NCBI GenBank assembly: GCA_964106915.2 | Contig: OZ066917.1 | DNA from: Podarcis gaigeae | Lineage: Eukaryota | Length of the DNA stretch: 64,000 nt | Reading direction: 5' to 3' (one strand) | Shown here: positions 1 to 64,000 of the stretch, piece by piece | Layout of the letters: each line of letters begins with the position of its first letter | Numbering within the stretch: position 1 is the stretch's first letter | Made by a program: the position numbers and the translations under genes | The notes under the pieces: model-generated | Databases searched by the model: none | The model's input: the letters and a program-made list of their open reading frames with translations, nothing else | Told to the model about the DNA's origin: nothing

Positions 1-149
1 CCCTCCACACCTCCTACAGGAGGTCACACAGAGTAGGGTCTGGGTTGCTTCATGTGGGGAGAAGAGGCCCTTGAGGAACTGGGCTGCTGAGCCACATAGG
101 TCAAAGCCACATAGGTCAAAACCAGCACACACCACCCTCTGAAAACAAC

Positions 150-800
150 CATCCAAGTCAGATTGGTAGTGGTGCTACCTAACCCCAGCTCAGACAGTCA
201 TTCCAGAAGCATAGAATGACCAATGGTGTCAAAAGCCCTTGAGAAATAAATTAGCGGCAACAGGAACACACTCTTCTGTCTCTCTCCTAACAAGGTCACC
301 CAAAGCAAGCCTACATCCCAACTGAAATGGAACTAAAAGATTGGTTTCACCCAAGACCTGTCCTGCAACCCCACAAGAACCTTGCCCAAGAAGGAAACAT
401 TAGTGACCGACCAATTTCTATTTAGATTTTCTGAATCCACAGAGTGTTTCTTAAGGAGCGGTCTTAACACTATCTCCTTTTGACAGGTGGGGGGCCCACC
501 CTCTCTTGCAAGGAGGCTTTAATCACCTCTCTGATGTGGTCAACCCTGCTGTTTTAAAAAACCATGAGCATCAAGGGAGAAGAGCAGAAGTAGTTGCCCA
601 AACCAAGTCAAGCACCTTGTCCATGTCCATAAGTCTTGCTAACTGAAACTCATCCAACACAACAAGACTAGAAAGTGCTCCATGATGCGGTGGAGAATGA
701 AATTGTCTGTTGTGACTTTAATCACTGGACTTTTCCCATATAGAAGATGCCACATTGCCCTACCACACAAGAAGTTAAATATATCACCACTACCCGTATT
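150..800 (-). mobile_element. Degraded L2/CR1-group LINE reverse transcriptase fragment
   Basis: Broken minus-strand translation resembles RT motifs RPLLKK, RPVSNVPFLGKVL and SAAFDTIDH; boundaries approximate. Confidence 0.75.
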
Positions 801-1882
801 TCAGTTGCCACATTGCTATCTAGCCCCTCAACACAGGCTTCAACATACTTAACTGATTCTCTTCTCTTTTTCATCAAGGAAAAGGGGTACAGCAAATCGA
901 TTGTTTCTTGATTAAGGATCAGAACAGGTAAAGTTCTGATTGACTTGTGCTTGACTAAGCTCTATAATCACCACTGGAAGCAAGTCATTCCCATCATCCC
1001 TGGGGTTTATGGGAACTGGAGTCCAGCAACATATGGAGGGCACCGGTTCCCCAGTCCACACCCCTGCTTTTGAAGATCTCACATTTTATTGCTACAGGTA
1101 GAAGTGAACAAAACCTTTCCATAAAACAAAATTAACAGAAGGATTCGTCAGGACCAATCCCCCACCCTCTTTCTCTCTCTATATATATATAGCATTTTAA
1201 GGATGGCAGCATTCTTACAAGCAATGTCTAAAAATGTAGAAAGGAAAATAAACCCAAAGACATAGGCACCTATAGAGCTGCTTTGCTAATAAGTCTGATC
1301 TCCAAACTATTTGTACATATGACTATTTTCACCTGAAGTCTGTAAGTCCCAGTGATTTACCAGCTCTAAATGCCAGTTTGTTTTTCAAATATGGGAATGC
1401 ATCACAAAATATATATTCATAACATTAAAATGCAAAGTTCAAAAGCAGCCCTGAAATGAAGCGTGTCCACACTCTCATGCTGCCAAAGCTGTGCCGGTAA
1501 TTAACCTTCCTGAAATGTAGCATATATGTTAACTTTGGCTGTGTATCGGGGTATCTATCCCCATCCCCCACTACTTACTCACGATCCCCATCCTGCAAAG
1601 CACATTAAGAACTGACTTCTTATTGAAAATGACTGGCGCCTATTCAGGCTCAGGGTTATTAACTTACAGGGGTTTATATTGTTTCTTTCCTAGCCCTGCT
1701 CACAAAATATACTAATTGCACGCTTGAATAAAGAAACAGAACAGAGAGCCTGGAGATATTTCGACATGTTGAGAAGGAACACAAAGAGAGACTCCAACCA
1801 CGTGCACAGTTAGAATTATGTGTGACACCAAGCATCTTCCACATTATAATTCAGAGTAGTGAACTTCAGAAACAATGCTTGC

Positions 1883-2020
1883 CTCGTATCCCAGTCGGGC
1901 TGCCCTTTGCAGAAGAGTTTCTCCAGCGTTCTTATTGACAATAAGCCTTCGGGCTTCTGGCGGCATGGGACGACTTGGGGGAGTCTCCTGAGGGGCACTT
2001 GCAATCTGCAGCTGTGAGGG
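1883..2020 (-). CDS. BCOR: BCOR exon 10, in-frame 3' portion ([46 protein letters not shown])
   Basis: Clear BCOR peptide in ORF 1844..2107. The 5' boundary is inferred from the acceptor ccctcattattgcctgtctcttcag| (phase 0, 138 nt). The donor is GAG|GCAAGC. Confidence 0.8.
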
Positions 2021-5000
2021 CTGAAGAGACAGGCAATAATGAGGGACTCTGCTGCTGCAGGCGATTGTACAATGCCTGCTCATGTGATTTGACTGGCGAA
2101 GAGTCACAGTCTGAAGGAGCCTCTGGTCGCTTCCAGATTCTCCTCATTAACTATGACCTGTCAAAATCATTACTGGATTCCACACCCCACCCATCCATCC
2201 TTAATAATTCATTGAAAATCCATTTTCCTTTCTCTCTCTTTTTAAAAGTGTAGTAGTGTTGGCCTCTAGATTTATACCATCTAAAAGTTTTAAGATCAAA
2301 ATCCTGAAAGAATCTGAGGAGCCCTCACAGATTTGTCCTGGAGTAAAGTGGATTGAGCACTGCAGAACAATACAATGTGTTTTAAAGTAAACAGAAAGGG
2401 CTTGGAAGGGCCACTACATAAGACAACAAGCTAAGCGTTTAAAGTGGCTGATATTAGCCAAACCTGAAATATTAGTGGGACAACTGGGTTGGAAGAAAGA
2501 TACCTTCTCCTCAGCACTTTCGAGATCAGTGACATCATCTCCTGTCAGGGATGACCTCCTTCTCCTCTCCTGCAGTGCCAAATGTTTTGTTTTACACTGA
2601 CGTTTCCCTGGTGGCTTCTCACAGTCGCCATGTTTCTGCAGCAGGGATGCAGCTTGGAAATCTTCTTCCTCGTCTGTGCACAGCACATCTGTCTTCCAGT
2701 TTTCTTTCATTTTCTGCTGCTTGGCAGCCAACCTTGAAACTGGAGTACAGCTTGGCTGGGCTTGCCTTTTGCTGTTTATATTGGTAGATGAAAGGGTCTT
2801 CATGTGCGGAGATGCTGGGAATGGAGGGATACCTAAATGGGGAGTAAAGGCATCGTACATTGCATAGTGTGTTGAAAGGAAAGAGAATACACACACACAC
2901 ACACCCCAATACATGACACATTATTTTAAAACTTTTACATTCACATTAAGCAATTCCACATTTGGACTATAAGCAATAAAAAGTAATTGTAATGGGCGGG
3001 TACATCTGCTAAGCAAAGTTTGATGTTCCGAGATCTAAGCACAGTAAACAACCACACAGTCTAGCACTGCACCATCTAAGCATCGTGGCAAAGGAGATAT
3101 GAATCAGGCCTCCTTCTCAGGGTACTTGTTTATATGGATGCAGATGAGAGAAGAGGCTTCCTTACCTGTAATGACATGCTAGCAAAGTGGGAATATACTG
3201 CTCTTTCAGGTATAGAACTGCTGAAACCTTTCCACCTCAGGAAACCCATTTTTGCTTTTTGTAGAGCAGAGTGGAGTATAAAATTCAAAGGACACAGAAA
3301 CGGTTTCCATAATCAGAAACGCTGGTTGAGTGCCCAATTCCCATTTCTGCATTTGAAAAAGTCTCCCTTTGTGCACCAAAAATGAGGAAAGCATTGGGTC
3401 TGTTTCTTGCAGCATTCTGAAAAGGGATTCATGGATCCAAACAGCAATTTCTCAGTGTTGTGTGGCTCTTAACCATTAAGCAGCTGTCTCTCCTGTTTGC
3501 TGCATTGCAAGGACCTAACTTTCAAGAGTTGCCTTTTGCAAGGATGTCATGTACACAATCCAATCAGAAACAGGATATATTGACCCTAAGTGAACTTTTC
3601 AGCTTCTCTAAAATACCAACAATGCATTTCTCATAGCTTCAATGTTCATTCCACTTTTGTAACATTCTACTGACCATGCCTGAAGAGAGAAAAGGATTCC
3701 CTAAGACATGAAGGAAATGTAAAGAAAGCAAAGAGGTTCATGATGAGTTTGTTTACATGACAATTTTCAGGTAAGAGGAATCAGAACTAAACTTCTACAG
3801 AACCAAAAAAAGGACCAACAGAACAACTGGGATGAATAAAAATGAATGACTAACTGTGGTTTTAGAGTAAGAGCAGTATCTGAATTCACAGTGCATCAGA
3901 TCAAGGTTTCTTAAATTCTGTTTCTGTAAGATCAAGCAATGTATGAATGGAATAGAAACCAAGGGCTTGACTCATGAGTCTGATCTGTCTATCTAATGAA
4001 GGATTCTCTCTCTTGTCTTAAAAAAACTTTTAAAAAAGTGTAAGAAAGTGGTGAATCCTCTAGCTGTTGTAGACTTAGGCCTAGTTTTCACCAGGGTGAA
4101 ACTTGTGGCTGGACTTTTCAGGCAGGAAGTAGGGGCTTGCACTTCAATGTTCCTCTGTTCCAAAAATAAATAAATATCCCCATACCTGGAAAACTAGCAT
4201 GTTGCAAAGAAGGCTCATTTTCCATATGATTGCTTTCCGGGCGCAGGGAATCTTTTTGTATAGGAGAACATTCAACAATTCAGATCTCTGCTCTCAATAG
4301 CAGAATGTTCTCCCATATAAAAACAAAAAAACAAAACTCTGCCTATCACGGTCTGAAATGGTAGAGCCAAACTATGTGTTACATTAAATGCATGATTTTA
4401 TTTAATATGTTTCAGGTTTTGTTTTGATTTTAACACACAGCAGCTGCAATCTGGAGCACAGCACATGGGAAGGGCATTGACCCTTTCCCCCTGCACCATG
4501 GTCCTGATTAAAATCCCTCCCTCCTCCAGCTGCTATTTGCTCTTACAGGGAACCTGCTGTTGGTACCTATAGCAGCTCTGAGGAGTGATATTAGTCAGAA
4601 CAACAGTGCAAGGAGAAAGGGTTAAACAATAATTTAACATAACATATAATTTGACCCTCATAAGCTCTTTCCTAAAGACCTGCTCCCAGTTGGAGATGAA
4701 ATCTTATATTCCAATGTTATAGTAGGTTTCTATAGATTTTTATTGTGTATGACAGCTACATTGCTTGTCGTTATATTTAAATTGTCATTTTATTTCCTGT
4801 GAACTGGTTTTCAGTACAATCTATGTGTAGAAGATGCAGTATAGACAAAACTGACGACGACTAATTAGGAAAGAGAAGAAAGAAGTGGTAAAGCAGGCTA
4901 GGTAGAAGAACTCAGCTAGTCTGCATTTAACCACAAAGCGGAAAAGACACCTGTGCACCTTTTCTGGTATAAAGAGAATGGAACACAAGGAGACCACTTT

Positions 5001-8000
5001 CTTCCCTCCAGCTTTCCAGAGCAGGAAAAAATTAACTCAGAAGTTCAAACCTAATGGAGCAGTGAATTCCCACAAGTGGTTAAAAGACGCAGTACTCTTC
5101 ATACTGTCTTCCTTAATCTACACTCATTCATACGTGTCAAAAATTGTTATGAAATCAAAATCATTCCTGACTGGTAAAGATGAAGGGGGACTGTTATGAA
5201 GTCAAAAACTGTTAAGAATATCAAAAAGCAAAAATGACCAAAAAGAACCTACAGACAAAAATATTTTAGGTTTTTGGTATTCTCTCCCCCCCCCCACCCC
5301 CAATTTGAAGCGGGGAGGGAATCACACGACACAGACAGCACACACATCTAGGATGTGGCATTAAAACACAATTAGCACCACACACTACAGATTTGGCAAA
5401 ACAAGCATAAGTGGTTTAATAGTGGCACTTTAAGTCCTTTATATGATCATAGTAAAATTTTATATTATATATATAATATAATATAAAACTTCTACCCAAA
5501 AAACTACCGACAGCTTCTTAGCACTGGTGGCAGCATGCGTCACTAAGTAATGCTAGATTTCCCTAGTAATCTCTGCATACCTTGTTCATTGTCACTTGTT
5601 TTGAGGGACTCTTCAGACCAACTTCTATTGCTTTTGACCTCTGACCTTTTCTTGGTGTGCCTTTCTTCTGTGCAGTCTTTGACCTTTGCAGTGGCCTCTG
5701 GCTGAACAGCCTCAGCTAAATCTTTCCTGCTTTGCCGGCCCAACTTGCCGGGTGGGGATCTCTCTGGTGACACCTGCTGCTCCCACAGTTCCCTAAGATG
5801 CTGCAGGTGACGCTGCTTTTTGGGATGGAGCCCTGTTAATTCAATGCACACCTTCAGGTTGGTCACCTCATTACAATTGGGCTCTTCTAAGTGGTTAGAG
5901 GAATTGTTTGTCATTTCCCTCTCAGGCCAGTCATCTAATGGAAAAATAACTAAAAATTAATCAAAAGGCCCTCAACTTGAAACAAAAGCTATAGTTCACT
6001 TGTGGGGCAGATTGTTTCAGCTTCACCACCACACTATGCATTTTTAAAAGATTAGCTCAGGAGGGGTTTGCATGCACTACAGCAATTTGCATTGGCCAAA
6101 GATTACGTTGTCCAATGACTATTCTTGTACCTTGTAGGTACCCAAACATAATTCAGGCGAGGATTTGGGATTGGCACAACACAGGTCATAAATGGACATA
6201 GGTTAATCCAAAGAGTGTTCACTTCACAAGCCATGCCTTAAAGAGTGACCAACTTGGCCGGGTTACCTTTGGAGTTCTTCCTCTTTTTTGCTTTTGATGC
6301 AAATTCATCTTCCTGTTCCTCTACAAAGTTTTCTTTAAGGCTTCCATCGTTCTGCATTTTCTCACCAGAATGTTTACGCTTCCTGTCCTGGTGGGGGCAC
6401 AGGGCCTGGTTGACATCTTCTGCAGACTGGTCGCTGGCCTTTTCATATACGGTAAGTCTCTCCACACAACTGTCTGCTGGAGGACCTTTCTCCTCAGGAA
6501 CTTCAAAACCGTGGTCCTGGGTGCTCTCTGTATTGTGAAAATCACCTTCATTTAAAACAAAACAAAAAGGGTTACACATCACTAACTCAACGAGCATCTC
6601 ACGCAATTGCTTCCATCTCTTCAGAGCAATTGTAGCACCAAGTGCGTGCTTGTAAAGAGAATTTACAAAGTAGATGAAAAGGTTTAGACACAACTATGGA
6701 TTTTGGTAAGGATGAATATTATTACATCAAGGACCAATAGGAAAACTAGACATACACTAATATTGCTGGTATTTCACTAGGAAAAGAAGGTATGGTGCAA
6801 AATATTGATTTTCTCATGATGCAAAATAACCAGTTGTCATGAATTAATTCTAGCGGCTCCAAGTCAAATTTGCAAACCCAGGGAATGACAGACTACAGAG
6901 TGTGACAATACACCATAACCTGAACTGCTGGAAACACTTATTGCAGGGATGGGAAACCCTTTTCTGTTGAGAGTCACGTTCCCTAGAGAGTAATTAATCA
7001 GGGGCCACATACTGAGGGCCAGAGTGAAAAGTGAGAAGGGCCAATCCGATTTGCTCACACTCTCTGCTTCCCGCCCCTGCAACCTGCATGAAATTAGACT
7101 GACGCTGAAGGTGGCCCTCTCTGACCTATGACACCACCAGTATCCACGTATTCGGGGATTTAGTAGTGCAGTTAACATATTGCAATGCCACTCGTCTTCA
7201 AAAAATCTACAACTTTCTTCCTTTTTTGCAGCAGGCCTTGAAAACCTGGCTGACATTTTGTATCCTCAAGGTTATGCTTAACCTTAGTCAAGGATATATA
7301 CAATATAACAAAAACCACAGTCTTCAACCAACAGACAAACATTTCTGAACTAGACCTAAATAAATCAAAGTTGTATATCAACAATGCATAAGAAGGATCC
7401 CACGCCTTGAACCTGAAATTTTTAAAATTTTTAAACTTTTTTTCCCCCCTGTGCAATCCTGTTAAAGCTTCTTTGCCCTTCCCACATTATCTTTCTCTGT
7501 AGATAAGGACTTTTTTAAAGGATGCAGCCGGAGCCCTCTTCTCATGTATCTGCCTCTGGTCTCCTTTGTTCCCACCCTCCCGCACATTCCTCCTCTAATT
7601 TATCCCATCAATCTTATCACCCGCTTAACTTCCTCCTCTTCCATTTTGCTGCCTGCCTTATCTTCTCCTTCCATCAGCCCCATCTTAAAAGTTTGCCTGA
7701 CACCTGCTACTTCAAAAAGCAGACTGAAATGAGTTTTGAAACCCAGCAAAGGAAGATTATAAAACAGTGAGGGTTAAACTGAGCCAATTTACAGGAGCAG
7801 CTCCTTTACATTGAAACTTGATGATGTCAAAAGCACAAGAATCTGCACAATATTTAGTGTTGTTGCTATTATTGTGAGTTAGATTTACATGCAGATAAAA
7901 CTGACAGCAGATTAATAGGACTAGGTTACCCTCCTATCATAATATTTTTAGTTACATTGAAACAAGTTTTGCCTGGGACTGGTTTACAGGAAGGGTTCAA

Positions 8001-11000
8001 CATGTATTGAGATTATAGGGTGAAGAGAACAACATCATGCTCCAAACATTAGCTTTGATGAACTCATGATGACCAGCAATCTAAACAGGTGTTTCCCTTA
8101 ACACAGTTCTAGGCAGTTCTTAGTGTGAGATTATTATTTTTTTAAGGGGGTGTATATCTCAAGATACGTGACCCGGAAGTGTCTCCGGACAGCGCTGGCC
8201 CCTGGCCTCTTAAGTGAGATGGGCGTACAACCCCAGAGTCTGTCAAGACTGGCCCGTACGGGCAGGGGTACCTTTACCTTTACCTTTATATCTCAAGATG
8301 ACACACAAAATGAAACTTCCTTTTTTTAGCATGTGTGATTTTGCTGAAATATATGATCTCTTACAGATAATGAAGAAAATGAGGTATAAAAATTTGTTTG
8401 CATTAAAAAATGATGAGCAAGGCACACAACACTGGATCAAATCTACAAAACATTTGGATTTGCAAACTTGGAAAGAAGGAAAATACTACAACTTATTTTT
8501 CCTCTGGTATAAAGACTTGACTGGTGGCATTTCATAGTCTTTATTATTCGATGTTCTATTGACTGGATGCTGGAAGAAAGCATTCGCTCTAATTTTGTAC
8601 AAAGCTTCATTAGTGAATACTAGCAAGCTTCTTGCAAATATTTAGAGGATTGGGATGTTGCTAGCCCGAGAAAAGTCCATGGTTTGAAGATTATAAGTAA
8701 ATCTGAAATATGACTAGAGCAGGGGTCAGCAAACTTTTTCAGCAGGAAGCTGGGTCCACTGTCCCTCAGACCTTGGGGGGGCGGGCTATATTTGGGGGCA
8801 GGATGAACAAATTCCTATACCCCACAAATAACCCAGAGATGCATTTTAAATAAAAGGACACATTCTACTCAGGTAAAAACACGCTGATTCCTGGACTGTC
8901 CGTGGGCTGGATTTAGAAGGCAATTGGGCCGGATCCGGCCCCCGGGCCTTAGTTTGCCTGCCCATGCTCTGGAGTATTAATTCATAGTTACATAAGAATT
9001 TTGCAAACCGGGCTTAAACCAATGGACCAACCATTTAAACAAAGCATTTAAACGAAACACAAAGGCATACAACCATCAAGCACAGCTCCCATATAACCAT
9101 CATTAGTTCCAATGGGCCTTGAATAACAAGAGCTCCAGTGGACCTCAGATGGATTCCACTCCAGGCTGTTAACCTGTTTTTGACCTGAACCGTAACAAAA
9201 ATCTGCTGAATAGGTTCTCTACCATAACATGCAACCACCTTCTCATTTAGGCTGATTCACATCTCTAACCCAAATCCTAAGTCCAGTTTCTAAAACAAGT
9301 TCAGGTGTTTGGACCAACCCCTAACCCCCATTCTATCAACAGTGGATTTTTAAAAAACACATCATGCCCACATCTGTGCTACACTTGCAGTTCAGAATCA
9401 GCAGTAACAGAAGGGCCCAGAGGGAGGGGGGAGGGTTACACAGAGGGATTTGGTCAACAAACCAGTCTCTATATGAAAATGAAACAGAGCTAAAAACAAA
9501 ACAAAACCCAACTGGCTGATAGGTCCAACAGCTAAGAAGTCAAATATAGGGGGAAAGTTTCTGTTCTACCACAAGAGCCTGATAGAAGATGACTTCACTA
9601 AACTTTTTTATTAGCATTCCGTACCAGTTTGCTACCTACAGAGAATCTGTTTGGGGAGGGAGGGAGCTTTAAATCAAAGACAGTTCTTCTTACAGATAAG
9701 AAAGCACACAGGAATATCAGCCTAAAACAAGGTCATTTCCCTCCTTTAACAATCTGGGAATTCCCTACATCTAAAAATCAGGCAAAAAGGAGACCCTGAA
9801 TTTACAGAGATGGTGAAGTCAAGTAACCATCTGCTGCATGTGTGTGTTTTATGTAACTTTCCTTACAACTCCTCAGGATAAGGCCATTTCAGGTCTTTCT
9901 TGCATTCCAAATCTACCACCACAAATTGCATGCATTTTCCAGCTTCAGTCCAACCATGATAACACAGAAACTAAAATACGACCTTGCATTCCACAGCAAG
10001 AATGAAAATAGTCTACTTCAAGGACTGTTTGTTGCCCAGAGTACACTTATCATACTTGGAGCAACAAATAATTTTTAACTTTGCCTAAGTATACGTGAAG
10101 GGGATGCTGGTGGCGCTGTGGTCTAAACCACAGAGCCTAGGGCTTGCCAATCGGAAGGTCAGTGGTTTGAATCCCCACGACAGGGTGAGCTCCCGTTGTT
10201 CAGTCCCTGCTCCTGCCAACCTAGCACGTCAAAAGCACGTCAAAAAATAGGTACCACTCCGGCAGGAAGATAAACAGTGTTTTCATGCGCTGCTCTAGTT
10301 TCGCCAGAAGCAGCTTAGTCATGCTGGCCACATGACCCGGAAGCTGTCTGCGGACAAGCGCCAGCTCCCTTGGCTTATAGAGCGAGATAAGCGCTGCAAC
10401 CCCAGAGTCGTTCACGACTGGACCTAATGGCCAGGGGTACCTTTACCTTTTAAGTATATGTGAACAGGAAACAAGCAAGTTCACTTCATTATAAAAAAGA
10501 AGTCCGTTATGGTAGCAGATACGTTTCCTTTCTTCAGTTTAGTTCTGACCCGGGGAACTTCTTTAGGAAATGTTATTAGACCACCCAGACTCTAAAATTA
10601 TCCAGTGTCCTCAACCAAAAGTATATCACAATTGGCAAAAGCAAGCCTATGTTAGTCACAGCTAAGCCCAACTTAGACTACATTCCTATGGGTCTGAATT
10701 TAATGGAAGTTACTTCTCAGGGAAACTTACACCAGAGTAAATACCCTAGGACTATACACCATTCACATGCACTCTTACCTACACTGGAAATAAACGGGAC
10801 CCAAACTGCAATCCTATGACACTTACCTAGAAGTAAACCCCATTGAACTCAATTGGGTTTACTTCAGAGTATGCACTGAAAGTCACGACTTATCTATCGA
10901 ATAGGTATAATAAATATATTACCCAGGTCTAGGGATAGGGGAGAAATTTGTTTGGTTTGAAACTAATTTTCACTTCCTGAATCCATATGAAAACCAAAGC

Positions 11001-14000
11001 ACAACTACTCATCAAATTTCATGCTTTTCTGAATTTTACAGTGCAGCTCTCCAACCAAAATATGCATACAAAAATGTGTATTGAGAAAGCACAAACAAAA
11101 ATGCTTACGTTAGTGAAGATAACATTAAAAATGTATTACCTATGGGGAAAGTGCTTGCAAAAAATATGTATACTAAGATAACTTATTTCTTGCAAATTAA
11201 AAAAAACACACATGAATGACAACAGAAATCGGCCAAACAGAATTTAAGATTGGAAAAATAAGAAGTCGAAATTGACAGAGTAATACACCCCTATTCCGAG
11301 CCCTACATGAAAGAATACAAACTATCAACTACCCTATACTTCTGCCACATGCATGATGTTTCCAGCTTTGTTTATTTCTCCCTCCACAGCAAATCATGGA
11401 TTTGGCTTTTTTATCACTGGCAAACATGCAAGACAAATAAATGTTTGTCACTTTGCATTTTCATTGTGCTTAACAGTCTTGTTCATTCTGAGCAATCTCC
11501 CCAAAATGGCCTTGATCTTCCCAAAATGAGACAAATGAAAAGTATCTGTCAGAGCAATGGAGAAGCACTGAATTAGTCTGTTCCTCCCAAAAGAATGAAC
11601 GACTTCTGTTGTGAACCTTATAAAGCAGCAGAAATGAACCTTATAAAGCAGCAGAAAGAGAAGGACAGCCCTGGAAAAATATTCCTAGACAGGTTGAACT
11701 TATTGTAGAATGAATGGAAAATATCAGAAGCACAATGTCAAATGTAGAGATCATAATTTAGTCCCCACCCACTTACCCAAATCTCCTAAATTCTTGGGTT
11801 AAAAATAAAGAAGTTTGGTTTGAGGAACCCAGATATCTCCAACATGCTACGGATTCATTCTCAATATAATTCCTAACAGCCTGACAGATATAAGCATTTC
11901 TCTTCTGCTTGTCGTACATTATACCCACTGTTCATAAATTCATTTTAAACAACAAGTGCATTTTAAAATCATCTACTCCAATGTTTTCTTACATTCTGGT
12001 AGTTGAACAACACTTATCTCCTGAATTAAGGTTGATATACATCACCCTTACACCTGAAAAATGTTTACTTCTTTAGAGGTTGAAGGCAGGAGTAACAATT
12101 ATCCCCCTCACTGGAAACTATGCCTTTGTCTCAACAGGGTCATGAAGCCAGGGGTGCTTCTTGGCCAGAAGGGCCAGCTTAGAGCAGCAACTCTTGCAAA
12201 GATGCAGTTGGTAGCCTCCTCTTGAGCTTGAGTAATGCTGCTGAATTTCTGCATGAGGAATGATTGAAAGATCCAATGACATCTGAAGCAGAGATGCAAG
12301 AGGATCACTTGCCAATCAGCAGAGGCTGATTGGAAGGAGGCAAGTCCACAGCAGTGAATCATGCAGAGACCCAGCCAGAGCTTCCTCTGCAAATGAGTAC
12401 TTGGTGCTTGCAAGAGCTTTTTAATTGGTTAATTTATTTCTTGCAGCAGACAGGTAGTTTAGGAATCATCCTATACTTCAGCACTCTACTTTCTAAAACA
12501 AATAGGAAAAGGGTTATGGATCTCACAGCTTTTGCTACATGGCCTGCGGGGAAGATTCATTGTTCCACTCGTTGTCCCACTTTAGTTTTCTTTGGTGCAG
12601 AACAGTGGTCATGCAGCAGCTAAAGCCTTAAAAAGGGTCAGGATGCCTAAAAATTATAGTATTTCTCAAAGAACGAATGACACTTCCTTTTAGCACTATT
12701 AAGCCACCATGCCCATTTCAAATGGATCCATATACCAGGCTGCTTAAATCATTCCTCTGCTGAACACATCCCATAATTTATCACATTTGTGGCAAAGAAG
12801 CTCTCCATAGCAACGTTTACAAGTCTCCTTGGCAACAAAGCAGTTTTTGCTATGGCTCTCCCCATTCCTCCTGATTTTTAAACTCCCTGGAAAAAAGAAT
12901 ACAGAGGCTTGCCTCTCATTTCGGTTTTCGCATTTTCAGGTTGGATGTACCTGGCACCGTTTGGCCCTCTACCACCGCCCCCCCCCCAAAAAAATTATGC
13001 AATTCACTGATAGAGAATTGCTACGCATTTTCAAATGCAGTGGAAATATCCTGGAGGTCAGATGAATCATTGGTTTTAGGAAACTTTCTCTCTGTGCCTC
13101 AGTTCTAAGTCTGCTTCAGTACATGTGGATGCATGGATAAAAATTATTTAAAATGAAATAAATTTGCACCAGTCTGTCTGCAGGCAGCACAATGAACATT
13201 GCTGTAATTTGTTTTGCACCACTGCACCAGAAAAAAACATTCAGAGCGCACTTATGAGAATGAAAATAATTAGCTGATTATTAAGGATGAATCTAGAAAA
13301 CAGAAATTAATACTTTGACCAATCCTATGAGAGGCACTGCTTTTATTCAGACCATTTAAACTTAGCAACCAGACCTAGGAGTTGGGCATTGCAGAAACTT
13401 GACTCAGACTGCCGGCAGGTGTTACAGCCTTTTTTCCTCTATATTAGGCATGTTCTAGGCTGCACTTGAGCAGGCAGATGCTTCGACCTCCCCAGCATTT
13501 TGCTTGCTTGAATGAGACTCTGCCTGAGTGTGGCAGTTCCATATGCACACCACAAAAAGCTCCACTCATATAAATTCACAGTAGCCCAACTACTCTTGCT
13601 GTAGGGAAGGGAAGTATAGACAGTTACCTGCAAACATGCAATCTCTTCCTAGCCTAGACTTTCCCTCTCACCATTTCAGGTCTGCTGCAGTGAGCCAAGT
13701 GGCTGGCCTCTAGCACCACCTGATCCTAGTTGGAAGATGCTTGAGCAATGGCTCTCCAAAGGGTTTACTTGGCCAGCACAACTCTGCACTGAAAAAAGGG
13801 TTCCTATGGAGTTTTTAAAAAACTACCTGGACCTTATAGGTTCCCCGCCCCGCTCACTAATCACTCATGTGGCTGCATGTATGGAGTGGGCCCACAAATG
13901 GGGGGGGGGAGGACCACCTGTGTTCAGGTAATTAGCAGCACTGAGAACCAATGGGGCATCTTACTTCTCCACAGACTTCCTGCTTTGGCAAGAACCTTCC

Positions 14001-17000
14001 CTTGGAGAACTTAAGACATGCCAAAGCCTTTCATGGCCTCAGCTACCGTAATTCCACTTCGGTCAGAGATAAGGAAAATCACCAGTACTCAGTCTTTTAC
14101 TATCACATCTAACTTTGTTTTGCTGGTATTTGGGGGGGAAAGGTGGAGAAAAGAATGCTTTTTACCAGGATTTTTTATTTTTAACTTTTTATTTTTAATA
14201 ATAATAAAAGTTTGCCATGGGTATGTAAGAGCCCCAAAGGAGGCAGCTAACAGTTCCCATAAGGGCCTGAGAACGTTCTGTCCAATCTCAGATCTATAAA
14301 CGAAAAAAGCAAAGCAAAGAAATCTACCAGTCCAGAAGGTAACAGGCAGCAGAATTAAGTGGTAAAGTGGACTATAATATAGCACTTCAGATGGCAAGTG
14401 AGGTTACCATTTGTAAATGCCCGCACCTCACAGGGAAAAAAACCCTAACATAGTAGAGAAAAAGGATCTCAGACCATTGTATTTGAGGGTCTTTTTACAC
14501 ATAGAAAAACCTTCAAAAAAGAAACCTCACCTCACTATAGTCTGTGTACAATCCATTCTGTTGTATGTGTAAACCCCTTTTCCAAGTCACATTGTACATA
14601 AGAAAAGTGAACTCTCAGGACCCATCTTTATGTAGCCAAAAGAACCACCATCCACACACAAGAGGGAGGTATCAAAAGGCTTGTGGAAGCCCCAAGGTGT
14701 GTGGACATACAACAAAAATGTTTAGGGGGCAGGGGAGGAAGGGAATGAAAAACCACCCAAAACAGCCCAACAAGGACAGAGCTTGCTCAATGGCCACAAA
14801 ACAATGAAAGTCTGGCGAGGGGCAGAAAATTGGGGAACAGGCAGAATGGAGACCTTTGGGAGAGACATGGCTGGCTGGAATCCTGAATAGGAATACTCCA
14901 CACTGCAGTGTTTTGTTAAGCTCCCAGCTATGCTACTAAAGATAAAAATGTTATCCAGATTTAAGGCTCTCAAGACTGACTATAAACATGGTAACATTAG
15001 ATGTAAGACACTGATCAACTGAATAACAGCAACTCTCCATGGGAAAAGCTGAACCTGAAAACTTTCTGACCACATCAGGTACTTATGCCAATTGGCATGA
15101 TGAATGTCAGGTGCTTAGGTTCAAAATGCCCTGAAGTACCAAAAACCTAGCACTAAAGGCTTTCTGTTTAGCTGTCTTTACTAGCTGCTGTTGCAAGGAG
15201 CAAAAAGTGAATAGACGTGGCAAACTTTTGTAGTGATGCTGTGAAACCTTTCCGTGCTTTGCAGGCATAGTAACCATAGACATCACCACATCAAAGAAAA
15301 ATGCACTTTTAAACATCTCGTCTACCACATTGGTTTTAATATGTTTATTAATTTTTAAAAACTTTATGCAATCAGCCTTCCTTTACCACCTTCAGACAGC
15401 TTAGTCTACAGCAGTCTCATTTTTTCATTTTGCTGAAATCAATACAGTCGCACCTTGGTTCGCGAACACCTTGCGAGTCAAACGTTTTGGCTCCCGAACG
15501 CCACAAACCCAGAAGTAAGTGTTCTGGTTTGCAAATGTTCTTTGGGACCCGAATGTCCAATGTGGCTTCTGCGGCTTCCGGTTGGCTGCAGGAGCTTCCT
15601 GCAGCCAATCAGAAGCCGTGCTTTTCAAACGTATTGGAAGTCGAATGGACTTCCGGAAGAGATTCTGTTCAGCTTCTGAGGTACCACCATATGTCTATTC
15701 CCTAAGGCCTAAGCAGAACAGAATTGACAAGATTCCAGGCTTTGTGTGTTGAAACTTTTTTGCAAAGCTAAGCCCTGTGATGTGCACAAAACTTTTATTT
15801 TGTAAACACCTTATCAGTCCACACATAAACAAAAATCACAAACTGCCACGCCAAAGTAACTTGAAGTTAATCACATTACATGGAAGTTAAGAACAGAGCT
15901 ATATAGGACAGTCACTGTGGGGATCAACAACCCTATGGCACCTTTGCCTCCCTGCAGAGATAACATATTTACTATGTGCATCAAGATAATCAGGTAGTGA
16001 GTGGTCCTGACCTTCCCCCTTCAATGGCCACCAATTGCCTGGAGGAGAAGCAGGAAGATTCTCCTGATGGCCCTGATGGATGCAGTGAGTACAGCTGAAT
16101 CTAATAGCCGCAGGAAATGAAAACCTTGCCACAGGATGCCGATCCCCTGGCAACAGCAATATGTAATCTGGCTCCAAGACATAGTGTAATCCATTTTATC
16201 AACTATTTGCTTCTTGCACACAGGTGTTCTAAATACAGCAAATTTTAAAGAACTGATAAAATCCTGTTAGTTCACAGCAAACCTAAAAGTGCAGCTACTC
16301 CACCCCTCTCACCTTTTGAAAAGCAAATGAAAATAACAGAAAACATACAATGCCCATTTTTATTTTCAGGGACCCTGTTGTATGTTCCATCCTCAAGAGA
16401 GGCTAGATTGGTGCGTCCAATTGGTGGCACTCGCTCCCTAGTTTTAGGCAGGCTGTAAAAACTGTTTATACTGCCTGGTGTTCATTGGGTTTGAATTCCA
16501 CTCTGATTTTGTTCTGGCCGCTCCTTTAAAAAAAAAAAAAACCCACCCAATAATAAATAATAATAATAGCAACAACTGAAATCTTTGAAATGTTGTTGGT
16601 GTTGTCAATAATAATAAATAATTTTAGTAACAACAACATCCCAAAGATTTCAGTGCCTTTGAAACAATGAAGCCATGAAGAATGAGGCATTCCAATGTCA
16701 ACTTGGAAGAAAAAAATGCCACTGCTGGATAACGTAAAGTGTCAAGTTACGCTCAATCTTACATAAAGCTTGACACTTGCATGCATACAAGAACAGTTGC
16801 AGTGGAGTAAATAACCTGAGTTGTGTTCCTAGATAACCCATTCCAACAGAATTCGTCCTCACGTCTGCACCCGCAGGATCACAGCAACATGGTCTCCCTT
16901 CACAAAACAGATGTTTGCCTCCCCCGCAGCATGATATGCACCCAATCAACCTCCATGTTGAGAGACCTTTTTGTCTCCTTCCTTCTTTTATTCAAACCCT

Positions 17001-20000
17001 GATTTGTCCTTCCCTTCCTTCCTCACACCATTAGTTTCTTGGGCTCCAGCTGCCTTTCAAAAAGACAGCTCTTCCCTTCACCCTACTGCTTGATGAGGAT
17101 GTGTATGAATTGCCCCTCCGCCCACTGTATCAGCTGGGGGAATAGACAGACTGCAACTGCTTTCCTTTTAACTGAACAGCACTTTTGAGTTTTCAGGGCT
17201 CATGGGGAGTGCACTGAAGCACAAGCATTTACTGAAACTGAAGGAAGCCACAAAAAGGAGGAGGAGGAGCAGCAAGCAGAATGGGGCATCAGGTCTCCAG
17301 GTTCAGAAGGAAGCCTAGGATGCCTTCTTCAACTACCTGGACTCTGCTGAGCATAGCTGAGAAGAGAAGACTCTCTTCAAGAGTCTTAGCCTAGCCAAGT
17401 GCTCCCCAACCTTGTTCTGTGCTGGATTAACAGTGTTTATCAAATATAGGCAACAACTGGTTTACACAGGGGTTACGTTCCTGCCTGCCCCCTTTCCCCA
17501 GGCACTTTCAGGTCACTGCAATGCGAGGTTGCACATCAATTGGAAGCACGCAAATCATTGCCTGTAGATCTGGATTTTATAGATGAATATATGAATTTGT
17601 GGCCAACCCATTATGAGATAGCAACTTGTAATTAACATCTCTTATTGACTCAGTTTACCAGCCATGGCAGACCAGCCCCCACAAAGTTACACACACTCTA
17701 AAGAACACCCATTTTTTTTTAGCAAGTTTGTGGGAAGGGAGAAGTAATAGGTTATCACATCTGAAGAGGTTTGGATACACTGAGGCGACAAACCCTCCAA
17801 TCTTTTTGTTCATTGCACACTTACTGCTGCTGAAATCACTAGAAATTAGCAGGCACTTCTTCCATTCTAATGGTGGGAAGAATACAGCCCAAATCAAGAA
17901 CAAACAACCCCCAATTTTAAAAGATAATGGGCAGCTGTTGGGGCACTAGATTGGCTCCACTAGTATGACCAGGCTGCGTTGGCGTCACCACTGCCCAGCT
18001 CCCACATCACCCTGGTAAGCAGCAAGCAGCAGTGCTGGCAGGAGTTCAGAACCACGGTGCTGCCACACCAGCTGGCCCTGTTGATTCATGGCATAGTTTT
18101 ATTCTTTACTGGTCTGATGGAAGTTGACAAGCCTATGAATGGAAATTTTGTGCACAGAACAGTTTGCTGATATGGAGGGAGAGGGCAGGCTTCTACTACA
18201 CAATACAGATCACCACATTGCAGTGGCTTTCTGCAAAAAAAAGCAACAACACACACACACAATGTTAATGTTCACACTCTTCAAATAACTAAATGGAAGG
18301 TTTTCTGATTATATGACTTAACTCAACCCTCCCATTACCTGTCTTCCTTTCTCCCTGCTTAAGACAACAGAGAACCCACACTAAGACCGACGCAACTTTT
18401 AAGCTACACAAACGACGAGCTGCAGTTGACAAATGTTTACATGAAAGAAACTTGTTTTCACTTCTTGTCAAGGGAAACTTAGTGGGCGATATGCAACATT
18501 AGTCATATTCAGAAAAGACCCACTGACATCTACTGTTATCAAATGGTCTACTCTATGACTAATGTTGTATATCACCCAGTAGGTATTGCTATGACTGTGC
18601 AGCAGCTTTTTGGAGCTGAATGCTTTAACATCTACGTACAGTGGTACCTCGGATTAAGTACTTAATTCGTTCCGGAGGTCCGTTCTTAACCTGAAACTGT
18701 TCTTAACCTGAAGCACCACTTTAGCTAATGGAGCCTCCTCCTGCTGCCGCACCGCCGCCAAAGTGTTCTGTTCTCATCCTGAAGCAAAGTTCTTAACCCG
18801 AGGTAATATTTCTGGGTTAGCGGAGCCTGTAACCTGAAGCGTACGTAACCCGAGGTACCACTGTAATGGCATCGCCATGTTTTGCTCTAAATGACTACAG
18901 GAGGCACACAGAAATTTCAAAAAGGCATATAAAACTTTGCTTACATCTGTCATTGTCATTTTGCCCGGCAATGGCATCTTCCAAAGTGACAGACTTAGGT
19001 TTCTTTTCATTATTTCCTTTCAAGTTTTCCCAGTCTGCTTGGTTGAATCTGCAGACCTCCGGGTCTTTGGTTGCTACGTGTCCTTCTCTCTCTTTCATCT
19101 CCAACTCTGAGAAGCGCATCATTGCACGCTAGAAAGAGAATTGATATGGGGGAAAAAGACACCTCACAATAAGAGCTACTTCATTTACCTTACCTTCTAT
19201 GAAAAGTATTTCCAAAAGAAAATATCTGCTCAAACCCAAAGTTTTGAGATACACACAATTCTATATAAAGTTTTAAAATGCCATATGTTCAATATGCAAG
19301 GCATGTAGTATCTATACACAAATAATATATAAAAGTAAATAACATTTTATTTATTTATTTAAGTGTATTAAAAAGCATTGTCTTTTGAGAGGTATAACAA
19401 AGAAACAAAACATAAACTGTACAATGAATAAAGACGACCATGGCCCACAACTTCCCTTTGTGTACTTGGAAATGAAATTTTAACTCANNNNNNNNNNNNN
19501 NNNNNNNNNNNNNNNNNNNNNNNNNNNNNNNNNNNNNNNNNNNNNNNNNNNNNNNNNNNNNNNNNNNNNNNNNNNNNNNNNNNNNNNNNNNNNNNNNNNN
19601 NNNNNNNNNNNNNNNNNNNNNNNNNNNNNNNNNNNTCATCCATTTTTATAAGCATCAACTAATTCTTTCTTTTTTTAACAACGCAAAACAATTTGGCTTA
19701 ACTCATTCTTTCACAAATCTAAAAAATAACCTACAATACTTGCCATCATTCAACGTCAAATTCACTACAGCTTCTATTCCTTTAAGCTACATTTCTGCTT
19801 GGTAAAGAAGTTGCATTAAACCCGCTAACAAATGGCTGCTACTCCTTTTTAATCAAATGTCCTGTATGAAATAATCATCAAAACTTCTGCCTTTCCTTTG
19901 GTATTTAATAGTGCTAGCCAAACACAGGCAAGCTATAGCAAACTACCTTTAAAAACAAACATGTCATGCATTCTTCAGCTTCCTTTCACTACTACATGTT

Positions 20001-23000
20001 ATGCTTATGAGATTAAATTATTTGTTACACCAATTAACTACATATAATTCTTATCTATTAACGCTCCAATACCCCTGGCTTCATAGCAGAACCTGAATAT
20101 ACACAAGATTACCACTGCTAGTTAAGTTCAAGATAGACTTATAGAGTTGTACATATTTCATTCTCAACTGTGAACTGTGTTTTTTTAAAAAACTGCTTTG
20201 GTAGTTAAGCCTCAGAACTCACCTGCAGAGCCCGCTGTTCTCGACTAAGTTGGCTAGAATCTGCATACAGTTCTGTCGTAACACACTTGAATCGATCACC
20301 TACGTAACCAGCAGAGTTTGCGATTCTCTTTGCCAGGTTAGATGGCTTAGGTTTCAGGAATTTGCCGTCATTAGGTTCCGCGCCCTCAGTTCCCTCTTTG
20401 GCATATGCCTGACTGACTTCCATACTTGACTGCGTGTTTCCCATACAAAGCTGTTTAGCATCATCTGGCATTTTGCAAAAGGACATAGCTAGGCCATCGT
20501 TTCCGTGAGCAGCCTCCAAGAACACCGAGGAAGTGGGAACCGTTAACCTCTCTCTATTCTGGCTCAAGGAAAGGTCCTCTTTCCTTAAGTTGAACATTGA
20601 TGGGTGTGGGCTCTGGGCTTGCTTGAAGTTATAAACTTCATGGAAATTGCTTCTCCCACAGTCTTCCCTCATCACAATGAAATCTCTGTGGGGGAAGCCT
20701 TGTTCTACCTTGTGCTTTGTGGGGTCGCTTGCTTGATTACTGCTTTCAACAGGAAAGCTAGGTTTCGTCAGGTTCGTTTCACCTTTCACATCTTGCTCCT
20801 CTCTCGGTTCTGCAAACAGATGCTTGTCACTTTTGGTAGTATTTTTACCATGACTTGAACTTTGGTGCAATTTTGCATTTCTGTCTGCAGGTACTTCAAA
20901 ATGTAGTTTTGTGCTGGTTTCCAGCATCTCGGGCAATCGGTTTCTCAAGGCAGGGTCTTCATAACGGAGCCGTTCATGCGATCTAGACCTCCTTTCCGAT
21001 TTCTCATCTTTCAGCTCCAAAGCTGTATGGGGTAACAGCATTGGGTGTACCATACCCATACCCAAAGCATCCTGGTAGGTCATGAACTCACCTCTGCTGG
21101 CTGGCAGGCTGTATGGAATGGTAGGTTTGGGAGCTAGATGTCCAGGGAAAAGACTCCCATTGGGTAACAGAACAGGGTGAGGATATACAGGTCCTTTCCC
21201 ATGTAGAGACAAAGGGCCTATAGCTAAGCCTTCTGGAACTGGATATGGGAGATAGCTTCTCGGATAGGGCAATGGTGGAGATCGGAATGCATCATTCGAA
21301 GGGAAAAATATGGAAGTTGGTGCAAGGGTGTTCTCATTTGCTTTGAAGATAGGTTCTGGATTATTGCATTTAGCTGCCTTATTACTATGCTTTGAAGACG
21401 CTGCTGCTAAAGGTTGTCCTATGTGCTGTATGACAGATGCAGTGGTCTCTACTGAGCTAGTCGTCTTAGGGCAATCAACATTGGCATTTGGAGCAGGAGA
21501 AGCAGATGCTGGGCGACCTCCGCTTGATACAGACCCTGAAATATTACTGACAACTGCTTCTGTACCCCCCATCCTAGGGCAAGAAGAACTCCGCTGTTGT
21601 GGCGTCACCCAGTCCAATGCTTTGTTTTTCAACTGCATGTTTTTACCACCGTTATCTTCATTGGGACCTGGACCAGGAACAACCCAGGAGGAAGGCGCCG
21701 TGCTGATTATTTCAGGTCTATAGACAGGGCAACCGCTTCCAGGAGAAATGGTTTCTTTTGGAAGATCACCTCCAGGTAAAACCAAGCCACTTCCGGCCCT
21801 GCTATGAACCAGCACAGTTGGCGCCATTTTCTTAACGTGATCAGATTTGGTTGTCTCCATGTCAACAACTTTTGATGACAAATCCAATGGTTTGTCTATA
21901 ATCTCTTTGGTAACAGTTTGTTGTTTTTCTAACAGTGGAGGGGATCTGCTGTCCTTCCTGTCGTGACCTGTTTTCCTTGCATGCACTGTAGGCTGCTGAG
22001 AGATTTCGCCTGTGTCGTGTGTTTTAGGAGCTTTCCCCCCAGAGACTCTTGGAGGAAACTCATTGCTTACATTCACGTATGGCTTTGGGAGTGTAACTGA
22101 AGAAGGTGACGTCGAAATCCTGGAAAAGTGTTTCTGAAACTCCGAGTAAGCGTCCCCAACCTGCGTCGGGAGGTGAACTCTAGGTGATGGTCTCGGTGAA
22201 TGAGACAAGAGAACAGTGGGGTCTGTTGGCATATTACTAGCCGCTGGCTTTGCAGATGGGACTCTGGGAGGCTTGCTATTCTGGATATGTGGATAGGCAT
22301 GAGAGTCCACAGGAGTTCCGGGACCGACTCCCATCTTCCAAGACAAGCTCTTTTCTGGACAGTGTCCTAGAGGGGGAATAGCTGGAGCTGCGGTTGCAGC
22401 AGAGATCCTCATTGGTGAAGCTAATGATGACGGAATGTGGGGAGCAACGTAATGAGAAGGTGGCAAGTATAAAAAACGTTCACCATTTGTACATACGGGC
22501 GAGTAGGTCAGATGCTGTGGCAAGCTGTAATTGGACTGCTGAGGTAGCAAGGCCTTATACATGTTCAACGAATACTTATTTGGTGATTCGAGAAAAGGAT
22601 AAATAGCACCCTCCATGTAAGGATTTACCCAGGGTAGCCTTAGGTAACTAGCACCATTGACATTGAGAGGACTCGGTTTGTCGCTTGAGCTTCTGTCCAA
22701 GCCTAAGGTCTCCCCAGTTGGAAGCGAACTTTTTTGTATTCCAGGTGGCGTTTTGTACATAGCACTGAAGCCATTTGGGGGTTTTCCAGCTGCATTTTCA
22801 ATTGCTTCAGTGGGATTAGACTTGAACTGCATCTCTGGATTTCTTTCAGGAGCAAATCCAAGGCCAGCAATAGCACTTGTAGCGTCCCGGGGCTTGTCTG
22901 AGCCAAGTCCACATAAACTGGAATAGACAATACTGCTGGGGACTCTAAGCCCTTCCCGCATAAGTCCAGACCGGTCCATGCTCAGAGCTGCAAGGCTGTC

Positions 23001-26000
23001 AATGCGATGCACTGCCGTGGCATCCACCTTTGTGAAATAAGAGAGAGGTGACTTTGGCATTTAGTCAAGTACTATTCAAGGCTACAGGTACTTAAAAAAA
23101 CAACATTGCAGGAAACAAAAGGAAGCAAATACATTGTTTTCATTGTGAAAAACTAATGTGGGCTGATTAAACTGATAAATGTAGAGGAATAAAGTAAATC
23201 AAATTTTAAAATTTTAGCCTGCTTCATTCTTCTGTCTGTGGAGTCTGAGTCCTGCCAAGTTTGATTATTATTTTTTAAGTAAGATTAGTTTAATGGGTCT
23301 CTAGATCCTTTCATACTTAGCAAAACATCTACATGGATTTTAGGATAATATCCTTAAATCTTTGCTACTCAACCAACTGTCCCATTTAAAAAAATTGATT
23401 TCCAGAACCATGTGTGTACTCGCTTCCAACAAGGGACATTTCATAAGGTATGCTTCCAGTGGGGGGGACGACCCTCAGATGCAAAGTTATTTATATTCCA
23501 AAAATCATTTAATTCAAATAATGACACTGAGTCTTTTTTTTTACTTCTGTTCCTCTGCTTATTGATAGCCAAAATAAGTGATATTTAGGCTGCAATCCTA
23601 TATATACTTACCTGGAAGAAAGTCCCACTGAACTCAATGGGGCTGACTTCCAAGTAGACACATATAGCATTGTGCGTTAATAACTTTCACAGGCCAGCAG
23701 AGGAGCTAAACTACTGCCTTTCCCAGCATCCTCATATGAACAAAGAGGAGCTTGCGGGAAAAGAGAAAGCAAGATCGCGTCATGTAGCTGTATTACAGGA
23801 GACCTCTGGGTATAGGGTGGTGTATAAGTTGGAAGAAGAAGAAGAAGAAGGGGGAGGAGGAGGAAGAAGAAGAAACAAAAACACTGGTCTCTCCTCTGTT
23901 CCAAATGTTTGCTCCTACACAAGATGAGAGAAAGTAGGCTACCCAATTCTAAGAAGCAAAACACACTACTGTACAGTGAAAGCAGGCAAAGGCCTTGCCT
24001 CCACAGTCCTTCTAAGCCCCAAGAAAAAACAGCAGCCCTGGGCAGTGCTTTTTCCCGGGGGTACTCAGGGGTACGCAGCCCCAACACCCTTTTTTTCTAG
24101 AATAAAAGCATTGGCCCTGGGGCACTTTCTCTCCAATCTCATTCCTAAACACCCAGCCAGCCCTAAACTGCAGATTGTACTAGTTCTAGTTCTTCCAATT
24201 TTCTTATATTTATATCCCACCATTCTTTCAAGAAGCCTGTGACATCTTTAGGATCATCTTTAGGTGGTTCCTCTCTAGACACTGAAACTATAGCAAAGGC
24301 TCACACACCCCATTCTGTCCACCCAAGGCTACCAGCTGTCAGTCACTGAAATTCTTAAACGGCTAACTGAAATATGCCAAGCAATGTTATTTAGAGCAAT
24401 CATGACTTAAGAGTGTTCATGATGTGCTATTGAGCATATGACGAAGTAAAAAAAATGCTTAAGACTCAGATACTAGAAATATATACAAAAGGATGCAACC
24501 GTAACCCGATATTTGAATGCCACCTCTGGTTTAACAGCAACTTTCATTAGTCCCAAATAGTTATTTGAAATGGAAGCCATAGCACAAAAATCCAGTGAAA
24601 ACCCTTTTGTCATCAAAGGGAACTATCAGTTTCTTACCACACTGTGGTTCAGGTGATTTTCTTCCCTTAATTCCAACCTGCTTTTCGAAGCATCTCCATC
24701 ATTTACTGGGATTTTCCTATTTTCAAGAGATATTTTTAAAAAGTGACTTACAGACACAATGTTAATGGTTTGACATTTTGATCTTGACTGCAGTGTTTCT
24801 ATTAAATTACCTTTATCAATACATCAGTGCAGAAGAAAATTAACAGATTTGCCCTCTAATTGGGCTTTTTCTCTTCTCTATAGAGTTCAGGGATGAAAAA
24901 ATGTTTTTGGACTTTAGTTCCAGTTAAGGAGTTTTGCTAAAGCAATACATGGTAGTAAATACTCTTTCTTTCTTTCTTTATTTAGAAACAAACGACCTTG
25001 TATAGTATCGTTTATATACAGATATACACACACACACACATATATATACAGAGACAGGAAAAACCCACACACTTCTAATATCATACAAATGTCAGCTGTT
25101 CAGTGCTGAAGAAGGAACCATACATCTGTGTGTTAGCAGCGTAGCAGCTCAGGGACTTGTTATCACAGAAAACACAGATAAAAGAATGCACCTCAGTGCC
25201 AACTTTCAAATCCCAGGGACACAATTGCTGACATACAGCAGAAGGGAAGTTTCATCATTACCCAGAAGGATATTTAAAGTGGTGGCACTATCAATTTTTA
25301 AAGTAAAAGCAACACCCACATTTTTGCCCTGTTTCCAGCTATTATTGTTACAACCCACACCTACTAGAAAAGCCACAGGATGCAATTGGATAGAAACAGA
25401 ACAATAGCATTTTGCTCATGTGCACCTCCTTCCTTTGACATTTGATAACAATATACACAGCCATGGCATTCCCCCTCAGTGTCTCGGAACTCATAATTTT
25501 CGCGTGCTGTTTTCAAACAATCAGAGAAAGTTATTAAATGACCCAATACTGTCCTGATTTTATTTTCTATAGGGTGCAAGTCTGACCAAAAGTACTTGCA
25601 AACACAGTGTGCTTGCTTCATTTTAATAATTAGAAGTAAAGAATTATAGTATTGTCCACTATTTTGTAAAGTCTCTTTAAAAAACTGTGTTTGGTATGCT
25701 TTTACAAGGCCCCAATCCAGAGAAAGTTAGCCCTGCTTCAGTCTCGTTGCAGCGAATGTGGCTTAGATTAATCATGACTAACTTGCCCCATTCATTTCAA
25801 TGAAGAATGACGAATGGTTTCTGAACTGGGGCCAAACTCTGACCTTTGTGCTAGTTTACGGAAAGTTATAGAAATATCTAATTGCTGGGCAAATTATCTT
25901 AAGTTGCAGGCCACATAATGTGGACCAATTGAAATTAAAAACCTGAATCCATGTTGTTCTTGTCTTTTTCACAAATAAAAATAATAAACTAAAAATAATA

Positions 26001-26478
26001 AAATAATAAACTTACAGGGACAACCTTAAGCACGCATGCCATGAAATAAGTTTCATTAAAAATCACAGACGTTTGCTTTCCAGTAAATACACTGAAGATT
26101 GGGAGAGAATGTATGTAATATATGTGAGGAAGAGGTGACTTTGGGAGCTAATCTTTTATAAGCCCCCTTCTGGTTTCCTGAGCAACACTGATTGTTAAAA
26201 CAGTACACGAAGGGAGAGTCTGCGCCCATAACATCTCTCTTCTCCAACTCTTGTCTCATAAAAGCGCTCTCCATGAGTTATCTCCATGCAAGCTATTAAA
26301 AAAAGAGCTATGCGCTAAGACAAATTAACGCTGAAACCCCCTTCTCCAGAAGCACCGCGTGGTTTAACTTTCCTGAAACTTAAAATATTTACCTCTCTTC
26401 GTTAATCCCACACATGCGGACTCTCTCATTGCTCATCCAGCTATGAACGTTGCCATACAGGGGAGTTGCAGAAAGCAT
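1883..26478 (-). CDS. BCOR: BCL6 corepressor (BCOR), multi-exon CDS, 3' end outside the window
   Basis: Exons 26478-26393, 24716-24638, 23027-20223, 19128-18945, 6545-6267, 5934-5581, 2832-2504 and 2020-1883 join in one frame (4254 nt). Translation starts [15 protein letters not shown] and includes PLDLS, the BCL6-binding peptide, [10 protein letters not shown] and the start of the ankyrin region ([18 protein letters not shown]). Confidence 0.98.
2021..2157 (-). pseudogene. Frameshifted 5' remnant of ancestral BCOR exon 10
   Basis: After ttttgacag| reads VIV, then 4 extra nt, then [19 protein letters not shown] to LLPVS, then 1 extra nt. It resembles human [22 protein letters not shown] but hits a TGA if spliced at 2157. 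Confidence 0.65.
2504..2832 (-). CDS. BCOR: BCOR exon 9 ([12 protein letters not shown] to ESAEEK)
   Basis: ccccatttag acceptor, AAG|GTATCT donor, 329 nt, phase 1-0; ORF 2414..2914. Confidence 0.95.
5581..5934 (-). CDS. BCOR: BCOR exon 8 ([18 protein letters not shown] to SDNEQ), with AF9/MLLT3-binding motif [10 protein letters not shown]
   Basis: ttttccattag acceptor, AAG|GTATGC donor, 354 nt, phase 1-1; ORF 5543..5914. Confidence 0.97.
6267..6545 (-). CDS. BCOR: BCOR exon 7 with two basic NLS-like motifs ([17 protein letters not shown])
   Basis: ttttgttttaaatgaag acceptor, AAG|GTAACC donor, 279 nt, phase 1-1; within ORF 6238..6693. Confidence 0.92.
8166..8286 (+). mobile_element. 5'-truncated Sauria SINE with 13-bp TSD
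   Basis: Near-identical to the 3' end of the 40866 copy; (ACCTTT)n tail; TATATCTCAAGAT at 8153-8165 and 8287-8299. Confidence 0.92.
8720..8966. mobile_element. hAT-type MITE
   Basis: Imperfect TIRs cagggGTCAGCAAACT and AGTTTGCCTGcccatg; degenerate 8-bp flanks gactagag/ctctggag. Confidence 0.7.
10100..10450 (+). mobile_element. Full-length Sauria SINE
   Basis: tRNA-like head (ggtggcgctgtgg, ggtttgaatcc), ACCTTT tail, 14-bp TSD taagtatacgtgaa/taagtatatgtgaa (10086-10099, 10451-10464). Confidence 0.93.
11612..11657. repeat. Perfect 23-bp tandem duplication
   Basis: tgaaccttataaagcagcagaaa twice. Confidence 0.9.
15445..15689. mobile_element. Tc1/mariner (Tigger-like) MITE, diverged
   Basis: ta|cagtcgcacct to gaggtaccac ends; internal palindrome ggttggctgcagga/tcctgcagccaatc. 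Confidence 0.7.
18639..18863. mobile_element. Tc1/mariner MITE, copy 1, 82 nt from the exon 6 donor
   Basis: TA|CAGTGGTACCTCGG to CCGAGGTACCACTG|TA; same family as 53708 and 59425. Confidence 0.92.
18945..19128 (-). CDS. BCOR: BCOR exon 6 ([17 protein letters not shown] to QNDNDR)
   Basis: ttctctttctag acceptor, T|GTAAGC donor, 184 nt; overlaps ORF 18895..19122. Confidence 0.96.
19488..19635. other. Assembly gap (148 N), probably containing BCOR exon 5
   Basis: N run lies between exons 4 and 6. No MEGLQEDSIL-like exon is seen in the flanks. The minus strand leaves the gap as n-TGAGTT, compatible with a GTGAGT donor. Confidence 0.9.
20223..23027 (-). CDS. BCOR: BCOR exon 4, the large 2805-nt exon
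   Basis: Lies within ORF 20205..23060. tttcacaaag|GTG GAT acceptor, CAG|GTGAGT donor. Encodes [19 protein letters not shown] to SREQRALQ. Confidence 0.98.
21669..21719 (-). other. BCOR: BCL6 BTB-binding peptide of BCOR ([17 protein letters not shown])
   Basis: Matches the known human BCOR BCL6-binding peptide [17 protein letters not shown] with one S-to-P change. Confidence 0.92.
21876..21890 (-). other. BCOR: PLDLS CtBP-binding-type motif in BCOR exon 4
   Basis: CCA TTG GAT TTG TCA; canonical PxDLS motif. Confidence 0.8.
23588..23675. repeat. ~90-bp imperfectly palindromic dispersed repeat (gctgcaatccta...acttac...cattgaactcaatg...taggattgc)
   Basis: Related diverged copies near 10806, 30858, 37317, 40560, 48917, 50208, 51560, 55425 and 56583. 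Confidence 0.75.
24638..24716 (-). CDS. BCOR: BCOR exon 3 ([26 protein letters not shown])
   Basis: aaatag acceptor, GTG|GTAAGA donor, 79 nt; completes the split Arg codon and returns to phase 0. Confidence 0.95.
26393..26478 (-). CDS. BCOR: BCOR exon 2 coding part ([29 protein letters not shown]); exon begins at 26523 with 45 nt of 5'UTR
   Basis: ATG at 26478. Polypyrimidine tract and caattag acceptor at 26525-26524; AG|GTAAAT donor. 86 coding nt, matching the recalled human exon 2. Too short for the ORF track. Confidence 0.96.
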
Positions 26479-27094
26479 GACTTCTCCTTAAAACAGAGGC
26501 TTTTCTTCACACGTGTGTATAATCTAATTGGTGGGAAAGAAAAAAAAAGAAGTTGAGAAGATTGACCGGGGAGGAAGGGCAGACATCATAGTGGAATCAC
26601 CGGTCTCCCTCGAGATAATTAACAAGGAATATAGGCTTGGTACAAGGTCGTGAGCAGCCAGAGTTAAAACACATGTAACAAAAAGTAGGAAGTTGAGGGA
26701 ATGCACTGGTCAGAAACGCTATAAATCTAACGTTGTGCAGGACAGGAGAAGAATGTTACTCCCATTGAGTTTAATTCGAAATAAAAACAATTACACACCC
26801 ATCAGGAAAGCACACCTTACTTGTAATGAAGCCAGAGATATTTGCTTGATACTCAAGCGAATTACATCCCAGGAATTCATGGTGCACACAGACAAGCAAA
26901 TGAAAACCAACTGGGATATTATAGCGTTTAGTTACCACACTACTGATTAAAATTGCTTAAGGTGGCATACAAAAAAAGTAGGGACTTTTGCAAAAACACA
27001 CACACACAACAATATACCCATAAAACTTAGTAAACAGGACCAGCAAAAACCCACCCAAAAGTAAATGCTTTTGGATCCTATTGATTTCACAGTC

Positions 27095-27295
27095 TAGTGC
27101 ATTGTGGTGGCGAGATTGTCTGCGTGGGAAACCTAGGTTCCAATCCCCACTTGGCCATGAAGCGCACTGAGTAACCTTGGGCACTCCACTCACTTTCTTA
27201 TCTCACCCTAACCTATCTCACAGGGTTGTTGTGCAGATTAAATGAGGAGAGAGAGAACCATGTATATACCACCTTGAGCTCCTTGGGGGAAAAGG
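27095..27295 (+). mobile_element. MIR/CORE-like SINE
   Basis: B-box-like ggttccaatccc, then gtaaccttgggca and acctatctcacagggttgttgtg, typical of the CORE domain. Confidence 0.7.
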
Positions 27296-30200
27296 TAAGA
27301 AAAGAAAAAATTCACTGGGAGTGTTGGGCATCTGCATAACTTCTACAGGATGTAAGAGTACTCGACTTTGGCGGCATAATTCTGTCTGTGTGTTTAACCC
27401 TTCGTAAACAGCAATATATAATTTGCATTGATACAGACACCAGTGGATTTTCTTTTCCACGTGTAGCACAACCAGTGTGTGTGATCCAGCGGCAATTGTG
27501 ACACCCCCCTCCCTCTGAAATCAATGGTACCTAGTGTCACTAAATGTACTTTTTAGCCTGATTGTCCCCATTATGTTGAAATAACTTTCAGTGAAACTTT
27601 AAATCCAAATAATAGGGACGATCCAACCAAATTACCGTAAGCAGGACAAATTCCCGCAGGTTTTCATTTATTCACAAAGCAGAGCTCAACATTGGCGGGA
27701 TCTTACCCAGTGCACAAAAGAACTGGGTTGTGTTTGAAGAGATAACTTTAGCAAGGAGGAAATCCAAATACGAAAACACTGCCTGGGAGTGGGAACGGGG
27801 CCAGACTGAAGGCACAGAGTGATATCCTAACATTCACTTTTTTAAAAAAGCAAGGTGTCAAATGTCAGTTTCCACTTCAAATGAAGTTTCTAGCGTTTCT
27901 ATCTGTGAAAACAAGCTGGAGTAGAAGGCCAGAGACAAACAAGAGCTCCTATTTTTAATAGGGCAACCATTTTCCTAGAAGTTCGTCTCCCAGCCCAGAA
28001 AAGGGTTAAGGGGAGAGAGAAAAAAACATTAAGTAGGTTGGTGAGATCCCCAGCCCTTGATTTGATTAAGTAACCCAACCCTGGTGGCTTCCACCATTGG
28101 AGCTGCTGTTGTTGCGCCGTCGCCGCCGCTGCTGCTTTGAGTGCTTTCAGTAATTCAATGACGCCTGCTCACTCCAGGGAAAGAAATCATTAGCGGGCTC
28201 ACTGGAGAAGCATTAGCAGTCCGAAAGGATCGGCGCTGCGTGCAGCAGGGAAGGCAGGTGAAAGGCAACCGGATTTTCGCGTCCAGCAACAGAAGGGCCT
28301 CGCCTGCCTTTCTTCCCTCCCGAACGCGCCATCTCCGCCCGCATTAAATTCTAGTTTGCTGCATGAGTGAAGTGTCAGGACAAGCTGCGTTTTATTAACA
28401 CGATTATCGCGGCGCGTGATTTATTCCAGTGCCGGATTTTAATTGCTCTTTGGAGGTTCAGTCGTTTCTTTTGACTGAGCTTCAGCCTGCATCCCGCTGT
28501 TAAATGCTGGGTTAATAAGTAGGGGGAGCCTTTAATGCACAGGATACCCCTTCAGCTCTTCCTCTCACCAAAAAGGAGGGAGGGGAGGGGAAAGTGCGCG
28601 CAGGCACAAAATGCCTCGCCAAGGGGAGGAACGGCGAACGCGGGACGCGCTGCGCTAAATTGCTTTTCTGCAGAGAAGGGAGGCTTCCCGAGCTTTTTCG
28701 GTTTTTTAAACGGAGACGTACTAGGGCGCAATCCTTAACGTAGCTACCACCGAGGAAGTCGCTCTGCACAAATCGGGACCCATTTCTAAGCTAAACACGT
28801 TTAGGATCGCACGGAACGGATGGAGCCCTTAACCTTTGTATTCCTAATAAGGGGCCATCCTACACACGGTTAATAACTTGGGGATACAGCACCACTGAAA
28901 CTAACTCACTATCCAATATAAGTATGCAATTAGGATCGGGCTCTGTTGCTGCAGCCCTTCAACCCCTGTGGCTCAACCAAGCCCAGTGGGATTACCCGAG
29001 AGTAAACGGTGGAGGAGCCCAGGGGTCTGGTCGGACCTATCCACGCAGAGGCCAGTGGAGAGCACCACGCACGCACGCACCGCAGTTTAAAAGCCCCCGT
29101 GCTCCAAAACAGACGAATTAACCCTTAAAACCAGAGCGGAGGCAAAACCTAGGTTGCGTTTGCGCACAAATGCTCCAGAGGAGGACCTCCGTATAAGCGC
29201 CAAGGAAAGCCCTGTGTTCTCTCAAGCATTTCATGAGCCCTTCTTGTTCCCCCTCCCAGCTCCTTGAAGAAGCCTTTTGTGCAGATCCCCACGCACGGAA
29301 CATATTTTACTGAAATGGCACCGTCCCCTCCCTCTTTGCCTCCCTCCGCAGCAGCTAGCTTGCAAGAGCTGACCCCAATTGCTGTCAAGGAAGAGGAGCT
29401 GGCCCCTTCTCCTCTCCTTCCTTCTCCTCGCACCCCCCCCCCACCGCCCCAGTAAAGGCTAGGACGAAATATCGCCCTATCATTCAAAAGTTGTTGTTCC
29501 AGGGGAAAGACGGGTTTTGCTGACCAGATTTAGTGTTTTCCAGATGCACGGCTCGTAATGTTTTCAAATGGAGCAGCCGCAGCCTGGAGAGTGATTGAGA
29601 GTTTTACATACGGTTAGTAGCCGCCCAGAGCGCTGCCTCATCTGTAAGGAATGGAGGGGACACAAAGTCCAAAGAGATAGGGCTGTCTGCACGGAGGGAG
29701 GGGACGCCGCTCCCTCTCCCCTTTCCCCCACCCCTTTTCTGAAAAGCAGGAGACATGCCCGGCAGCCTAATCTTACTTTTTATAGGCTGGAACTGAGCTA
29801 AGGCTCTGGGTTTCCTCGCGGGGAAATGTATCGTTGGTTGCCATCGGCTGGTGCTTCTGAGATCTGCAAAAGTCGACCCCAGGAGCGCGATCTGAGTCGA
29901 ACCCAGATACTTGGGGCGCTGTGTGGGGAGGGGGAGCCGTTGGCTTCCAAAGGCAGATATGCAAGCGAAGCTACGCCCTGAATGCAAAGGTTTCCTAAAC
30001 TGGGAAGAGAGGAAGGTCAAAGGCAAATTGCCAAATAATCGGCCCAGATTATGATAGCTCCCAAAGCGCTACAGTGCGTATTTAAAAATAAAACAACAAA
30101 ACAAGGAGAAAAAGAAAACTATGTTGCCTTCTGCTGCAAGACAACCATCTCTCTTTGCTAGTCCACGCCGCGAAACTCGCCCCGGGCAAAGGTGTTTGCA

Positions 30201-32381
30201 CAGAAGGGGCCCAGAGCGAGGCTGGGATTGCTTAAAGTCTGCCGCGGAGCTTTTGCAACAGAAGAAGTTGCCAAATTCCCCTTTGGAGCGTCGCCGCTGC
30301 ATCCCAGCGACACGAGGCGAAAGGGAGGCGGGATCCGCGGGCTGGGAGAGAAAGGCCTTTTCGGAGGCCGGGAGAAGAGTTGCAGCAGCCGGGAGCGCGC
30401 AGCGCCTGAGCCGGTTCTGTGCAAAAAGTACAACCGAGCGCGCGCGATCCCTTCCTGGGAGGTGGGCGAGGCGAGATGTTTGCTCGTTTCTGCTCGTTTT
30501 CAGGGTCGCGCTTCCCGGCGCATACATACGTTGTTTATAATCACCGCCGCCCTGATGAACTTTTTGTGAACTGTTTAAAAGTGGAGGTCTGTTGAACAAA
30601 CAGCGGCGCCACTGCCAGCCATAATTTCATTGCAACAAGCAACAGACTTTTAACCCTTCGGGCTCCAGGAGGAGACGTTGCTGGCAAAGCAGCAGCTCTT
30701 TCTGCTTTGTGGCTGTGAGCCTGGAAGGTTACATATAAGCAACCACTCCGCTTACGGAGCAATGGATCCACAGCTCAGTTAAGTCCGAGCATTTGGATCT
30801 ACGGTCCAGAGCAGGCTTTACCCGCAAGTCCCTGTGAAATCAAAGAAATGCGCTCAAGGCTGCAATCCTACCCACTACTCGTTTACCCGGGAGTAATCCC
30901 CAGTTAACGCATTGGGACTAGAGTAGACATGCACTGGTTTACCCTGTAACTACCCAAACCTTCCTCTTACCTGAAGATAAATCCCAAGAGGTCCAGTAAA
31001 ACAAGGATGGGGGACCGGAAGCCCACTCTCCTTAGGCCGCACCCCACTGGCCCTGCCCCCACAAACCCTTCGGAGCGCTTTTGTCTGGTTTGAATGTGTC
31101 CTTGGCCGAAGATAATGCCTCTTCGCTTGCCTTGACGCACTTTATAGAGAAATAGAACACAGGAACCTTTTGACTCTTGCGCGGTTAGAATGTAAGCTGC
31201 TGTAACATCCATGGAGCCACCGCCGCCTCTGGCCTCGCCCACCGCCGGCCCCGGAAGGCTCCTTCAGGTGGGACCCTCAGGCTGAAAAGGAGTGCCCCCC
31301 CCCGCACCGAAATAAAGACAGACCCAAGTCCCGCTTGTATTTTGCGAGGCCTAGTCCCCAGAAAGTGCACGCAGAATCGGGGCTGTTCAGGACTACTTGT
31401 TAGCTCTAGGTATTAATCGCCTGCCTAGACATGCTAATAAAAGGCGACATATATAATGCATAGTGTAAATTAAAATACACAAGCGTCTGAGAAAGTCACG
31501 CTTAGAGACACTGTCAAAAAGAAGTGGGGTTTGGGCATAAGGAGGGCGGGTAGGCCGTGGCTGCTAAAGTTTGTTAGTGTTTATTGCGATTATTTCCCAC
31601 CCCATCCCCCCAAAAATCAGTACGTTGAATTGGTGTGTATGCTTTAGCTGAGATTCCGGCTACACTAGAGAGTTGGACTAAAGACCGCAGTTTTATCTAA
31701 TTCGTCCTGAAAATTAAATAAACCACCTCCCTGGCTGTTTCTCCGCCTCCGTGGAGCGATTCAGGGCTTGGCACTTTGCTTTTCCGAGTCCCCGCAAGTC
31801 TCCTTCTACCTTCGGGAATCTCCCCGTTATGTAACACTCTTTTGCTTTATACATAGAAGGGGGGCGGAGGGGACGTAAGGCAGGAGACAACAGAAAATAA
31901 CAGAACCGCACATATGTCACGATTCCCCCCCCCAAAAAAAAACTTGATTAAAAAGCTCTCCTCGGTGCCTCCCCCTCCCGCATGCTACTTTGGAGAGCAC
32001 ACCCCCTCCACCTCGTTTATATGCTGCTAGCACATGCCCAGCACCTCGGCCAGAGTTGCTAGAAGCTGCCATAGCTGCAGCAGCTTCCGACCGTACCAGC
32101 CCGCGACGGAAAGCAAAACCTCCTCCCCGGGGTGGGGATCGCGCCGCGCCTCCTGCCGAGCGAGGCGAGCTCGCTGGCTGCGCGAGAATGTGACCTAAGG
32201 CGGCAGCAGCAGCAGCAGCAGCAGGCAGGCAGGCTCCGAGCGCCAAAGAGGCCACGCGGAATTTCCTCCCCGGAGGTGTCCGGCTGACAAATCCGTCAAG
32301 CTCGCCTGGGAGGAAAGGGGGGGGAGCTGTACGGCGGGGTTTCGCTGCAAAACCTGCTCGGTGTCCGCTGCCGAGAGGAGC

Positions 32382-32386
<5 letters not shown>

Positions 32387-32435
<49 letters not shown>

Positions 32436-32445
32436 CCCCCCCCCC
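32387..32445. repeat. (CT)n microsatellite followed by a C run
   Basis: Read directly. Confidence 0.97.
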
Positions 32446-35400
32446 ATCAAGCTGCTGCGCTCACGTTACAGAGCAGACCCGAAAGGAAAAGAAAAAAGCG
32501 GCCCCGGCGCTCGGCGTGTCTGGCGGAACACCCAGTTCTCCGGGCACCCCTGGCAGCCGCCGCAACTCCACATCATTGGGTGGGAGGCAAATGCATTCAC
32601 GCAGCGCCCTCCTTGGCTGTTGGATCCTCCTCTGCCCTCCCCGTTCTCGTTCTCTCTCTTTTCAAAAAGGGAACCGCTTGCATCGCCCTCGCAACGGCAA
32701 CAGACTCTTGGCAGCCACTGGAGGCGGGCGCAGGAGCAAACTTTTGCTCGCACGCTCCTGCCTTCGCAAACTCAACAAACCTGGTGCCCGCGGCCAGGGG
32801 AAGCAGCCGCAGCGCTCTGCGCTTCGCCTCCCCTGGAAGGAGGGTCCGAAGAAACCATGCCGAGAGCGTTGGCGGCCTCTTTCCCGCCATTCAAGGTGGC
32901 GAAGGCGCCTTTCTTGCCAATCAGGGCACGAAAAAGGGTGCAAGGAGGAAAAATAACCCAGAGAGTAAGCCCAGCCGGGCTTCAGCGAGCCAGGAAGGAG
33001 AGCGAAAGCCGCGAGCACACGAGTTCCCTGTTGGCGCCTTTCCTCTTTCCACCTCCTGCTCCTTTTGGCAGCCAGCCACTTTCCACTGCATAAACCACAG
33101 GCCCGCCGTCAGCTGCACGGCAGGCGGGTCGGAGCCGTAGAGCAAGCGGACGTGGATGGCGAATGTCAGGGGGGAATGGCGCTAACCCAGCGGGGCTTTC
33201 GCGTTAATCAGAGAAGGCCCTCCTCTGTAATCAAAACAAGACCATACATAGTTTGCCCATCTCTAGCTCCCTGCCCGTTTCAGGTCTCCCCTAAACAAGC
33301 TGCAGAGCATCTGATGGGGAGGCAGCCTTTTCTCCTATGTTTCAATAATGACGCGACGTACACTTAGCCTATTCATGAGCCTGCACATGTACTCAAGCCT
33401 GAACTCGGGGGCAACTACAGGCTTTCTGGCTCTACATTACTGGAAATGTATTTATTGCATTTATATATCTTTTCCAAGGAGGTCAAGGTGGCAAACGTTC
33501 CCCAATTTTAGCCGCACATCAATCGCGCGAGGTAAGATCAAAGGAAAGGGCAGAGCGAGTCAAGGTCACTCAGGGAGCATCTTGGTCTGCACTAAGCACT
33601 ACACTGTCCCGGCTTCCGTTTAAGTCAAACCACCTTTTCTTCCATTTACAATTTCGAATTGGCCCAGCCCTTCCTATCTTCTGTCTGAACCAAGCCCCGC
33701 TGTGTTAAACGGGCCTCGCCCCACGGTATTACAACTGTAACCTTAAGATATTAGTGCAGTTTGCTATTATAAACAAGGCTGCAGTCTTGTGCACACTTGG
33801 CTCGGAGTAAGCCCCCTTGAACACAGAAGAATTTATGAAGAAACATGCACTGGGTCGTGCAAAATACGGTGGCATAAATTTGAACACGCCGTTGCGCGGA
33901 GGTGGCGGGGAGCTACGTTGTACGAGAGAGCTTGAAGCACGTTTGTTAAGCGAAGTAGGAAACAGCAAACTAAGTATCCACGGCGGGGAGGGAGGCGGCT
34001 GACCTTTAGCCGGGACGTGTGGCATTTTGTCTGGCCACAAAGCTAAGCACAATGCGCCTGCGACGTCTCCAACCCGATTTTCTCATGTGCGTATCGGAGG
34101 CGCGCAGAACGATGCCCAAGTTTGCCCAAGCAGCGCGCGGAAAAAGAGAAGAACCGGTTGGGTGGCTATTTCAGGGGCTTTTAAACTTCCCCTTTCTTCT
34201 GTCTGCGCACGTTCCTCGGGAGGCTTCCAGCGCCGTCACGTGCGCCTTCGCGATCCGGACTTTCTTCTCATGTCATGTAAACAAAGCGCTGTGTAGGCAT
34301 TACGGGGCGGCCGCGATCGATTGGGCACAGGCAACGGCATCCGGAATGGGGATTCCGGCTTCGAGACTCTCCTGTTTTCCCTTGGCATTTGTAAGGAACC
34401 GGAGCTGCAAGCCTTGGGGAAAGGAACCGTGTGCATTGCAAAAGTGAGGGGTGAGATGTCGAGAGCAGGAAGACGAGGGCCAGCCCCAGCCAACTGCTGT
34501 GTAGCCGCAGGAAAGGAAAGGGCTTCCCTGCCTTTTGCCACGGAGACCCTGCTTCGAAGGGAGAGAGTGGCTTCAGACAGCCTTTGCCTTCGTTTCCCTG
34601 AAAGATCGGGGTTCAAAGGGGGCGGTGCACAGACCGGCAGCGCATCCAAAAACCTCTGGCAGCAGCCCGTCATTTCCTCCACCGCCGTGCGCAAGGCTTC
34701 GGACCGCAGCAGCCTCCTTTGCACATCAACCGCGAAGCGAAGCGCAGTGACTTCGACCCTTTACCGCCATTTGCCAGGAAAACTTGTGAATAAGTGATGT
34801 TCGGGGACGGGGAGGGGCGGGGAGAGGAGGAGGACGGAAGGCCGTCAATAAGGGAAAGGTAAAATGGCTGGCGAGCCTTCAAATAACCCTGCTCGCCGTC
34901 TCTGTCTCTCTCTCTCTCACTCACTCACTCACACACACCTCGTCTTCTGCCAACGTTTTCTGCGCGGTGGAGAAATAGCGCCCCCGCTTCTCCTAGTACG
35001 AGACCCGGGGGAAGCTGTGGGGCCCGTTTGTTCCACCCAAATGAACTCGGAGGTGGGGGAGGTGGAGCGGCCACGCGGGGGGATATTGGGGGGTCGACGT
35101 GCGCCTTAATAATCTGGTCCCTCGTGAAATAGCCCAGGCACACGGGGCGTTGCAGGAAGCAGAAACGAAACAATGAAGGCGAGAGAAGTCTTTCTCTCGC
35201 GACCTCGCGTCTCTCCTCGCGGGTTTGATCCGAGAAAGTCCCCGAATTGACTTGTGCCATTAAGGCCCAGTTCCCGCACTACGTACACGGCGAAAAGCAC
35301 CTTCGCCTCGGGCGCCGATGTGGGGGTCTCACCCCGTCCCGCGGGGTCCCCTCCTCCACCCTTCCGAGAGGATTCTAGGCTCGGCAGCACCGTGGCCAAG

Positions 35401-36337
35401 GGCGCTCGCCTGGCCTGTACGGAGCGCAGGCACCTCCTCGCGCTGCCGCCGCCTGCAACTCTCCTTCGCTCTTTCAGCCAGACCGAATGAGTCATCCCAG
35501 CCCGTTTCGTCTTTGAGATCCCCGACCGGCCGCGCCATTTTAGGCGCGCGCACATACATGGGCTTGGTTTCCGCTGCTGCTTGGAGAGACAACAAGCAGG
35601 CGGTGACAGAGGCGGAGGGGCGGCGGCGGCAGCAGCAACGGGCCAGAGGAAAGGAGAAGGGCCTCCGTGCAGCCTACCCGCTTGGCACTCAGTGGGTCTT
35701 TCAGGTACCTTAGCGGACGCCGCCTCCCTGGGTATCAGCCAAGCGAGAGCGGGGGGAAACGCAGGCAAGGCCCCGTCGGCGCCTGCGGCCCATTAACCCC
35801 TCGCACGCCACCCAGCCCGGACAGCAGGCAAGCTGGCTGGCTTGCAAAGACGGAAGGAAGAGGTTCCTCCCAGCCCAGTGTTGGTCTCACAAGGGTATGC
35901 TAAGAATCCAGGTTAGGGAGGGAGTAGGCTGAAAGAAATTATTTTTTAAAAAAAACAAACAAACCGTGTTTGTTAATAGGAAAGTTTAAGAAAGAAAACC
36001 AGCACAAGTATCGAGCTATGTGCGTGACTAGTACACATAAACAAACCAGCCCAGACCCAAGGTCGGTTGCTGTGAAGACCAGGATGAAATGGTAAACCCG
36101 CTTGGTCCACACCCTCTTGCTTTTGAAGCCCCACGGTCTACAGCAGCGCGCGTGCACGGGGGAGGCGCACACCCACAGCCGAGTTTCTCCCCACCCCCTT
36201 CGTGATGAATGTGCTCCCCGCCCTTTCTCTCTCCCATTGCCTGCCCCGCTCGGGTCGGCGCTGCCCTTTGTGGCTTTTCGGCCCGGCGGCCGCGCTGCGA
36301 GAGCCCAAAGGAGGTCGGCGTCGGCCCCCGTATTCAC

Positions 36338-36800
36338 CGGGGAAACGAGCAGATATTGATCACGGGCGAGTTGATTTTGCTTAATTGTGGCTGACAGTGC
36401 CTGTGGTTTCCTCATTTGCGGAGCAACAGCATCGAGGGTCTGATTGATTGGGAGCGCAGCGCCTCCCACTCCCCGCTCTCCCTCCCGGCAGACACACACA
36501 CACACGGGGGGGGGGGGGAGCGAGCAGCCACCTCCGAGAGGAGCCTGTGTGAAGGCGAGTCCCTCGGGAGGGGAAGGAGCAGCTTCTCATTATTCAGCAA
36601 ATGGCCGGCGCGCCGGCAGCTAGAGATGCAGCTTGGTTGGTTCGCTGTCGAGCGCTCGGGCGAGCTTAAGTAGCCTTAAATCCTCCCGCTCCCCCCGCAG
36701 GACCGTCTGCCTGCTTTTGCCTGCGTCGTCGGCCCCTTCGCCTCCACCACCGCCGCCGCCGCCTCCTCCTCTTCGCCCGCCAGCAGATTGGTCCGCGAGT
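36338..36800 (-). promoter_or_regulatory. Candidate BCOR core promoter and non-coding first exon
   Basis: Minus strand: CCAAT at ~36791, GGC run, ATTTAAG at ~36680, YY1-like GCCATTT at ~36600, candidate donor CCG|GTGAAT at 36338/36337. Confidence 0.45.
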
Positions 36801-37759
36801 TAAGCGCTCGCGAATGGAGAGCTTTTAACAGGGCGGGGGGTTGCAGTCCTCGTCGCCTAAGCGCTCGCTCAGTCGAAGTCCCCACGCCGAGGTGGCGAGC
36901 TCGTCCCCCGCAAACTTAACTCAGGAGCAACCTCGCTCTCCTTTCAATGAAATGACGCCATAGCAAAGCAGCTTAAGGCGCAATCCAGCGCTCACAAGCC
37001 CCAGTTGAAATTAATTGCTAAAGAACAGCCGCCGCTCCCTGCGCAGCTCTGTCAGCCGGGCTTGCGCAGGAGACCTTCCCGTTGGCTTGCGCCCGTAGCC
37101 ATCTCTTCCTACGAAGAAGAAGCGAAAATCCAAACCACCAGCACCATCACACTTCGTCTGTACAAATCCTACCAGTAAGGAGTTTTGGTGCCAGCGCTTT
37201 CTGGAAAATGTACATTAAACGTGCCTTTTAAAATAGAGATGAGCGCAGCAGACTTAAATGTCAGAAAAGGAGCTGTGTGGCAACCATCTGCAAGCCGCTT
37301 GATCCAGGGTGACTTTACAATTGCCCTGCGACCCTTTTTATATCTACTCAGAAGTAAACCTCGTTGAGCTGAATGGGCTTACTCACAGGTGAGCGCGCAT
37401 AGGATTGCCGCCTTAAATGTGAAATCTGGGCCCAGTACCTAAACCTGCCTATCGATTGCAGGAGGGTTTCTTCCACGAATCATGTTCTCCTATCCAGATT
37501 TCCCTACATTAGCATTTCTAGCTAACTGTCCCATCCCAAGTGCTTTCCGCTCCTTTAACTTTTTTTTAGCCCCCCTAAAGTGCATTCCTGCACCCCCGGG
37601 GTGGGTTCCATCGTAAAGTAAATGAGCACAGGATTGCAGGCGGCCCAAGGCTCACCGAGAGGAAGGCAGAATACACAGCGACACCTGCTTCCATAGGATG
37701 GAGCCGAAAGACAATTTTTGCGAGGACGACTAGGGCTTGGGCATCATTCATAGGAACAA

Positions 37760-37920
37760 AGGCTTATCATGAACCAGACCATGGGCCTATCTTGCTCATA
37801 TTGTCTACACTGACCGGCAGCAGCTCTCCAGGGTTTCAGGAAGGCCTACCTGGGGACGCCAGGAATTGAAGCAGGGATTTTCTGCGTGCAAGGCAGATGC
37901 TCTACCACTCAGCCAGGGAC
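37760..37920 (-). mobile_element. Old tRNA-derived SINE fragment
   Basis: Minus strand ggctgagtggtagagcatctgccttgcacgcagaaaatccctgcttcaattcc is a tRNA-like head. Confidence 0.6.
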
Positions 37921-40091
37921 TCCCCAAGTCCAAACAGGGCCGCTGGTGGGGATAGGAAGCGTTCCTCAATTCTAACTGTACATCGCCTAGCACCCTAAGG
38001 ACAAACCCTCCAGTCTCCCAGAGGCATCTTCAGCAGAATCTATTCCGCCTTTACTAAAAGCGTGGCACGTGTCCTCAAGCAGCAAGCAGCGATCTAGACG
38101 AATCCTCCGGTTTTAATATCCCAGCAATGCGCAGGGCAAGAACCGGCCGAGGGAGCACCGAGCAGGGCCTCGCGGACAAAGTTTCACGCCGCAGCTGGGA
38201 TTCCTCCTCGGGCTGCGAAGCTGCGCGCCCCCTCGGCCTTCCTCGGAAGACTTAAGGACCCCGGCGCAGCCTGCCTTGCCATCTTGAAGTCGTCGGCTCC
38301 GAAACGGGAGGGAGGCGAGGGGGGCTGAGCGCGGAAGCAACTGCGCTGCAGATGGGCGGCTATGAATTTTTGCTGCTGCTTCGAGCCTTAATTACTGGCT
38401 CTTGATCCGTGGGACTACGACACGACACCGCCAAGGTTAAAATGCCCGGAACAGCTCTGAGCAGATGTGAGCGAGTTGGCAGACGCGCAAATGAGGTCTG
38501 CCTCCAAGCACGATAACAAGTGACTAATACATTGCATATCGCTGAAAGAAAATTATTTTCCTCTCATTTGCATTAGCTCTCTCTCTCTTCCCCCCCCCCC
38601 TTAAGACCAAAATAAAAAGCCAACGACAGCACCACCACTCGCGCGCCCCGCTCAGAGACAGCAGTCTAATCCTGGGGTGGGGGGGGAGAGAGAAAGATGC
38701 TGGGTGACTTTTAGAAATTTGTGGAAGCAGGAAAAGATTTGCCAGTGTTTTGGCAAGGCAGCCGTGTTTATCTTTCCGCCTTTGCTCCAAGGCAAAAGTA
38801 GTTTCGCAAGCAACATTCCTGCAGAAAATGGCAGACGTCACGTTAGAGCTCGATTTATTGCTCTGGCGCTTAATGAATGACTGCTGGGGGTATCTTCCAC
38901 CCAGAGTGCCTCGTGCACAGAAACTGGAGAGTGACAGATATGCCGCATGAGAGTGACGAGGAATGAAATTCGATGTACAGTTGCCAGTTGCCCTGAAACA
39001 AGCCGGCATTGCCCAAAACAGAAATTCTATTCACAAACCAGAAGTGCTCGGATTGAAGACGATCGGCGCCACATTCCAAAACAAAATAGAATAATCCTTA
39101 TTCCCAGGTTTTATATGACCTGCCTCCCCGCTGCATGCATGTTAATTCCGAAGCAAGTCCCACAGTGCTGAATGGAGCTCATCCGCTTCCAAGCAGGGTT
39201 AGAGCTGTATCACTAATGGCTTCCCGTTGAAATCAAAAAGACAGATTTCCAAGCTGTTAAGGACGGGCCGGGGGAGACCCATTTCAGACAGGCTGACCCC
39301 TCACTTTAGCGAGACTAATAATCTCGGTACTAAACCTGTTTATTAAACAGATCCCATTGAAATCAATTGAACTTCCCTTAACGTGAATCGTACTGGGATC
39401 ACAGGTTCCTCAAAAGGCATCGAAAGATTTAACTGCCAAGTGTAAATGTACTTTCCTGTATACTCGCAATCAATTTGAAAACAATAGGACATTTTCACAC
39501 AATATGTTAAAGATTTTCTTTTCTTTTCCCCACATCTTTAATTCAAATATAAGACCTAAACAAGCTACAATGCCTGTTCATATTAAACATGGCTATTTTT
39601 CTCTCTTTGTCACACTTTAAGTGTTTTTGCAGCCATAGTGTATCAGTAGTGCAAGAGAATACTCAGAATTATATTTCATGTTGTGTGCATGTGCCCTTGT
39701 AGGTCTTTCCCAGATGCACTCAAATGGCACAAGTGAGATGGAAAAAACATATTGAAAACTGCTTCAGCTTCACTTTATGATGTGTGGGAATTCAGACACA
39801 CTTTTGTACTTCCAGATTAATGTGTGAAACAGGAAATTGCACGGGTGAGATGCACAGGAAACATATGGGGGGGGCGGTTCATGTATTCCATGCAAGGAGA
39901 AATTGGGTGTATTCTTCACATATTACACCAAAGCATTAAAAGCCCACTTTGCCATCATGTCTCTAGCCATTCTGGGTCATTAGCAATAAGGCCCTGATGC
40001 ACTTTCCAAGGTGGGAAAGCTGCATAAGCTACTAATTTGCTATATTGATATAGTTGATAGACAAAGAAGTGCTCGCTCCATTACCTACAAT

Positions 40092-40335
40092 GGTAAAGGT
40101 AAAGGGACCCTTGACCGTTAGGTCCAATCGCGGACGACTCTGGGGTTGCGGCAGTCATCTCGCTTTATTGGCTGAGGGAGCCGGCGTACAGCTTCCGGGT
40201 CATGTGGCCAGCATGACTAAACCGCTTCTGGCGAACCAGAGCAGCCCACGGAAATGCCGTTTACCTTCCCGCCAGAGTGGTACCTATTTATCTACTTGCA
40301 CTTTGACTTGCTTTCAAACTGCTAGGTTGGCAAGG
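40092..40335 (-). mobile_element. 5'-truncated Sauria SINE
   Basis: ggtaaaggtaaagg is the reversed tail; the body is complementary to the 10100 copy. Confidence 0.9.
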
Positions 40336-40660
40336 AAGCATCAAATTTCTGTAGCAGAATGATTCCCACCTAATCTGAAAAGTTTATGAAGAGGAGTGAA
40401 GCTACCTCACTCTGCTAGGGGGACAGGAAGGCTGTGGCAAAGCAGTGTTTCTTGCGCATGTGTGATCAAAGAGCCACTCTGGATAACGGGTTTCACTCCC
40501 ACTGAGCCAAAGCAAAGTCTAGGAACCATGTCAATGTGATGCAAGTAAAGCAATAGTCCAGGTTACAGTCCCTAACTACATTTACCTGTAAGTAAGCCCC
40601 ATTAAATTCAATAGGATTTACTGCAGAGTAGACAAGGTTAGAATTGCACATTGCTAGATT

Positions 40661-40800
40661 TCATAGAACTGTAGAGTTGGAAGGGACCACAGGGATCATC
40701 TAGTCCAACCCCTTGCAAGACAGGAATCTTTTGCCCAACCTGGAACTTGAACCCACAACCCTGAGATTAAGATTCTCATGCTATATGACTGAGCTATCCC
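40661..40800 (-). mobile_element. tRNA-headed SINE with CR1-type 3' tail
   Basis: Minus-strand head gggatagctcagtc...cttaatctcagggttgtgggttcaag; tail ggttggactagatgatccc...ttctatga. Tail-only relatives near 45466-45530 and 47313-47375. Confidence 0.75.
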
Positions 40801-40865
40801 TCAGGGTTTTGTTCTGTTTACTGTTATGCAAATGTTGCCACATTGAAATAAGCATTGTGTAACCA

Positions 40866-41228
40866 GGGACGCAGGTGGCGCTGTGGGTTAAAGCCTCAGC
40901 GCCTAGGACTTGCCGATCGAAAGGTCGGCGGTTCGAATCCCTGCGGCGGGGTGCGCTCCCGCTGCTCGGTCCCAGCGCCTGCCAACCTAGCAGTTCGAAA
41001 GCACCCCCAGGTGCAAGTAGATAAATAGGGACCGCTTACCAGCGGGAAGGTAAACGGCGTTTCCGTGTGCAGCTCTGGCTCGCCAGAGCAGCGATGTCAC
41101 GCTGGCCACATGACCCGGAAGTGTCTGCGGACAGCGCTGGCCCCTGGCCTCTTAAGTGAGATGGGCGCACAACCCCAGAGTCTGTCAAGACTGGCCCGTA
41201 CGGGCAGGGGTACCTTTACCTTTACCTT
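40866..41228 (+). mobile_element. Young full-length Sauria SINE
   Basis: Intact A and B boxes (GGTGGCGCTGTGG, GGTTCGAATCC), CpGs retained, (ACCTTT)3 tail, TAACCA TSD. Confidence 0.95.
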
Positions 41229-44200
41229 TAACCACCATTTTTGAGGTCAGTATGCCTCAGTATATCAGTTTCTGCTATTAAACGTATGGCCTGCTTTCGT
41301 GCTTCCCATAGATATCTGGTGGATCAGTCTGAGAAAAGGATGCTGCACCACATGGGACATGGGCCTGATTCAGCACTCATTTTCTTATTAAACCTGACTC
41401 TCAATCAAGATAATCAGGAGCAGGATCACAAAAGCAGGATGTTGTTTGCCCCTAACAAAATTGGTGTACCTCAGTCATTGACATTACTGTTTATGTAAAA
41501 GCAGGGAGAAAACCTGCAAACAAAGCATCATGAGATAGATTCCTTTTGCTGCAAAAGTAGTTTTGCTCCACGTTTTAACACTTAGACATTGTGAGAATAG
41601 CAGCCTAGTTTTATCAGAATAGATTCAGTTTATTTCGGAACTTGATCGTACAATATTTAAAAACAATGGAAAGTTAACAGATTTGTTCAATAAATACAAT
41701 GGAAATTTCCTCACATTACAAACTAATCTGTTTTGAATTACCATGCAAATCAGAACACACAAAACAGACTGTGTGTAGCCCTGATCTTCTATTTCTCTCA
41801 CTCACACATACATGCACTCCAAACCTTATCTTTCTTCTCCTAGGAAAGCCAGGCAGTTTTGACTCAGTCTTCAGGAAAAAGCAGTTTTCTCCTGCTATGT
41901 GCAAAAGGTATGCCTATCTTGAACTCCTCTATCACTTTTTAAATACCAGCTTGATTATTTCAGAGTGATTAGAACACAGTAAATTCGTGGATTTCACTTG
42001 TAAGCTTAGGATCACAGTCCTAGACCTCACCCATCTTGGATGAGCTTTCCTTGGTATTTTTTATGTCCTGGTTTCAAACAAAGCCATACTCATTTAGCAA
42101 GGGGTGTGACTGCCTACTGGAGCTGGTCTTGCGCGAGGTGAAATACTCTTTAATCCTGAAAGAATGTGAAAATGTACTTCCCACTTGCCTCCCACAATTT
42201 AATTTTCCCCTTAATAAACCCATTTGGAAAGATCAAATGTGAGATCTGCCTAAAATTGTGCAGTTTATACTTGATTTTAGTCCCGAATTATGAAAAGGGT
42301 TTAGTTTGAACCAGGAATTTCCCTTTCAGTGCCTGCATATATAAATTGCATTGACATTGCTAATTGTGCCTGACATAGTTAATTGTGCCTTGGTATCTGC
42401 TGCTAAAGGAGAAGGTCCCAGGCATGCCAACTCTTATTCCAGAAGGAGATACTGGAATAGGTTGGTTCCGACCCAGGGTGGGACAAAAACCGCTTCAGTG
42501 CTTAAATTCAGATAGGACTCTCCAGGGCAGAAACCTAGTTGCATTGACATCTGGAGCCAGAATCTGGTGAGAGTCATTTTTCTTTGCACCTGCAAGCTGG
42601 TTAGGGACTACAGTTAGCATACAGAGAGTGCACATGGAATGAAAAGTGAGGCTTTTGGATCAGAGAGTTTGGCTACTACAATTCCTGAGCATTGGCAGTC
42701 CTCAGACTATGCTTTGGAGACATGTGAAAGCATTGGGGTATTAGTACACAAGTCACTACCTACAGTTCTGCCTTCAAACCATTTCCTCTAGAATTTTTAA
42801 GAACATTTCTATCCTGCCTTTCCATTATAGAGTGTCCAAGGTAGTCACTATATAACTTAAGATCCACAGAATGTTAACACCTGGATTTCTTCCTAATGAA
42901 CCAATATGGTTATCTATCATGCACGTATAAATGAACTTACTCTAAAATCTATGGCTTGAGTATTGCAGCAAAAATATCAAGAAATCAGTGATCATCCAGT
43001 CCTGCTAGTATGTCCCCCTCTGAATTCAGTTTGAGACACCTAGACTGCAATAGTCACAATTTGTGCGTTAGAAGGTGGAGCACAACTATTTCCACAACAG
43101 AATGAATCCTGCCTAAGTGCCAGACATGGCATGCTCACTGGCAGGAGGACAAGCAGAGCCTCCCCCAGAGATCTTAAGGCACAAGTTGGCAGGTGTTAGT
43201 GAAGGTGCTTTGGCAAGTACTTGTAATAAATCATACAAGTTTAACAAAAGCAGTTTCTTATTACTGAACTATTTAGACTGTCTTGAACAACTTTCCAGTA
43301 TCCTTGAAGGACAGGGGCCTTCTCTGTGGTGGCTCCCAGATTATGGAACACTCCCTCCCTGTAAAGTTGCATATGTCTCCCATGTTGGCATCATTTTGCT
43401 GACAGTTAAAAATATACTGGGTGACAAGGGTTGGCAGTCTGTTATTCCTTGCCTGCTGTGTTGTGAACCTAAACTGTTTTGAGTATTTTTATATAGAAAA
43501 AATATGGAGGGGGGCGCCGAGCAAAAAGCAGACACTTCCTTTACTATGGGCTCCTATTGGAAGGAGGACAGGGTAAAAAATATAACAGATGGGGGGGGGG
43601 AGAGAGAGAAAATATTGTGGGATGCATTATTACTAGAGCAGTCAAGTACAACATTTTCTTGTTGCCTAGAATGGACACACAGCGGAATGTAACTCCAGAC
43701 AGGGAGGACTTCCTGTCATACCTTCTCTGGAGCTTCTTCCCCCTGTGTGTGACCCTAGCTGACCACATAAATGGACAAGCCACACAACCATCTCTCTCTT
43801 GCTCTCTTGGACCCTCGCTGTCCTGGCTCTTATCCAGCACACAGCTCAACCTTCACATAGGATGGAGCCCAAAAGCAGAAAGTCTGAAATGTAGCTCAGA
43901 CTTCTTTTCACTGTAGCCACAAGATTAAACCTGCCTTCAGATTACTGCTGTGAACTGAATGTGAGTAAAACTTTATTCTTACTTTTAAAGAAGACTGTGT
44001 TGTGTTATTCTTATTTTAAGAGGGAAATAAAGGGGAAACTTACCAGGAACAATCCAAACTGGACAAGCCAGGCTGGATTGCTTAAATAAAGGATTATAAC
44101 GAATCATCAACCTGCTTCCAATAAGTTGCAAAGGGAATGTGCTCTGCTGTTTACTTGCTAGCGTGAGTGAGGAGGGATAATATTCAAACAATATATCCTC

Positions 44201-45006
44201 TCCTACCTACCTTAACATTCCCACAAATATGAAAGATTATGCGCCATTTTTAAACGTAGTGAAACAAACAGGGATCAACTGTATCCTCAGGACAATTATC
44301 CTGGAGAATAGCCCAATGGGCTTCAAGGAGAGAATCCTGAACTAAGCCATTTGTAGACTGGAAATTGTGTGTACAAAAGTAACTGAAACTGTGGTCCTGA
44401 AAACACCTGCAAGATTGTACATCTTCAGATTTTTTTCTTAGATGCAAGTGGAATGTGTCCTTTGGTAGGCCCCCTCTTCTGTCAGTAGGCCCATGTGGAT
44501 TTATCTGGCTGTGGTGAGCAAGGCACCAAGGAGAAACTCTGTGTCTAGCCTCTGTCTTAATTTTCCACAACTGCCAGTAACAATGCTAGGTAGGAATTAT
44601 TATCAAATAATAATAATAATAATAATGCTCCCTGGCACTGCTTTGAATGCAAGGCTGGGGGGGGTGAAAGGGGCAGGCATCAGCAGTGGGCCCTGCCAGG
44701 TACTTGGATCCTAGCAACTCCCAAGGATGTGGTTGGGGAAGGGCCATAGTTTAGTGATGAGATGTATGCTTTGCATACCCAGGTATGTCCAGGTAGGACT
44801 GGGAGATCCCCGACTGAAAAAGAGCAGCTGCAAATCTCTGTAGCCAGTGCAGACCTAGATTTCCCCAATAGCCATATTCAGTAGAATGTAGCTTCCTATG
44901 TGCTTCCTATGTGCTTCTGCCATCCACACCAGGAAGAACAGTGTTCCTCCCTGGCTTCAGGTTGGTGTTCCAGGACACTGTGTACTCCATGCAGGATTAT
45001 CTAGCC

Positions 45007-45342
45007 CAGGGGTTCCCAGAGTGTGGTCTGCAGGTTTCATTCAGGTGAGCTGCAGCATGCCCACATTAAATATTCATAATGATTTTTACTGATATTTTTT
45101 ATTGCTTCTTTTATTTCTTATGTTGTAATTTATTGTATTACAATCTGAGTTCTATGGAATGTGAGTTGTAATATAATAAAATACAGTATAAGAAATAAAA
45201 GAAGCAATTAAAAGGCAATTAAACATCATACAGCTTCTAGCACGGCACAATACAACGGCTACAAAAGGTAGAGTATCATTAAATGGTCTGTAAAGACCAT
45301 CAACAAGAGGTCCATGGTCCAGGTGGGATTTGGGAACCAAAT
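45007..45342. mobile_element. hAT-type MITE
   Basis: caggggttccca to tgggaacca ends; 8-bp TSD atctagcc/atctagtc. Confidence 0.75.
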
Positions 45343-45879
45343 ATCTAGTCTGGCCTAAGAGCAGGCCAGTTGTTTGTTTTTCAAAAGAGTGAATTCACAG
45401 GTGCATGTTCTCAACTCCAGTGCATGACCTCAGTATCAAGTGTTGACAGCCATCACAATTCGAATCATAGAATTTTAGAATTGGAAGGTACCCCAAGGCT
45501 CGTGTAGTCCAACCCCTGCAATGTAGGAAGAGGACACACAGCACTTCCTTGGGGTTCCACGATGGATGCTTTTCAAAGGCACGGGTTCACACATCTCAGC
45601 TGAGGAATGAGATAGGCAGATGTGTGTGCATGTGTGAATCAACCCTCAGCTAAGCTGCTTACAAGGAACTCTAACATCCTCGCCGGGGTGCATACATCCT
45701 TTCCCTACTTTCAGAGGAATAGTATGCAGTTGGGGACACGCGTGCTAAATAAATGTTGCAGGTGAGGGTCGTCGTTCCCCTCCTCTAAATGGCCAAAAAA
45801 AGCTAATTCCTCCCAGTAGCACTGGGAGGTGTTGTTCTTTCAGCTCAGCTTTGTGGTTCCTGCAAAACCACCAGACACA

Positions 45880-48800
45880 CTTACAAAGGAGTAAGGGCCA
45901 TTGCACCCCGCAAGACTTGAATTTCCAAACAGGCTTGGTTGGGGACTGCGCCACAAAGGGGGAGGGGAGAAAGTGGGAGGGCGGGCCTCAAAACCCCATC
46001 CCAGGAAATCGATGAGGAAGATGATGCTGGGGTAGATTTCTTGTGTTTAATATTTGTTTTGTTTTTCCCTCGGGCATGCTCGCTACTTTCTTTACTAGGG
46101 CCCGGGGCGAAACCGTTGTCCCCTGTCGCCGCACCGCCCCCTTTAGTTGTCTCTCCCTCGCCATAGAGAGAGCTTTGTGTAAAAGCCGAAGAGGCGCTGG
46201 CTGCTCGCGCTCCAACAGCTGTCACATTATTTGCACTAGCTGTAAACAGCCTTCGCCCCCCCCCTCCGCCTTTCTCCCTCCCCACACCACATAGTTAAAT
46301 CCAGACTAACAATCCTCAGTTAGAGATCAAACCAACAACAGCAGCATTGTGTCTGCCCTTCCTTGCTCTAGCATCACTCCTGCAGCTGGTTTACTCGAAA
46401 CAAGGAGCCCCCCTCTCCCCTCCCTACCCCCCCGCCTCCCCCCAGGCCAGGGAACTATTTGTATCAGCCGGTCCCTCACTCTCGCGAACTCTCCTTGGGC
46501 AATAAATGGGGTCTTTTAAAAAGTAAGCTTTCCTCCGCCTCCCCGCGCGCCACCCCCGTCCTCTTTTTGCTCTTTTTTGAGGCGTCTCTCTCTCCCCCCC
46601 CCCCTCTCTCTCTCATTTCCTCCCCAAGTCGCCCTCTCCCCGAAGGGCCAGGTCAGAGCTGGAGTCCTCTTCTGCTCGCCTCCAGTCCAGCTGCAGTAGC
46701 TTAGCGCGCCCCCCGCCCGCCCGTGCCTTTGCCCGGGTCTCGCTCATTGTGGCTCTTAGAAGCTTTAATGCCTCTCGTTCCGCAGGAGAAATTCCTCAGC
46801 TGGCTGCATTTGCAAGCGCGGGCGTCGGGGGGGGGGGGCGCCGAGCAGAGAGCAGAGACTGTTGCTTTCTTGCCGTGCTGCTTTTAACAGTTTCTTTCCC
46901 TCGTGGTCCTTAAGAGACGCATCCCGTCGCCCCCGCCCCCAGCGCTTCTCATCAGCTCCCCAGACGCTACAGGCCCCGGACAGTGACGTGGACCCGATTA
47001 TTTGCATTGAGTGACACGAAGAGACGCCGTGTCACTCAAGCGAGAGGGACGCGGAGGGAGGGGGTGGTTTGAAATCCTTTTTTTCCAGCGCCTGCCGCAC
47101 CCGGCGCCCGCTACCTGAAGCGAGCACTTGCAGGCCGGTTTTCTGTTCCCCGCACCAGCTGAGGCCCAAATACTCGAGTCGTGGCTGTCTGGAGAAAGAA
47201 CGAGCTGCCAGAAAGGGCGCCCAGTGGGTTATTCTGATGTTGGGAAACTTCCACCCAGTAGAAGAGATAGGGGTTACTGGGTCGGTGATTGTGGGGGCGA
47301 AGCAAGGGGTAGAACCATAGAAGTGTAGAGTTGGAAGGGACCCTGAGGGTCATCTAGTCCAACCCCCCAATGAAGGAATATGTAGCTCTCCCATATGAAG
47401 GTAGGAAGTAGGGCATCCACATTAGTGTAGGAGCAGCTCATGGCTACCCATGACCTTGCCTAGGTACCACCTTCTGGCTTGTCCCAGTTCAAATGAAAGG
47501 GGGGCTCGCTCAGCTCTTATTCCCACGTCCCACACCCACTAACCGCTGGACAATAGCCATGTTAACTTGGTCCTAAATCCCTGTGTTCAGTTAAGGTTTA
47601 CTCTCAAGGCAAGTGCATATAATATTCCCCCTGCCAGAGCGACCAAGACCCACTGGATATTGCTCCCGGACAGCCTTGCTGCTGCTGCTGCTGCTGCTGA
47701 TACTCCGTTATGGTTTTTGGCCAAGCCCCGAGCAAAATAACGGAAATGGAAGGTCTTATGCCGCATGACAGGAGCAGCCCCAGTGAGGCCTGCCATATTT
47801 TCTTGGACTACAATTCCCATCAACCCCTAGTCATTGCATCCAGCGGCTAGGGATTATAGGAGCTGTAGTCCCTGCCCGACGGTGATGCCGGCGAGTGCCC
47901 CCCTCTCTCTCATACACACGTGTCCTCCTAGGCACCCTATGTACTCATTGAGCAATTGAACTATTTGCCTATCCTTAAAAATAAAAAAATCCCTGCTGCG
48001 TAAAATACAGCTCTTGTATGCCAAAGTCCTCAGGAGCCGGAGGAACAGCTGCTTAGGTGTCCTGATCTTTTGGGCAAATAGCTGAGAAGGAAGCTGCTTT
48101 GGTCTCTCTGGGCCAGCGGGCAATTTGCCACCAACTACTTGTTCAAAGCCCAGGCGACCCTCACCGCAGAACAAACACACAGCATTTTCCTTGGGAAAGA
48201 GACCCTGGTCCAGCCTGCGGCTTTCCTCCTCTCGAGTAGCTGGCCTTTAGGTTCAGCGCAATTCATCTCGATTATGACGGGGAGACCAGGTGGCTGGAGC
48301 TGTGCAGGCCGAGTCTCAGCTGCGGTCTCCAAGAGTGCAGCTTTGGGAGGCACCAACAGCCGCGAAAATTAACTCTTGACCCTAAACACATTTACATGGC
48401 AGCCGGCCCTGCTCAAGTCAAGAAGGCTGGCTGGCTCCAGTGTGCAAAAGCAGTTAACTCTGCAAAGGGAGTAAATCTCGTGGTTGTACCTCCGTAGACC
48501 CCTGGCAACTGACAAGCAGGCCTGTGTCATAAGCAACCTCTGAAGACCGTTTCTTTTTGTTTTCCATTCCCCCCCTTTTTATTACTACTGTTTTTTATAA
48601 AAATAATTTTTAAAAAATCTCTCGAAAATACAGTTGAAAACCTAGGATACGAAAGAGGCGCAGGGAAACTAAAGCGGTTGGGAAGGGAGGAAATTGGCGG
48701 TGCATTTCCTTACTTGCCAACTCCTAAATTTTATTAAACCATTGGGGCTTACTCCTAAAGTGTGTCGGAGATGGCAGCCTAAGCGTCTTGCTTCACCTTA

Positions 48801-50800
48801 GAAACTGTAACAGCCTAACCCCACGCAAGATTACCCGCCGGAAGCAAAACGCACGGGAGTCCTTAAATGGGCCTTTTCCCCACGTTAACTGCGCGTGGGG
48901 TCGCAAACGTAGACCGCAAGACTTCTATGGAAATAAGTCCCATTTAACTTACTTCCGAGTAACCACGTATTGGATTGGGCTGCCGCCGCGGCAAAGGATT
49001 GTTTGTGCCTTCGCCGCCACAGAAAAGCAGGGAACTTGCTCCACTGCAAGCCGAAACCCCAGGCGACATCTCGCCCCAACCAAGGCAAACCAGTAAGCTC
49101 GAGGGAACTTACTTCCGAGGGAGAAGGCATAGGATCGGCCTGCGCGGGTCTTTGGATCTGGGGCTCTGCCTGTGTTCGAGACAGCGGGAGGCGCAGACTC
49201 CAGCCCTAGCTACTAAAGGTTAAAAGTCAAAACAAAAAAATTCCTTCCAGTAGCACCTTAAAGACCAACTAAGTCAGAAGAAGTGTGCATGCACACGAAA
49301 GCTCATACCAAGAACTGACTTAGTTGGTCTTTAAGGTGCTACTGGAAGGAATTTTTTTGTTTTGACTATGGCAGACCAACACGGCTACCTATCTGTAAAG
49401 GTTAAAAGGTTTCGCTAGCGCAGCTCCTTGTCTCCGACAGACGAGCCGCTGCCTCCGCAGCACCCAACTTCCGAGCCAAATTCTCCCGGGCGAGCGATTC
49501 CAAGCATCCGCATCTTTGTAGCCCTGCTGTGGTCAGTTACAACCGGTGCCTCAGCCGAGCTGGCAATTTATTTGCTTGCCGCTGTACAAAGTGGGGGGGG
49601 GGCGGGTGGAGAGAGGAGGGAGAAAGAGAAAACCATTGCTAACAAAATAATGTCAGCAAAGGCTGCAACACATTCTTGCGAGAGAGCAGCGCTTCGTGCC
49701 TACCGAGGCTCTTTCAGCACAAAGGCTTTTAGAGAGGAAGACGGGAGGGGGCGGGGGAGGGAGAGGAGGGAGCGAGAGCGCTCTCGTATTTCAGGGCTGT
49801 TGTCCCCCTGGGAACCAAGAACCAAGTGTAGCTTCAATCAAATGCTGACTTCTCCTTCGGGAACTCAGCAGGAAACCTGATCTCACAAGTTTATGCCTGC
49901 CTCCATCTACACGGGCTGGGCTCCCCCCACGCCCCCATCCGCCTTCCCTTTCATACCAGCAATTTGTATATAGAGACGAGATCCAATATTCCTGATTGAA
50001 AAGGAGATGAGGCGGGAGGGCGGGGAAATCAGGTCGGGGACTCTCCGTTCTTGCCAAAAGCAAAACAGCCTCGAAATATCCACGCAGGGCAGCCTCGCGT
50101 CGCATCCACCGGGGCGAAGCCGTTGTTCCAAGCTCGCAAGCCGTCTCCTCCTCCCACCCGTATTCTTTATGCTCTTGATTACACGTACAAGGAATCTCCG
50201 GCGCGTAAGGCTGCAGCCCTTTTGGGTAGACTTCCTTGGGAAGAAGTCCCACTGAACTTAGTGGGGCTTACCTCCAAGGAAATGTGCCTGAGAGCGGACC
50301 TTTGGATGTTTGCTTCCGCACCCAGATCGTCGTTACTCAGCAGTAAGCAAGGATGCTCAGCCGATGGTACCGGCTTCCTGGCCATTATTAGGAGAGCTGC
50401 ATCACAGCCCGAGGACCCCCTGCAGGATTTAGGCGCGCTCAACTGTTTGTAGGATCGGGCTCTTTGGTCAGGTATACGAAGCCACTGGAAACATATTTAC
50501 GGTTCGCTTCGTTTCGACCCGAGACCAGATTAGCCGAACCACTTGGTTTCACGGATCCGGTGATCGGCGTAATAGTTTAAGCTCTGTCTAGAATGGGAGC
50601 CCAGGCGTGGGTCAGGTGGGACGCGCCCAAACAGCAACCTTGTGGCGAGAAACAATGCTCTCAGGAAGGCCACTGTCCACCCGGGCCACCCCATCTCCTC
50701 CTCCTCTCCAATCAATGATCAGGAAGGATTCTTGATGGGGAACTGCAGCTTCTTGTGCAAGACCAACTGCGAGTGTGGTTTACACAACCCGCCCGGCCAA
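45880..50800. promoter_or_regulatory. Second CpG-rich domain (upstream regulatory region or alternative promoter)
   Basis: CpG-dense, with GC boxes at ~46705-46725 and ~46928-46940. Confidence 0.6.
49226..49396. mobile_element. Penelope-like fold-back element with truncated hammerhead
   Basis: Same sequence as 52626-52864 in the opposite orientation; inverted arms; flanking duplication taaaggttaaaag (49214-49226, 49396-49408). Confidence 0.8.
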
Positions 50801-52723
50801 GAAGCAGGCAGGAGGAAAGGGAGATGACAGGAACCGAGACTCAGTGGGGAGGAAGGCGTACCAGTCACTTCCTGCTCTGAGGTTCCTTAACTGGGGGGAG
50901 GGGGCGTTTCAGCCACTCCTCTCTCTCTTTTTTACAACTCTGCTTGGCTTCTGCTTGTAAAGGGTTCCTGAAACTAACAACCCATGGTTCAAGTAACATC
51001 TCAGCTTGTTCAGAGCACAGGGGACAAAAGAACTCTCCCCTGGCCTACCCAAGATAGCGGATACCACAACAAACATATCAGCCTGAAAGCACCACCAAAC
51101 CCTTTGCTTATTTTTTTGTTAAACCAGAGTAGAGTCCTTATGCATGTCTACTAGAAAGTAAGCAAAATACTTACTCTTCAGAAAGTGAATATGATTATTG
51201 CCAAATACGCCTTTTTCACCACCCCCATACTGTATATTTTTCCCCCCAAGTGCTCCCCTTCTCTTTAATGTTGCACTTATTTAGCAAACCCGGAATTTGT
51301 TTAATTGCTTTCTTTTGGCCTCCCCCAGCAACTTGCTCCTTTTGAAAATGCTGTACGCACTCAAAATTATGCACACTCTCCAATCTATCACTATGTCAGG
51401 AAAGGCCTTGCAGAGGTGGCATAGAACTACTGAGCAAACATAGCTCATGGATTGCAACCACACATCTTATTTTGGGTTTGGGGTTTCCTTCAAGGAAGCC
51501 AGTCATCCTCCTGATAAGAATTTGCCTATGCCAATTATAATGTGCAAATGGGTAACCTGAAACTGCATGTGTATTCATAAGTGAGTCTCAATGAGTTCAC
51601 TGGCACTTACTCCAAAGTAAGTATAGTATTCATCGTATTGCAGCCATTACCATGTTGCCCAAGCCACAGTAAATCCAGAATCACTTGATTCATTGATTGA
51701 TTGCTTTGAACTCAGTGTACCTAGAAGTACATGCATTAAGCTCTGTTGCCACAGTGCACACCCTGATAACTGAATCCTGATCTACAGGTTAAAGTTCACG
51801 TTATGGAAGATGCCAGCATGGTTAAAGAGCAGTGTAAACAAAGGTATAAAAAGGTAAGAAGGTTCCCCTATTCCAAAATGAAAGTCTTGTCCTAATTAGG
51901 TGGTGAGAATTAAAAACACACAAGTTATGGCAAAACCAATGTGCTGGGTAAAAGAAGCCAGCACAGCAATTGAGAAGCAAAATTCTAAGTGCATATAACA
52001 ACTAACATTTATTAAAATAATATACGGCTTTATAAGGCTTTGGGCTGGGTGTCCACCAGTATGCAGATGATACCCAGCTCTACCTCTCCTTCAAATCAGA
52101 ACCAGTGAGGGCAGTGAAGGTCTTGTGTGAGTTGCTGAGGCGGTTGGCGGGTGGATGGCAGCTAACAGATTGATGCTGAATCCTGACAAGACAGAAGTTA
52201 TGGGGCACAGGGGGCAGGTGGGTGTGGGGGACTCCCTGGTCCTGAACAGGGTAACTGTGCCTCTGAAAGAACAGGTGTGCAGCCTGGGAGTCATTTTGGA
52301 CTCACAGCTGTCCATGGAGGCACAGGTCAATTCTGTGTCCAGGGCAGCTGTTTATCAGCTCCATCTGGTACGCAGGCTGAGACCCTACCTGCCTGCAGAC
52401 TGTCTCACTAGAGTGGTGCATGCTCTAGTTATCTCCTGCTTGGATTATTGCAATGCACTCTACATGGTCACCGAGAAACTACAACTAATCCAGAATGTGG
52501 CAGCTAGACTGGTGACTGGGAATGGACACCAGGACCATATAACACCGGTCCTAAAGGATCTTTACTGGCTCCCAGTACGTTTCTGAGCACAATTCAAAGT
52601 GTTGGTGCAGACCTTTAAAGCCCTAGTTACAGATAGGTAGCCGTGTTGGTCTGCCATAGTCAAAACAAAACAAAAAATAAATCCTTCCAGTAGCACCTTA
52701 AAGACCAACTAAGTCAGTTTTTG

Positions 52724-52761
52724 GTATGAGCTTTCGTGTGCATGCACACTTCTTCAGATAC
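52724..52761 (-). ncRNA. Minimal type I hammerhead ribozyme motif, inverted copy
   Basis: Exact reverse complement of 52775-52812. Confidence 0.78.
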
Positions 52762-52773
52762 ACTTCAGATACA

Positions 52774-52813
52774 GGTATCTGAAGAAGTGTGCATGCACAC
52801 GAAAGCTCATACC
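52774..52813 (+). ncRNA. Minimal type I hammerhead ribozyme motif
   Basis: GGUAU-CUGAAGA-A-GUGUGCAUGCACAC-GAAA-GC-UC-AUACC: stem I, CUGANGA core, stem II hairpin, GAAA, UH site after 52808, palindromic AGCU in place of stem III. Confidence 0.8.
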
Positions 52814-53223
52814 AAGAACTGACTTAGTTGGTCTTTAAGGTGCTACTGGAAGGAATTTTTTTTTCTTTAAAGCCCTAAACGGCCTTGGCCCGGTATACCT
52901 GAAGGAGCATCTCTGCCCCCATCACTCAGCCCAGATACTGAAGTCCTCCTCTGAGGGTCTTCTGCTGGTTCCCTCACTGCAAGTAGCGAAATTACAGGGA
53001 ACCAGGCAGAGGGCCTTCTCAGTAATGGGGCCCTCAGTAGTGGTTCCCTCCCTATGGAACACCTTCCCTTCAGATGTCAGTGAAACAAACAACTATCTGA
53101 CTTTTAGAATACATCTGAAGGCAGCCCTGTTTAGGGAAGTTTTAAAGGATGTTTTTATTATGTTTTTAGATATGTTGTAAACCGCCCAGAGTGGCTGGGG
53201 AAACCCAGCCAGATGGTAGGGTG

Positions 53224-53224
<1 letters not shown>

Positions 53225-53262
<38 letters not shown>
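53225..53262. repeat. (TAT)n microsatellite at the L2 3' end
   Basis: Read directly. Confidence 0.95.
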
Positions 53263-53265
<3 letters not shown>

Positions 53266-53489
53266 CCATCCAGACAAGTCTTCTTAAGGATTGGTAACTG
53301 ATTAAAGTATAAGTAGCAGAGGGTACAAATAAAGGAACAATTTCCTACAATTAAGAGAAATAAGCAGTGGGATAGGATCAGACTTGTGACCTGTCCCCCA
53401 CCCCCACAGACAATCTGAAATCCAGGACAAGTAACGAGGTAGCCAGGTTTATGGATAACATCCAAATCCTTCAGATTGGTAAAATCCCA

Positions 53490-54720
53490 AGTAAACAATG
53501 AAGAACTCCAAGATGGGCAATTAGCCGACAAGATGGCCAACAAGAGTCTATCTAAGTGCAAAGTGATGCACACTGGGGCACAAAATCCTAACTTCGTATG
53601 ATGGGAGCTGACCTAGCAGTGACCAACCAGGAAAGATCCACGGATCATGGCAGACAAATCAATGTGGGGGGGACAGACGGACCTAACTCAGTCAGTGTGC
53701 AGAAGCACAGTGGTACTTAAGAACTTCATTTGTTCTGGAGGTTTGTTCTTAACCTGAAACTGTTCTTAACCTGAGGTACCACTTTAGCTATAGGGACCTC
53801 CCTCTGTGCCGCAGCGGTGCAATTTCTGTTCTCATCCTGAAGCAAAGTTCTTAAGCCATAGTACCAGTACTATTTCTGGGTTAGGGGAGTCTGTACCCTG
53901 AAGCGTCTGTAACCCGAGGTACCACTGTATTGAAAGAGGCAAAGTCAACTTGCCACTCTAGGTATTCACTGCAGTCATATCTGGACAATCATACAAGAAG
54001 GAACAGAGACAGGCTTGCAGGTCTTTGCCCTCTCCAGTACATCACCTTTATCCTTTTTGCAGCCCTCCATGGACTTGAGGGGAAACGTCTAAAGCAGGGA
54101 ACCCTCCTCCATGCAAGAAGGCTCCCAGCATGACGTAGAAACGGCAGGGTTCTGAGCTGTACATAAAGCCTCCATGAGTAGATAGGTGAGGCTCCCTGCT
54201 TCAGACTTTTGCCTTCAAGTTTGTTTAGGGCTGTGAATAGGCTGAGGTGACACACCAGCCTCTACATCACTGTTTACATGCACGCATGCCGAACAAACAG
54301 GGCTAGAAGTATAAGCCTTTCAGCCTTTATGGATATTTGTGGTGTGGCCACCTTTGGAGCACTGCATGCAATTCTATTGCCCCCTCTAAATAAGGAAACT
54401 ATAGAATTGGAAAAGGTACACAGAAGGGGGACAAATTCCTTACCAGGATAAAGACTTTTAAAGTTGTGAATAGTTTGAAGAGGGTGTATGTTTTTTTAAA
54501 AAAAAGTTTATCCACTCTCAAAATACTAGAATTTAAGATTGCCCAATGAAATGAATCAGAAGTCAATTCAGACCTGACAAAAGTAAATACTGTACAAAAG
54601 TAAATTTATGGAACTCACTGTCACAGGATGTGGTAATGCCACTAAATAGGATGGCTTTTAATGTGTTAAATAAATGCATAAAGATGATATCACAGCTCCA
54701 TCACATGATAGCTAAATGGA
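53490..54720 (+). mobile_element. Degraded CR1 LINE 3' region with nested insertions
   Basis: aagtgcaaagtgatgcac (KCKVMH) and ttggaaaaggtacacagaagg (LEKVQR-like) motifs; split by a MITE and by an old inverted-repeat segment at ~54030-54260. Confidence 0.7.
53708..53927. mobile_element. Tc1/mariner MITE, copy 2, inserted in a CR1 remnant
   Basis: cagtggtac to gaggtaccactg|ta; internal sequence matches 18639-18863. Confidence 0.88.
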
Positions 54721-55371
54721 ACCCCCATTTTCAAAGGCCAATGTACCAGAATATTTTCTGCTGCCAGCTGGAGACCTACTTTTTCACCCAGGCATTTGTG
54801 GGTATTAGTGCCAGTAAGACTCCTTCTATGCTATCATTTGTGCAGAGCTGCTGGTTGTGTTGATTTATTATCTGCTCCCCTTTTTGTCTTATGGAATACT
54901 GCAATTTTTATATATTATTAATTGTATCTCACACTGGGTTTGTTTGTCAATGACGAGCAGGCCACATATATTAAAAAATTATTATTATTACATAAATACC
55001 AGAGTCTGGGGACAGCTGTGTTGCCTTCCTGCCCTGCTTGTAGATTTCCCAGAGGCATCAGTCTGGCTACTGTTGAAAGAGAATGCCGGACTAAACGCAT
55101 CTCCCCCCACCCCCAGTCTGGTCCAGCACTGCACTTCTTAAGGTCTTATTATAGGCTGTGCATGCTCAGATCTATATATACAGACATCAGAATTGAAACC
55201 AGCACAGCCCCAAATATGGTGCCCCATCAAATAGGGCCATCACAAGCCCCCAGGAATCTGTCAATCCCTGTCAATAATCTGGGCTCCAAATCTCACTTTC
55301 TATGAATGTGGGTTTAATGTGGCTTAGATGTCCCTGGTTGAATTTATGCAGGGAATTATTATAAGCTACCC

Positions 55372-55406
55372 TGTTTTTGTTTGTTTGTTTGTTTGTTTGT
55401 TTGTTT
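55372..55406. repeat. (GTTT)n microsatellite
   Basis: Read directly. Confidence 0.93.
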
Positions 55407-58400
55407 AATGCTTGGGTAGTTTCAATCCATCCTAAATATTTACTCTGAAGAAAGCCCCAAGGATTTTAATGGAAACTACTTCCAAGGAAGTGTGCATAGG
55501 ATGGCGGATATGACCTACTTCCAAGCAAGCAAGTTTGCTTCTCTAAGCCTGCACCCCCTCCTGCATTTAATAACACCACTGAAGTCTTCTGAAAAGCCTA
55601 AGCAAGATTGTCTTCATCTAAGCCTACAATTCACTTCCTTGATGGAAAGCACAACCTTGCAGTGCAAAAATAGACAACATCCGCTTACTTCTCCCCCCCC
55701 CCCCACCACCAAAACAAGCACAAAGTAAATATAGCCTGAACTCTACCAATTCACTTTCCTTCACTTTTCAAGTGCCTCCCATCCTACGGGCAGCCACAAG
55801 TGCAATTTTGTTCAGATGTGGGAAACTGATTTTATTCCTGATCGCTAGAGCTGTACCCTTCAATAGAAACATTAAGTCGGCATGCTCTCCCTTCTTGAAC
55901 AAAAGAAATAGCAGCAGAGTATTCTGTTCCTGAAGTCTGACAAGTATCCCAGTTTGTGCATTTTTAGGAATCTGAAGTTGCAGTCCTTTGCGCACTTCTT
56001 TAAGGAGAAGGTTTAACTGAGCAAAGTGGGCCTAGCTTCTGAGTAAAACAGGATCTTTCCCTGCTGCCGTAGCCCCCGGACTGACTAATAGCAGAATGCT
56101 TTCAAGTTAAACAACAACAGCACACAAATGAAAGCACTGAGGTTTAAGACATCAGCCCTAAAGACTTGGATGGAAGCCCCAGTTATTTTAGCAGGACTTC
56201 CTTCCAACTAATTTGTTTCGGATTTAGGTGTTAGAGGAGTGGCCAGGTTTTTTGTTTTTGTTTGTTTGTCTCAGTTTACGGTAGTCAGGCATTACGCTCA
56301 AGGATCCCGCCTAAAGCTAAAATCGCATATAGTCAAAACATATAGGGTGCAATGGTGGATGGGATCGCCAAAGTCTTTTTTGTCCAGACACAGGCACTCT
56401 TTCCACCCCCTTTTAATTCCCACACACCCACCTCAAATTTTTGGCTAATCTTAATGCCCACAAGTTAAATGTGCTTAAATTGCAAGGTAACTGAGAAGCT
56501 AGTCTCATCGCCTTAATTAAAGCTTACTCCCAGAAAAACGTGCACGGGACTGTAGCTTTAGACACTGAGTAAAGCAGGTCAAAGCTGCAATCCTATCCAT
56601 ACTTATTTGAATGAACCCACACACACCCCAATGGACAAGCTTGCATAGGATCCAACTGCACAGAGAACATTTGCGAAGAGAAGTGTCCCCAATATAAATG
56701 TTCAACGCTGTTTCGTGGCTTCTTTTGCACGCGTGTTCCAGAGAGCGGCTGCAGCGCACTTTCGGAGGAAGTGGGGTGCCTCCCCTCCCCCGCCCAGCTC
56801 TCCTGCTGCTACTAAATTAAGGCGATACAAAGTGCACGGAATGCTTTCCTCTAAGGAGATGTGCCGCAGAGCGGAACAGTCACCCACCCCCTTTCCTAAC
56901 GGTTCGCTGACTACACTCAACTCTCCGCACAGCCAGTTTCCAGGGAAGCGACTGCTGCCGGATTCTGTATTTTTCTCCTCTAATTGCCTTATGATCAAAT
57001 TAAAACCTTGTCCTTGCCTTCTGGAAGACAAGGCTCACTCGCGATCCAATATATTCTTTTTTACTTAATAACGTATGAGAGGACACGGCCGAAATTCCAT
57101 CAAGGGTCGGAACTCTTCCAAGGGACTCGCGCGGGTTTCCACGGTGGGATCGCTCAGGATTCCCACTCTCGCTCTCTGGAGCAGAGCCGGATAACGTTCA
57201 AAGCGACCCAAGCCTCCTCCAAGTTCCACAGTTCTAAAAATAGACGCCTAGCTAAGAACCCGGGAGTTTAGCAGGTCTTTTACGTTTGTGCCTACACATT
57301 AAATTTAGTTTAATTTAGCTTCCGGTGTTTAATTTTAGCCAGTCTTCCCCTTCCCCACCCCCTTCTCTCCCTCTCATGCAAATCAATATGGCAATTACCA
57401 TCTAAAAGCTTGCCCAGCCCCAGGTCAATGTAAATTGATCATTGTCCGCCTCCTACAAAATAACACCGGGAGCCTGTGGTGCATAATGAGATTATACTGG
57501 AAAGTGTCTTGCAGATCACGAAATTATATTTCATGCAGCCAAAGGATCGTCTTCCACGCGGGCTTCCTCCTACCTGCCCTCCTCACAGCACTGCAGCGGA
57601 TGAAATGGGCCAGGTGTGTGTGCATAATTTAAATGCAAGCGGAAGGGCCAGGAAATGAGCTGCTGCCGCAGCTATCACCGCTTTTCTGCCCTGGCTTTCT
57701 AATCTTTGACAGGTAACGACGAGGCAAGAACCGCGTGCATAGGTTTCTCAAGTGATCAGGAATTTTAGTTTAGCCGTGTGTGTTGCCTAAGCTGCAAAGT
57801 ACTTTGGTTCCCTAGCAAATAAGGAAAACGAAGACGCTTCAAAAGGACAAGATGATTTTCTACGCGGTGTGGATGGGGGGGGTGCTGCTCGCTCCTTTCG
57901 ACTTGGTGGCCTCCTTGCTTTCTGCCCGAAAGTCAGCTCATCCATTAAGGAAGAGTCACCGCGCACGCCAGAGGAGCCCTTGTGAAACATTCGTTAACTT
58001 TCGCACGGAAAGCACGCCCCGGCTGCTTGCTCGCTCGCTTGCTTGCGATTCAGGGCCCGACAGTTGAACAGGGCCGAGGAAAAGGGAGGTCGCTTCAGCG
58101 TAATTCTCGTTTATCAGCCCGGCTTGGGGGAAAGGACACACAAGGATTAAACGCAGCCAGCGCTGCTCGCCGAAATGGGAACTCCCCCTGTCTGCAAACG
58201 AGGCCTCCGCTCCACACTCGAGTCAGGGAGGGCTCTAGCGTTCTTCTTCCCTCCCACCCCACCTCCTTCGGATGTAGTACACACACACACACACACGAGA
58301 GAGAGAGAGAGAGAGAACGACGTTAGTCTGGCTCTCTGGAAAGAATCTGCTTGATCTATTTAACTGGCTAGTGCAACATTGCGCGGAGAGGAAGGAAGAG

Positions 58401-58670
58401 GAGGAACATACGCACCCACCCACCGCCTCCCCTCCTCCCCACCTTCTCTCCCACCCTCCCTACCACTAGCATTTATTTTTAACAAGCAAGCCCAGCAGGC
58501 GAAAGCACCGGAGGCTGCGGTGCCGATCGTGTTGCATGGCTGTTTGTGAGGCCTCCCTGGAAATGGAGGGCTAAACGCGAGATGGTGCGTTGCGCCGCGA
58601 CGCCTGGTATGTAAACCAAGCAAGCAGCCGCTGAACAGAAGCCGGGACAAGCAAGCCTGCTCTACAGGAT

Positions 58671-58742
<72 letters not shown>
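58671..58742. repeat. (GATA)n microsatellite
   Basis: About 18 perfect units. Confidence 0.98.
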
Positions 58743-58743
<1 letters not shown>

Positions 58744-59424
58744 GGCCTGATTCCAAGGGGGCTTCTAAAATGCTTCAGTTCATTTCTACATTCGGTTAAC
58801 ACCTTCCAACCCACAGCAAAAGCCAGACCATTAAAAAAAACCCCAGAGGGCTTATTTTAAGAAGGAGGGTTGTCTCCAGCCTAGTCCCCAACTCAGCTAT
58901 AACTAAATGCCTTTGTCCCAGCTGACCATTAAAGCCTTTATCAGAGAGGTATCTTCCGGTGGACAGGTGGTGTTGTGTATAAAGGAGTGTCAGGTTGGAA
59001 ATCTCCTGCTCAAATCTCAGCTCACCTAGTAGGAAGTCACTACTACGCATATCATGCCTTAAAAGCACATATGAAGCACCCACTCCCAAGTATCCTGGGA
59101 ACTGTAGTTTACCCTCTCAGAGCTACAATTCTCAGCAGTTTTAACAAACCACAGTTCCCAGGGTTCTTGGAGGTGCGTGCCTTAAAGGTATGTTGTGTAG
59201 GCAGCCTAGATGACCTTGGGCAAGCCAAAAACAACACTAGCCTACATTACAGAGGTGTTATTAAGGAATACTGAGGATGTGCTTAAAGCACTCTTGAGGG
59301 TTCAAAATGGCTGCACAAGTTGCGTCTGATAAAATGCACAGGACACTTTAGGAATGAGGTCTTGCGATATAAGGTCTTTTGGGTTTCTCACCCTCCCTCC
59401 AAGGAGCGAATAGCTAAACTACTA

Positions 59425-59650
59425 CAGTGGTACCTCAGGTTAAAAACTTAATTCGTTCTGGAGGTCTGTTCTTAACCTGAAACTGTTCTTAACCTGAAGC
59501 ACCACTTTAGCTAATGGGGCCTCCTGCTGCCGCTGCGCCGCCGCTGCATGATTTCTGTTCTCATCCTGAAGTAAAGTTCTTAACCCGAGGTAATATTTCT
59601 GGGTTAGCGGAGTCTGTAACCTGAAGCGTATGTAAGCCGAGGTACTACTG
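59425..59650. mobile_element. Tc1/mariner MITE, copy 3
   Basis: TA|CAGTGGTACCTC to GAGGTACTACTG|TA; matches 18639-18863. Confidence 0.92.
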
Positions 59651-62600
59651 TATGCTGATATCACCTTCTCCTAATCACGCAGATAACCGTATACAGAGGC
59701 GGAGGGTGCCCCGTCAAGACTAAACTGGAGAAATGAATTTTCCAAATTTACACCGGACACTCCAGCCGCTAAACCAAATGTGTTTTGAAGCCGGGGGTCT
59801 TTTGACTGGCCACAACAGAAAACAGGCGTTGGCTGGCCTTGAAAATGGGCCTTGCTCTCTTCTTCCTGAAGTTAGGCACGCCATCAAAAAAAATACGCCC
59901 TGCATCATAGTGTCTGTGGGGAGCTCCCTTTTCAACCCTCCTGTTTACAGAACGCTGTAGAAAGCCTGTGGCGATTGCAACAGGGTCTTTTAAATTAGAA
60001 GTGCAAACTGGCCGGATGAAGGTGGGGGGAGGAGAGAGATGTAGCGGGGCTCTAAGCCCCATGCCCTGAGTTCCTAAACACCTACAGTAAAGCCAGAGAT
60101 TGCTCGCTGCTCCTTCAGTATTTCTGCAGCTGCTACAGTTATTTAGAGCCAAGGGCATGCGAAGCGCTGTGGAAAACACTGAAATAAAGGGGGGCGGCGG
60201 GAAATCCCATTAGAGGGGAAAGGCTAGGCTGGGAAAGGGGGAGCGAGATGCTCCCAAAGCAAGTACTTCGAAGCAGCGCCACGTTGGACTGCCCACAGCA
60301 GGTTAGCCCTTAGATCCTAAACAGAAAGAGAAGTGAGGAAGCCATCAGATTTCCAGGAGAGAAAACTTCCACAGGCACAACCCGAGGCCCTGAAATGGAC
60401 GGGGTTTGCTTCCATCTACTATCTTTAGAATCCAGGCGCTAGCTGCTCCGCCGTTTACGACTCCCTGGAAAAGCTTCCTGTGCCTGCGATCCAGGAGGCG
60501 CTTAAATTACGTCTGTGCAGCGAGGCCCATTAACGTCGCAAAGGGAGCTTAACCGGCTTAAGCGCAAGGGTGTGGGAAATGCAGCCGCAGGGACTGACTG
60601 AGGCTTGATTAGATGAGCGGATTCTCACCCCCCCCCACACACACACACCCGCTCTTTCCCATCCCTCGCTCGCTCGCTCGCTCGCTCTCCTAGGTGTATA
60701 TATTTAGCTAGCAGACACCCAGAGGGGTTTAAAAAGACTCCGAGTTCCCTCCTCCCACAATCATGCAGCAAACACGTTCAAGAAGAACTGCTTGCAGGCA
60801 GCAGGGGAGCAACCGAGACTCTCATCTGCGTGGTTGATTACAGCCCTAAAACGGACGACGTGTAATTTCAGTTCTCGCTCCAGATCGTGGGCTTGATTTC
60901 CAGGGGCCCACTTATCCGAGGGAGGGAGGGAGCAAGCGAGAAGAGGGGAGAGGGGAGGAGGGGGGGAAGAGACGCTGTAGGCTTTATTTGTCCTCGTCCC
61001 TATTAGCTATGCAGCCAATCTATCATTTCCGGCGGTGCTTCCATCTAATTACCGATGTATTTAGATGTGACGTGCAAAGAACTGTCGAGCTGCCTGCTTG
61101 GCTCTGCGCGGACTTCTCGTCGGGAAGCTTTCCAGCGAGGGCTGGAGCGCTGCGAGCTAGGGCTCCAGACAAAGAGGGAAAGAACTGAGCCGCGTCGCGG
61201 GCAAATCCAACGCAAAGCAGCTTTCCTCCAGGGGTGATAAAGGGCCAGAGAACCTCATTCGGGGGCAGCTGATGTCTGTGGGAAGGCGGGAAGGGGAGCT
61301 CCGAAGGCAGGCGCGCTTATATTCCGCAGAGAAGGGGTTTGCTCTTCCCCTCCCACCCACCAGCCCTTCTCACAGAAAGGAGACCCCAAACAGAAGCGCG
61401 CACAGAGAGCCAGAGCCCCCGTTTGCTTCTGTCAAGTCTAATGTGTCTCAAGGCAGCCGCAGGTAAGTTTTGCCCCGGTTCTCTCCGCTTATATATTGAC
61501 CAAACACAGGTGAGGCTCGCCCAGCCCCGTCGTATGGAACAAAGTCAGTCCCTACTGGGCACTCAAAAAACAAAGCACCCACACCACCCACTCCCCATTT
61601 CTAAGCAAGGGAGAGCTGGGTTATGCTCCTGAGGTTGTTCGCCTGGAGGTCTTTGGCCGGAGTGGCTCCGAATTCTCCGCTCTGGCTTTGTCCTTGTGAG
61701 CTATCCCTCCCTCCTCCTCCCTCCTCCCCCCCTCCCCAGAATGGAGAAGAGAGCGCTGAGTGGATCTCCTGCTCCAGCTCGACCCCCACCCCTTCTTCCT
61801 CCTCCTCCACCACCACGCCTGGCTCGCCTTGTTCTTCTCTGTGCTTGCCTGGCTCAGCCCCAACAGGACACGGGGTTAAGCGCGCTCAGCGGAGTTCCCA
61901 AACGACGAAACTTCTGGGAACGGAAGAATCTGGCACTCGGCTAGAAAAGGAGGTTCCTGATGGTGGGAAAATGATCTTCACGGAGCATCGAGAGCAGCCT
62001 GAGGGATCGCGCCTCGGTCTCTCCCAACTTCCCCTCCCCCTGGAGACAGAAGATTTCTGCAACTGCCAGCCTCAACCCTTCACGCGGAAAAATCTACCTC
62101 GGTTTCTGACTCCTGAAGGGTTAACACACACATCCACACGCACCGAATCTCGCGGTGACCTTTTCCTTTGCGACTCCCCCACTCTCCCTTTCAGGCTCCG
62201 GTTCTTCCGCTCGCAGGGAGCTTGGACGGCTGTCTAGACCGATCTATCACAGGCGAGCGAAACAATACCGGTGTGTGTGGGGGGGGGAGAAAAGCCGCCT
62301 TCCCTTTTCTCTCCTCCTCCAGCAGCACCGCACCTCACCTCCGAGATGAAATGGGGTAATAAAGAACCATCATCCGCAGTACCAACAGCTGGTGGGTATG
62401 CAGAGACCCCTGAAACAGCCCACCCTCATGGCTGACAAACGGGGTTTTGTCTGTCCCTGTTTAGCGCACGCTAAATGCGCGCGGCACGTTTCGTGTCCCG
62501 CAGTTGCCCTGGGCGAAGGGCCTGGGCTCCCCTCGGAGAAAGTGTGGGAAAAGAGGGGGAGAGGCGAGATTCCAGGCCTTCCAGAGAGGGGAGAACTTAA

Positions 62601-64000
62601 TTATTGCGTCGGAAGTGATGGTTCCCAGATTCCACTCTTCTTTGCTTGTCCAAAAACTCCTTGACTCTATCTGACCCCAGCTCGAAAACGAGGCAGTAGA
62701 TGGAAAGGCCGATTCTGCAAAGAGCTGGGAAATAGCTAATGGGATGTGCGACTCATTGATCCAGAGGATACTTCCTAATTAACTCCCAGTCACCAATTCA
62801 AAGATCTCGTCTACTGTGGCAAACCTTGCGGGATGGAGGGTGGGGAGGAAATTCCAAGTCCTGCTTTTTACGGTCCGCCGAAAAGCCATTAAGGTTGTCT
62901 TGTTCGCAAAAAGACAAAACCCACCAGCTGCCACTTAAAACACCTACATAACACCCCCACAAGGCTGATAAAGAAGAAACAAACAAAAAGACAAAACCTT
63001 AATTGAGCCCAGTCCTCCTGGCCTGCTTTACTCCAGAGCAGTCCCACTGGCCTCAGTTAAGGGAGCACAAGGCAAGGGACGGGAGCTCCTATCGCGAGGG
63101 CACCGCATCCCGCAAGCATGTCTGCCAGCACCAACATTGCCTAGACGGAACTGTGTGTGTGTGTGTTTGTGCATAAGAGAGAACGAGCGCGCAAAGCTGG
63201 AAGCAGCCGCCTCCAGGAGCGGGACTCCCAAGATTAACAGCATGCAAATATGGCGGGGGGGGGGGAGTGGGAGCCGATCCACTTCGGCAATGCTGAATGT
63301 AGACACCACCCCCACTCCCCGGGGACAACTTAGTTTGGCCTCGGGGCTCTGTCTCCAAGGTCCCAGGGCGATCTTGCAAGGGCGCTTCGCTTTACTCCCC
63401 TTACAATGCGGGAGGGGAGAAGTCTCGCTCTCCTTATCTCTGCTGGCAGATAGTCTTCGTGGGGCCCATCTAAGGAGCCCTTTGGCCTAGGCCTCATGGA
63501 AAAGTTTACAAAAGCTTGACAGATCCAGCCCGCGCGACCAGAACGAGCGCAGACCGCCCTTTTGCCAAGGGAGGCGAACGCGAAGCTGCGGGGCTTCCAC
63601 CGAGCAGATGGAGAGCCGAGGCGGGAATTGCTCGGGAGAATTAAATACGGAAACAAGCTCCGAGGCGATTGCCATTAAAACACCAGCACGTATTTCCCTC
63701 GCAGCTTCTGATTCAAGGGGTTTTGGGGTTTTCCGATCTACGCTTCCCTCCACTCTCTCTCCGCCCTCCCCCCCCCGCTTCCTTCCACCCACATACCTCG
63801 CTTTTCTGAATCTGAGACGCAGCCGGCGAGGCAGAAACGAAAGGCGAAGGCTTCGCAAAGCTAGAGATCGCCCCCGGACTGGCTTCGCAACAAACAAGCT
63901 ACGTGCCTCAGATGCCGAGCGCAAGCAACCCCGGAGTTGGCCAGGGTTTTCCAGCCAACAGCCTCCGCCATCCGCTCCTGGGAGGCAAGTTCTCAACCTC

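What the first reader, a model, noticed from the sequence alone, without database searches (positions are those of the whole stretch)
1883..2160. Apparent intronization of the 5' half of BCOR exon 10 through a new internal acceptor
Seen: splicing exon 9 (phase 0) to the ancestral acceptor at 2157 gives [17 protein letters not shown] then stop. BCOR-like peptide is spread over three frames by a 4-nt and a 1-nt insertion that do not compensate, and the basic motif has drifted (RRIWKR versus recalled human RRFRKR). Right at the second frameshift there is a well-formed 3' splice site: branch-like CCCTCAT (A at 2040, position -20), a pyrimidine tract, then TTCAG| at 2021. Using it gives a 138-nt phase 0-0 exon, in frame with the conserved [21 protein letters not shown]. 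Inference: this lineage moved the acceptor 137 nt downstream, dropped roughly 40-45 residues of the pre-ankyrin linker, and the abandoned coding sequence is now decaying as intron. A true null is unlikely for an essential PRC1.1 subunit.
Basis: partly seen in the sequence, partly recalled or inferred. Interest (0 to 1): 0.85.

Follow-up and report, generated by a model that had tools for sequence, protein, structure and literature searches.

The report
Hairpin silences old BCOR splice site
Lizards and snakes long ago dropped 44 amino acids from the essential gene-silencing protein BCOR by fixing the shorter of two ancient splice choices, and in most lizards the abandoned coding sequence has not decayed but folds, by prediction, into a strong RNA hairpin over its own former splice site.

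Summary
The window is Podarcis BCOR. The old exon-10 acceptor (2157) leads to a stop, and the acceptor at 2020 is in frame and is the one RefSeq and Ensembl use. (1) The internal acceptor is not new: cryptodire turtles and Crocodylus have annotated isoforms for both sites. (2) The loss is squamate-wide: every squamate protein retrieved has a short junction, and both 1-nt insertions (1 nt, not 4, against turtle and crocodile) are shared from gecko to varanid. (3) The remnant is not simply decaying. It evolved at an intron-like rate on the squamate stem (1.86x fourfold-degenerate sites), then at 0.57x in crown lizards, with no codon periodicity. The stem changes, including the frameshifting T, doubled the predicted stability of a 21-pair hairpin that starts on the old acceptor (-17 and -14 to -35 kcal/mol; 0-1 of 3000 simulations; z about -5). 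Best reading: an ancestral alternative 3' splice site was fixed, and a hairpin built from ex-coding sequence masks the old site. The hairpin is predicted only, shows no covariation among living lizards, and is lost in snakes and Rhineura. RNA reads could not be examined.

The parts
2504..2830 (-). BCOR exon 9 (Pfam BCOR domain part); GT donor at 2503
   Evidence: maps to aa 1282-1390 of P0351; PF15808 hit
2021..2503 (-). intron 9 as annotated in squamates (483 nt), including the ex-coding segment
2158..2177 (-). ancestral (external) acceptor, AG at 2159-2158; weak tract (9 of 17 pyrimidines); AG kept in all 9 squamates examined; rate 0.30x
2021..2157 (-). 137-nt remnant of the 132-nt, 44-codon extension that is coding in turtles, crocodilians, birds and mammals
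2102..2158 (-). predicted 21-pair hairpin: 2158-2149 with 2102-2111, 2145-2140 with 2114-2119, 2137-2133 with 2122-2126; it pairs the G of the old AG and the first nine old exon bases
2149..2150 (-). 1-nt T insertion (first frameshift); it adds one pair to the outer helix
2104..2106 (-). premature stop (codon 18) of the long form; same position in gecko, skink, lacertid and Sceloporus; lies in the 3' arm of the hairpin
2049..2057 (-). CAG run with one extra in-frame triplet against turtle and crocodile
2021..2045 (-). internal acceptor: branch-like motif (A at 2040), pyrimidine tract with the second 1-nt T insertion (2025/2024), AG at 2022-2021; already present in turtle and crocodile
1883..2020 (-). 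short exon 10 (138 nt, 46 aa) leading into the ankyrin repeats; pleurodont iguanians use a further AG 9 nt downstream (2013-2012)
1877..1882 (-). GC (non-canonical) donor of exon 10, shared with turtle and crocodile

Best explanation
History (well supported): the sauropsid ancestor had two in-frame acceptors for BCOR exon 10, 132 nt apart. On the branch to squamates the short form became the only productive one. The 44 codons lost protein constraint and took two 1-nt insertions, so the external site now gives only a stop. Mechanism (inferred): a modest ancestral helix already touched the weak external acceptor. Once free of coding constraint, the segment gained substitutions that turned it into a 21-pair hairpin starting on the AG|G of that acceptor. 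In the nascent RNA this hides the old site from the 3' splice-site factors, so splicing goes to the internal acceptor and no transcript is wasted on decay. Selection to keep the old site shut explains much of the later conservation. Snakes and Rhineura lost the hairpin and have a more U-rich tract at the internal site, which would make the hairpin dispensable. The history alone I put at about 0.9; the figure given is for history plus hairpin function.
For: Short and long isoforms are both annotated in cryptodire turtles and Crocodylus porosus; only short junctions occur in every squamate protein retrieved, about 30 species. Indels are shared across squamates and none of 9 has an open long frame. 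Rates relative to fourfold-degenerate sites: turtle-crocodile 0.13, stem 1.86, crown lizards 0.57; stem versus crown p=0.0004. No codon periodicity in lizards, 13/13/10 against 256/149/711 gene-wide. Hairpin -34.4 kcal/mol, z -5.1, more stable than all 548 GC-matched windows; gecko z -5.05, Sceloporus -4.5, Varanus -3.7, skink -2.6; turtle -1.4, crocodile -0.5. The stem substitutions reach the observed stability in 1 and 0 of 3000 simulations with the same change types, and 18 and 3 of 3000 with the same positions. None of the 10 stem substitutions in the hairpin breaks a pair; four create pairs, two of them as one both-sided change. The sense strand folds better than the antisense by 3-9 kcal/mol in five lizards. 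The outer helix survives changes of folding window in Podarcis, gecko and Sceloporus. Paired 3' splice sites are associated with poorer use in human (PMC11802449).
Against: The hairpin is a prediction, and the window was chosen after a first look. Among six living lizards there is no compensatory change, and paired sites are only weakly more conserved than unpaired (p=0.07 without Rhineura). Snakes and Rhineura lack it yet use the short site. In Varanus it loses to a competing helix in long windows. The outer helix already pairs the old junction in turtle and crocodile, which still use that site. The internal tract is also predicted paired in several lizards. The 3' half of the remnant is conserved (0.63x) without a significant fold. 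PMC11802449 notes that a hairpin's effect on splicing cannot be predicted reliably without a test. Tuatara was not found, so the date on the stem is open.
Confidence: 0.55

Rival explanations
1. Poison extension: the old acceptor is still used in some tissues or conditions, gives a transcript destroyed by nonsense-mediated decay, and so tunes BCOR dose. The hairpin, if real, sets the rate. This is compatible with the best explanation and would add a regulatory layer.
For: The old AG is kept in all 9 squamates, and its -20..-1 region evolves at 0.30x. Every squamate long form is frameshifted or stopped, with five exons downstream. Conservation matches that of the flank of the alternatively spliced exon 8. 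Conserved intronic poison exons are a known class (PMC11632617).
Against: The shared stop and the old junction both lie inside the hairpin, which can account for their conservation. Predicted pairing of the site does not change from 15 to 40 C. No junction reads were seen.
Confidence: 0.2
2. The remnant holds a sequence-level cis element (splicing enhancer for the weak GC-donor exon, or a DNA enhancer that overlapped the coding exon), and the hairpin is incidental.
For: The segment was more constrained than ordinary coding sequence in turtle and crocodile (0.13 against 0.44; third positions 2 of 44 against 20% gene-wide). The 3' half is conserved without a fold. Exon 10 has a GC donor.
Against: A kept sequence element does not predict a burst of change on the stem, nor that the changes should build base pairs.
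Confidence: 0.14
3. Plain neutral decay, with a locally low mutation rate; the hairpin is chance.
For: Snakes and Rhineura show further indels and stops; there is no codon periodicity; 2 of 28 background intron windows are as slow.
Against: The rate is 0.57x fourfold-degenerate sites (CI 0.44-0.74, p=1e-4) beside 1.8x in the same intron; the same segment ran at 1.86x on the stem; the fold is extreme against three controls.
Confidence: 0.1
4. Assembly error or a true null allele.
For: None beyond the broken frame itself.
Against: The same indels occur in five other lizard assemblies, the first also in three snake contigs; full-length BCOR with ankyrin and PUFD domains is annotated in all species.
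Confidence: 0.01

Closest known systems
Lineage-specific loss of an external alternative acceptor (Nurtdinov et al. 2007, PMC2231371)
   Same: Two acceptors in outgroups; one lineage keeps only the internal one, which deletes residues from the protein.
   Different: Here the external AG is not mutated away. It persists across squamates with a conserved, frameshifted extension.
Intronization or splice-site shift through a newly created site (Kim and Hahn-type human cases, PMC3538075)
   Same: Ancestrally coding sequence ends up in an intron and the protein is shortened in frame.
   Different: The site was not created in this lineage; it predates the split from turtles and crocodilians. The later 9-nt shift in pleurodont iguanians follows loss of the AG, not gain of a new one.
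3' splice sites sequestered in RNA stems (PMC11802449; review PMC7404189)
   Same: A predicted stem covers the AG and first exon bases of a poorly used acceptor.
   Different: The stem is longer (21 pairs), is built from ex-coding sequence, and its evolutionary assembly can be traced. No functional test exists here.
Conserved poison exons and AS-NMD (PMC11632617)
   Same: Conserved intronic segment behind an intact acceptor whose use would give a premature stop.
   Different: It is a 3' splice-site extension descended from a coding isoform. Use and NMD sensitivity were not observed.

Membership tests
Intronization via a novel splice site | segment is coding in the ancestor | tested here: met
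   open 44-codon frame in turtle and crocodile DNA; long form in birds, mammals and lungfish
Intronization via a novel splice site | segment is now excluded from productive mRNA | tested here: met
   by annotation and frame analysis only; reads not examined
Intronization via a novel splice site | splice site newly created in the lineage | tested here: not met
   same branch motif, tract and CAG in turtle and crocodile, with annotated short isoforms
Lineage-specific loss of an external alternative acceptor | both sites used in outgroups | tested here: met
   long and short isoforms annotated in cryptodires and Crocodylus; only long seen in the birds, mammals and two pleurodires listed
Lineage-specific loss of an external alternative acceptor | external isoform cannot give protein in the lineage | tested here: met
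   9 of 9 squamates frameshifted or stopped
Structure-masked 3' splice site | stable stem covering the acceptor, beyond chance | tested here: met
   prediction only: z -2.6 to -5.1 in five lizards; 0 of 548 windows as stable
Structure-masked 3' splice site | covariation across species | tested here: inconclusive
   no both-sided change among six lizards; one both-sided and two one-sided gains on the stem branch
Structure-masked 3' splice site | breaking and restoring the stem switches site use | not testable with these tools
   needs a minigene
Poison (AS-NMD) element | premature stop well upstream of the last junction | tested here: met
   stop at codon 18 with exons 11-15 downstream
Poison (AS-NMD) element | junction is used and rises on NMD block | not tested
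Known Rfam RNA family | match to a covariance model | tested here: not met
   no match up to E=1 in 1700-2800

The most novel reading that the evidence does not exclude
An abandoned coding segment was reused as an RNA hairpin that silences (or meters, through nonsense-mediated decay) its own former acceptor. The amino-acid-changing substitutions and the frameshift itself were favoured because they close base pairs, which locked in a squamate-wide shorter BCOR.
Probability: 0.45. Interest if true: 0.72.

Novelty: new variant of a known kind. Interest (0 to 1): 0.55.

Why it matters
It gives a dated, traceable route by which an alternative isoform of an essential Polycomb (PRC1.1) subunit became constitutive without destroying the old splice site. 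If the hairpin is functional, it shows coding sequence being reused as RNA structure, a fate that scans for decayed exons would miss. It is directly testable with a small minigene, with turtles (both isoforms) and snakes (hairpin lost) as natural controls. It also shows that the 44-residue linker with its basic motif is dispensable in a whole vertebrate order. The short gene model itself is already in RefSeq and Ensembl; I found no paper describing the event.

Tried and rejected
The N stretch 19488-19635 was left unfilled. No contig taken for human was fetched.

Tuatara: not among the listed hits of three homolog searches. Rfam: nothing. A long-range helix between the old acceptor and the internal tract: -13 kcal/mol in four lizards, but ensemble probability under 0.4 and no covariation; rejected as the main structure, though it dominates in Varanus. 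A second hairpin in the 3' half: not significant. RNA thermometer: pairing is unchanged from 15 to 40 C; rejected. Loss of nuclear import: unlikely, since a human BCOR truncated by c.3668delC keeps both mapped signals and is nuclear (PMC9359619), and the basic clusters at aa 1124 and 1156 are intact in Podarcis. Slips corrected: one search's helix probabilities used a wrong index (redone); one search had a mis-registered structure (redone). Earlier scan notes held nothing.

Full report
Identity. The window holds BCOR on the minus strand. The large exon-4 frame is 100% identical (rounded) to Podarcis muralis BCOR, and exons 3, 4 and 6-10 map onto RefSeq isoform X1. Exon 9 (2830-2504) is followed directly by 2020-1883, so the public annotation already uses the internal acceptor.

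Observation. Against turtle and crocodile DNA the segment differs by a 1-nt T near 2150, one extra CAG, and a 1-nt T near 2024. The first indel is therefore 1 nt, not 4.

The internal acceptor is old. Cryptodire turtles have annotated isoforms for both sites, and so does Crocodylus porosus. Their DNA has the same branch motif, a 13-of-17 pyrimidine tract and the CAG, while the external site is weak in all species, at 7-10 of 17. The birds, mammals, pleurodire turtles, lungfish and sturgeon listed show only the long form. Parsimony puts the alternative site in the sauropsid ancestor. This rests on gene models, not on reads that I saw.

The loss is squamate-wide. Every squamate protein retrieved that spans the junction (geckos, skink, cordylid, lacertids, amphisbaenian, varanid, iguanians, snakes) has a short junction. 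Gekko, Tiliqua, Sceloporus and Varanus share both insertions with Podarcis; Rhineura and three snake-like contigs share the first and have remodelled the tract around the second. The snake assignment of L001-L003 is inferred from their peptides. None of nine squamates has an open long frame. The event therefore predates the gecko split, roughly 170-200 million years ago by my recollection. Tuatara was not found. Anolis and Sceloporus later moved 9 nt further; in Sceloporus the AG of the internal site has become AA.

The remnant is constrained. On a tree scaled to 323 fourfold-degenerate sites, the remnant core 2157-2046 evolves at 0.57x in six lizards (CI 0.44-0.74). The interior of the same intron runs at 1.81x and the old acceptor at 0.30x. 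Podarcis-gecko identity is 91% in the remnant, 65% in the intron interior and 78% at fourfold-degenerate sites. Substitutions are even across the old codon positions, so this is not protein constraint. A three-rate fit gives 0.13 between turtle and crocodile, 1.86 on the branch to squamates and 0.57 in the crown: tight constraint, a burst, then new constraint. Of twelve acceptor-upstream regions in the gene, only that of the alternatively spliced exon 8 is slower. Intron rates may be inflated by alignment error, which is why fourfold-degenerate sites are the yardstick.

A hairpin on the old acceptor. Local folding gives a 21-pair hairpin at 2158-2102 whose first pair is the G of the old AG. 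It scores -34.4 kcal/mol, z -5.1, and is more stable than all 548 GC-matched windows in 26 kb of the gene. It is significant in gecko, Sceloporus, Varanus and skink, weak in Rhineura, and absent in snakes. Turtle and crocodile have a partial version at -17.0 and -13.6. The stem-branch changes account for the gain: three new pairs from four substitutions, three substitutions that keep pairs, three at unpaired sites, none that breaks a pair, and the frameshifting T adds a pair. Random placement of the same change types reaches the observed stability in 1 and 0 of 3000 trials. The sense strand folds better than the antisense in five lizards. At the other BCOR acceptors the same window scores -4 to -24, apart from one Rhineura-specific exon at -30.5.

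How it most likely works. Shown by sequence and annotation: an ancestral choice of two acceptors, fixation of the short form, loss of coding in the extension, renewed constraint, and an extreme predicted fold. Inferred: the hairpin forms as the RNA is made, before the internal site is transcribed, and hides the old AG from the 3' splice-site factors. Paired 3' splice sites are associated with poorer use in human genes, although the effect of a given hairpin needs a test (PMC11802449). After the frameshift any use of the old site yields a decay substrate, so there is a reason to keep it shut. Snakes and Rhineura, which lost the hairpin, have tracts of 14 and 16 of 17 pyrimidines at the internal site against 13 elsewhere. 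That fits compensation, but it is only two lineages.

Weak points. There is no compensatory change among living lizards. The outer helix already pairs the old junction in turtle and crocodile, which still use it; the difference in lizards is total stability and partial pairing of the A of the AG. The internal tract is also predicted paired in several lizards. The 3' half of the remnant is conserved without a fold. A regulated poison isoform (0.2) or a sequence-level element (0.14) remain live, and the first can coexist with the hairpin.

Protein effect. The 44 lost residues lie between the Pfam BCOR domain and the ankyrin repeats and include a basic cluster. The mapped human nuclear signals lie upstream of this region (PMC9359619), and turtles already make the short form, so the deletion was tolerated before it was fixed.

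Comparison and verdict. This is a case of lineage-specific loss of an external alternative acceptor (PMC2231371), not intronization through a new site (PMC3538075). What is unusual is that the old site survives and appears to be closed by a structure built from the abandoned codons. I found no paper on it. New variant of a known kind; interest 0.55.

Noticed in passing
window 1882-1877 (minus): Exon 10 has a GC donor shared by lizards, turtle and crocodile; one snake contig (L003) has GT.
   Followed up: partly
window 2020-2012 (minus); L005 23270-23285: Pleurodont iguanians (Anolis, Sceloporus) use an AG 9 nt further downstream; in Sceloporus the internal AG has become AA. Acrodonts (Pogona, Phrynocephalus) keep the usual site.
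   Followed up: partly
window 19488-19635: The 54-nt alternative exon 5 was not recovered by mapping; by its distance from exon 4 in other species it falls in the N stretch, which was left unfilled.
   Followed up: no
window 5936-6070 (minus): The 3' end of intron 7, before alternatively spliced exon 8, is the most conserved intron flank of the gene in lizards (0.36x; last 20 nt almost invariant).
   Followed up: partly
L008 35012-35074: Rhineura BCOR has an extra annotated 21-codon exon between exons 10 and 11.
   Followed up: no
proteins P0349, P0353, P0155, P0374, P0379: Several squamates have annotated isoforms that stop at the end of exon 14 and lack the last exon, which by my recollection encodes most of the PUFD domain.
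   Followed up: no
L001-L003, just after the old acceptor: Snakes show a different, register-shifted helix in the remnant that does not cover the old AG; not significant against shuffles.
   Followed up: partly
window 28000-40000: Large CpG-rich region upstream of the coding exons, likely the BCOR promoter and non-coding first exons.
   Followed up: no
window 52155-52586 (plus): ORF that looks, from memory, like a LINE (L2-type) reverse transcriptase fragment.
   Followed up: no

What the first reader, a model, noticed from the sequence alone, without database searches (positions are those of the whole stretch)
52613..52877. Compact fold-back retroelement with hammerhead ribozyme motifs on both strands
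Seen: a 239-bp insert with a perfect 13-bp duplication and ~80-bp inverted arms, each with a full minimal type I hammerhead core (52724-52761 minus, 52774-52813 plus). Established: Penelope-like elements carry minimal hammerheads lacking a stable stem III that are thought to cleave as dimers, and they often insert with inverted terminal repeats. Inference: a young, non-coding, ribozyme-bearing family is active in this genome. Transcription in either direction would include a hammerhead, although the long hairpin may sequester it. The class is known; this family and its activity may not be described.
Basis: partly seen in the sequence, partly recalled or inferred. Interest (0 to 1): 0.7.

Follow-up and report, generated by a model that had tools for sequence, protein, structure and literature searches.

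The report
Twin-primed Penelope retrotransposon stub
This small DNA hairpin is one of thousands of stubs left by a young, protein-coding Penelope-type jumping gene, and the stubs' ends suggest that its enzyme likely cuts both DNA strands and copies the front of one RNA twice, once from each cut, a testable explanation for this class's puzzling inverted ends.

Summary
In detail: 13-bp duplication, 94-nt inverted arms, and a minimal hammerhead (HHR) core in each arm. The reading of a non-coding ribozyme family does not. The insert is the front end of an autonomous Penelope-like element (PLE; 910-aa RT + GIY-YIG ORF, L043) and carries its first ten codons. An exact 31-mer occurs 15,119 times in the genome. 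In a position-ordered sample of 76 insertions, 42 are head-to-head with one tailed and one tail-less arm, 1 has two tail-less arms and 0 have two tailed arms. Junctions differed in 40 of 40, so the hairpin is not a spreading unit. Paired arms share a subfamily marker (82 of 84), mostly stop about 100 nt before the ATG, and sit in symmetric C-N12/13-G targets (41 of 85, control mean 6). Best reading (inferred): two nicks prime two cDNAs at the element's two internal start sites, both run off the RNA 5' end and are joined. Both HHRs are predicted buried in the hairpin. Inverted ends with a one-sided tail are published; I did not find these rules in print. This scan has noted similar stubs in at least 35 genomes.

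The parts
52611..52612 (+). AC just outside the TSD; left half of the family's symmetric AC-N12/13-GT target signature (the right side here reads AA, no match)
   Evidence: sequence; family statistics
52613..52625 (+). Target-site duplication, left copy (13 nt; the last base may be microhomology with the tail end)
   Evidence: empty sites in other copies of the host repeat
52626..52660 (-). PLE tail; holds the ATG (52657) and first ten codons of the element's ORF; the outer end is the downstream RT start site (about +31)
   Evidence: L043 ORF starts here; tail-end distribution
52626..52764 (-). Long (tailed) arm: element positions +31 to -100 relative to the ATG
52724..52761 (-). Minimal type I hammerhead motif, 4-bp stem I; predicted cut between 52728 and 52727
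52765..52774 (+). Junction filler: 9 nt re-copied from element positions -90 to -98, plus one non-templated G (52774)
   Evidence: sequence
52775..52864 (+). Short (tail-less) arm: element position -97 to the T-run just before the ATG (upstream RT start site)
52774..52813 (+). Minimal type I hammerhead motif, 5-bp stem I; predicted cut after C52808; predicted sequestered in the fold-back
52865..52877 (+). Target-site duplication, right copy
52040..53262 (+). Host: decayed LINE RT remnant with a YADD motif and (TAT)n end, interrupted by the insert (L2-type is a recalled label; bounds approximate)
   Evidence: translation; tandem repeat; no Pfam hit for the 151-aa piece
49214..49408 (.). Second stub of the same family: tail-less arm on minus (to -53), tailed arm on plus (from -94), 13-nt TSD; only one HHR

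Best explanation
The insert is a truncated copy of the front end of a young autonomous Penelope-like retrotransposon, likely made when the element's enzyme nicked both DNA strands 12-13 bases apart and each nick primed a cDNA on the same RNA, one from the tail end and one about 35 nt upstream, both likely running off the RNA's 5' end before being joined head to head. Shown: identity with the pLTR/ORF start of a full-length element; one tailed plus one tail-less arm; shared subfamily marker between arms; independent junctions; 12-13-nt TSDs; two-fold symmetric target; pile-up of arm ends near -100. Inferred: nicks 5' of G(T) on each strand leave 3' overhangs; a protein dimer does the work (by analogy with PMC11167929); -100/-97 is the transcription start (TATA at -130, initiator-like CA at -100); priming at the first pLTR-ORF junction of a transcript gives such stubs, while priming at a later junction of a tandem read-through gives long copies; joining uses microhomology, template jumps or host repair. 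The HHR is carried along because it begins at the RNA's first bases. In the stub it is predicted silent, and it decays neutrally.
For: Full-length partner L043: 910-aa ORF, RVT_1 E 9.5e-12 and GIY-YIG E 7.8e-6, both above cut-off; its two pLTRs differ at 1 of 310 nt; the window arms differ from it at 2 and 1 substitutions outside T-run length. Position-ordered sample (101 exact 31-mer hits on contig C1, 76 insertions): tailed+tail-less 42 (40 automatic, 2 regrouped by hand), tail-less+tail-less 1, tailed+tailed 0; p = 5e-12 against 50:50. The single exception is a complex insertion holding a copy of a neighbour. The other 33 are 26 single-armed or tandem and 7 with a partial second arm. Marker at -51 agrees between arms in 82 of 84 pairs (94 pairs, 10 not covering it; permutation mean 41.9; unbiased set 33 of 35), while the CpG at -71 decays arm by arm (11 of 74 discordant, none shared), so this is not later gene conversion. 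The tail-less arm reaches further 5' in 24 of 42, the tailed arm in 8, within 3 nt in 10; snap-back from either arm cannot give this. Five tailed arms stop at -2 to -29, at the other start site. Furthest 5' end lies at -114 to -91 in 44 of 76; 53 of 70 core-bearing arms end at -105 to -93. TSD 12-13 nt in 57 of 85. C-N12/13-G in 41 of 85 (control mean 6.1, maximum 12); AC-N12/13-GT in 18 of 85 (control mean 0.5); unbiased subset 18 of 36 against 2.9. PMC11167929 showed in vitro for an anole PLE that both strands are cut and extended and that two internal RT starts bracket the tail.
Against: No 5' end of the RNA was mapped. The non-templated G before -97 (31 of 41 informative arms pooled, 9 of 13 unbiased, against 6 of 39 at other ends) fits a copied cap, but in this very insert and in L127 the partner arm reaches -100 and -105. 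The G may therefore come from a one-base snap-back onto the stem I mirror, or the arms may come from two RNAs of one source; some of these G are parts of re-copied fragments. The marker cannot tell one RNA molecule from two of the same locus. PMC11167929 saw no difference in start-site use between strands, did not test pairing of starts within one event, and found an ATT cut preference in a different clade. 28 of 76 clusters were classed single-armed or tandem by the automatic pass (26 after regrouping), so twin priming is not the only outcome. The sample is the first 5.3 Mb of one contig, about twice the genome-wide density, and needs an exact 31-mer.
Confidence: 0.75

Rival explanations
1. 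Self-priming or snap-back: one strand (an antisense RNA, as proposed in PMC3846280, or the first cDNA) folds back at a palindrome and is copied, giving the inverted arm; the endonuclease then trims one end to remove the tail.
For: Several junctions fall in palindromes (stem II near -85, AGCT near -66). Same-source arms are expected here too. The extra G can be read as a one-base snap-back.
Against: A copy cannot reach beyond its template, yet the tail-less arm is longer at the 5' side in 24 of 42 (up to -970 against -2) and a tail-less template cannot supply a tail. Both end types also occur on single-armed copies. Many junctions carry filler, not a perfect turn.
Confidence: 0.1
2. Twin priming as above, but on two separate RNA molecules from one source locus, one per protomer.
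For: The -51 marker cannot separate this from one RNA. Partner arms sometimes imply different 5' ends (-97+G against -100 or -105). T-run letters differ between arms (-17 site 64 of 88, chance 61.9).
Against: It does not by itself explain why each event uses one start of each kind (42:1:0), why tailed arms stop at the other start site in 5 of 42, or the 24:8 lead of the upstream-primed arm (p = 0.007).
Confidence: 0.1
3. One reading: a self-propagating non-autonomous, ribozyme-bearing fold-back family (retrozyme- or MITE-like) whose HHRs act in its own cycle.
For: One complex insertion (L121) holds a 340-bp, 97%-identical copy of the fold-back L122 with flank, so a stub may occasionally be recopied. 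Fold-back junctions occur in RNA reads of a related organism.
Against: 40 of 40 junctions distinct; this junction unique among 40 scored; both HHRs whole in only 13 of 42; the TATA box is absent from the stub; HHRs predicted sequestered; core decays like flanks.
Confidence: 0.05

Closest known systems
EN+ PLE insertion unit with inverted pLTR, one-sided 30-40-bp tail and TSD (PMC8557442 passages and Fig. 2 legend; Pen2a_Av in PMC3846280 passages; Penelope of D. virilis, PMC2377424 passages)
   Same: Head-to-head inverted copy, tail at one end only, TSD, tail overlapping the first codons, TATA and initiator-like motifs in the pLTR.
   Different: Here the unit is reduced to the two ends alone (59 of 76 insertions are 300 bp or less), and the end-pairing rule, arm identity and symmetric target are counted. 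PMC3846280 explains inverted ends by self-priming, which these data contradict.
Poseidon_Ac (PAc) of Anolis carolinensis, in vitro (PMC11167929, parts 1-2 of 4 read plus passages)
   Same: RT + C-terminal GIY-YIG; two internal RT starts bracket the tail; both strands cut and extended; HHR at the pLTR-ORF junction.
   Different: Different clade by the CX4CX2C linker. HHR lies 60-97 nt upstream of the ATG rather than overlapping it. Target signature AC-N12/13-GT rather than ATT. The parts and passages I read do not treat inverted copies or TSDs.
Minimal type I hammerheads of metazoan PLEs (PMC4209133, parts 1-2 of 4 read)
   Same: Short stem I, extra base between 9 and 10.1, G10.1-C11.1 pair, palindromic stem III remnant; opposite-strand pairs 100-700 bp apart are already mentioned, as are reptile motifs.
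   Different: The pair here is only about 13 nt apart and is explained as a by-product of insertion; activity untested.
Non-LTR retrozymes (bioRxiv 10.64898/2026.07.22.740005, parts 1-2 of 5 plus passages)
   Same: Short, HHR-bearing, PLE-pLTR-derived sequences in vertebrates.
   Different: Retrozymes are direct tandem repeats with two or more HHRs on one strand; this is an inverted pair with a TSD.
Twin priming of LINE-1 (recalled, not from a call)
   Same: Two target nicks prime two cDNAs on one RNA, giving an inversion.
   Different: In L1 the second primer lands at a variable internal site and the two pieces do not overlap. Here both starts are fixed and both cDNAs copy the same stretch.

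Membership tests
EN+ Penelope-like element (source element L043) | Single ORF with RT and C-terminal GIY-YIG endonuclease | tested here: met
   910 aa; RVT_1 at 438-586 and GIY-YIG at 808-856, both above cut-off
EN+ Penelope-like element (source element L043) | RT closest to telomerase RT | tested here: met
   AlphaFold2 model, mean pLDDT 87.4; Foldseek ranks 1-3 are TERT chains, though group II intron and retron RTs follow within about 20-fold in E-value; no tree built
EN+ Penelope-like element (source element L043) | Pseudo-LTRs from a partial tandem | tested here: met
   two direct copies 3010 nt apart, 309 of 310 nt identical
EN+ Penelope-like element | HHR motif inside the pLTR | tested here: met
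EN+ Penelope-like element | 30-40-bp tail at one end; inverted 5'-truncated copy; TSD | tested here: met
Neptune clade | CX2-5CxxC linker between RT and EN, with EN C-terminal (PMC8557442) | tested here: met
   CX4CX2C near residue 770, read from the translation; closest named proteins are turtle elements at 61-69% identity
Neptune clade | Phylogenetic placement against Nematis and Poseidon references | not tested
   no labelled reference sequences were available
Minimal type I hammerhead | Core CUGANGA / GAAA / UH, extra base after A9, G10.1-C11.1, palindromic 15.2-16.2 | tested here: met
   sequence; isolated 40-mers fold into stems I and II (z -1.75 and -0.86, not strong alone)
Minimal type I hammerhead | Motif kept while flanks change between subfamilies | tested here: inconclusive
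   12 arms of older type: recurrent changes at 8 flank positions between -58 and -17, and inside -97..-59 only at position 17, which tolerates change; small sample, no stem covariation seen
Minimal type I hammerhead | Self-cleavage (as dimer or protein-assisted) | not testable with these tools
   indirect only: 2 of 34 arm ends at -64..-62, 7 of 34 at -68..-62 where a palindrome confounds; no pile-up of read starts
Rfam hammerhead families | Match to an Rfam hammerhead model | tested here: not met
   0 of 35 matches at E <= 10 are hammerheads
Non-LTR retrozyme | Two or more direct tandem units, each with an HHR | tested here: not met
   arms are inverted; no tandem array here
Self-propagating non-autonomous family (MITE/SINE-like) | Copies share one internal structure | tested here: not met
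   40 of 40 junctions distinct in the unbiased set; no identical junction among 39 other scored loci

The most novel reading that the evidence does not exclude
Double priming is the normal integration mode of Penelope-like elements. An RT-EN dimer makes a symmetric staggered cut (5' of GT on each strand, 12-13-nt 3' overhangs), one protomer is fixed on each of the two internal start sites of one RNA, and both target ends are captured by cDNAs. Because the start sites lie only 100-130 nt from the capped 5' end, most events run off at the hammerhead and seed the genome with thousands of ~90-bp hairpins. This would replace the self-priming account of inverted pLTRs and give the first target-site rule for a Neptune-type endonuclease.
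Probability: 0.55. Interest if true: 0.72.

Novelty: new member of a known kind. Interest (0 to 1): 0.5.

Why it matters
How Penelope-like elements, the closest mobile relatives of telomerase, build their inverted ends and one-sided tail is still open; PMC8557442 and PMC11167929 both say the later steps await experiment. This family is young, has intact ORFs and about 11,000 copies (rough extrapolation), so its insertions record the reaction with little noise. They give three predictions that an existing in vitro assay could test: one start site per strand within an event, a symmetric 12-13-nt staggered cut, and run-off at a defined RNA 5' end. About 6,000 perfect hairpins (same extrapolation) could also feed double-stranded-RNA pathways when read through by host genes; this is untested. 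The single locus itself is ordinary and probably inert.

Tried and rejected
Rfam scan: only miRNA-hairpin look-alikes below their thresholds. An apparent A/G asymmetry between arms at -56 (11 of 16 pairs in the loci) was a selection artefact of the query's private variant; it is absent in the unbiased set (0 of 33). Spliced template: no recurring upstream exon in junction fillers, and ends sit at -97 or -99 rather than at the AG acceptor-like -98; not supported, not excluded. Pile-up of ends at the HHR cut: 5 of 12 furthest ends at -68..-62 against 2 expected (p = 0.036, post hoc, palindrome confound), only 2 arms end exactly at -63; inconclusive. RNA: no listed holder is on record as RNA. Four raw RNA runs of coded organism B (2 studies, 6-12% of each run read) show both orientations and 88-91% of reads running on into unlike sequence, i.e. 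read-through of genomic copies; they do not map a start or a cut. Laying public contigs on the locus gave no result, so presence in relatives is unknown. Homodimer prediction of residues 12-222: no verdict (0.30 and 0.21, mark 0.32). No PDB sequence relative at E <= 0.01. Earlier-findings look-ups by sequence and by place gave nothing relevant. Literature searches found no paper stating the end-pairing rule or the symmetric target. The library lacks most subscription papers, Repbase and Dfam were not searchable, and I read no supplements (Fig. S2 of PMC11167929 and the reptile motifs of PMC4209133 may bear on this).

Full report
Observation. The insert lies between two identical 13-mers (52613-52625, 52865-52877), with 94-nt inverted arms at 96% complementarity and a minimal hammerhead core in each arm. 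It interrupts a decayed LINE RT remnant. In 22 of 25 flank pairings from other copies of that repeat the 13-mer is single, which makes it a true TSD. The left arm carries about 40 nt that the right arm lacks. Rfam does not recognise the hammerheads (0 of 35 matches), as expected for minimal motifs.

The source element. Of 30 close loci, four continue upstream into pLTR sequence and two of these into a GIY-YIG reading frame. That protein piece had 5,538 candidates in the genome; the 150 scored were 95-100% identical. L043 is full length: a 910-aa ORF with RVT_1 and GIY-YIG, a CX4CX2C linker, and two pLTRs differing at 1 of 310 nt. Its predicted fold ranks telomerase chains first; its closest named relatives are turtle proteins at 61-69% identity. 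Neptune clade is assigned from the linker described in PMC8557442, not from a tree. The ATG lies inside the extra 40 nt, so the window insert is the element's front end with ten codons. Positions below count from that A: TATA -130, HHR core -93 to -64, cut between -64 and -63, tail-less end near -4, tail end near +31.

Abundance and sample. An exact 31-mer occurs 15,119 times, the reversed control 0 times; an HHR descriptor occurs 13,199 times against 2. I fetched the loci of the first 100 listed hits on contig C1 (101 anchors, 76 insertions). This set is ordered by position, not similarity, but comes from 5.3 Mb at about twice the average density and needs the exact 31-mer. Loci were chosen by similarity and are pooled only where stated. 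Rough extrapolation: 11,000 insertions, 6,000 fold-backs, 1,900 with both HHRs whole.

Rule 1: one arm from each start site. Head-to-head insertions with two complete outer ends were tailed+tail-less in 42 (40 automatic, 2 regrouped by hand because a neighbouring fragment joined the cluster), tail-less+tail-less in 1, and tailed+tailed in 0 (p = 5e-12). The one exception is half of a complex insertion that holds a copy of a neighbouring stub. The remaining 33 are 26 single-armed or tandem, with both end types, and 7 with a partial second arm; several of these hide a very short arm from the other site. The selected sets agree: 19, 7 and 26 tailed+tail-less, one tail-less pair at a locus edge, no tailed pair. 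PMC11167929 showed in vitro that a PLE protein extends both target strands and starts at two internal sites that bracket the tail.

Rule 2: same source, made separately. The family is split about evenly at -51; paired arms agree in 82 of 84 (permutation mean 41.9). The CpG guanine at -71 has decayed in one arm only in 11 of 74 pairs and never in both, so later homogenisation does not explain the agreement. The tail-less arm reaches further 5' in 24 of 42, the tailed arm in 8, and 10 are level. A fold-back copy cannot outrun its template, and a tail-less template cannot supply a tail, so the self-priming account of PMC3846280 fails for at least those 24. Five tailed arms stop at -2 to -29, where the other cDNA starts, as expected if both are on one RNA; this is suggestive only.

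Rule 3: run-off at about -100. The furthest 5' end lies at -114 to -91 in 44 of 76 insertions, short of it in 12 and beyond it in 20; 53 of 70 core-bearing arms end at -105 to -93 (a few counted twice from overlapping loci). A TATA box 30 nt upstream and an initiator-like CA at -100 suggest the transcription start. Arms ending at -97 are preceded by a non-templated G in 31 of 41 informative cases (5 of 46 dropped because the partner abuts; unbiased 9 of 13) against 6 of 39 at other ends. A copied cap is one reading. Against it, partner arms here and in L127 reach -100 and -105, and a one-base snap-back onto the stem I mirror gives the same G. RNA reads of a related organism show loose ends at the same three positions, but come from read-through of genomic copies.

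Rule 4: symmetric target. Among 85 of 92 automatically called fold-backs (dropped: no 9-17-nt repeat, or duplicates) the TSD is 12-13 nt in 57; longer ones often include microhomology. C-N12/13-G occurs in 41 of 85 against a control mean of 6.1, and AC-N12/13-GT in 18 against 0.5. Since both TSD copies are followed inward by antisense cDNA, the geometry implies nicks 5' of G(T) on each strand with 3' overhangs. A dimer is inferred from this symmetry and from the model in PMC11167929.

The ribozymes. The motif matches the minimal HHR of PMC4209133 feature by feature. Alone, or in the element's leader, stem II forms (probability 0.94). In the fold-back the complement is transcribed first on either strand and stem II probability is 0.0; whole-insert energy is -179 kcal/mol. 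Young copies lose core bases as fast as others (17 of 836 against 18 of 1520), while 12 older-type arms differ recurrently in the flank but hardly in the motif. Selection therefore appears to act on the source lineage, not on stubs. Only 13 of 42 fold-backs hold both HHRs. Evidence for cleavage in vivo is inconclusive.

Not a family of its own. Junctions were distinct in 40 of 40 unbiased fold-backs, and none of 39 other scored loci matched this junction fully; two pairs of unrelated selected loci shared a junction string, as expected when ends converge on one point. One insertion carries a 340-bp copy of a neighbouring stub with flank, so rare recopying may occur.

Novelty. Inverted pLTR, one-sided tail, TSD and opposite-strand HHR pairs are published (PMC8557442, PMC3846280, PMC4209133). 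I did not find the four rules in seven searches; supplements, Repbase and Dfam were not seen. My reading was recorded; one search then showed 316 notes of this scan in at least 35 genomes holding the same search words, and the 8 shown describe similar stubs with similar readings. These are not independent support. Verdict: a new member of a known kind, ordinary as a locus, useful as a quantitative record of PLE integration.

Noticed in passing
L121:1504-2103 and L122:1516-1892 (G000:C1, about 20 kb apart): One complex insertion with a 12-nt TSD-like repeat holds a 340-bp, 97%-identical copy of the neighbouring fold-back plus about 165 nt of its flank, starting at the tail-less site. Either a stub transcript was used as template in trans or nearby DNA was captured.
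   Followed up: partly
L091:3049-3212 against window 52613-52877: An independent insertion of the same family at the same 13-mer of another copy of the same LINE repeat, in the opposite orientation; L085 and L134 also landed in that repeat family.
   Followed up: partly
window 49214-49408: Second stub of the family 3.2 kb away, at the edge of a GC-rich region.
   Followed up: yes
window 2414-2920, 6238-6693, 20205-23060 (minus strand): Exons of a BCOR gene (Pfam BCOR E 2.6e-46 for the first; the 951-aa exon is assigned from recall). Both stubs lie 5' of these exons, possibly in a 5' intron, where the hairpin would be transcribed.
   Followed up: partly
L007:1499-1775 and L110:3984-4273: Direct mini-tandems whose first unit ends at +85 to +88, beyond the tail, followed by a unit starting at -97/-99; two HHRs on one strand about 190 nt apart, a retrozyme-like arrangement that could dimerise.
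   Followed up: no
L041:4212-4295 and flanking long ORFs: A near full-length copy (931-aa open frame) nested next to another element with long reading frames; the neighbour was not identified.
   Followed up: no
L024:843-1490: A GC-rich repeat of about 650 bp sits between the two arms of a fold-back, probably a later insertion or a captured template.
   Followed up: no
window 19488-19635: A run of 148 N.
   Followed up: no
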